DNA of 50,422 nucleotides, counting the filler, from Sphacelaria rigidula (lineage: Eukaryota): NCBI GenBank assembly GCA_964200075.2. It is 3 parts of 3 records of this genome, joined end to end, with 100 filler letters (N's around TTAATTAATTAA, not from the genome) between each part and the next. Parts side by side here need not be neighbours in the genome. Positions count along the whole stretch, not along the records: positions 16,847 to 33,586 come from CAXNAA020001268.1; 2 more parts are not named here. The stretch is one strand, 5' to 3'. Under the pieces are notes generated by a model. The model had not been told where the DNA came from, did not search any database, and saw only the letters and a list, made by a program, of their open reading frames with translations. How positions within the stretch are numbered: position 1 is the first letter of the stretch; every line of letters begins with the position of its first letter. Shown here piece after piece: positions 1-50,422 of this stretch. A program made the position numbers and the translations under genes.

Positions 1-193
1 TGTGGAGGGGATGTGGTCTGGTGGTGTTAGACCCAAGCAGACGGCCGGACTACGCCCCCCCCCCCCCCCCCCCCCCCACGTGCTCCGTCCCGGCTTTGCA
101 GGGATGCGAGGTCAAAGGTATTATTACTACCGCATGCAAGATCATGACTACACCCCCCCCTCCTCCCCCGGCGCCTCGATCTCTTTCCCTCAC

Positions 194-517
194 CTGGCCA
201 TGGTCAAAAGCAAATTCCCGCAGAAGAGCCTGCACGTTATCTAATGGGATGTTGACCACTTCTTGCTCCTCGTTTCCCGGCCTCGCCTCGCCCACAACTC
301 GCACCGCGAACACCACGCTCACCGTGTGCCTTCGAGCGTCCCTCCTGGGATCGTCATAGACGGTGGGGATCATCCTCAAGGACGTCACCATCAATCCCGT
401 CTCCTCCATGATCTCGCGCCGCACAGCACTCTCCAACGTCTCCCCCACCTCCACGAAGCCACCAATACACGCCAATTTTCCGTTGTCTTTCCGCCGTATC
501 ACCATGATCGACTCCAC
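194..517 (-). CDS. Nudix hydrolase, exon containing the Nudix box (gene continues beyond the left edge)
   Basis: GGFVEVGETLESAVRREIMEETGL fits the Nudix box GX5EX7REUXEEXGU; it is followed by YDDPRRDARRHTVSVVF and AFDHG, typical of ADP-ribose pyrophosphatase-like Nudix proteins. AAG acceptor at 520-518, CAG|GTGAGG donor at 193. Confidence 0.9.
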
Positions 518-639
518 CTTGTTTATTTTTCGTCAAGGTTCATGCATAAAGGGGTGGTGTTTCTGCTTACAATACACAGTGGCACGGCGACTTCGGGCGA
601 TTTTCTTTCAGCAGTGGGAAAAATGAAATCATTCAATCA

Positions 640-1040
640 TTCAGATCAAATCAAATCACTTAATCGAGGGTGTCACAATGCTACAAGAGGTGGCATGTGT
701 GTGTGTGCGAAGTGAATTACCCCCCCCTCTCATCATCAAACCTCGGGAATTCTTGCGTCTCAGTGAACAGGGCCGTGCATTGAGATTTTGACCGTGCGGG
801 CTTTGGCTCACCTCACTAGTCGCTGACTTGACATCAAGCAATCAAATCAAATCAAATCGATAAATCAAGGTTGTAACAATGCTACGAGAGGTGGCATGTG
901 TGTGTGTATGTTCGAAGTGAAGCACCCCCTCTATCAGCATCGAACCGCAGGAATTCTTGCGCATTAATAGACAGGGCCGTGCACGCAGATTTTGACTGCG
1001 CGGACTTTGGCTCACCTCGCCAGTCGCCGAATTGACCACC
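640..1040. repeat. Diverged ~200-bp tandem duplication (two units, each bounded by (ATCAA)n), including the Nudix exon end and donor site
   Basis: ~640-835 aligns by eye with ~840-1040 (acaatgctac..gaggtggcatgtgtgtgtgt, gaattcttgcg, acagggccgtgca, ctttggctcacctc). Confidence 0.85.
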
Positions 1041-1159
1041 TCCACAACGGTATCAATGGCCAAGCTCGGTGTGCACATGCAGTACGTGTCCCAGCCACAC
1101 CAGCAGGAGCCGGTAAGCACCGGTGAATCGCCCGCAAATTGCTTCGGGCAAACAGGCGA
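1016..1159 (-). CDS. Nudix hydrolase, internal exon (SPVCPKQFAGDSPVLTGSCWCGWDTYCMCTPSLAIDTVVEVVNSATGE)
   Basis: TPSLAIDTVVE matches the TPxLAVDxIIE strand that precedes the Nudix box. TTAG acceptor and GAG|GTGAGC donor; phase 0 joins in frame to 517. Confidence 0.8.
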
Positions 1160-1888
1160 CTAACGCATCACGCCATCGACCACCAGGGGGTCCGACGACC
1201 CATGGGTCAAATAGGGAAAGAGGGCGGGAGCGGGGACCAGACGGGTCAGATATAGATTGATATATTGATCAATTGCCTGATGGCTCATGAATCCAGCCGT
1301 AGTTACCGAAGGTTTAGATTGGACTCTAGCTGCTCTAAACGCTTACATATGTATATATATATATATTAGTTCAACTGTTTTGTCGATTGGATGCTCTCCG
1401 CCGAAACTATCTTGTTATCGACAGCTACACAATCTACGACATCTCCACAGGTTCTCTCGGAGTGTGTTGGTTATCCACCACTGTGCGTGTGTTTCCAGGG
1501 GTGATTGCTACAACAGCACCTATATTCAAAGGCATCGATGAGTGCCTCGTGGTCTAACTTGTGCCAAACAGCAGAATATGGCGTGTTCATCGGATGTCCC
1601 CCGGGGGACAGAAGCATCATCAGGCATCGCTTGTATTTCTGGCGGTATCGTCGTTATTTAGGGTGAAATGTGGTGCAGAAGAAAACCAGGTCGCTTCGTT
1701 TTCGGAGAAATCTGAACGCAAGAGTGCGAAAGTTCGAAAAAATCTGAGATCTCCGAAAAAAAAACAGCGTCGATAACAGCAGGTCTTATTGTGGGACATC
1801 TGTACATGCTACTTATTTCGGAACATTGGTACCTGGTTTAGTATAGCCTAAATCCACGTAAGCACACCTCAAACTCACGTGATTCCAA

Positions 1889-1997
1889 CCCTTTGGCCGC
1901 TGGAGGTGGTCCATTTGTGAATCAACATAATTTTCACTTGAAAATCGACTGAAAACAATGCCGATTCACAAAAGGATCACCGCTCGCAGCCAAAGGG
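1889..1997. mobile_element. Short palindromic piggyBac-type MITE (A)
   Basis: CCCT...AGGG termini, imperfect ~48-bp inverted arms (ccctttggc...tttgtgaatc / gattcacaaa...gccaaaggg), TTAA at 1998-2001, CCAA on the left. Confidence 0.7.
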
Positions 1998-2001
1998 TTA
2001 A

Positions 2002-2749
2002 CCCTCAGATAGCGACCCCCCTCAGGCGGACTGAGATGGACTATGCCACGTTTGGGGTTCAGAACAACTCTTTTCTCGTTACAAAAAACGCCCTTTTTTA
2101 TGAAGTTGTGGGTGTTGGGCATCTATATAAAAAATAGTCCCGGAGAGCCCCTGACCGGGTGTCACCGTGCAGTCGAGAGCGTGCAGAGTCAGCATGTGTA
2201 CTGTACGTCTTTGCTCGATACAACGGCAGCAAACAGTCAGCGTGCCATCGCCCTTCACCAAACAGTCTGCTTTATGCTGCTGATGTCTCTGCTTAGTGTT
2301 CCACAACAACACTGCTGTGTGAAGTTATGCTGGCAACACAGGAGGGATCAGGCAGGCATCAAAGGCCATGAACAGAGTCAAACACACTTCGTTCGTGCAC
2401 ATCCATATCATCTGTGGTTCAATTATCATGATCAAAATGAGAAATACGGCTAAACAGCAAAGTAGTCTACCTTTAGAGCACCTGAAGGGGAACAAAGTGA
2501 CCATTTTGATAGCCGTGATTGTTCACAATGGTCGCTCCCTTCCTTTCGGGCCTCGTTCCTGGCTTGTGATTTTCCGTGAGAAACTTCCAAATACAAATGG
2601 TTGACTTGGTGAGCTTCCGGCTATTCTGCGAATAGGCCCCCATCCCCTTATCAAAAACCACCCCCCTTCCCCCGCCCCCTGGAAACCCTGGATGTCCCTG
2701 GACTGTCAGCCGGTGAAACTGGTCCAAGGCGACGCTCGCTGTCTAAGGG
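2002..2749. mobile_element. Non-autonomous piggyBac-type element (B), 748 bp
   Basis: TTAA|CCCTCAGATAGCGA ... TCGCTGTCTAAGGG|TTAA; TTAA on both sides; homologous to 2856-5886 once that copy's insertions are removed. Confidence 0.85.
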
Positions 2750-2753
2750 TTAA

Positions 2754-2851
2754 CCCTCTGACGGCGAGCACAGATCACCTGATGAGTCGGCTTCAATTTC
2801 ATTAAAAAGAAGTACGCATGGTCCAGATGGAACACCCTCGCGGCCAAGTGC
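2754..2851. mobile_element. Degenerate second copy of the short piggyBac-type MITE (A')
   Basis: Starts CCCT after TTAA; left end resembles the reverse complement of 1950-1997; right end ccctcgcggccaag resembles cgctcgcagccaaaggg. Confidence 0.5.
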
Positions 2852-2898
2852 TCAACCCTTTGACTGTGAACCCCCATCTGACGGACTCAGACGGACTA

Positions 2899-3516
2899 CG
2901 AGCTGGGCCAGCTTCAAAGCGGCCAAAAGTTGCCCGCACCACAGCTTTCCCAGTTTCCCGAATGAACCCGATGTAAGCATATAACTGTGAACTGCATACC
3001 CACCTGATGACAAAGGACTGCGTCGCTGTTCGATTGGCGTCGTATTGCCGATGACGTTCTTGTACTGCATAGAGTACGGGGTGCGCCTCGTATCGTTGGG
3101 CGATAGCGTATCGGAGTGCTTGTTTTTTTTTCAAATGCGGTGGGTTTACGTCAGCAATCACCCCGCACTGGGTATTAGTGGGGCGCAGCAGCGTCACGCA
3201 AAACGTTGCACGCACGGCCCAATTCGACGACTCTTGCGCTGAAATTTCACGAAGACCTTCTGCACTCAAGGAGATGATATGTCCCATGAGCAGCTGCAGA
3301 TTCTCATTTTTTTCCTGGACTCATGAAATCATCTTGTTTTTGCTGCGATTTCAAATCCCCACAATTCCTCTTTTTCTTCTTTTTTTTTGCTGCTCACGTG
3401 ACATTCTGGATGTCGATCATGAAAAGCTGCTGTCACAATTTCCGCGTCCAACTCCTAATATCGCGCCGTGCGTCGCCTGAGCGAGAAAACTGCCCACTGT
3501 TGGCTGGCCCAGCTCG
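2899..3516. mobile_element. Tc1/mariner-type MITE, 618 bp
   Basis: Perfect 14-bp TIR CGAGCTGGGCCAGC / GCTGGCCCAGCTCG, TA duplicated at 2897-2898 and 3517-3518; empty site GGAC-TA-TGCCAC is present in element B (~2040). Confidence 0.9.
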
Positions 3517-3616
3517 TATGCCACATCTGGGTTTCAGAACAGCTGTTTTGTCGCTTCACAAAACGCCGTTTTTTTCATCGATATGTATATGTTGGGCATC
3601 TATATAGAAACTAGTA

Positions 3617-5097
3617 TAGGCTGGTTCACGTCTATCACCCAACATTCTGTCGTCAGCAAATGCCTTTCGCAATACCTCCCCAACAGTCGCATACATGATA
3701 TCATACTGACCACCATGGGCAGCTGAAGAGCGTGACATAGCCGGATTTATGTGTAAGGCCGTAGTGGTAGCGCCAAGGACGAAAAGTTATATCGACCGAT
3801 GAGCGCCCGTCAAATTATTCCCAATTTTCACCCGATCTCCACATGCTTCAAATCGTTGTAACCGTCGTCGGCTCGGGAATCTAACGAAAAAAACATATTT
3901 CAAAACAGTTACTACGGGGGTCGGATTATACCCGAAACCGTGATGTTCCGGTGATGTTGGGTGTTAGCGTCGTCTAATTTCCACTATTATAGTGATACGC
4001 ACAAAAGACCCAGGGAGCCTCGTGACGGTGTCCCCTATATCTGTTGTAGAAAAGCTCAGATCGCTCTCAAACTTGGCAGTTCCGTAGGTATTGATGCTTC
4101 GAATGGAAAGATTGTATTCTTGACAATATTTCATGGTTTCTCCGTTCTCTGCCGGCTTCCGGGGGTCCCATTATGAAGACCCCCGAAAGGCGGTACAGAA
4201 TGCTCCAATAGAAAAAAAAATGGAATGATGCGTCTCGGAGGTAGTCCAAGGAACACATATACAATTTTTGGTGCAGAAACTCGACACCCTCATACATTCT
4301 TTCTTGCCTTGACGTGAAATTCACCCAAAAAGACGTTTCCATACCAATACCGAGTAGTTAGGAGTTGCACGTTTCAAGCCCACGTCCTCCACAAACGCGC
4401 AAACCTTCACGCCGTCATTAGGAGTTAGACCCTGAAAATTTGCAGAGATATGCTATATGTCATTACGCAACTTTCTGTCTACGAGGTTTTTTACTTCTTG
4501 AGTCGTTCACCGTTTTTCGGGGTCCGACGGGATCCAAGTCGTTTTTCGAAGTAGTCTCCATTTTGGGACCCCGGAAAACCGGAACTACGACGTTTTTCTT
4601 TTGTCGCGCACGATTCGTCACCGCATAACCCATGGAAGGACCCCACAAAATTTCGTCGTGAAACTCGATCAACTGATGCTTGAATTTTCATGTTCACGTC
4701 GAAGACGGCCAAAAAACGCAGTTTTGGTACAAAAATCGAGTAGTTTGCGGTTTAACCGCGGTACGCCAAGGTTTATCGCACAAAAGCGAAAAACCTCACG
4801 CTGTTATAAGGAGTGAGACCCTGAAATTTTGCATAGTGGTTCTGTGGATGACGACGCAACTTTGGAAGAACGACTTTTTTTACCTTTTTACGGGGGTCCG
4901 ATCGGATCGATAATATCCCGAAAAAATAGGGACGCCCGAAATTCGGTGAAAAAGGTGAAGAATAAAAAAACCTCGTTCTTCGAAAGTTGAGCAATGGCAC
5001 ATACCATATCTGTGCAAAATTTCAGGGTCTAACTCCTTAAAATGGCGTGAGGTTTTGCCGATGAGTGTTTTTTGGGTGATAAGCGTGAATCAGCTCG
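3617..5097. mobile_element. Tc1/mariner-type non-autonomous element, ~1.48 kb
   Basis: Imperfect TIRs taggctggttcacgtctatcacccaa / ttgggtgataagcgtgaatcagctcg, TA flanks, empty site in element B (~2135). Internal motif aggagt(t/g)agaccctgaaa at ~4420 and ~4809, inverted at ~5020-5040. Confidence 0.75.
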
Positions 5098-5140
5098 TAC
5101 AGGAGAACCCATAACCGACTTTTACCCTGCAGTCAAGTGA

Positions 5141-5331
5141 GGCCGTGTCTGCTCAAAATTGTTTTCGTGTCGAAAACGTGTGGTCGAATCGAATCCCCTC
5201 GTTTCTGATTCGTCCACGCTACTAATTTCCTGAGATGGTTGAGAACATGAATACCGTGGACGTATCAGGTACGAGCAAATTTGATTCCACCGTACATTTT
5301 CGAGTCAAAAACAATTAGATACGACACGGCC
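5141..5331. mobile_element. PIF/Harbinger-type MITE, 191 bp
   Basis: TGA|GGCCGTGTC...GACACGGCC|TGA (3-bp TNA TSD); close copy at 47989-48178. Confidence 0.85.
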
Positions 5332-6322
5332 TGAGTGCAGAGTCAGCACATATGTCAAATGTCTTCGCTGGATACATCAGCGAGAAACAGCGAGCGTGCC
5401 ATCGCTCTCTGCTGAACACTGTTGTCTACTGCATGTTGCTGATATGTTGGCTTCGTGTCCCACAACAAAGCTGCTGTGTGAAGCTATACTGGCAACACAA
5501 GAGGGGTCAGGGAGGTTAAAATGGGCACAAGCAGAGCATAAAGCACATTGTTTTTGCTTATTTGGTCGAAATATCATGATGGCCAAAATGGGAAATACAG
5601 CTAGATTGCGAGGTAGTCCATCTGTAGTCCATCTAGGGTGTACATACTGGCCATTCTGACTAATCACAGCTCTGAAAAATGGTCACTTAGCTCCTCTCGG
5701 GCCTCGTTCCTTGCTTACAATTTTCCGTGGGAAAGTATCAACCACACATGATGGTTGACTCATGACTTTTCTCCGAACAGACCCCCACCCCCTGTCAAAA
5801 ACCACTCCCCAGTCCCCTGGCAACCCCCGGACGTCCCTGGACTGTCAGCCGGTGAAACTTCCGAGGGGACGCTCGCAGTCGAAGGGAAAAGTATGCGGCG
5901 ACGTACTGCTTAGTTCTGGACCCCTCCCCATTTTGGTGCTTCCATACTAAATTTCCGTACCCAAAGGAGAAGGTGTGCCTAGCGTGCATTTCGTGGGGCG
6001 CCTTGGAGAATGTGTGTTATGGCATGTTGGTGCTTGTGGAAGTACATACAGCAGATGCAGGTAAAACCGTATTTCTCTGCGTGCCCCCTCGTGCAAGTCG
6101 CACATGTCAGGGAATAATCCTGCAGTCAACAGTTCACGTCGAAAAAGTACGAGACCGGTATTCCCGCGAGTATTCGTTGAGGTGTGGCTGGCGGGTGCAA
6201 AAAGGGGCGTTTTTGTACGATGTGGGGTGTGAAACGGCGAAGCGATCATCAACGCCGAGAAAGTTATCGGAAATTTCGTGCAACAAAGGAGCGATCTTCG
6301 TGTCCCCCAATGCGTCAAGTAC

Positions 6323-6415
6323 CTGATAAGCTGCCCGATTGTTCTCTGGGGAAGGGTAGCGCAATGGCGCCGACTTGGGCCTAGACGAAGTCATCAATAG
6401 GCGCAGGAACTTAGG
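6323..6415 (-). CDS. Putative Nudix gene exon 2 (PKFLRLLMTSSRPKSAPLRYPSPENNRAAYQ)
   Basis: CCTTAG acceptor, CAG|GTACTT donor, phase 0 compatible with the neighbouring exons. No homology evidence; acceptor uncertain. Confidence 0.4.
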
Positions 6416-6799
6416 CTAAGGTGTAAGCAAGACTACATAACTTTTGAGGCGGCTCAAGCCAGCGGATATACTCGTCGTGCCTTGGGCACGCGGCGAGATA
6501 GGGGAGCAAACGTAACAGGCCGCAACAACCTGTGAATCTCTGGTGCGCTCTCAGAAGTGAAATGTTGCGCGTACTTTGGGTCGCGCTCTCCCCGCAAAAT
6601 GGGCCACCAATTCATGATGGATATGGATAAGGATGCCATGAAAGGAAAGAGAATACCAACTGTGGTACCACAATAGCTCCCGACTGTTGCTGCTATTGTA
6701 CTGCATTGTCTCTATCACGAATCACGTTGGTGTGGCACACAATGCAGACAACAGCAAGACAAACGGAACAACACGGTACAACTGACAACATATTCATAC

Positions 6800-6940
6800 C
6801 TTACGATGCGCCAGAGCAGCCCCATAGAGTCCAAATATCAACATACACGCAGAACCGAGAAACCACAAGTACATTTTTTGTCGTGCTGCTCGCGGAGTGC
6901 GGAGCTTGTGTCGATCGAAATCCCATCCCGGCGCAGGCAT
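6800..6940 (-). CDS. Putative Nudix gene exon 1 with N-terminal transmembrane segment
   Basis: ATG at 6940; MPAPGWDF...KMYLWFLGSACMLIFGLYGAALAHRK contains a hydrophobic helix; AAG|GTATGA donor, phase 0; divergent from the GCP5 start at 7492. Confidence 0.5.
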
Positions 6941-7491
6941 CGTCCGGTTAAGATTGCGTCCGTACTGTAGTGACAGATCGTGTTCGTGCTCTATAATAAT
7001 AGGCGCCCTCCACACCCGTGACTGTGAATACCTACCCCCCCTAATCTGTCATCCACAACCATGGATCTCCTTACCATCGCCGTAGGGATCAACAGATGCA
7101 TCGACGAGCAGCCTATCGGCGTGTCAATGAGGATCTAAGCCTCACTACTGCGTGCTTACGACAGAAGAACTAGATATGTTTTCTGTGTTGCGCAGAGTGC
7201 TTTCGTTGCAACACCTGCTGCTGCACCATAGTCAGTAAGTAGTGCATGCAGTGCAATCCTACCACCCAGCATTCAAAATTTGAAAATCCCACCGCAAGTC
7301 TGGACAGAGAGCGCAGAAAGGGCTTGGCATTGCCATTGGGATTTCAAACGCAGGGTGCTTGAAGGTGACCTGCAGCTGCCTTGCGACTCTACATCCTCCT
7401 AGAGTGCTTTGAATCAGTGAACACTCGATCAAAGGCGCATTAAAGGCCATTGCCTAGGCATCTTGCCTTGATTGAGGTCGCGACAGCAACC

Positions 7492-7665
7492 ATGGCCGCG
7501 TCTAGATATCTACTGGAGCTAGATGACCAGCGAGAGAGGCTGGTGTCCGACATGGTTTGCCGGATAGTGGGTGTGGCTAAGGGTTCGGCTGAGCACGAAG
7601 CGGCCGTGGATTTCACCATGAGGTCCTTGACATATCATAGCTACCTCGATTCCCAGGCACACGAG
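7492..7665 (+). CDS. GCP5: Gamma-tubulin complex component 5, exon 1
   Basis: MAASRYLLELDDQRERLVSDMVCRIVGV...AVDFTMRSLTYHSYLDSQAHE resembles the GCP5 N-terminal helical region as I recall it; GAG|GTAGGT donor. Confidence 0.8.
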
Positions 7666-7839
7666 GTAGGTAGCGTTTTGTAGAGGGGGCAAGATGTGTG
7701 CGTGTGTTGCGTGCAGGCTTTGTACTCTTGTCCACCAGGCCTCGTTTCGGTACAATTTTTGGCTGACAGTCCCGCGGGATATGCATGTGCACCCATCAGC
7801 CATGTACTATACTGTCATGGGTGGGAATGGGATGCCTCA

Positions 7840-8309
7840 GGCACTGCTTATAACAAACATAATTGAAAATCTGGAAAAGTGATTTTTGTAGCTTTTACCT
7901 CGTTTTACGCCCTTAAAGAGAGCTAGGGAGAGTTTGACACCTTGGAATGGCTTGCTCTACTCGTTGAGGCGGTTCCAGGACATCTTCCCGTTCTCCGGTG
8001 GCCACAGTTTTTATTTTGGCTGCAAAACATTTGTTTTTGCCCACGAACGGTAAAAAAAGGTCGAATCGAGAAGAAATTGCCATTTTCCTCTGGACTTGAC
8101 CGTTCTTGAACAAAAATTCTTGTTTGGCCAAAATAAAAACTGTGGCCACCGGGAAACGTAAAAATGTTTTGGAACCGTCTCAACTAGTAGAGCAAGCCAT
8201 TTCAAGGCGTTGAACTCCACCTAGCTCTGTTTTAGGGTGTACAATGACGTAGACGCTCCAAAAATGCACTTCTCCCGATTTTCATTTTTGTCAGTTGAAA
8301 GCAGCTGCC
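7840..8309. mobile_element. Foldback MITE (Harbinger-like), ~470 bp, in GCP5 intron 1
   Basis: ~210-bp inverted arms (e.g. ggtggccacagtttttattttggc / gccaaaataaaaactgtggccacc); GGCA...TGCC ends flanked by TCA/TAA. Confidence 0.8.
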
Positions 8310-8869
8310 TAAGGACAAAAAAATCGACGGTAAACTAAAAATAATTGAAAAAAAAACGCGGAGGGATAATGAACACGTCGATAAGTGGTCGCACCTGTGC
8401 CGAGGCCCTCACCAACATGACACACACTTCATCACTTATTAAGTTGGTTTAGGATGGGACAGCAGTAGCACTTGAGATCGCGCGGTTCTCGACACAAGAA
8501 GCAAGCCGGCCCACGGCATTTCACAGCCCCCCGCATACACACACCAGCTAGGGAATCTGTTTACACATTTTGCTCAAGTCGCGACAGCGGACGGGAAACC
8601 GCCCCCCAAAGCCGAAAATAAGTTATTGTTTGTATATTTGGGTTCGTTGCGGCTTAGTATCATGCCCAGACGCAAAAGTGTAACTCGCTGACCTAGCTTG
8701 AGTGTGTGGGAAGCGCACGCGAGAAACCGCAGTTCAATCCTCCACTTCGTTGCCGAGTTCTGAGCGTTGCGCGATCGGCACTTTTGGGTTGAGGATCAGT
8801 AGCGTCTTTTGAGGTCCAAGATGGGAAATTCCAACAAATCGGTGCGCACGTTTTTTCCCTTGCCGCAAG

Positions 8870-9337
8870 CAAGTTGTGACGACATGCAGTTTGGTTGCGT
8901 GCCGCCAGGCGCTGCTTTGTTCTGTGCTGCTGTGCACAACGGGCAATTTCGCCATTCAATAGAGAGTATCCCTTCAAGTGTCGAATTGCAGCGGGAGAGT
9001 TCACAGAAGAAAGACAAAGCTGGCGGCTACTTTGTGTCAGGGCTCAAGTGCAGAAGCCAAGGCATCGAGAGCGATTTTAGTATGTGCACTGCCTTCCATC
9101 TGCTGGTGACTGTGATAATGTATTTAGTAACTGTCTGTATTGATTGATTGATTGATTGATTATCTCACATGAGCTGATTGCAACAGTCCAGCCCGTGGTC
9201 AGGAGCAGCAAAAATAGAACAGAATGATGAAAAAACACGATAAAGAAAGGAAGGAACAGAAAAACGACAGAAGCAACGGCCTCCGAAAGGAAAAAAAGGG
9301 GGCAGCGATAACAACAAAAAACACCACCACCACCACC

Positions 9338-9369
<32 letters not shown>

Positions 9370-10175
9370 ACAAACAACAACAGGAACAAACAACAGCAGT
9401 AACAACAAAATAACGACAAACACAAAGACAAACACAAGCACGAACATGTATATACTAATATGAGAATAAGATGCACACTATGCGACGTTCGACAAGCTTC
9501 GTTTTGGGCTGCGTGTTTTTTTTTCTCGCGACGAGTGATTTGTGACAGCATTTCACTTTGTGGCTCACCACTAGGTGCTGCTTCGTTCTGTACGGCTGTG
9601 CACAAAGGGTAAATTCGCCTTTCAACAGCGAGTACCCTTCATGTATTGGGATGCAGAGGGCGAGGTCACACATGAACTTCGACTGTTGTGTCTGAGGGTT
9701 CCAGCGGAGAAGCCAAGGCGCGCAGAGCGATTTATATTTTTGACTACGCACTGTCTATGTATGACCAGGTCGGCAGAGCCACGATGTTTCAAGTGACTGC
9801 CTCTACATACTGCAAATAATATGTAAATCATGCGATTTGCGCCAACTTGCATCTTCGACCAAATGTTATGTTTTGGCAGCAATCAATGTCATGACATTTG
9901 CTTTGGTGGCGTTCGCCATGTGCTGCTCTGTTCTGTGGGCATGTGCACAAAGAACAACCTCACGTATCATGAGCGAATACCCTTGTATCCCTTGACTTGT
10001 GGAGGACGAGTTCACAGATGAAATAGGGCTGTCTTGTGGCAGACGGTTTCGAGACAGAACCTAAAGCGTGTAAAGCGATTTTTATTTTTGATGATGCACG
10101 GGCCATGTATGACCGGGTCGGCAGAGCAACGATGTTCCACGTGACTGCCTACACATGCTGCAAAGAACATGTATG
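8870..10175. repeat. Three diverged direct repeats of ~220-290 bp (~8870-9090, ~9540-9825, ~9885-10175)
   Basis: Shared blocks gctgct..gttctgt...tgtgcacaa, taccctt, gag(t/g)tcaca, agcgattt; units 2 and 3 also share tatgacc.ggtcggcagagc.acgatgtt. Confidence 0.75.
9141..9381. repeat. Microsatellites (TGAT)n at 9141-9161 and (CAC)n(AAC)n at ~9322-9381
   Basis: Directly visible. Confidence 0.9.
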
Positions 10176-12454
10176 CTATGCGACTGTAGCCAACTCGCTG
10201 TTTAAACGGGACACTATAGAGGCGGGAAGGAGCGCAGTCGGTGACTACCCAATTCACCTCAATAAGGAGCGTTGCCCCCTCCCATGTCACCATCCATCTC
10301 GTCTCTGCCGGCCTCATATATATTTTTTGTCACATTTGTCCAACTTCGTCCCTTACGAGATTTTGAAATTAGGGGAAAATTGACGGTGAAGGTGTTGATC
10401 TGGACAGATTGTACCAGACCGTGCCCAAGCCACTGACAAGATGGGATTCCTCCCACTCATGTCATGACCCTGACCCCATCAAGCCCATGAAAAATTCACT
10501 CTCCAATCCGGCAGCCACAGGTATGTGTGGGACACGCAGTGCGCAGCCGATCCGCACAGCTTGAACCGCTTCATCGTCGACATCATCAACATCGTTCTCA
10601 GTAGTTTCCACACGCGCGACGCTGCTGCTCATGGCTTCCAATTTTTCATACTTTCTCGTTCTAGCACGATGTCAGGCGCGCCTTTCACTGCAGTTACATT
10701 GGTGTGTGGCGGCCACAACTGTTGCCGTTCGTGTTCTTGTCTTGGTATCTTCGCAACGGCGGTAAAAATGGGGTGGCAGCTCGGGGGCGTGTGCTTCTCG
10801 AGTAGTATAGCAGCTGAACACTATTATAGTGCACCAAGATTTTCCAGCCATTGATCTGGAGCGAGTTATCCGGAGGAACAATATAATCTCAACACCGGCC
10901 ACTCACAGGCTTGAAGATACCTACCATGTTTATAGTACATTTCATATGAGCCAGGTCGTTGCTTCTAGGTGACGCGTGTATTTTTTATTGATATGATTCG
11001 CCCGATTACGGTCTAGTTCTTCCGCATATAGCATTCGCGATTCATTCTCCCGGAATATAGTACCCAAAATCGCCCCCTATTCCCATCCATAACTGTAGTG
11101 AACAAGATTTGACCAAGGTGTAGTACAGACAGCACTACACTGTCCTTCCTGTCTCCAAACAAAAGGGTGTAAAAAATAAGTGCAGTACAGACAACACAGA
11201 CTGTACTGTCTGCACGCATCAAGCTGTAAAACAGATTTGAACAACGTGCAGCACACACGGTACAAATTGCCTGGTCTGTCTCTCTATATAGTATGAATGT
11301 ACACATGGAGTATTAGAGTGCAAACCAGAAGTGGACACCGTGCAGTACAGATAGTACAGTTAGGGATGCGAATCGGGAGAGGGGGGAGGGGGGGTTAGCC
11401 CCTCAAAAGTGTACGGACTGTTCGACAGCATTTCCGACCATAAACAATTCATCTTGTCCCCTTTGCTAACCGTGTTGATACGCTTGATTTTTTTTACAAC
11501 ATCCTTTGAATGGAGAAATCGTGCGTTCAGACGACGCCCTCCCTATTCAGACGCTACATACACCTCCACACCGTTGATACGGAGTGGGCTGATACCTACT
11601 TTTCAAGTGCGTTTAAAGCGTACCCTCAAAACGTGCAAAAAAAAGGTCATTTTCTGCTTTATTTTGATGAGCGCGGGACATTTCCTGTAGAAGGGGTGAC
11701 AGCGTTCTGCATTCGGATTTGAAGCACATGACGCGAAAAACAGCGCTCTGATGGCACACGTCGCTGAGGAGAACTGGAGTGCCAAAGTTGCTTCCTCGAA
11801 AGAATATCCCGACCAACCCACCGTCCTCAACAAAAGCTGACGGGAAAAAAACACAGAGGGGTCTAGGAGGGAAATCTCGGAGGAGAGATCTGAGTGAGAG
11901 TATGTTCTCTTCGGTGCGTGCGTGCATCCATATATAGTGCACTTTTGACAAATTATAAATAGAAAGGCGCTGCCGCTTGTGTACCTAGTCGCACAGTGAA
12001 CCCAACGTAGAGAGCGTGGCGTGTACAGAAAAAAAAAAAAATCATGGTGATGGTATTATGCTCTTCTGTTCTGTAGTCGTGTCGAGTCTATTGGTATCAC
12101 CATGTGTGCCATACCTGCCATACCGTTTTTGCAGCATCCGCCCGCTGTGACAATGCTTGAGCTTTGTTTCTCGGGAAAATGTGGGGCAAGTGTCACCCCC
12201 GGGGTGGGTGATATGCAATGGTATAGTTTTCACTTGCAAAATGAATGTAAGGCCCAGATGACCCACCCTGGCAGTCTAAGGGTTCACTTTTAGAAGTTTT
12301 GACAGGAGGAGGTCTCGGTCTCCAAAAGGTTGGTGTAGTCTGATCGTTGGTGATACCCCATCAGTGAAGAGAAGGGGCGCAGCGGGGGGAAGAGAAAAGA
12401 CAAAACTGTACTACTGTACTGCCTTGTACTTACTGCCTTGTACTGTACAGTGCG

Positions 12455-12680
12455 TTTTAGTTCGGCTTACATGTCGCCACCGGTTAAGGCGGGGTTGAGG
12501 ATTCGAATCCCAGCAGATACGTTTTTTTTTAGGGACTATCTGGTTTCAGTCGTTGGAAACATGTTTCCGTGAGCAGCAAAGATTGTGACGAAAGCGGACC
12601 GGATGCTGGAGTGCTGGTCCACTCCGTGAAGGCAAGATGTCACGCATGAACCGGGCGAGAGATGGGTTGATCCTTTCAGA
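12455..12680 (+). mobile_element. tRNA-derived SINE-like element
   Basis: B-box GGATTCGAATCC at ~12499; body (ggagtgctg.tc.actcc, gagagatgggttgatcc) matches the reverse complement of 45270-45520. Confidence 0.7.
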
Positions 12681-12949
12681 CTAACATCTCGTTCCGAGAA
12701 AGGGTAGGGCTTAACAAAGCGGCGAAAAGGCGAAAAGCAGCGGAAACGAGTACGATCACACATGAACGAATATATGACCACCGAAGGCCACCCTCTTTTT
12801 CAACCCTTATGCGCTCGAAATGTCAGTTGCGCTATGTCTGCCCAATCATATCAAAATTACTCGTGAATGCAGGTATGTACTGTACAAAGCTCTGCCTGGA
12901 TTATATCTGCGCAACTGTTTTGTACTGTACGCAACGACTTCCGTCACAG

Positions 12950-13051
12950 GTGAAGACCACGGTCTGCGGATTCGCCGAGAAGCTCCTCATGGAGGGAAAG
13001 CCGCAGAATGCTACGCGGCTGCTCCAGCTGTCGTCAAGATTGAGCGGAAAG
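12950..13051 (+). CDS. GCP5: GCP5 exon 2 (VKTTVCGFAEKLLMEGKPQNATRLLQLSSRLSGK)
   Basis: CACAG acceptor, AAG|GTGCGT donor, phase 0/0; continues the GCP5 N-terminal similarity. Confidence 0.8.
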
Positions 13052-13664
13052 GTGCGTGGAAGGCGACACAGACGCACGATGCATGGGTGTGTTTCCGGTC
13101 TGTGTTGCCGAGTGCACCCACGCCGACGGGCTCTCGAACCGAAATATCATGCGAAGGGCGAGCTTATGAGCAAACAACAATTGGTGCCGAGCGTCTTCTG
13201 AAAAGGGGCCGGTACACTCGCAGTCGTATTCATGATATTGAAACAAGACATATCCGTTGTTCACACCGTACTTGAAAATCCTCGAGCCGTGGACAGTTTG
13301 GTTCCCATCACCCCCCCCCCGCGCGCGCGCGTGTCCTCTTGTTCTTCCTCCCCCTCTTTCACTCACATATTTTGGTTGTCAGTTATCCAAGAATCGTGAA
13401 TCAGTAAATGTCCTGGCAACCCCCACAACGCCTGTGTGATAATGACTCTCGGTTTCATGTTCGGGCAACTACACTATTCCCTCGATCGCGTACCGTATCA
13501 CGCTTGTCCGCAATGCACTCCCGACACTACAGTAAGATTTCCTGATGCTTGGCACACACCTCAGCTGCATTTTCAAGTCTCTTACCGCCCACCCCCCTTC
13601 CTGAATCTGTCATCACGCAAAGCTTATGCGAGTTGAAGGCTACGACATACCCATGTCTGCAAAG

Positions 13665-14175
13665 GCAGCAGCAGATGGGTTCGACGGGGGTAGGAGGCTT
13701 GACCACCCCTTCGCAGCGCTCGCGCTTATTCTGGCTCTGTCGGGCTCGCCGACGTACGCAGTGGGTGATGACAATGGAATAGTTTATACTGCCGAGGGCC
13801 CGGTGGAGTCCGGAGGCGATAGAGCGGCTGCCGAAGGGATGGGTCGGCGTTACGATGATCGTGATGAAGCGGGTGGAGACGTTGGCGATTTGTTGGGCGA
13901 TTCGTCCAAGCTTTGGAGCACTGACAGCGAAGAGGAAGCGGAAGAGGAAGAAGAGGTTGGAGGAGGAAACGGGGAGGGGGCAGGGGCGTATGTCGATGAT
14001 ATCGTGGGTCGAGTACCTTTGCAGAGCGGGGGCGGCCCCGCGGTGCGGCGGGAGGCGGGCGATGGTGACGATGACGAGGAAGGCGAGGGAGAAACGACGC
14101 AGCAGTGGCTGCAGGCGTTCCAAGATGAGCTAGACGAGGAGGCAACGAGCGGCGAAGACAGTGCCCACACGGATG
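13665..14175 (+). CDS. GCP5: GCP5 exon 3 (HPFAALALILALSGSPT plus acidic linker)
   Basis: LxLLLxLSxSP motif of GCP N-terminal domains followed by an acidic low-complexity stretch; G|GTGAGT donor, phase 1; acceptor position approximate. Confidence 0.75.
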
Positions 14176-14400
14176 GTGAGTGCACGAGTACGAATGTTAA
14201 TTGCTTTCGGAGTACCGATCACGATATATTCCGTCATGTTGCACGCCTGAAACGTCAATATGCCATGACACACCTGTTGGAGAGTCATGCTTGCTCCCAA
14301 TTCGAACCTCTACGGCGCAGCTGAGCCAAATGGGCAAGATCTAAGAAAACACACGCCCTCGTGTGATGCTTGCCCTTCGCCACCGACTATCGGTTCGCAG

Positions 14401-15137
14401 ATGAGGGATACGGCAGCGGCAAGAGCGAGACAAGGAGCTATTCGACCGCGAACAACACTCCACTTATGTTGGTGCAATGTTCACGTTCTACCGGCTCAAG
14501 GGGTGGTCCGAACAAGCTTCACGAGGTTTCCGTTGAGCTAGACCACTACGATCTCGGCGGAATCCGCCACAACTTTGGTGCAACTTGTGTTGGAGCCGAC
14601 CTCCGTACTCTAGGCGGCGGGTTAAATACTAGGAGTAGCCCTCCGCCGTTTCTTCGCCCGTGCCAGACGTTAGAAGCTTATCAGTACACCCGACCACCTC
14701 GCGCCGTGAGGCGCCGATGCATCCCCGAAGCCGAGGTGGCTCGCGCAGCTCTGCACATGCTGCAAGGTTTGGGCGGGGAGATATTCGAATTAGTTTCAGA
14801 CAATGGCAACGGCGATGCTTGCGGTACATCAGACCGCCGCGGGTTCAAGCGGTTCGCCCTCAGTGATTTTGCTGTAAGGGACCTCGGGGTTGCCAGTCTT
14901 TCTCCGGCGGCTCTGTCCAGTGTGCTCGACGAATTCGTCAGCTTGGGGTGTACGGCACAGTATCTCAGGGATTTCATCGCGGACGCCGCAAATTCAGCTT
15001 TGTATGCGGCACGATCGCCGTCTGTGGTATCAGCAGCAACAAGAGGACGAGCTCCGAATTCTGCGGCAGCTGACAACGGGACGCCACGTCTCATTCCTGG
15101 TCGAAGGGCATCCAGCAAGCATGGACATACGACGCAG
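14401..15137 (+). CDS. GCP5: GCP5 exon 4 (start of GRIP1 domain)
   Basis: IPEAEVARAALHMLQG and SLSPAALSSVLDEFVSLG...LRDFI are GRIP1-type motifs; CGCAG acceptor phase 1, CAG|GTGTGC donor phase 0. Confidence 0.85.
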
Positions 15138-15463
15138 GTGTGCGCTTGTAGACGCTGCACGACTCAGAAATTGGAGTGTGCGGTATTCTTCTCTACTCTA
15201 TTGGTACATGTGGCGGACAATGACCGGTTAGCCTCGCTCTATGAACATTGGATGCTACAGCGCTCAAAATCCTCATGTTTTTTGCAGGGTCCCCGTCCTT
15301 GCACCTGCAGTGCTTGTTGTTCATTCCGACAAGGCCCGTTCAGTTGTCACAGTCATATAACGGAGTACACAATCTAGGACATGATATGCAACATGTACAG
15401 GCCGGAAAACAAGGATTATACCAAACGTGCGACCCCCTTCCCTGGACTCTTGTGTTCTCGTAG

Positions 15464-16440
15464 GCTTTTGTGGCGTGCGTGCGTCGACAGCTGGAGGCTT
15501 TCGAAGGCGCTGTCGGGCGTCGAGATCGCTGGCTTTACCGCCGGCAGCGCGGACTGGATGAAGAGCGAGGGCAACTATGTTCAGAAGAACATGATCTTTA
15601 TCGTGAGAGACAGCATCATCTACACCGACGACAGGATGCGCATGAGCCATGTAAAAAAAGCGGCGGAGACAAGAGACAGGGGGCGGCAGGAAGTGGGGAG
15701 ACGCTTCTGGGGCTGTTAGACTTGCTGCGCGTAGAAGCCGAGAGCCTGCAGCTCACCCGGCGGTTGGTCTCGACCGGGGCGGGGTGGTGGATGGAAACCT
15801 CGGCAAGTGAAGGCACGCAATCCTCCGAGAGATCAACTGGCAGCTTGCGGCAACGAACAGGCAAGCTGTTAGCGTCCTTGCACGACGCATTGGTAGAGGG
15901 CGCGCTTGTCAGCCGGCCGCTCCGATCACCTGCTCCGGGGACTGGCGACGGAGAAGCTGTGTCATGGGGAGCAGAAGCATGCAGCCGTGCGGCGACGGCG
16001 TCAGCCACAGCGACACCTCGGCAGCGAGGCTGGCTGCTCGCTGTTTTTTGCGAAGTGCTCGCGCCTTACCTACGCCTGATGGACCCCTGGATCACTGAGG
16101 GAAGGATCGAGGACCCGCATGGCGAACTATTTTTCTCGCAGATTGGTGTTGGTGGTGGCGCTGCTCCCGGCGGGGTCGGTCATGCTGCACCGCGTCAGGA
16201 CCACCGGCTCGTTCGGCTTGGTGCGGTAGCAGAAGAGAAGGTACCAGCTGATCCAGTGGTGCACGTGTGGGACACTGGAATCGTGTTGCACGAGAAAGCT
16301 CTGCCCCGTTTTCTGGCCCCTCTGGCATCCGTCGTGGCCTTGGCCGGGCAGGATATATCTCTCATGCGCAGGGTGCGGGCACTGGTTGCTGCCATGCCCA
16401 AACCTTACCTTGCTGCCGCGATCGGACGACCCGCTCCAAG
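15464..16440 (+). CDS. GCP5: GCP5 exon 5 (GRIP1 domain); remainder of the gene is absent from this contig
   Basis: LAPYLRLMDPWITEGRIEDPHGELFF and LPRFLAPLASVVALAGQDISLMR are characteristic GCP motifs; CGTAG acceptor. Donor is either AAG|GTGAGC (16440) or AGG|GTGCGG (16372). Confidence 0.88.
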
Positions 16441-16746
16441 GTGAGCTACGTTGGTCTTCATGAAATTATCATGCTGTAGTCCGAAGATGATCTTACAATC
16501 TGGCGCAAGTCCTGTCACTGGTGAATAAATTGGACGACGGGACGGGGGGATACACTTGTCAAGGCAAAGAATCACGGGCTTCGATGATCGCGCTTCAAGC
16601 TTCTTGCTTGCCGTATTCTTTTTGAAGAGTTTGGCGGAAGCGACGCACGTGTCCCGACGTACCGCAAAGCTGTGCTCCAGAGACGTTGAAACGCGATATC
16701 GCTTCTCAACGCGCCTCTCTCGCCCCGAATACCCTTATCCCCCCCC

Positions 16747-16846
16747 NNNNNNNNNNNNNNNNNNNNNNNNNNNNNNNNNNNNNNNNNNNNTTAATTAATT
16801 AANNNNNNNNNNNNNNNNNNNNNNNNNNNNNNNNNNNNNNNNNNNN
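16747..16846. other. Artificial contig spacer (N44-TTAATTAATTAA-N44)
   Basis: 100-bp N run containing a six-frame stop linker. Confidence 0.97.
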
Positions 16847-19178
16847 GTCGGTGCTTTCAACGACGATCTGATTCGAAATTTCCACCAACAAATGGCCCAA
16901 AATACCCCCCTCCCCCCCTATCGTAGGATGACTCTTCATACAAAATATTCTTGTTCACTCGTATTCTTTATCGCTCCGTCCTATGCTCTCTCACGTTGTT
17001 CACCAGCTATAGCAGTGCTTCGCGATCAGCTCCAGATCGCAAGTAATCGAAGTGGGTCAGAAAGAGTACTGCCTGGACCTTTTATCAGTCTCGTATCCAT
17101 CCTAGTTCAGGCTTGATCAGACCCGTAACTATAAAATCCGAGATTTGAACATAAACGCCTCCTATAGCTGCATGACACTCGCCCATCCAGACGAACCTCA
17201 ATTACGTTTGCGATGAGAAATCTCGAAAAGCAACGAAAATCGAGTTTTTTCTCCACGTCAAGTCATGAGCAACAAGGAAGGCGAACTCAATGCTATAAAA
17301 GCGCTCGGCCATAGTGGCTACGAAAAAGAAGGTACATCCCATACGACGAGGGCAACATCCACTCCGTTGCCCGATCCTCCCACACCTCAAACAAGGTAAG
17401 CGAAATCTACTACCGAAAAGCGCAAGCGCGCTTGAAGACGCAGGAGCACACAATGCTGCTGCGGGCTAGCGAACTCAACAGACGAACATAAACATGCTTT
17501 GACGTGCTAGCCAAAATGAAGAGGCAAAAGGGAAACATACCAGGGGTACAACGTCTACGTGGGTGGTACCAAAGTCAACCGCCGAAAGGTCAATCACATG
17601 CGGCGGGCACATGGCGGCTGAGGAAAGCAAAGGAATCAGCAACTCCAAGACTGCAAGCGGTCCAGCGCTAGTCATGCAAATCAAGAGCCGAAATGCGAAT
17701 CGCTCCAGTAGCCGAGGATGAAGGTGCGCTAGGCAAGGTCCATTCGTGGTCGGACGTTGTGCGCTGAGGAAGCTCTGATTGCAGGCTGTTGAAGGAGTTG
17801 GCGGACGGCACCGGTGTGTCCTGAGTGATGGGAGAAGGGGAAATGATCTAAAATACAGCGACAGAGGAAGAGAAGAAAAGAAAAAGGAAGGATGTCAAGG
17901 CGGGGGAGGGAAGAGGTCCGTGCAAGTTCAAAGCGGTGCGTTGACATCGTGTGCGCGATCGATGTTATGTTGAATTCCGCTGCGGAGGCCTTTGGACTTG
18001 TGTCGCTGAAGACACCAAGATCCTTTCGGTGTGGATAGACTTGTGGTGTAAAGCTGTGTGCGGAGTTTGAGGTGTACGGATCCGGGGTCATCGATGAAGC
18101 GCACGATGCATGTGTCAGGCGCAGTGCGGTCTACGGAGTTGGTCTGGCCCAACCACCAGAGGTGGTCGCTACCTTTGTATCACAAGTAAGCGCCTTTGGG
18201 GAGGACTTCCTGTTTCGGGCGAATCTTTCCTTCCCAATGTTTGGTGGCTACTAATTCATAGCCATCAGCGACAAAGCGTAAAACTTTCTCAAGGTGGAGT
18301 TCACGTGCTGCTGCGCCGCGGCGCATGTTGCGATATTCCTTGTTGTTAGCAAGATGTTGCTGTTGAAGTTGTGTCCAGTACAGGAGAATAGCTCGGCGGT
18401 GCAGCTGAAGATCGGATTCGCGTTCCCAAGACGCTCTCCGAAGACCTTACCAGTGAGTTTTGTACATCACAGCAATCTTACCGCCTCTACCGCGGGGGAT
18501 CTGGTGACCAGAGATGTGGGACACCGCGAGACGAAGGGATTGTTCCGTCACGTCGTCGGTAGTAACGTGAGAAGGGGGTGATTTGGTCGAATAGCTGTTA
18601 AGTACGTACTACGTAAGACCGGCAGGCAGATATTTGGGCATGTCTCTAGTGTCATGCGGATTGATGCACGGTTTACAACTGTGCACAGAGACGCGAGATT
18701 TGGCGTCATGTCCCTGAAGATCGCGAGGGAGATCGAGATAAAGAAGTTTGTCGCCAACAGGTTTGCCATCAGGTGATGATGGCGAGGACCCTACGATCAG
18801 AATCTTGAATGGTCCTGTCCAGTTGAGGGATAGCTTAGTCTTCAAGACTGTCTCGTTGGCAGCTCTGTCGGCGCCTTGGCAATTGGTTAACAAACTGTTG
18901 TAAACCCAGACCCAATCGCCAACCTTCCAAGTAGGTCGTTTGTGCATCAGATTGTAGAGAGCATTATTAGATCTCTCAAGACGCGAGGCGTTGATAGCGT
19001 GTTGTTCACGCACGAGGGTGAAAGCTTTGCGCTGGCGTGCACGCGCCAGGTCATGGTAGGATATCTGATCCTGATCCAAGACTTGGTGGCCATCGAACGT
19101 GTGTCTCTCAAACATGGTGATGGGCAAACGCGGGTAGCGGCCGAGATGTAAGTCGTTCGGAGAAAGACCGGTGGCAGC

Positions 19179-19389
19179 TGTAATGCGTGAGAGGACCGCG
19201 TGCTTTAAGGACCGCATCGGGATTTGAACATCCCTATGGTAAGTGTTAGGGTTAGGGTTAGTGTTAGGGTTATGGTCAGGGGCGTGGTACTTGCAGGGAC
19301 TGGTCCGATTGGTTTTGAAAAACGTCGATCCTGGGGTGCTTTGAACTACGGCGCGGTCCTCTAAGCACGCCGTCCTCTCACACATTACT
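19179..19389. mobile_element. 211-bp TGT-ended MITE with internal (TTAGGG)n tract, copy 1
   Basis: ~35-bp imperfect TIRs, 5-bp TSD GCAGC (19174-19178 / 19390-19394); removal restores integrase NAATG. Confidence 0.92.
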
Positions 19390-19531
19390 GCAGCGTTGAC
19401 GCAGTTGTTATAAGACAACATGACATGTGAGAGATGGAAATCCCAATCGTTTTGTCGATCGTTGACGACCATAGACAGCATCTGGGCCATGGTGTGGTCA
19501 ACTCTTTCAGTACCACCGTTACCATTAGGAT

Positions 19532-19742
19532 TGTAATGCGTGAGAGGACCGCGTGCTTAGAGGACCACGCCGTAGTTCAAAATACCTCAGGATCGACGTT
19601 TTCCAAAACCAATCGGGTCAGTCCTTGCAGGTACCACACTCCTGACCCTAACCCCAACACTAACCCTAACCCTAACCCTAACTTTAGGGGTGTTCAAATT
19701 TCGATGCGGTCCTCTAAGCACGCGGTCCTCTCACGCATTACA
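19532..19742. mobile_element. 211-bp TGT...ACA MITE with internal (CCCTAA)n tract, copy 2 (opposite orientation)
   Basis: Perfect 35-bp TIR TGTAATGCGTGAGAGGACCGCGTGCTTAGAGGACC, 5-bp TSD AGGAT (19527-19531 / 19743-19747); removal restores integrase YHPNGNG. Confidence 0.95.
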
Positions 19743-21792
19743 AGGATGATAAGCGCTCGTAGCTATCTTTCGAATGCCCAGGAGCGTATACAGTTCGTCC
19801 GAGAGATCGGAGCACAATTGCTGACCATTGTCGGAGAGAAGTCGTTTCGGATAACCGTAGTGCTTGATAAAATCGTCAACTAAGATGTTGGCTGTGCCTG
19901 CGGCTGTGAAGTCTCCAGCCGTGACTGCGTACATGGCTGCGTGACGGCTGAAACGGTCGGTAAAGAGTAAGGTGTAGATGTTTCCACGATCAGTGGGCGG
20001 TAAAGGACCGAAATAGTCGAAAGACACGAGGTGACCAGAAGCGTTGGGAAGTGCCGTCGTCAGGTGGAAGCGTGCTGCAGAACTCGCTGCGCGGAACGAA
20101 CAGTAGAAAACGCCCCGTTGAGGCAACTGTGGGTGCACCTATACGATACTGTAGGCTACTGCAAAATCATTTAAGCGGATGAATAGCAAAACGACTCACG
20201 TAAACAACAAGTGCGAAACAAGCTACAGGAAGATGGGGAAACATTAAGTAGAGGGCAGTACAGGCAGTATACCCCCCGGGACCCGTCGGTGTTGGGCGTT
20301 GTCACTGTAGGGTTCTGTGTTGGCAGTTTTATTTTCGATCGAAAAAATGGCGCGGTGGAATCGATCTGAGCCAAAATTTCACATTTCGATGGAGCTGGGT
20401 CCAGATGAATTTTCAAGCTTTCGATCCAAAAAATACGATGAAGGTCGTGAAGCGGCACATGGTCGCTCGTGTACAGTACAGGCAGTCTGTACTGTCCGCA
20501 CTGCTTGCAAGCACGGTGTCTTGACTGCGAGTGTGTGTATTTCGTGCAGTAGGATACAAAGGAGAAGCCGGTAACGCGCAGTGCAGACAGCCCAGGACTA
20601 TCGGTTCTCTCTGCCTACAATGCGACGTGAGGAAGACTTCCGCAACGCGCAGCTCTGTACGCCCTGCACTGTCCATGAGCGTGCACGCAACTCGGTTGCC
20701 CTTCGTATCACGGAGTTCCGCCGCTGATATCCACCATGAGAGTAGATGCGCAAGGTTTCGCCAACAAAAACTAAGCAATCCCCCCCCCCCAGCCACTGTT
20801 GTGTATCTTTCCCTGTGCTGAACTCGTGCTCTATGCCGCAGGGGGTCGAGAGCAGCTGATAACGAGTTGGATGGAGTTTGCATGGTCCCGTGACAAGGTG
20901 TTATTTGGGCTGGTGGGCTGTAAGATAGGAGACAAGCGTCCCTTAGTGCCTCTCGATAGCGTGGTTTCGATAGAAAACGATTTGTTTTTTCCTCGTTACA
21001 TTCTTCTCCGCGCGACGCTTAAAATAATTTTAAGGTGAGGCATGCAAGGAACATTAATGCCGTGCACCTATCAGATCGGCAAAAACAAACGCCCGCATTT
21101 TTTCGATCGAGTTAGTTTTAGCCAAGTTACGCCCTACACAGAAGTTCGTATAGGGAGACGTTCCTGGCACCAACGCTAAAACCCCGTCGCTTGTATCCGT
21201 CCAAACATGTTGATCCTGCATTGCAAAGGTATGAACAAGGCCACCTCGACTATAGTAGAGCAAGTGCTCGCCGACGAGCTGGCGTGGTATAGGTCTTTAG
21301 TTCAGGCGGAACAAGTGAAAGACAAATCGCTGGGGATGACGGCTCTATGCACGAAACTGACGAAAGCATTCCAGGCGGAAAGTGCCCTCTTTCCATGCTT
21401 TTGATGACGAGAACCGCATTAGCCGGAGACATGAGCCTGCAACCTTATACCACCGTGGTTGCTTAATCTCTAATGCTTGCAAGGTTGTATCTCTGTACCG
21501 TGCTTGTAGCCTTACACTACTCTGCTTGCGGAGCACAGCCTGTTCTTCTCACCCCGCACTACTGTGCTTGCAGAATGATACTCGTGGACACTTCTGTACC
21601 CTACGGTGACACCCGGCACTGCGCAGTGCGACAGTGATGCAGGTGGGCTCCCGAAACGACTAATAGGACCACTATTGATGGCAACCAACCCGTATTTGCG
21701 GAAATATTAGGATTTCAGCCCGGTGATAGCCGTCTTTCTCCCGTGGATTGATTTTTCGGACCCGCAGTCCGTTGGGCAATATTTTTCGTCTC

Positions 21793-21954
21793 TCTGAGGA
21801 AACCAGATCGATTCTCCGATTCTCTGGGCGCTGGGTTTTGGTAATCTGGGGCCCAAATCGGGGGAAATGCGGGAGTCTCCCGATCTGAACAAAAAGGCGA
21901 TGAAAAACGTCAGCGCCCAGAGAATCAGAGAATTGATGATCTGGTTGCCTCAGA
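21793..21954. repeat. Inverted repeat (probable MITE) abutting the Gypsy 5' LTR
   Basis: ctgaggaaaccagatc..ttctccgattctctgggcgctg vs cagcgcccagagaatcagagaa..gatctggttgcctcag. Confidence 0.65.
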
Positions 21955-21974
21955 CTCAGAGCCAGGCAAAGAAC

Positions 21975-22655
21975 TGTGCTCAGATTTCAGTGGATCATTA
22001 GATGAAAACATAGCTGGTAAAACGCAGTGATGTGGGTCAAACGGGGATGTTATCAGAGGTATAGTGGAGTATGACTGCAGTACCGCACTGGGGAGTCTTT
22101 GACAAGTTTGTAGAGGGTTGACACAGACAGGTTTGAGGCTGATACAGACAGGGTAATGCAGGAGAGTTGCACAGACTGTGTTGATGTGGATGCGAGAGGG
22201 CCAAGAGTCTGGAATATATCCTTTGGCTAGGACTATCTGATTGGATGCTTGGGGACGGTTGGGGGACGAATAGAGTAGCCAGAGCTGTCGACATAGCGGA
22301 TAGAATGTGACGACCAGGTGCGGTGCATCTCCTCGTGGTGTTTTGGTGTGGGTCGTGCAGAGTTTTGGGCACGCCCCACCCCCTTTCAGTTCTCACCATC
22401 CCCGCAACAACTGGGGTTTGGTTTCCTGCAAGCAGTCTAGGCGCTACTAAAAGATATATAAACCTCTACACGGCTCAAGTTTTGGCTACTTTCTTCCTGC
22501 AACTGCATCTATCTACCACAAGATATCCTCTGCTACCACCGCTGCAGCCCTCCTCAGCTCCGACTTCAGTCCCACAACTGAAACGCAGAAACAAGAATCT
22601 ACACGCGAGAAGTGGGAACCTCCGAGTCTCCAAAGTGAAATTCAGGTTCCTTAGA
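21975..22655 (+). repeat. 5' LTR (~680 bp)
   Basis: Start shared with the 3' LTR stub; TATATAAA at ~22455; ends just before the PBS (…TTAGA where …CA is expected). Confidence 0.7.
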
Positions 22656-22656
22656 G

Positions 22657-22672
22657 TGGCGTCGACGACTGG
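22657..22672 (+). promoter_or_regulatory. Primer-binding site TGGCGTCGACGACTGG (probably tRNA-Ser)
   Basis: TGG start, located between the LTR and the gag ATG; complement ends GUCGACG-CCA, as in some eukaryotic tRNA-Ser. tRNA identity is inferred. Confidence 0.6.
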
Positions 22673-22725
22673 TCTGCTGCGTTTCTGCTTGGGGATTTCG
22701 GCTGTCTGCTCGAGGGTGGTTGGTC

Positions 22726-25700
22726 ATGTCAGGTACGACGGGTACTCAGGGTAAGGATGGGAGGAGGGGTGGGGTCACGCGGTCACAGCGGGCGGCTGCG
22801 GCCCCGCGTCTGGCCGCGCCTCCGAGTCCGCTCGCTGCGCACGCGGCGCGTGCTGCGAGCAGTGAGTCTGGTTCTGATTCGTCTATTCGTAGTGCCCATG
22901 CTATTCGTTCGCCGGCTCGTTCGGAACTTCGGGCTGCTGCGGGTAAGATCCGCCCCGGGCATGCTAGTGAGAACTCCCCTCCGTCGCCGGAGGGTACGGC
23001 GGGGGCGGCGGGGTCGTCCCCGTTGGGTACGGGTGGGGTGGGTACGGTCAATCAGGGTAGGGGTAACGGGGGTTAGGGTGGGGGAGGGGTCGCTTCGGCC
23101 CCTGACCCCCTGGTTAAGGTTCTTGATGCTCGCGGGTTTTTTTCAGTCTCCAGGCCTCGTGGGACGGAAAAGTCGAGCATTGATGAAACGCCCGGCGTTG
23201 AAGCGGTGCTTTTAGCGCAGATCGAGGCGGGGGATAGCCCCTCCCGCTCGAGTAGTTTCGGGCATGCGGTAGCGGTTCCGCCGCGGGAGGTAGGTCGGGG
23301 TGCGTTGTTGATCGCACGTGGCCGCTCGGGGTCTCGCGGGGGTTCTGTCGTGCCCCCTGCGTCGGATGTGTCGTTTGAGGAGGGTGGTAGTGAGGTGTCA
23401 TCTGTCCCCCGCAGCGCGCCTATTGGTCCTCATGTTGCCGTTCGTACCTCACACGTACCAGGCAATGTGGATCAGGAGTTGGTGGAGACGGAGAACGTTG
23501 CCCTCGAGGCGGAGGTGGAGGCCGCGGTGGGGCCCGCGTCGCCGCGCGGCCGCTGTGTGATGGGGGACGACGACCGCCGGACGCCGTCGCCACCGCCGCG
23601 GTTGACGGTGCACGAGCAGGAGGTAAGGTTAGGGTTAGTGGTGGAGGCGCGTAAGATGTTGGCCACGCTGACCCTGGAGGAACGGTGGTTAACGGAGGGT
23701 AACGCCTTGGCGGCGGACGAATTGTTCGCTCGTCAGTTGCAGGCGGATGAGGATCGGGGGGGTAATCCGGCGGTCGCTCAGTCGGAAGTGGGTTCTCGGA
23801 CTGTAGGGAGGGTACTTGCGAGCAGTTCCCGCTCGCCGGGGGAGAAAATGCCGGGGGTACGGGATAACGGTTGGACGCGGGTGTCGGGTTCCCGGTCGTA
23901 TGCGGATGTGTCCCGTGTGTCCCGTCCGGCGGTGACTGGGGGCCGGTTTGACGTGTTGCGCGATCCGACTCCGGATAAATTGTCTCGTGCCTCACAGGAG
24001 GCCATGGTCGACATTACACGGGCGACGGAGGCCGCGGCTTCTCGGAAGGCGGGTCTAGACGGGGCCGTCGCGAAGGATGACGCGGCGAAACTGGCCGTCC
24101 AGACGGCGGTGTTTCGCGTGGCGGTCGCGGGCGTGGAGGCCGCGGAGGCTGCCGCGGAGTTGGAACGGGCGGAGGCCGTCCAACTCGCCACGCGGGTAGA
24201 GGTTGAGCAGGAAGCCTCGCACTTCATGGAAGCGCGTTCGCACCGTGAGGCGGTGATCTCTGCGTGCGCCCAGCAGGCGGGGCCCTTGTTCGGTAAGTGG
24301 GCTCCGCAGCTCAAGTTGCTGCGGGACGCGGAGCCGGTGGTTAACTGCGTGCCCGCCCCTCGGCCCGTGATGGGGGTAAGGGGTTCTCCCCCGGGGGTCG
24401 CGCTGGGGTCGGGAGCTTTGGTCGCAGCGGGACCGCCGATGGTCCCGCCCGCGGCTCCGCTGGTTCCCGCGCAGGGGGCGGGGGTTGGCGGGGTAATGTC
24501 GGCTGCTGCCACACCGGGTGGATTGGCGACGGTTCGTTCTAATACGGCAGTATCGGTTGCGGCTCGCGGGGTGGCGGCGGAGGCAGCCGGTTCTGTCTCT
24601 GGCCCGACCGGTGGCGTGGCGGCCACTGGCGCGGAGGGGTCGTTTGCCTGGGCGGCGGTTGAAGGGTTGCGTGGTGCCCCGATACCGCCCGCAGTGGGGG
24701 CGCAGGATGGGGGGTCCCTCGCGGCGCCTCGGGGCTCCGGTGAGTGGGGGGCGGACGGGGTGCTTGCGCTGCCTCGCCTCTCGGACGAGGAATTCAAGTA
24801 CTGCGCCACCCGCTGTCCCCAGGGGGTGTCTTTGCCGGGGTTTTGCCGGCAGAGCCGGGCGTTGAAGGGTTCGTGTCCTCCTCACCGGGCGTTGCAGTCT
24901 TGGGAGGAGGAGAAGCGGGAGCTGCTACGGGGCGGGGGGGGCGTTTTGGCGCAACTCGCGGTTCAGGACGCCCAAGGTGGAGCGGCGCTGGCGCCTGCGG
25001 AGGGTGCCCGCGGTCAGCCGGGTTTTCAGTCGGGTGGGCCGGAGCACCGGGAAACGAAGAGGTGGGTGGCGCCCGATGGGCCTAGGTGGGTGTTGCAGGG
25101 TTGTGTTGTCGCTGGTCTACCCAACGATGAGAGTTTTCGGGGGGGAAGGAGTCCTTGGGGACTGCCGACTCGGGGGATGGGTTCCCGTCGTTGCATACCG
25201 CGCATATTGCGCAGGGGTATGCGAAACTCAAACTGGATTTGTTGGCGGACCTGCCGAAGTTACCGTTATCGTCCACTCACAACATGCAGCAGTTGGTGGC
25301 GTTAGTGGAGGGAGTGAAAGATTCGGTAGCGGCAATGCGGCTCATTGTGGGGGACACCCATCCCACGCGTTGGACGCGGGGTTGGGAAAAGACCCTCCAA
25401 AAACACTTGCGGCGTGCCGTGCGGCCAGGGGCACCGGACGCCCCGGGGATCGTGGCTCGGATCGGGGACGTGATCGCTCACGCGTCTCGTTTGAGGGGGA
25501 GGGGGCTTCTGGGCCAGAGGCTATGGCGTTTCTGGTGCGGGTGTTGAGCCGTTAATCGAGCAATCTGACACCTGACGCCGTGCTCCGGGAGTTGATCATT
25601 TTCCGGGCAGCGGAAGGGTCTTTGTTCGCCAATTATTAGCGCGACCTACGGATTCTGGTGAGCAATGTTCAGTGTCTGGGGGCCGAGGTGACTCCGGATG

Positions 25701-26314
25701 AGGCGCAAGTGCAGTCGGCAATTAAAACGGCCATTCAGGACCAGTTCCCCGGGATTAGTGGCCGTGTGTTTGCGGGGCGCGATGATTGTGCGACGCCGTT
25801 CGACTCCCTCGAGTCGCTGATGGGCAAGTTGGACTAGTTCAGATCCAACACGATGCGGGCGCACGCGCCGCGACTCGTGCAGGGTACCGGAGGGGGGGCG
25901 GCGCGGAGCCGTTATCCGCCGAAGTCGGGTCAGGGTAGGTCTTTTAGCGGGACCGTGATGAGCATCACGGAGATGCGCGATTTCCCCTGCGAGGATCGGG
26001 AGATGAAATATGTGTATACGGTGGGGCGGGCTAATTCGGACAGGTTCGGCAAAAACAGGGATCCTCCGTTCTATGAGCCTTTCCCCACCCGCGAGCTGAA
26101 CAAAGCGCTGAAAGCATTTGGGTCGTATTGTCTCAACTGCGACAGCGCCGACCACACTTTGGCTCGTGAGTGTCCGAAGGAGTATATTAGTAAATCGGGT
26201 TTAATACATCACTCGATGGGTGAGGGGACGCCGGAGGAAGTCCGCCAGAAATGGGTGCGGTGGCAGCGCCGCCTGCGCTCTCACATTATCGACAATTACC
26301 CTCAAAAGAAATGA
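22726..26314 (+). pseudogene. Long Gag-like region, frameshifted; zinc knuckle near the C-terminus
   Basis: ORF pieces 22726-23076, 23206-25305, 25155-25547, 25853-26314; CLNCDSADHTLAREC at 26129-26173. Confidence 0.7.
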
Positions 26315-27299
26315 GGGCGCGACGGTAAAGTTCTGGCCACTTTACCGGCAGCACAAGGGTCAGTGCAACATGATACTCAGAGAGCTCAACAAGGTCGGTC
26401 GGCTGTGTTATTGGTTCCGCAGCAGGCTGCGCCTGCCGTATGTGGCGAAATTTCTGTCATCTCCCGTCGGCACAGCGTGGACAATGGCGAGGAGGCAGGG
26501 TACAGTTTGCCTGGGAGTGTCGGTATCGGTGCGGGGGGGGTTCTGTGCTGAAGGTAGCCGGGGGGTCTGATCAACTTTTGAGGGATAGGTGCGAGACGGA
26601 GGCAGCCCCGGCGCTTTGTGCGACGTCTACCGCGCGCCGGTCTCGCGGGGTGGACATCGACCGACGGGGAGGGGACCAGTCCCGGAGTAGCGCTCCGGAT
26701 GGTCTCTCTTCCCACAGTGGTGTGGGTGCGCGGGCACAAGGGCCACTGGTGCAGGCCTGCTGTCGCGGTGAGCGTTGCTTACGTCCGCCAGATGCTAGGG
26801 ACAAGGACGGTCCTGGTGTGACGGTACCGTCGCATGATTTGGAGAGCCCAACAGGTGAATTCGTCCTGGGTGAGGGAAGCGTGTCGCATCACGGTGCTCG
26901 GGGCTCAAGTTGTTCTCGGCGCCGTTACCCTCAGAAAGGGGGCGGTTTCATGTGCTACCAAGTGGGGGCTTGCCCTCCCGGGCTCCGTGCCAGCCGGGGG
27001 CGGCCCAGGCTTTCACCGACCATCCTTGCGGAGGAGGTCACTGCGGGGACCACTGCGGGCTCGGTGCCTGGCAGTGTGGTTGACTTACCCAACCACGTGA
27101 AACCGTTTAGTCCCTCCCATTGCACAGGTACAGCCGAGGCGGCTCACCTTGCACGATCTGTGGCTGGAGTGTCGGACGAAGGTAGTCCGATTTGCGTGGG
27201 AGAGCATATCTATGTTCTAGACCCGTCGGGAAATCGTTTGAATAGTATAGATCCACCACCTCGTACCCCCGATCCCATCCCCTGTCAGGTACCGCGCGG

Positions 27300-27970
27300 G
27301 CGGCAAGGGACGTTCTTACCGGAAGTAGCTGAGGTCTCCGGCGGATATGTATCCATCGACCGCGCTCGGAACACGGCTGGGGTAAGGGTGTTTTGCGGGC
27401 CTAAGGCGATCCGCATGTGGGATTGCTCGGCTTTGCTCGACAGTGGGAGTCCGGCGACATTTATCCTGGATAAGGTATGATTGTCCATGGTTGCGTACGG
27501 GGCTGGATCTGGTGACGCGATGCGGGAGATTAATCCCGTGTCGTGGGGCGGGTTCAATGGGGTGCCTGTGAGAACATGCTCACAGGTGCGTTTGAATATC
27601 CGTTTCGTGGACGGCTCACGCAAAGGTCGGACAACAGGCACGAGTGCATGTTTCGCGATTTACGCACATATTGTCCCGGAGGGTACGATGTCGTTTGATT
27701 TGCTGCTGGGTCGCGATGGGTTGGCTCAGTTTCCGGTGCGCTCGCATCGTGATGTTAGTGAGGATGAAACTTTCATGTCGCTCGCAAGGCCCACTATGGC
27801 TGTTGGACCCACCCCGTGTGATCGCTGGGTCCAAAACGCCGTGGGTATGATTGAACAGTCGACGATATCTGATGAGGAGGTTGTCGCGATTTTTTCAGGG
27901 GAAACTGAGTTGGCGGTAACGCAGGAGTTGACGTGGGTTCCCGTCACACTGCGTCCGACGGGGGGGGGGG
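27300..27970 (+). pseudogene. Retroviral-type aspartic protease region
   Basis: ALLDSGSPATFI (DSG at 27439) and DLLLGRD; in-frame TGA at 27478-27480. Confidence 0.85.
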
Positions 27971-28061
27971 GGCTGCCCCTGAAGGTAATTATTATGTGTA
28001 TTTCGAGGCGGGGGGGTCCCCGTCAGAAATGGTTGTGTAGGCGGGGGATTCAGTTACTCCG

Positions 28062-29975
28062 TTGCGGTTTACAGATGTGGAGTGTGCGTTGGTCTTACCG
28101 GGGATGAAGTTGGGGTCAGCAGGGCAACCGTTGGTACCTTGCTCGCTAAATGATGCGAAAATTTCCAGGTTGCCGGACCCGACTTCGACCGCCGTTTTTG
28201 CAGTCGAGCTGGCACTACCGGAGCCGCCGGAGGCCATGTTTGGTGATCTATGTACGGAGAAACGTGCCGCGTTCCGTCGATTGTGGGGTCGTATCCCTCC
28301 TCACTTACATAGCACCACTTTCGGTTTACAGGACAAGTGCTGGCAGGTGGAGGATATGGATAAGTTGGCGGATGTGCTGTGCAAATTCTCTGACAGATTC
28401 TCGGTGAATAAAATGGACTTGGGGTACTGTACGATGGATCCGTTCAAAATCGAGCTGAAGCCGGGGGCTAACCCCATCAAACAACGGCCGTACCGGCACA
28501 ACCCGTCCACGCAACAGAAGGTGCAGGTTGAAATTGACCGGTTGTTAGCGGCGGGGCTCCTGCGACGTTCTTACTCCAGTTGGAGCTCTCCGTTGGTGGT
28601 GGTGAACAAAAAGGGTGGAGGGATTCGCTTGACTTGCAATTATCGGAAGCTTAATGACGCCACTGTAAGCTCGGTCTTGCCCATTCCGACTATCGACGAG
28701 CTGTTGGATGATCTCGGGGGTGCCAAGGTTTTCACTTGCCTGGATATTCTGTCGGGCTATTTTAACATCTCCCTGCACCCTGACACCATTCCACTGACCG
28801 CGGTGTGTACTCAATCGGGATTGTACGAATGGTTGGTGATGCCAATGAGATGCAGTGGGAGCCCGGGGTGGTTTCAATCCATCATGGCTCGGGTATGTAA
28901 GGGTTTGATGCGGTGTCGTTTGTACATCGATGATGTTTGCACATTCAGTGCAAATGGGGCTGAACATGTGAGTGATTTGTCGGACTTCTTGGAACGCCTC
29001 ACAAAATTCAACCTTAAATTGGCGCCGAAGAAGGCTCACGTGGGGGCGGGGGAGGTTACTTTCCTTGGTCATCGCATCTCGGCGGACGGAATTTCGCCTG
29101 ACTCTACGAAGGTAGATGCGCTGCGCCTCATGCCGATGTCTACTTCCGTGACTGAGTTGCGTTCGCTTATGGGGGGGTTGAGTTACTACCGCAAGTTCAT
29201 CCCAAAAATGGCAGCTCGCACTAAATCCATTAACGGGCTGTTGAAGAAGGGGGTTGAGTTTCATCTCACGCCGGAACATGAGGAAACGGTGTGCGAAATT
29301 CTGGGGGAGTTGACCGGTCCAAAAATTTCATCTTTTCCGGATTACGGTGGAGCGGTGTCGGGGGGTCGTCCTTTCATGTTGGCCACGGACGCGAGCAAGC
29401 ATGGTCTGGGGGCGGTGGTGGAGCAACGTCATGCGGAAGGTGACGTGCGGCCGCTATGTTTTTTGAGCCGCAGTACTTTGCCTAACGAGGGTAACTCGAC
29501 GGCCACCGAATTGGAAGCGGGGGCGATTGTTTGGGCTGTCAAGAAAGACCGCCCGTTGTTCTACGGGATTCCTTTCCAAATTTTCAGCGACCATCAACCG
29601 TTGCGCAATTTGTTCAGCCTTGCGGAGAAGGTGCCCAGGGTCCAGCGTTGGCAAGATTTTCTCAGTGCTTACACCTATGAGATTGTCTACAAGCCGGGGG
29701 TGGCTAACTCCAACGCCGACATGCTGTTGCGCCTTCCTCTTGCTCACAGCGAAGAAGATGTAAGTGGTCCTTTTCGCATCTCTGACCCTGCTGATTTAGA
29801 TGTTTACTTTATCGGGGCTAGCGGGGTGGCGCCGCGGGAATTTGGATCCTCCCATGTTGCCAGCTTGGATGGGCTTCCCTCTGTGGGGCCGGTCCCCGTT
29901 CTTCAAGCTTGGATGGGCTTGCTCCCCGGGGTAATTTTCAGAGGGGGGGGAGTGGACATCCGGCTGCTTCACTGA
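28062..29975 (+). CDS. pol: Pol: reverse transcriptase and RNase H (Ty3/Gypsy)
   Basis: WSSPLVVVNKKGGGIRLTCNYRKLN, LYIDDV (28923), FLGH, LATDASKHGLGAVV, ELEAGAIVWAV, FSDHQPL, NSNADML. Confidence 0.93.
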   Translation: MRFTDVECALVLPGMKLGSAGQPLVPCSLNDAKISRLPDPTSTAVFAVELALPEPPEAMFGDLCTEKRAAFRRLWGRIPPHLHSTTFGLQDKCWQVEDMDKLADVLCKFSDRFSVNKMDLGYCTMDPFKIELKPGANPIKQRPYRHNPSTQQKVQVEIDRLLAAGLLRRSYSSWSSPLVVVNKKGGGIRLTCNYRKLNDATVSSVLPIPTIDELLDDLGGAKVFTCLDILSGYFNISLHPDTIPLTAVCTQSGLYEWLVMPMRCSGSPGWFQSIMARVCKGLMRCRLYIDDVCTFSANGAEHVSDLSDFLERLTKFNLKLAPKKAHVGAGEVTFLGHRISADGISPDSTKVDALRLMPMSTSVTELRSLMGGLSYYRKFIPKMAARTKSINGLLKKGVEFHLTPEHEETVCEILGELTGPKISSFPDYGGAVSGGRPFMLATDASKHGLGAVVEQRHAEGDVRPLCFLSRSTLPNEGNSTATELEAGAIVWAVKKDRPLFYGIPFQIFSDHQPLRNLFSLAEKVPRVQRWQDFLSAYTYEIVYKPGVANSNADMLLRLPLAHSEEDVSGPFRISDPADLDVYFIGASGVAPREFGSSHVASLDGLPSVGPVPVLQAWMGLLPGVIFRGGGVDIRLLH

Positions 29976-30278
29976 CGTCGTCAGAGATAGCGGATGCCAC
30001 ATGGAATCTGATTCAGGAGAGACTTAAGTCATCAAGTTCTACACTGGGCTGGAAGGGACCGGAAGTGGTAAAGGATCACCCACGGCTTCTCTCCCCGAGT
30101 GTTACCGATGTGGTGTGTGGACAGTGGGAACCGGGCTTGTGCTTGCATTCTTGCTCCGTTACTGAAGTGGGAAAATTAGTTGAAACACGAGACGGCGGGC
30201 TCGGAAGTTTTTGTGATCTCAGATGAGGAGGCGGAGTCGACCGAAGAGGACGGTTCGGGTACGCTGGCGCTCACTCTA

Positions 30279-30516
30279 GAGTGATACTGCGGTAGGGTCT
30301 GCACTTTTTGGGCCAAAACCGGCCTGAGAAAATTCAATATCTGAGAACATTGTGACCTCCGCCCGAACCTCAGACTGGAATCATCGCATGGGTCATGGAT
30401 GCATGTTCCACCCGGAGGCTCTAAGAACTGTGGTGAGAGTCAAAGGTGATTCGACATGCCTAAATCCCGATTTTCCCTCAGGCCGCAAAAGCGCAGACCC
30501 TATCGCAGCATCACTC
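30279..30516. mobile_element. 238-bp MITE inserted in the Gypsy RNaseH-integrase linker (Sola2-like termini)
   Basis: GAGTGAT...ATCACTC TIRs (~30 bp, imperfect), 4-bp TSD TCTA; removal restores frame GTLALTL-EAAEACNFGERL. Confidence 0.85.
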
Positions 30517-30951
30517 TCTAGAGGCGGCGGAAGCGTGTAATTTTGGGGAGCGGTTGTGTGCCAAGTCCGCAAGTGACTGGGCGCAAATCCAACTTACTGA
30601 TCTGACCGCTCGTACGACTGCCGTCTATCTCTCGCAGGGAAAGACCACACTCTGGAAGGGAGAGGGGAAAGCGGTGGGTAGCGGGATGGGCGGAAAAGAG
30701 CTGCGAGCGTTGTTAAAACAAGGGGAGTTGCTTGAGTTGGCGGACGGGGGTAAACTGTTGGTGAAAAAGCTGACGGTCGCGCCGGAGGGGTCGGAGGATC
30801 GGAACCCGGGTATTTTTTAGCGATACCTCGGAGACGAACCGATGAGAACCCACGTTCCCTTGTTGTTGAGGTTCTGGGTAATGGACCACACGCACAAGGA
30901 AGCGGTGCACCTGGGGGGAAAAGTGACTTTCTCTCTTCTGCAACGGTACTA

Positions 30952-32691
30952 TTGGTGGATAGGATGAAAGAGAGTGTGAAATTCTGGATTCGACGCTGTT
31001 ATTCATGCCAGGCCAAGAAATCTGATCGGTACACGGTGCGGTGGCCTTTAGTCTCGCTACCACTAACGAGTCGGCCAGGGCAAATGGTAGCTTTTGATTT
31101 CCTGGGTCCTTTGCCGAAAACAAAGAGGGGTAATAGACACATCTTCCTCATGGTGGACCTGTTTAGTAGACACGCGGAGGGTTACGCGATCATCTCTGAA
31201 GAGCACACCGCTACTGGGTGTGCGGCAGTTATAGTGGGGGACGATGTGCCACGATGGGGTTGCCCGCACACTTTCTTGTCGGATCGGGGGGCGGAGTTCA
31301 CTTCCGCGGTGTGTAGGTCGGTGTATGAAATGATGGGTGCGGTAAAACGGTTCACAAGCTTGTATCACCCCCAGACGAATGGGATGGTGGAGCGGTTGAA
31401 TAACACCTTGTGTCAAATGCTGTCGTTTTTGGTGGTGGACGATCAGGGCAACTGGGATGAGCCTCTAATGCATGCAATCTCAGCACACAACAATAACATC
31501 AGTAGGGGTACCGGGTTGTCCCCAAATGAGGTACATATTGGACGCTACCCGCGCATGCCCATGACCATTCTGGAGGGTAGGGGGGTGCGGGGGCACCAGG
31601 GTTTGAAGGGTGATCAGCTGGATTATCTTCAGCTGATGAGTGATCGGCAGGTAAAGGCGTACGAGTTGGTGAGGCAAGAAGAGTTTTTGATCAAAGCAAA
31701 ACATGAAGCCAAGAACCAGAGTATTAAGGAAATGACAAACCGCCGGCCAAAATGGCAAGCGGGCCAGTGGGTATTTGTGTATGACGACAGAAGCACCATC
31801 GCCTCGGGGGGTAAGGCGGTGCAGGTGACGTCGGGTACCGCCCGGACGTCTTTGGCTTTGTCAGCGAAGCTGGCTCAGTGTTGGGCGGGGCCGTACAAAA
31901 TTTTATTGGTTGGACCAGGGGTAACCTCGGAGGGTGAACAGGTGGGCAGTAATCTAGTGTTGTTGGAGATTCGGCGAAACGAGCCAGGGATCAACACGAA
32001 TTCCAGGGTGTCAGTGGCGAGGTGTAAGAGGTGTTACAACCCCCATGAGGGGCCGGACAAGCCGAGATTTCTGCCCTGGGGGCTCAGTCAATATGTGATG
32101 AATAAATATTCTGAGCGGTCGCCTCCTCTGCATCTCACGGCGGAAGGCGTCACGATGGAGTTGAATACTCACAGAATTTTACCAGATAAATTGGTGAAAC
32201 ACAGGCTGTCTCGGGGGTTGTGTGGTAAGCTGGCGGTACAATGCCTGATGTATTGGGGCGGCTTGGATGTTCCTAGGGGGGAGCATGAAACTGAGCTTGA
32301 ACAGTACGGCCGGCAGGTAATTTTAAAGTATTGGTTGGGCGAACCCACGCAGGTTGAAGGGGACAATGCGCAATACCGGAAATACCGCATTCACTTGTCG
32401 CGGCGCATATCAGCGCACGAACGGGGCGGATATTACGTGGCGCCGGGTTATAAGGTGTCAGAACGGCGGAAGGATGGGCCCGATGTGTACAACACTGACA
32501 TTGTGGGCGCTCACGTGTATTTCAAAACGGCTTCCGCAGGTTGGCAGTTGTCCGAGGTGGTGGGACTGGAGGAGAACCCAGGTCAGCGGGAGCGTCCGCA
32601 CACTCTCCGCATGATGGATTTGGGGCGGAAATACGCGGTACATCTGAAGTGGGCTGCCCTTGATGAGAGCTGTGGTCAACCGGGGGACTAG
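30952..32691 (+). CDS. Pol: integrase core, chromodomain-like region and C-terminal extension
   Basis: CYSCQ, FDFLGPLP, VDLFSR, LSDRGAEF, YHPQTNGMVERLN, WAGPYKI; HHCC histidines lie in a shifted frame at ~30885-30910; premature TAG at 32689. Confidence 0.92.
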   Translation: MVDRMKESVKFWIRRCYSCQAKKSDRYTVRWPLVSLPLTSRPGQMVAFDFLGPLPKTKRGNRHIFLMVDLFSRHAEGYAIISEEHTATGCAAVIVGDDVPRWGCPHTFLSDRGAEFTSAVCRSVYEMMGAVKRFTSLYHPQTNGMVERLNNTLCQMLSFLVVDDQGNWDEPLMHAISAHNNNISRGTGLSPNEVHIGRYPRMPMTILEGRGVRGHQGLKGDQLDYLQLMSDRQVKAYELVRQEEFLIKAKHEAKNQSIKEMTNRRPKWQAGQWVFVYDDRSTIASGGKAVQVTSGTARTSLALSAKLAQCWAGPYKILLVGPGVTSEGEQVGSNLVLLEIRRNEPGINTNSRVSVARCKRCYNPHEGPDKPRFLPWGLSQYVMNKYSERSPPLHLTAEGVTMELNTHRILPDKLVKHRLSRGLCGKLAVQCLMYWGGLDVPRGEHETELEQYGRQVILKYWLGEPTQVEGDNAQYRKYRIHLSRRISAHERGGYYVAPGYKVSERRKDGPDVYNTDIVGAHVYFKTASAGWQLSEVVGLEENPGQRERPHTLRMMDLGRKYAVHLKWAALDESCGQPGD

Positions 32692-33533
32692 TGTTGGCAC
32701 ATTCACATGCTGCGGAAAACCGCTAAATATTTCGCGCATGGCTGGTGAATGGGCAGGGATTTTGTTTGGTGCTGGAAATGGGGTGGGCACATTGTCATGC
32801 GGCGGAACCGTAAAAAATTCCGCGCATGTGGGTGACAGGGCTGGATTAAATCGAAGTGGAGCTAGACGTGGCGGACGTGCGAGTTTGATGTCGGGATAAG
32901 GGCAATCATCGAGGGGGGGGCTATCCGGAGCGCGGCGACAAGAGCCGTTTGGAGCGCCGTGAAGCTGCATGCAAGAACGAGCAGGAGGACGACGCGAATG
33001 AGTGATGTAATGGCTGGAGCTCGGAGAAATGTTGACTCATGCCCATTTGTGGTTTTCGCGTGGAGGGTTTCTTGGGTGGATTGAAATTTGGAGCCGGAGC
33101 TACCGCTGCTCTACCAATTTCCCCACTCCTTGCGAGCGGTTGTGTCCGGAGACGGTGCCTCTGGAACCATGTAGCAACATGACATGTTTCTTCTGTTTTC
33201 GGAATGTCTTCATTTGTCCTTGTCATGGTTTTGTGTTGTCTCATGTAGGATCTAGACGGTGATACCGAACTCTCGTCGAGTGTTTTCTGCTGTTTTTTTT
33301 TTTTCGTCATGGTTGGATATCGAGCCGGAGCCGTCATCTCCGTCGATTTCCCACTCATTGGAGGCGGACGTATCCGGAGTCAGTCGGTGTTCGGGGTTGG
33401 GTGTCTCTGTTAGTTACAGGGAAAGTACAAACAAGCGGGTCGGGGGTTAATAGGTGAGCTCGTTCCGGTCTATGTTGTTTGCACAAAGTGAGGTCCGGCT
33501 ATGACCAAACTTTGTGTTCACAGGATGGGTTGA

Positions 33534-33586
33534 TGTGGTGAGCTCAGATTTCAGTGGATCATTAGATGAAAACATAGCTGGGAGTC
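33534..33586 (+). repeat. Start of 3' LTR
   Basis: TGT start after GGATGGGTTGA; identical to 21978-22017 over 40 bp. Confidence 0.85.
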
Positions 33587-33686
33587 NNNNNNNNNNNNNN
33601 NNNNNNNNNNNNNNNNNNNNNNNNNNNNNNTTAATTAATTAANNNNNNNNNNNNNNNNNNNNNNNNNNNNNNNNNNNNNNNNNNNN
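33587..33686. other. Artificial contig spacer (N44-TTAATTAATTAA-N44)
   Basis: Identical to the spacer at 16747. Confidence 0.97.
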
Positions 33687-34329
33687 ACTTACGCAGTGAG
33701 TGGCATGTTTTATAACGTCATCGCCAATCGACGCCAACCCCATCGGGGGTCCGCCCCTACAAAGCCAGGACGGAGGACGCCGGCTTCTCGCCGGACCAGG
33801 CTAGGGAGGGGGGGGAGGTCAAGTGCGGGCAATCGTTTTGTATTAGGAACTGCTGGAAAAAACATTTACATTCTCGCGGGGACCCCACGTAAGAAGACTC
33901 GTAATACTAAGGGCAGGACCGTGAAGAGCGACAGGAATCATCGGCCGCCTAACATTCGTCCTCATACAGGACGACATGGGAGGAACAACGACGGCGCTTT
34001 CAATCTCTGACAACATGTGCTCAACACACGGACGACAATGCGATGCAGACATTGTGCATGGCAACATAGGCGTGTCTCACCGGGGTCCCCACGGCGTTTA
34101 CCCCCTCTTCGTCGGAGTCACGGTTTATCGTGTAAGGTTCCCCCGGCGGCGTGTTCATGGTAGCACACCTGCCAATCAGGACCGGAGTGAGCGATGAACC
34201 GTCGGACCCTTGCTTATGCCATGGATTGCCAGTGTCACATAAACAAATCCGAGCCGAATGCGGCCCTACTTGCAACCCCGATGCACAGGCTGACGCCGTC
34301 TTCCACCCCAGGAGGCGGCACGATGCACG

Positions 34330-34630
34330 TACAACAACGTTTTCGTGAGATTGGCAGTAGAGCGTTGATTGAGAGCGGGTTACATCATTTGCTCTACCTT
34401 GTTCATTTTTTTTTCTTATGTGTGTTTTTATTCGCTGGTATCACTGGCGTGAGCTTCCAGGTAACGCCTGTACCGTACTCAGGGATATCAAGGACTTCGG
34501 TGGCAAGTTACAATGGAAAGCGTGTCGGGCCTCGTGGAGGGGTATCTCGGAACTGACGTTAATAATTCATGAACTGACCGCTTCAACGTATCCTCCACGT
34601 CTCAATATCACCAAAACATTTTTACACCAT
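34330..34630 (+). repeat. Dispersed repeat, copy 1 (copy 2 at ~46955-47270)
   Basis: Collinear blocks cgttttcgtga, agtagagcg.tga.tgagag, atcact.gcgtg.gctt, gtggcaag, tcgggcctcgtgga, tgaccgcttc. Confidence 0.75.
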
Positions 34631-35955
34631 ATGTGGCAGCTAACTACAGTGGAGTAGATAACAGTGCAGTAGAGGGCGGGACAGGACCGTACAGCACAGT
34701 ACAGCACAAAGTACAAAGCTGTACATTACTGAATACAGCATACTGTAGGGCAGTACAACAGTGCACATCAATACATGACTGTATCGAATCCCGCTCTATT
34801 ATGCCGCAGTTTACTACAGCATTGTTCACAGTTCAATCTCGCCGACTCCACCACCAAATATGCATACAAACATTTCCTGTGCTAATCTTCGCGCAGTAAC
34901 CATTTGACACGATTATTTTTCAGATGGACAGGATACAATATGGGCTACCCTCTACGCGTCGCCAACCCACCGGTTAACCTCCATGCCCGATGTCTGGTGG
35001 CGTACCACTGCGGTCGCCACGCAGCAATGCAAAGCAACTCGGTCCATACAACATAACTCCGGCAACAGTCACCTTTGCAGCCAGATCTCGGCACCGACGG
35101 TCCTCCCTTGAGTTAAGCTTTCCAAAGATCCCGCTTGTTGGACTCCTACCCCTCCGCAGGGGGCGCGACCATCACGCCAACTGTTCGTGTTCTGCAGCCG
35201 ATTTGAGCTCAAACATTGTACTATGACTTTTGTACGCGACCAGGCACACTAAATGCTTTTTTTTTTTCTTCGCGTCCAGGACTGAATACACAGCGGCCTC
35301 GAGGACTTGTCAATCCGATGTAGCCACGCACAAGAATCTTGCTACACCCACGTATCCAGTTCCTTTACTTTGGCCTCGGTCAATCCTCCAATTATCACGA
35401 TACTTTCCGCATCACAGCTGCTTTCACAGGGGCACAACAGTTGAGCACCGTCACGCGGTCTCTGATCATACTGTGTCGGCAGCACAAGTTATGAAATTCG
35501 GCGCGATACTGTCGACGGGCATCGTTGCCCCCGTCCCCTGTACGGCAGACCCCACGAACAGAGAGTACAAGGTCAACGGGTATGGTGCAAGGTTTTGATG
35601 AGATGTAAAGTAGCGCGCTGCTAGGCAGGAAGTATATACCTCTACCCATCAGCGGGTTGTCTAAGCCACTGAATTGATGATGTGTTGACCGCACGGGTCT
35701 TTTGAATCGGTATCTCTGGTAAGTGTGTGAGATAACTCTCGCCTCTGGGACGCGCATCAATGGTTCTATGAAGCTATTCACAATATATAGGTTCTATCCA
35801 GCACCCATTTAATACACACATCTTTGGCGGCATGATCGCTTACCCACGCGCACAATACGATTAATCTACCCCAGACTGCTCCTGTCTAATCCTGCGTTGT
35901 GCAGCTTCGAACCAGGCTCGTGATTTCTCGTGTGAACCAACGTCAAAAACTTCAG

Positions 35956-36144
35956 GTGAAATTCTGGGAAGGAGGCGATCCTCCGCCGTGTTTCAATATT
36001 GACGGGGTGAACTACGTCTACGTGCGCAAGAACGGGCTTTTGTTTGCGGTTTCTTCCCAATGGAACGTGTCTCCCAGCATGTTTTTGGAGCTGCTTAATC
36101 GGCTGGCAAAGGTTTTCAAGGACTACTGCGGCGTTTTGTCAGAG
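35956..36144 (+). CDS. AP4M1: AP-4 complex mu subunit, first visible exon (5' exon absent)
   Basis: VKFWEGGDPPPCFNIDGVNYVYV...NVSPSMFLELLNRLAKVFKDYCGVLSE matches the AP-4 mu longin domain; CAG acceptor, GAG|GTACTG donor. Confidence 0.9.
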
Positions 36145-36784
36145 GTACTGATGTGCAGTCATCCTTGTCGTACGGTTAGTTTCAGTTGGGCTTCTAGTGC
36201 CAAACAGCAAGGGCACGGTAAAATATGTGTGCTTGCTAACCTAACCTTCACTAAACGGCGGGAATGTCCCCACAACCCTCCAGGTTGGAGATGACGTACT
36301 CGAGTTGCCTCGCGTGCAGCTTTGTGTATCGTACAACTCCGACTTACCTCTACGGAGTCCGAAACGTTGAAAAGTCACAGTATTCAAAGATTCAGCTGCC
36401 GCACGTCAGCAGTTCGCCCAAACGTGACGGGCCTTAAAACCAACGAGCGATTGCTGCGTGATACACTCTTTTACGGAATAGTGGATGTAAAGAGCGCCAT
36501 CTCCACAGAGTCCGGTGGTGGAGGGAAACATTCCTGTGCGCTTTGATTATCTAGTAGTACAGGACGAAAATGTGTCATGTCCCACCCGATCAAGAGGAAG
36601 TCTTTCTTCTCTCCATGTTTTTGTTCACTAATTTTGAGCAATGGAACACAGTTGTACAGTGACCTTTATGTGCTTTAAACTCGAGACTGTCAAGTCGTGT
36701 ACTGGTACAACCACGACATGCGGTGATTTGGCTTTGGAAATATATAGCAATTCTGTTTCTTTTTTGCAATTTCCGGATTCGCAG

Positions 36785-36940
36785 GAAGCAATCCGGAAGA
36801 ACTTCATCCTGGTGTACGAGCTGCTTGACGAGACACTCGACTATGGATACCCCCAGGGAACCAGCACGGAGACGCTGAGGAATCATGTCCGCAACGAACC
36901 GATATTGGTGGATTCGGTCAAGTCGCTGAGATTGCCAGCG
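36785..36940 (+). CDS. AP4M1: AP-4 mu exon
   Basis: [24 protein letters not shown] adaptin mu signature; AG/GT sites, phase 0. Confidence 0.93.
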
Positions 36941-37557
36941 GTAAGTACTGCGGTGAAACAGAGTACGAAGCCAGATAGAGCTACGCGGACACAAGATGTT
37001 AGTAACATAGTTCCATTGCAGTATAATTCAGCGAATGTGTATTGAGATACAAGAATGTGCCAATTAGACCGGACTGCAAGAAGTACTCATGTCATGTTTC
37101 ACCCAGTGTCCGATTCGCTTTTTGGACGTAGCTCTTACGGCCTCGTCGGTTATTGTCGTGTCCAGTCTTGTGCAAAGAAGAGTTGGCGCAGAGGTTGGAA
37201 GCAGCGAGACCGAGTGCCGTGACAGCATGCGAATGCAGTGTTTTGACCGTTGATGGTGATCATATTTTGGCAGCAACGTTATTTGATATCAAGCACGTTC
37301 GCGACTAAAAGCGTGCCGAACACGAGGATTGTTTCCTTTCGCCCCGCCCTTTCACTGTTATTTCGGAATGAGATGTGGTTCCAGGCGTAGCCTGCACAAT
37401 TTACCTGCATGCATCTGGAAATCCCACTTTCATGTGCCATCATGAGGCACAACACTTCATGGTAGCATGGTAACCAAAACTTGCTCCGTTCACCCTTGGG
37501 GTGATTTCTGCCCTGTGTTGTGAAAACGCTTGCTGTGCTATGTAACTCTCATGACAG

Positions 37558-37667
37558 TCTCTTAAGACCAAGACAGCGCCATCGTCGTCTGTGCAGAAGC
37601 CGGTGGCGGGTGGCAATGCAAAGAGCGGGACTCAGAGGAACGAGATCTTCGTGGACATCCTCGAGAG
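37558..37667 (+). CDS. AP4M1: AP-4 mu exon
   Basis: ...QRNEIFVDILER, start of the mu homology domain; phase 0/2. Confidence 0.9.
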
Positions 37668-38131
37668 GTATTGTAACGTCACCTTTTGGTTTCTGGAGAA
37701 AATATCCGTCATTTTACGTGTCCATTTCGTGTTGTCCAGTATTTCTTGTAGCTGCTGTGCTCAGCAGTTCAACGGTGCATGTATTTTCGCCCTTCGTCAC
37801 ATGTAGTGCCGTGCGACTTTGAGTAGGATATTTACTGCAGTTGAGATACGTTTTTGCATTGGGACCTTGTTTTTGTTTACTCATGTCAGGTGTAGTTGTC
37901 TCTCATATGTTGCCCTGCCAAGCAACGTGCCGAGGTGCTCGAATTCGTTTGTATTTTTCGACTTGAAAAAAAATCATGTGGCAATCCACGGGCGACCGAC
38001 GTCACTTGATCCCTACGGCGCAATGCAACTGCCAACTTTAGCGTCGGTGGTGATGATGCATCGATTTGCCGCCCCATCGATTGATCACCCACCCTCCTTG
38101 TTGATTTGTCGATATTTGAAACTGTGGGCAG

Positions 38132-38214
38132 GTTGAATGTACTTTTCAGTCAAAGCGGGCAGGTGGTGAACAGCTCCATCGACGGGTGCATACAGATGAA
38201 GAGCTATCTCAGCG
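38132..38214 (+). CDS. AP4M1: AP-4 mu exon
   Basis: LNVLFSQSGQVVNSSIDGCIQMKSYLSG; phase 2/1. Confidence 0.92.
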
Positions 38215-38809
38215 GTGAGCCGAGCGCACGTTATACTTTCCTAATATTTTTCGAATGTTTCGCCCATGTGCACTACACAAGATATTCTGCATCTATCCCA
38301 TCAAACCCTCCGCTTGTCGGTGGCCACATGCACACCAGAAGTTGCAGGAGAAAGTCTGCACTCGGAGTGGGTATCTGGCCCAGGCCTGCTTGATACTGCA
38401 AGGCTAAATAATCTGGCTCAGCACCATTGCTGCAATTATATGTCGAAGTCCAGTGCCCCGGCGCACAGCAGTGCCCGTTCGAATCCTCATCCTATGTCCG
38501 TTGGTGCGTCGCTCAAAATGACAAGTCGTCTCTGTTCCATTAATGTTGGTATCAAATGAGATGGGCTTTCTGAGATGATGCTGCAGCGTCATTTAGGGTA
38601 GGCCAAGGCTCCCGGTCCTTCATGGGCTGACTGTAGGACAGGACATCATTGCCTTCACCGGGAAGAGCCTTTGGTGAGGCGTAGCGTGCGGTGCGCGAAT
38701 GCTCCTGCATTCGCTATCCCCAATGCTTCTTGATAAGGCGGTCAACATCACCTCCATACGCACCGTCCGTGACTTTCGTGTGATGTCTTTGTGTCGGTGT
38801 GGCTTGAAG

Positions 38810-38898
38810 GGAACCCCGAGCTTCGGTTGGCTCTCAACGAAGACTTGATTGTGGGAAAAGCGAATGGCACGCCAGGCTTTGGCTCCGTCGTGTTGGAT
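38810..38898 (+). CDS. AP4M1: AP-4 mu exon
   Basis: NPELRLALNEDLIVGKANGTPGFGSVVLD; phase 1/0. Confidence 0.9.
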
Positions 38899-39412
38899 GT
38901 GAGTGCCAGATGACGCCGTGCGTATGTAAGTGTCTTTTTGCGATCACCGGGAAACTCGCTTCGGGGCAAAGTATTTCTATGATAACGATAACTACGTGGC
39001 TAGCCTAGAGAATCGAATAATCACGTTCATGGTCACATGAGGGTAATCTGCCGCGGTTTGGGGCGCGTCAGTGTAGGCTTCATGGGCCTATAATGTCATG
39101 TTTGAATGTTTGAAGCTGTAGCCTTGAAGTTCGGGGTCAGATTGGGGTTCACAAATGAACGACGCGACAAGGCAGGAACACACGAGAATCCGGTCCTGAA
39201 GAAAACAAGTGTACTTCATAGATTACATGTTTTCGCTTCGTTTGCATTTTGATGTTGGTCTTTGAGTAGCACGTTTAGCAATACACGGAAAACCGACTGC
39301 AACATTCCGTTACACTTTCCCAAGGAGGGTATGGTCACTGCAAGCTATGTTTCAGAAATAGTGTATCCTCGCCGATGGCCACTTCACAATTTTATCTTGT
39401 TGCACGCAACAG

Positions 39413-39579
39413 GACTGCAACTTCCACGAGTGCGCCAAGCTGGACGAGTTCGAGTCCAAGCGGCAGCTGAGCTTTACGCCGCCAGACGGGGAGTTTGCGC
39501 TCCTCAATTACCGCATCAATGCTGAATTCCGATGCCCATTCAGGCTGTTCCCGAGCGTATCCGACATTGACCCCTATAG
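39413..39579 (+). CDS. AP4M1: AP-4 mu exon
   Basis: DCNFHECAKLDEFESKRQLSFTPPDGEFALLNYR; phase 0/2. Confidence 0.93.
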
Positions 39580-40315
39580 GTATGCAGGCGCAGCAGTCGT
39601 ACGTGAGGTGCCCAGCGATGAAGCGTCATCGCCGCTGCGGCCCGTTTTCTTATGTCCTAAAATGGCGTTATGACGCGCGACCGCTGCGAACACGCTAGAT
39701 CATAGTAACAGTAGTTACGGTAAGACGTTCGCTTTTTGTATCTTCACGCTCAATGTTGCGGTGGGCAGGGCGGAAATCTGCGGTAGCGCGCATCACTTCA
39801 TGCGAGTAGCATTCATTGGCGTGAGGTTCTCCGTTATGCGCTGACTGATAGGCGTCCAACTCTTTGACAACAACAAAAAAATGTCTTTTTTCAGACGATT
39901 TGTGCTCAAGGTGAAGCTCCACCCGGACAGAAAGGTAAGATGGCGCACACGGCGTTAGTCATGGGTACATACAGCAATCTGGATACATCATTTTCGAAAC
40001 GTTTTCTCCAGGAACGTGTCTTGGTATCATAACGCGGGGCTCTTTCGCATCGAAGTTGCTCCAGTCGGCAGAGAAGAGGGGGAAACCCCGAAAGATATCC
40101 TGCCGCACCGTTGCCAGTGAGTCTAATACTCGCGCTCGTTACGGAGGGGGCGAAACAGACATACTGAGGTTTCAATATATATGTAAATTGTGTGTGTTTC
40201 TGTTTGTTCTGCAATCTCAATTCAACGCCGGCCAACACCCTCACAGGGTATAGTTGCCCTTGTATGCGATCTCCCGTCGTTCCATGTCTTGTTTTTTTTT
40301 TTCAACACTGGGTAG

Positions 40316-40424
40316 AATGGAGGTCGTGGTCATCGTTCGGGCGGACATGCCGGAGACGGCGGCGGGAACCAACGTAGTCGTTCGCGTGCCTGTACCAAGA
40401 AATGCGGTCAGCGTGAACACAGAG
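40316..40424 (+). CDS. AP4M1: AP-4 mu exon
   Basis: MEVVVIVRADMPETAAGTNVVVRVPVP; phase 2/0. Confidence 0.88.
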
Positions 40425-40669
40425 GTACGCGTTGTTCATCACCATCGTGGTTCTCAAATTTGCTCAGACGCGCGACATGCTCCTGGTTTCGTCAGCTAGG
40501 CAACTCGCGTCTCTCACCTTCGTCGCTGTGTGCTGAGTTATCGATACCTGCCCCAAGCGGTGCGTGTGGCCGCGCGTGCAGAATGCCAGTGCGTGTGCAT
40601 TGGTGCCTTTTGTGATGGTTTTGCGTTCTTCTTCCGGGTGTCGTCTGCTATTTCCGGTTCCTCGTGCAG

Positions 40670-40723
40670 GTGGAGATGAGAGTGCCGGGCCAATCGGCGG
40701 AGTACAGCGCCAACGAACATCGG
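40670..40723 (+). CDS. AP4M1: AP-4 mu exon
   Basis: VEMRVPGQSAEYSANEHR; TGCAG acceptor, CGG|GTGAGC donor, phase 0/0. Confidence 0.82.
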
Positions 40724-41295
40724 GTGAGCTAACAATGTACAGCCTAAATAATGTTATGGCAATGTTAAAAGAAAAATCAGGTAGGATGGTTGCCTCAGTA
40801 TTTTATTACTTGTTGATTCACGCATCTCTCTAGCGAGTATGCACTATCCACCTGTTCCGGTGAACGTGTTTGTCTGGGCAACACATGTGAACGCTTTGGT
40901 TTCAGGGTTCCCAGCTCCGACCTTGTTAGGACAAAAGGTTTGTGCATCGCCGGTGAAGCTAACCCACGTCAAGTATGTGGCGTGCCCACTTGACCTCAAA
41001 ATACAGCGCACGCTATGTGCAATGTTCCATGGGCATGTTTCCTGTGTAGCGATGCCAAAAACGTTTTGGCACCAGAGAACTGTGTCGAGCAGCCTTGGAA
41101 GGAAAGACGCACGTCTTCTCTGTCCAGACGAGCAGTGCTCTCTGTCCATGTGACGAGCTCCGGGCGTTATTTGGCACTAGCATCATGTACTCCCGGTGCA
41201 GTAGTGTTGAGTCCGCCTTGATGTCGGGGCTCGCGCGTCGGCGCTCTGTTTGCTTGTTGCTGTGTTTTGCGCTTCGTATTCCCCGTGTCGAAAAG

Positions 41296-41394
41296 GTGCT
41301 ATGGACGATCAAGAAGTTCCAGGGGTCCTCGGAGCTAACGCTTCGAGCGAAGGTCACCTTGCCAACCGTCGTGAATGCAGCGGCCCGAAAAGAG
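41296..41394 (+). CDS. AP4M1: AP-4 mu exon
   Basis: VLWTIKKFQGSSELTLRAKVTL; phase 0/0. Confidence 0.88.
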
Positions 41395-41813
41395 GTTCGG
41401 TCCTGCCAACGTATTCCTTGAACATCCTTCTGTTTCGTGGTGCTGATGAGGGTGTCCACGAACAGTATCTGCGAAGCCCAGTGTCCGTATTTCGTTGGTT
41501 ACAACAGTGTGGCTGTTGTTGTGCATAACCGAATGACATTGCGTACTCGCTTCATAACGCCGTGACATGAGACGGCACCCGGATGGGCGGGGGCGTACAG
41601 GCAACACTTTGCCTTCTCTGCAGTATAGATACGATGGAGAATAAGTGCAAGAGTTCCGCTGTTTTGTCGAGTAGGGTGGGACATTCAGGATTGTGCACAC
41701 TAATGCCTTGTAGTCATGGGACGTGCTGCCAAAGTGCAGTTACCTAAGGAATTCCCAAATTCCAAATCTGCCTTGCATGTTCTGCCTTGTTTCTTGTATG
41801 TGTGGATGCTCAG

Positions 41814-41920
41814 GTTGGGCCGGTGTCGATGCAGTTCGAAATCCCCATGTATAATGTCAGCAACCTGCAGGTGCGGTATCTCAAGATCGCCGAGTTTGCC
41901 AAGTCCTACAACCCCTTCCG
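41814..41920 (+). CDS. AP4M1: AP-4 mu exon
   Basis: VGPVSMQFEIPMYNVSNLQVRYLKIAEFAKSYNPFR; phase 0/2. Confidence 0.92.
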
Positions 41921-42110
41921 GTGAGTGACTTGTGTTCAACATGATATGAAGGATACGAAATATCGAATACATTTATAGTAAGTTGTGCTCGGTAGGCAGG
42001 TTTTGATGTCGTTGGAAACGGGTAGGGTGAAAACCCCCGCCATCATGCTGATGAGTACAGAGAAGGAGTTTCGGCCCACAAACACGGCAATCCAAAAGGT
42101 GTGTTTGGTA

Positions 42111-43773
42111 CAGGCTGATACGAGGGACACTCCCGAAATTTTGTCGGCCAGCGTTTTCTCCACGCACATGAAGTAGATCCAGATAAACGAAGTATGTGAA
42201 TGCTTCTTAGAGTGTAGGAAACACAGTGGCATATGTTTTCCCACAGTGTCAGGACGTGATGGGGCAGTAGGGACGTGCGAAACAGGAGGTCTCGAAGTAC
42301 ATAAGAGTCAGTGTGGATGGAATCTCCGAAAAGCCAACTGCGCCGCTATTTTTGGGCCGAGTTCTCGTAGATGCGCCGCATTTATGGATGCTTGATGTTC
42401 ACCGCGAACAGTCATGTGCATCTTGCACGAAGTCGCGGGAACAGCGGAGCGTGAGTTGTAGCCAGCACTAAAGTTGAGAAGACCTCCTTCACGACGTGAG
42501 CAGATTTGAGTCATCACAGTTTCGCTTATAGTAAAAAAAAACCCGACCTTCTCGCCGCAATCCCATCATATGCCCTACAATTTCGGACACATTTTCCGGT
42601 TCGCTGCATTTTTCAGGCCGTTTGTAGGAGTCAGGAATATTTTTTTACGCACGTATTACTACATGAAGCCCAAGGCCCCAGTGTTTGAGACAATTTAGTT
42701 TCGCTCGCTTTCACCAGTTTCCTGGGGCCCCCGAAATGACTGCTCTACATTCTCAGAACAATTTCACGTTTTCTCCATTTCTTTGGACATCTTTACAAAG
42801 GAGTGGGTCATGTTTCGCACACGTGACCTAAACAAAGCCCAAGGTCATTGATGTCGAGGTGTTCCTATCTCCTCCCAGTTTTCATCGGTTTTCTTGGCTT
42901 TCAGACAGTTGTATACTCTACATTCTCGGACATTTTCACGCTTCCTTTAATTTTCACACCGTTTTCAAGAGTTGTGATACGAAATTTCACCCACGTCAAC
43001 TCATATAGGCAAGCGCAAAGTCCTCAGTATTTGCCGTTTGGAGAATCAGTCGGATTAATCGATTCCGCCTCGTCAGCAGTCGCCGGGAGCGTACGGGAAG
43101 GCCACATTCTCCAAACATTTCTATGTTCGTTTCATTCCTCACGCCTTGTGAGGAGTTGCAACACCAAGTCTTTCGCACGTGCTCCTGAATGCTAGAGCAA
43201 AGTCCCAGCAACTGTGCCAATTGTGTGTCTCGCTCGGTTTCACCGCTTTATGGGGTCCCTTTTCGCGGCAAATGGCTGGGGACCCCAGGCAGCGGTGAAA
43301 GTGACCGAAATGTATCATCAACAACACCGGCGACCGCGGCATTGCCTTCAGGGGCACGTGTGTAAAATTTGGTGTCTCAAGTCTTGAAAACGGCGTGAGA
43401 AATGGCTTTCCCGGACATCCCGTCATGTCCGTCAGACTCTCGGAACAAATTTACGTTTGCTCCATCTCTAACCGTTTTTCAACGTAGGACGACCAAGTTT
43501 TACGCACGTGTTGCTAAAGGTGAGCCCGAGGTGATAAGTGTGTGTCAATTTATTTTCGCACGATCCACCGATTTCTGGCAAGTGTTCCCGCGGGAGATAA
43601 CCGTGGACTCCAAAAAATTGGTGGAAATCCACCGAAATTCAAGACGCCCACACACTGGCGACGTCGGGCTTGCCGTCAGGAGCACGTGTGTGAAATTTGG
43701 TGTCGTAACTCTTAAGAGCGGCGTTAGAAGTGGCTGCCCGAGAAGTTTCTGGAGTGTCCCTTGTACCAGCCTG
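42111..43773. mobile_element. Tc1/mariner-type non-autonomous element, 1663 bp, in the last AP4M intron
   Basis: TA|CAGGCTGATACGAGGGACACTCC ... GGAGTGTCCCTTGTACCAGCCTG|TA; repeated internal ~40-bp motif in both orientations. Confidence 0.88.
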
Positions 43774-44049
43774 TAGGCATGTTTTGATGTCGTCCGAAAC
43801 GAGTATTGTAGTGTGAACCCCCCGCCATCATGCTGATAGTACGGAGGGGATTTCGCCCGCAAACCAGTACGAAAATCTTGTCAGGAACTGGTCGATCAGG
43901 GTGCACTAGTTTCAACCTTCCAGTGTGCGCCTTGGACAGTCGGAAGAAATATCACTTCAGGCGTACGCCGTCACCGATTTCAGGGTCCGAATTTTCACCC
44001 CCTCTTGGATACTACCCCCTTCCCTCTCGCCGTCCTGCGTGTGGTTCAG

Positions 44050-44098
44050 ATGGGTCCGATATGTGACACAATCATCGTCATACGTTTGCCGGGTTTGA
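44050..44098 (+). CDS. AP4M1: AP-4 mu last exon
   Basis: WVRYVTQSSSYVCRV*, the conserved mu C-terminus; TTCAG acceptor, phase 2. Confidence 0.92.
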
Positions 44099-45269
44099 TA
44101 CGGACCTCCTGTGCGAGGTCAAGGGAATGCTGCCCCGATCGCCTGCGCTAAAGGACCAAAGAAGTGCGCTTCTTCTCTTCGAAACTGCTTGTTCTCGGCG
44201 ATCGACCGTCGATTGCTGACTTTTCGCGTAGAAGGCAGATGTAATTCGTCTGGTTGAAGAACAGTTGGTGACACTTGGCGACTCTCTGTCTGTCATGAGC
44301 GTATGCCACTACAAGAGAGCGGGCCTGGTGAGCTTGATCAACTTGTTCGTGAGGGGCGTCATCATAAGACGGGACTGGGACTCTACACTTTCACGGAACT
44401 GAGTCTGAAGAGGCACTCCTGCGAATCACTCGCGCGATATTTTTGAGAAAAGGGACGGGCCCATAAGGGTGGTATCGAACCAGGACTTGATCCAAGATCG
44501 CCGAAACCGTTCGCCGAGCTGCGAATCCCTGCTTAATTAAGTGTGCCATGTTCGGGGCCGACGAAGGCCGCTGCAGTGCCAACACCAAATACGTGCAATT
44601 TCAAAGGACCTCATAGGGACATGAATTACTATTTGTCGTTACTTGTACTGAGGGCGTTGGGACGGCCCTAGATATCATTATTATCATTTCCTTTGTGGTG
44701 ATTGGTCGCCGTGGTTCTCCACATGTACTACTGCATTTATCGCTGCAGTCTGACGCGTCAACCACACCTCTCGGCCACGTTCAAAGGCTAGAACCTCGAC
44801 TTGATTGTTCGCCGTAGACAGGAGCAGCAGTACGCTCCGAACGTGAGTTACACGTGACGAAACAACGACAACATTCCTGACAGGAGAAATGCTGGCCATT
44901 TTGCGCGTCTCTTTCGTCTCTCCTTTTCCTTCCTTGTACAAGCGAAGCCAGTCCGACCCTAACGAAGGCAGGTCGCCTAACCTCGAGCAACAGGGGTTCA
45001 TCGTTGACGGGTGAAACATAGCGCAGTCAGTGTGGGTGCGCCCGTGATTGGCACGGCGCTCTTCCAGCTGCGTTGCGCAGAGTACCACGGTGCGCTAGTG
45101 AAAGTACGTATCTGAGAATAACCGCGATATTCAAGAAGCACTCCTGCCTGCGTCACCCGACTTCAGGCACGCACAGTTCAATACTGAAGACATCACGCGC
45201 ACTAAAATTATTTTCTTTATTTCGTCATCATTGTATTTCAATTCCTCCCGTTCCCGGGGACAAGCCAGC

Positions 45270-45520
45270 GGTCTCAAGGGATCAACCCATCTCTCTCTCC
45301 CCCCGTATTTGTCATACTTTGGTACCAAGGAGTTGATCAGCACTCCCGCACCTCGTCGACTCTCGTCAAGTGAAGTTGATTTGCTTCTTACGCCCTCGCA
45401 TTCTCCACGACGGTAATCAGATGTTTTTCTGTAAAATACCAAACGCATTTGCCGGGATTCGAACTCTCCACATTCCTCTCCAACGTGTTTCGTGTGTATC
45501 GATTAGACCACCGCGGCGCG
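45270..45520 (-). mobile_element. tRNA-derived SINE-like element
   Basis: A-box-like GGTGGTCTAATCG and B-box AGTTCGAATCC on the minus strand; body homologous to 12540-12680; may extend further left. Confidence 0.75.
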
Positions 45521-45720
45521 ACGCTACATGGTATATATGATTTTGCTTTCCCAGGGGATCATCATGATAGTGGGCACTTGTGCTGCTGACATGCCGCCGT
45601 GTGATAAAATATGGAATGCAGGACGTGGGGCCACACCATCTAGCATGAAATTGTTGTGTCCGAAAGCCGATACAAACTTTCTAATTATACTGCCACCGGT
45701 AATAACGGGTCTAATCTCTT

Positions 45721-45978
45721 TCATCTCCTCAGCGCGGGCGCAGAGATCGAATGGTTCATTCCCTTGCCACCGGCATTGCCTCCACCGCCCAACGGCGGCA
45801 GAGTTTGCGCAGAACCCGAGTTGCCTCTTGAACGTGCCCGTTTCCTCGTGCCGAAAGTAGTGCCTGGTCCCGATCCGTACCCTCGGGCCGCTTCGAGTTC
45901 CACGCTCGACACGGATTTGAGCATCTTGCTATCTTCCCTCCTCACCCAGTTCGTTCGAGCACACGCTTCTCCCATTAG
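45721..45978 (-). CDS. Coiled-coil protein, last exon
   Basis: CTCTCTTCAG acceptor, LMGEACARTNWVRREDSKMLKS...ALRR*; phase 0 with the upstream exon. Confidence 0.7.
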   Translation of the reverse strand, partial: LMGEACARTNWVRREDSKMLKSVSSVELEAARGYGSGPGTTFGTRKRARSRGNSGSAQTLPPLGGGGNAGGKGMNHSISAPALRR

Positions 45979-46399
45979 CTGAAGAGAGGGCGATAGGGTG
46001 ATTTTACACGGGGGGGTGCAACGGAGCGTTTCATTGGAGAGGCTATTGGGAGCGGTAATCGTGAACATGTAGGCTGTGGCCAGAAGATACCCGACACACT
46101 GCAAACAGTTGGCCTTGTACCGGTGAACTCTGGCACACGCTGTCCCAAGGCGTGGGTTTACAACGTCCATGAGACGTGAAATCATTGTTTTTTCCTTCTC
46201 CATCTCGTTTCCACCCCCTTTCCTTTCGCGGGAAGAGTCCGGGGTATCTAGGGATAAAGTGCTCTCCGCCCACGTGTATGCCATGTGTTTAGTTTTTGCG
46301 GATTGAACTAGCACTTCCGCACCGTGTCGATTCACGTCAAACACCTTCTATGCTGCTCATGCCCTCATGTTTTCAATGATTGGAATCAGTTAACTACTC

Positions 46400-46490
46400 A
46401 GAAAAAAAACGGTTGCATCTGCCGGGAATCAAACCCGCATTTTCCCGACCTAATTGGTTTCAATTGTACATATACCATTAGGGCACGTCG
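46400..46490 (-). mobile_element. Isolated tRNA-like SINE head
   Basis: GTGCCCTAATGGTA ... GGGTTTGATTCCCGGCAGATGC then a T run; same head end as the other two copies. Confidence 0.5.
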
Positions 46491-46954
46491 GTAAAAACCT
46501 GATCGTACGTTGTAAACGTAGTTGGACACGTTGTGCGCATGTTGGCAACCTGGCATAACTTGGGAAGTTGAGCAACGCGACTAACGAAGGATATGGTAAA
46601 ACGCGGGACGTGTCCGAGCGTCCCACCTGTGTCAGTACTTATTCTGTTTCGAGTAACGAAAATGACCCATCTCTGTTTGAGTCGTCCGACAACGACTATT
46701 GGTATCCACCAAGTGAACACCGGGCGAATTGTGCGTATACCCTGAATTCCTTTGCAGGTGTCGGTTTGTTTTTCTTACCCAAGCGTAACGACAGCTGCAT
46801 AGAAAAGAGAAGTACAGATACAGCAACAGTAGCAGCTCCAAAATATCCCGCCAAAAGCAAGCGTTGAACAGAGGATTGCGTGGAAATTCCTGTCCACTTT
46901 CTGTAGCGTCGTCATCACGGACATGAAGCAAATATAAGAACTGCAAAACGCATG

Positions 46955-47270
46955 AAACAGCGTTTTCGTGATATTGAGAGTAGAGCGCTGACTGAGAGTG
47001 GCTTTCGTCATTCGCTTTGACTTAGCCAATACTTCATTCCGTGTGTGCTTTTCTATACCTGCATCACTAGCGTGTGCTTACAGCTACAGTACACGTCGAT
47101 ATTCTACTCAATGATATCCAGGGCCTCAGTGGCAAGCTACTACAGAAAGCATATCGGGCCTCGTGGACGGGCATTTCGGAAATGACGCGGTTCATCCACT
47201 AGTTGACCGCTTCTCACTCTCATTCGTGTCCTCTACTCTAAATCTAATGAAAATATTGTTATGACCCAGT
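46955..47270 (+). repeat. Dispersed repeat, copy 2
   Basis: Aligns with 34330-34630. Confidence 0.75.
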
Positions 47271-47280
47271 CTGTACTCAC

Positions 47281-47374
47281 CGACGAATTATTCCTTGAGC
47301 ACTTTTGGAGATGTTTCCTGATCCGGTCTCGCTCGGCGCAACGGAACCGCAAACTCTCCCGTAGCCCATCGTAC
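47281..47374 (-). CDS. Coiled-coil protein, exon 3 (YDGLRESLRFRCAERDRIRKHLQKCSRNNSS)
   Basis: TAG acceptor, TCG|GTGAGT donor, phase 2/0. Confidence 0.7.
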
Positions 47375-47731
47375 CTACTCAACGTGCGTAGGTCAGTAGG
47401 GAAGGCGACAGGATAGTGGTGTGGTGTTATGATAGTGGTATGATGGGCATTTCATGCTATCATTCCGGATGATATCACATTCGCCAAACTTAGGGCGCAA
47501 GAAGGTGGCATCATACGACGCCAGTTTGCGCTACAGGGTATGTTTGTGCATACCGTATTCACAAATCGAGCGTACAAAGCAAAAAGGCCCGCACACAGAT
47601 GAGAGCGCTCATTGTCGAAAGGCGCCTCAAGCTTGAGCTTTACAGTCACAGACATGCTTCCAAGCTGCAAAAAAAGTACTTCGTATATCGCACTCACATC
47701 ATCGTACCAAGAGCAACGTTCGTCAACTCAC

Positions 47732-47856
47732 TTTTTGGATTCGTTGGCAATCTTACTGTCGAGGTATGCTAGCTCCCTTCGGTCGTGCTCTATCTGGTCA
47801 AGACAAGCCTTTTTTTTCGCCGCCATTCCCGCGGCAAATGTGTCCAGTTCGCGCAC
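47732..47856 (-). CDS. Coiled-coil protein, exon 2 (VRELDTFAAGMAAKKKACLDQIEHDRRELAYLDSKIANESK)
   Basis: CAG acceptor, AA|GTGAGT donor, phase 0/2; heptad-like pattern. Confidence 0.72.
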
Positions 47857-47988
47857 CTGTCGGTTGTCCCCGTACGAAACAGGAAAATAGCCCAAGAAAA
47901 ATTATCGAACACATTTTGTTATCATTTTTCTCGGCCACCATCGGAGAAAACGAAGGAGGATCGAAATGGACGAGTTGAATAATTCTGA

Positions 47989-48178
47989 GGCCATGTCTAA
48001 TCAAATTGTTTTGGTGTCGAAAACGTGCGGTCGAATCGGATTCGCTCGTTTCTGATTCGTCCACGCTACTGATTTTCTGAGATGGTTGAGAACATGAATG
48101 CCGTGGACGTATCAGGTACAAGCAAATTTGATTCCACCGTACATTTTCGAGTCAAAAACAATTTGATAAGACACCGCC
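47989..48178. mobile_element. PIF/Harbinger-type MITE, second copy
   Basis: TGA|GGCCATGTCT...AGACACCGCC|TGA; highly similar to 5141-5331. Confidence 0.85.
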
Positions 48179-48668
48179 TGAGCTAAAGTAGAAAAACTGA
48201 ACGAAGCGTGCAACCAGCTCTAGACTGCCACTCTTGATTTTTCTGCTGCATCGTTCTCCCGTTGCACGGATGCAGCCAGTCCTCGCGAGAGTCGGCGAGT
48301 GGAAAAGAGAAGCCCAAAGTATCGAGCGACATGTCTAGCCGACCGAGCAGAGCGTAGTGTCCGCACAGAACGGCAAGTTGGCTGCATCATTTTGCACCGT
48401 TCTACCATTGTTATAAAATATGCCCGCTCCGCTGCACTCTATGGCTCCATGAAGACTCTTTGTCACGCCGTGTAATGTGACGTAAAGTTCACGCGCGTAC
48501 TTCGAGTACCACCGGGTACAAGGATCCTTCGACGCCCGGTTGCATGATACGACGCCAATAATATGCCCGCGACGCCATCCTACAGGAGTGATGTATGGTT
48601 TCATCACTAGGCTCCCCATCCATGCTGCCCACCATTCCAAATTCCAAACATACGCTGATTTCACCCAC

Positions 48669-48782
48669 CTGTCGCGCTGCGTGTGTAGAAGGATCTTTGA
48701 CACCAACCTCGCCCTGTTGTTCGATTAGTGTCTTTCTAGTGCCAGTGAGCACCGGCTCTGCTGGTACTGGAGGCTTCACCAT
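48669..48782 (-). CDS. Coiled-coil protein, exon 1 (MVKPPVPAEP...THAARQ)
   Basis: ATG at 48782, CAG|GTGGGT donor, phase 0. Confidence 0.6.
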
Positions 48783-49373
48783 ATCTATCTTCGCCGCTCA
48801 GACCACAGCGAAAAATCCTGCAGACGGAGAAAGTATCTTGAATCATGCGTCCGGAGTCAACTCGGTGACAAAGTCTAGACGGACTCGCAGTTTTCCCCTG
48901 TTGTAGCAAGATCGAACGATAGAACCAATGTACTGTTGATCTACGTCCATCGGGAGCCAGGCAGTTTGTTTGGGCACATGGGCTCTGCGCATTGCCCGCT
49001 GCGCATTGCTCGCATGCAGATTGCTTGGCCAAGTTTGAATTTCAAATCTGCCGTTACATCACGTGGGCATTTGGTCATTTTCCTATTATATGTACGCTCG
49101 CAATCATTTCCGCTATGCCTGTCAGTAATACCGTGTGCATAAGAGACCGCCCGGACTACTGCACATGCGTTCGCTCGATACCATTCCCCTGTCGCTGTGT
49201 CCTTCCTCCTTTTACTGTGGCGGTGGGACTGCGCCAGTGGTAGATCGCGGGTCTGAATCGTGGAGGAAAGTATAATAGTGTAAAACAAATACAGCTGGAG
49301 CAACGCGCAGAACAGCTCCGTGTGGGCAGACAACATACAGGCTAAAAAGAAGCGCAATACAAGCACTCTAGTC

Positions 49374-49514
49374 ATGTTTCGTAAAAAGCAGGACGTGGCA
49401 GAGCGGAGCCGTAGTCTGTTAAAGAGCAGTGCCGCCAAGAAAATCAAGACTGAAATCCTGTCGGCCCTGCCGTTGCTCACCAAGGATGAGCTTGACGCAA
49501 TTATGCCCACCAAG
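49374..49514 (+). CDS. eIF2D/MCT-1-like (pre-PUA domain) protein, exon 1
   Basis: MFRKKQDVAERSRSLLKSSAAKKIKTEILSALPLLTKDELDAIMPTK resembles the MFKK...LKxSxxKxI...IMPKK N-terminus of MCT-1/eIF2D; AAG|GTGAGC donor. Confidence 0.72.
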
Positions 49515-49539
49515 GTGAGCATTGCTACAGCTCTACTTC

Positions 49540-49990
49540 GTGCCACTGTACTGTCTGTCCCCACTGTCTGCGTGTTCCTACCTGGGTTCTTGCCCATGCG
49601 CCCATTTGAGATTACCAGTTACTAGTAGGCTACTGCATTCCCTCTCTCTCTCTTGCGGATCTTCCCCGGTATCTGGAAGGCCATTTCAGATAGTGTTGCA
49701 CTGTCTGTGCTGTCCGGGCTCTCAAAATGCTGCACATGGGTTCAGCTGTCAACACAAGAGTACTTCGCGATACGGTACGCTGCTGTGCTGTTTCTCCGCA
49801 CGTCGGATTGTGCATGCCCTGGCTTGTTTCCTGTGCGCTCATTACAGATCATCATGTACTGGTAGTAGGCACTCCATCTCCTCTCTCTCGTGCACGTGTT
49901 GTTCCCTGTAATGGATGGCTGTTTCCGATACTGTTGTACTGTACGGGTTCTCAAAACGCTACACATGTCTTCCCAAGTCTTCCATCTACG
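49540..49990. repeat. Diverged ~240-bp tandem duplication in an intron
   Basis: tagtaggc...ctctctctc and gt.cggg.tctcaaaa.gct.cacatg each occur twice ~240 bp apart. Confidence 0.6.
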
Positions 49991-50089
49991 TGAAATCAAC
50001 CGGGTTGGCCATGTGTGTAATCGGTGTTACTCATTTTCAGAAAAAAATGAGTGCGAGACCCAGCCCACCCTGGCGGGCGAAGGGTAACC

Positions 50090-50295
50090 ACGGCCTCACA
50101 CGGGACAGGATGGCCCGTCCCGACGTATTCTCAATCTTGCCAACCCGTCCCGCCGTTTCTGTACGCAACGGAAGAAGTACTGCATACCCGTCCCGTCCCG
50201 CCCCGACTTCTTTTTCGTTTTTCTCGTTCCCGTCCCGATCTCATGGATGTCTCTCACCTTTTCCCGTCTTTCTCCACGGGACGTCCCGTCTCATC
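50090..50295. repeat. CCCGT/ACGGG-rich repeat, probably a DNA-transposon subterminal region
   Basis: Many cccgtcccg / cgggac motifs in both orientations. Confidence 0.55.
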
Positions 50296-50422
50296 CTCAT
50301 CGGGTATCCCCTGAACGGATGGATTTTTCGCGGCAAATCTCAACGGGAGATTATAAATTGGGCAATAGCCTAGAAAAGGTATACCTTCTCGTTTTTTGCC
50401 TAGGAAAGGTACGAAAAATGGC

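Follow-up and report, generated by a model that had tools for sequence, protein, structure and literature searches.

Ginger DNA transposons and Gypsy retrotransposons share TGTNR termini, with target-site duplications (TSDs) of 4–5 bp being typical (PMC2836005, PMC10045372). Ginger1, as described from four animal species and not from algae, has terminal inverted repeats (TIRs) of 40–270 bp, 4-bp TSDs of CCGG or ACGG/CCGT, and a transposase that combines H2C2, DDE and GPY/F with OTU or Ulp1 and has no reverse transcriptase (RT; PMC2836005). Ginger2/TDD elements have TIRs of about 50–180 bp and prefer AT-rich RTATAY targets, with TSDs that measure 4 bp in metazoan members and 5 bp in the Dictyostelium elements TDD-4 and TDD-5 (PMC2836005). 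For the brown alga Ectocarpus, Ginger is missing from the superfamilies given in Table 1 of the published account (PMC12477816), and a non-autonomous DDE-type family, DNA5-N1_Ec32 (502 bp, TGTTG..CAACA ends, 9-bp imperfect TIRs, a 5-bp TSD and ~100 copies), is curated there as 'possible Ginger?' (PMC12477816). Brown algae also harbour Copia solo long terminal repeats (LTRs) of ~205–265 bp with TG..CA-type ends and 5-bp TSDs (PMC12477816). The telomere repeat of Ectocarpus is TTAGGG, and three TTAGGG motifs occur within a non-telomeric repeat, a ~98-bp satellite that is tandem and confined to subtelomeres (PMC11541908).

Here, we describe a miniature inverted-repeat transposable element (MITE) family from a 50,422-nucleotide stretch of Sphacelaria rigidula DNA (the window; filler included). 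The family is real, mobile, very abundant and non-coding. It resembles Ginger1 in its TGTNR termini, long TIRs and GC-rich target, with a pooled [A/C]CGG that fits the CCGG and ACGG/CCGT of that group, and differs from it in that the TSDs of the window copies are 5 bp long and without CGG, that the perfect TIR, at 35 bp, falls short of 40–270 bp (~47 bp when imperfect, with ~55 suggested for the ancestral form), and that the window revealed no transposase for it. With Ginger2/TDD it shares the TGTNR termini and, in the window copies, the 5-bp TSDs of the Dictyostelium members, whereas its flanks are GC-rich and its TSDs are GCAGC and AGGAT. DNA5-N1_Ec32, compared by description only, is similar in its non-autonomous structure, ends and TSD length but differs in size, TIRs and copy number, and its published description, as far as it was available, leaves a telomere-like tract unmentioned. 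The Copia solo LTRs are similar in length, ends and TSD, whereas the inverted ends of the element are long and co-vary, an internal region is absent, and its flanks resemble neither a primer-binding site nor a polypurine tract. Like the Ectocarpus satellite, the element carries TTAGGG motifs; unlike it, the element is dispersed and mobile. Searches of the literature, which did not extend to Repbase or Dfam, found neither this family nor any Ginger-type MITE bearing telomeric repeats.

Results

The window consists of three separate contigs (1–16746, 16847–33586 and 33687–50422), joined at 16747–16846 and 33587–33686 by 44 N, a 12-base stop-codon linker and a further 44 N each; because separate contigs were pasted together, nothing can be inferred across the joins. 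The two elements and their parts are as follows.

19179–19389, minus strand: MITE copy 1, 211 bp, ends slightly decayed, final base T
19532–19742, plus strand: MITE copy 2, 211 bp, TIRs perfect over 35 bp
19532–19566, plus strand: left TIR arm of copy 2; AGAGGACC motifs at 19543 and 19559
19708–19742, minus strand: right TIR arm of copy 2; minus-strand AGAGGACC motifs at 19708 and 19724
19174–19178 (left) and 19390–19394 (right), no strand: TSD of copy 1, GCAGC, from sequence and an empty-site joint
19527–19531 (left) and 19743–19747 (right), no strand: TSD of copy 2, AGGAT, from sequence and an empty-site joint
19245–19281, G-strand on plus: telomere-like tract of copy 1 (TRF: 6.2 units, 83% matches)
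19641–19682, C-strand on plus: telomere-like tract of copy 2 (TRF: 7.0 hexamer units, 86% matches)

The copies lie in opposite orientations, separated by a 142-bp spacer, and are 89% alike over 210 nt in a gapless alignment. Sequence and repeat search confirmed two exactly 211-bp elements with TGT...ACA ends, as the initial annotation had proposed; both have the termini TGTAA...TTACA, the right arm of copy 1 carrying three mismatches over its first 27 bases and a terminal T, not A. The 35-bp TIRs that had been called perfect in copy 2 match at 35 of 35 positions and extend to 47 nt at 89%. With up to three mismatches allowed, a 27-nt terminal word occurred four times in the window versus zero times in each of 100 shuffles, and neither this word nor a motif search revealed a third copy or a further TIR match in the window. 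The claim of a motif placed twice in each TIR holds for copy 2, where AGAGGACC is exact twice per arm, and not for copy 1, where each arm has one exact and one degenerate motif; all six exact motifs in the window fall within the two elements. On sequence grounds, these subterminal motifs are candidate transposase-binding sites. Repeated binding sites also mark the ends of bacterial elements of the Mu/Tn7 type, with which the termini described here were compared. As single-stranded DNA, copy 2 folds to −55.8 kcal/mol (z = −11.3). One reading frame of the element is open, but its peptide is of low complexity; neither translated copy matched Pfam at E ≤ 0.01, and no Rfam family or tRNA matched the element. 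An introner reading, raised by GTAATG and by ACA followed by G in the ends, was rejected: splicing would leave five extra bases, and in the host frame both window copies lack an acceptor that could be used.

Both insertions lie in a retroelement remnant that neighbours a fuller relative.

18066–20216, minus strand: Ty3/gypsy-type integrase pseudogene, host of both insertions, with rve core, GPF motif and C-terminal extension
21975–33586, plus strand: near full-length Ty3/gypsy element, its LTR start repeated at 21975 and 33539, extending past the contig end

The pseudogene matches Pfam rve (E = 3.9 × 10^-10) and is 34–43% identical to the integrase of the neighbouring element, covering residues 57–632; no RT/RNase H match was found within 1.8 kb upstream of it, and no inverted repeats flank it. 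It is a gypsy relative, either truncated or integrase-only. The neighbouring element has RT/RNase H at 28041–29972, integrase at 30754–32688 and a 742-aa, GC-rich, gag-like open reading frame with no Pfam match. The pseudogene was also considered as the autonomous partner of the MITE and rejected, as it has no flanking TIRs and its alignment to the gypsy integrase continues across the C-terminal extension.

The different 5-bp TSDs first annotated for the two copies are backed by the host gene and by uninserted sites. The integrase alignment is otherwise continuous and is broken by the insertions between AYHP and NG.. and between ..NAA and TGLSPN; because the insertions split it cleanly, the 5-bp TSDs of both copies are real. 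The locus was detected in five public runs, one labelled algae metagenome and four bearing a coded organism name; four of the five (X1, X2, X3 and X5) were compared with positions 19100–19820 (721 bases) at a likeness of at least 80%. Empty-site contigs from the same organism join 19173 to 19390 for copy 1 (2, 2, 4 and 2 contigs in the four runs) and 19526 to 19743 for copy 2 (5, 6, 0 and 2 contigs), each with five letters shared and 216 bases skipped, that is, the 211 of the element and the 5 of the TSD. These contigs most likely represent paralogous, uninserted copies of the repeated gypsy element. Summed word depth in the flanks of the pseudogene was in the thousands across runs, so the integrase-pseudogene unit is itself a high-copy repeat.

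Copy number proved very high. Over the 721 bases, 11,787 contigs matched in X1, 15,618 in X2, 10,527 in X3 and 4,126 in X5 (4,126–15,618 per run), with flanks diverging at the predicted ends, and summed word depth in X1 was 10^5–10^6 on the element versus ~2 × 10^3–6 × 10^4 outside it, both in the outer flanks and within the 142-bp spacer; neither contig counts nor contig-derived depth equal copy number, and the depth profile is uninformative on the telomere-like tract, which was masked in it. We infer ~10^4 MITE copies in the genome, an order-of-magnitude guess. Among the 24 of 1,134 loose-end rows listed, ends cluster at 19179 and 19532 before the element and at 19388 and 19742/19743 behind it, and agreement among the flanks at these ends is only 0.31–0.37, which points to many different insertion sites. 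In 10, 7, 4 and 3 contigs of the four runs, a joint leads from an element end back to an element start; these abutting copies and the two window copies, 142 bp apart in opposite orientation, hint at clustered or self-adjacent insertion. An exact scan with a 26-mer TIR word gave zero loci in metagenome contigs, and a TIR-word scan of viral contigs likewise gave zero. A 19-mer TIR word gave two metagenome-contig and three genome-contig loci, and all five were set aside as chance matches of 19–21 nt on bacterial-type contigs.

Translated copies extended the family beyond the window. A word-indexed search with the open frame of copy 2 returned a single match, an unnamed protein product of Sphacelaria rigidula (75% identical). 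A full HMMER search with the translated element, covering 1.84 billion representatives, returned 40 proteins at E ≤ 0.001, to which cluster look-up added 2 and profile search 10 (52 in total); one of these, P0046, an SNF2/RING protein whose inserts are rich in PN, was excluded as a copy, leaving 51. Three subfamilies can be told apart at the protein level by mirrored changes in the two arms (CLE..SKH, YQV..TWY and CFL..KKH), and of the ~21 proteins typed by eye on both arms, none is mixed. This co-variation, which would be mirrored at the codon level, fits a TIR transposon and not an LTR. Some copies lie within larger amplified units, as distinct translated copies have a common flank beyond the right end (P0015, P0054–P0057 and P0061; likewise P0018, P0019, P0058 and P0059).

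The telomere-like tract belongs to the element and spreads with it, as the initial annotation had proposed. Within the window, tracts of at least two TTAGGG units occur only inside the two elements, and both copies have a CACTAA variant unit in identical register; in copy 2, the tract has at most ~3 consecutive perfect CCCTAA units. Its place is at the inner edge of the right TIR, where TCAGG(G)-like direct repeats flank it. In the pooled contigs, the inner right arm (agreement ~0.62) reads as two CCCTAA units followed by the mirror of the inner part of the left arm, so that other copies also carry the tract and the ancestral TIR would have been ~55 nt long. Among the translated copies, 49 of 51 have a homologous P/N-rich stretch, or its frame-shifted LT form, as judged by eye, and in the other two similarity ends before the tract position; a strict tract pattern is found in 24 copies, plus 3 in the LT frame. 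PNTN, the translated CACTAA unit, is common to many of them, and tract length ranges from ~2 to ~10 hexamers, varying by two residues (6-bp steps). Given the shared PNTN, the shared position and the stepwise lengths, the tract was already present in the ancestor of the family, and its length drifts as that of a microsatellite does.

Pooled flanks point to a GC-rich target. In the flank consensus, CGG closes all eight rows before the element and opens all four behind 19743 (among the 24 of 1,134 rows listed), although each pooled consensus is a plurality only. Read jointly, these flanks suggest a palindromic target, GATG-[A/C]CGG-CATC, with a 4-bp duplication; this 4-bp NCGG fit conflicts with the window copies, whose TSDs are 5 bp without CGG. 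In the translated copies, by eye, a GG ahead of the element is implied by only 4 or 5 of ~17–19 left flanks that can be read, and most right flanks misfit NCGG, so any target preference is moderate, unlike the near-absolute specificity of Ginger1. P0016 fits a 4-bp GCGG, P0037 has abutting copies with a 5-nt-consistent spacer, and the other flanks are decayed.

Discussion

On balance, we consider that the family is non-autonomous and that its TIRs are probably recognised by a DDE transposase of integrase-like (Ginger) type, which would move it. Such an enzyme, of retroviral-integrase type and encoded elsewhere in the genome, would bind the repeated motifs in both arms, expose CA-3' ends and join these to target DNA whose strands are cut a short distance apart; repair of this stagger would give the TSD (5 bp in the window copies). 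The target would be GC-rich [A/C]CGG, as in the pooled copies. The two window copies inserted 142 bp apart, facing opposite ways, into the integrase gene of a gypsy-type retroelement that is itself repeated. What stands of the Ginger-like family first proposed is thus the TIR family itself, with its TGT..ACA ends and 5-bp TSDs; its assignment to Ginger is plausible only, as no autonomous element or Ginger-type transposase was found in the window, where the only integrases are of gypsy type. The more specific link to Ginger2/TDD fared poorly, since the pooled flanks have the GC-rich [A/C]CGG signature of Ginger1 and are not AT-rich.

An alternative that we think unlikely, though deserving of weight, is that the DDE transposase behind the MITE lies outside the integrase-like group, belonging to another superfamily with 5-bp TSDs or to an undescribed one, the TGT..ACA ends being coincidental. 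No transposase in the window is linked to the TIRs, the TSD data match neither Ginger group cleanly, and Ectocarpus has 51 'DNA/Unknown' families (PMC12477816), all of which would accommodate such a source. However, TGTNR termini together with a short, GC-rich, partly palindromic target and a 4–5-bp TSD characterise the integrase-like group, and among the superfamily TSDs given for Ectocarpus in the supplement, 5 bp occurs only in the 'possible Ginger?' family (PMC12477816).

It is improbable that the 211-bp units are instead solo LTRs of a Copia-type retrotransposon, left by LTR–LTR recombination. Their TG..CA ends, 5-bp TSDs and length would suit that origin, and Ectocarpus Copia LTRs measure 205–265 bp with 5-bp TSDs (PMC12477816), but the inverted ends of 35–47 bp carry mirrored changes across three subfamilies and the hairpin is strong. 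In addition, the flanks are essentially random and have no primer-binding site or polypurine tract in common; the short flank consensus is the same on both sides, as for a target site; no direct pair surrounds an internal region in the window; and two independent solo LTRs 142 bp apart are less parsimonious.

Returning to the Ginger-type MITE, the (CCCTAA)n tract is an inherited internal microsatellite, with variant units already present in the common ancestor of the family. It may have arisen when telomerase healed a break that ended in ...TCAGGG, or through slippage of a CCCTGA-like hexamer. That the tract is instead a selected functional cargo, binding telomere-repeat proteins or seeding telomere healing, is very doubtful: its position is constant across nearly all sampled copies, and the TTAGGG-bearing subtelomeric satellite of Ectocarpus, whose telomere repeat is the same, was compared by its authors with proposed healing seeds (PMC11541908), but its units are decayed in most copies (at most ~3 perfect in the window copies), its retention is predicted by descent alone, and its length drifts in 6-bp steps, as in a neutral microsatellite. 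We likewise regard as a long shot the broader scenario of a Ginger-type lineage that is, or once was, highly active in brown algae and has spread ~10^4 short, interstitial TTAGGG tracts as sites for telomere proteins or seeds for telomerase.

At such abundance, the MITE family would account for megabases of the genome and would represent a lineage of DNA transposons that is unlisted for Ectocarpus. If its partner is of Ginger type, that group would extend to stramenopiles, and the palindromic, GC-rich target would provide a handle on the integrase-like mechanism. Thousands of short TTAGGG tracts can also mislead telomere-motif checks of brown-alga assemblies. The open frame of the element is already among predicted proteins, including one deposited for Sphacelaria rigidula, and these predictions are probably false gene models.

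Further repeats were also observed. The excluded protein P0046 has three PNPNPN-type inserts (equivalent to translated CCCTAA repeats), two of them flanked by duplicated stretches of 7–8 residues, which may be unspliced or inserted telomere-like repeats in the gene model. Elsewhere in the window, a tandem repeat at 633–1036 comprises 2.0 copies of a 204-bp unit (80% matches). Directly upstream of the gypsy LTR lies a foldback of ~162 bp at 21793–21954 (arms 21793–21833 and 21911–21954, 93–94% complementary in parts), which may be another small inverted-repeat element.
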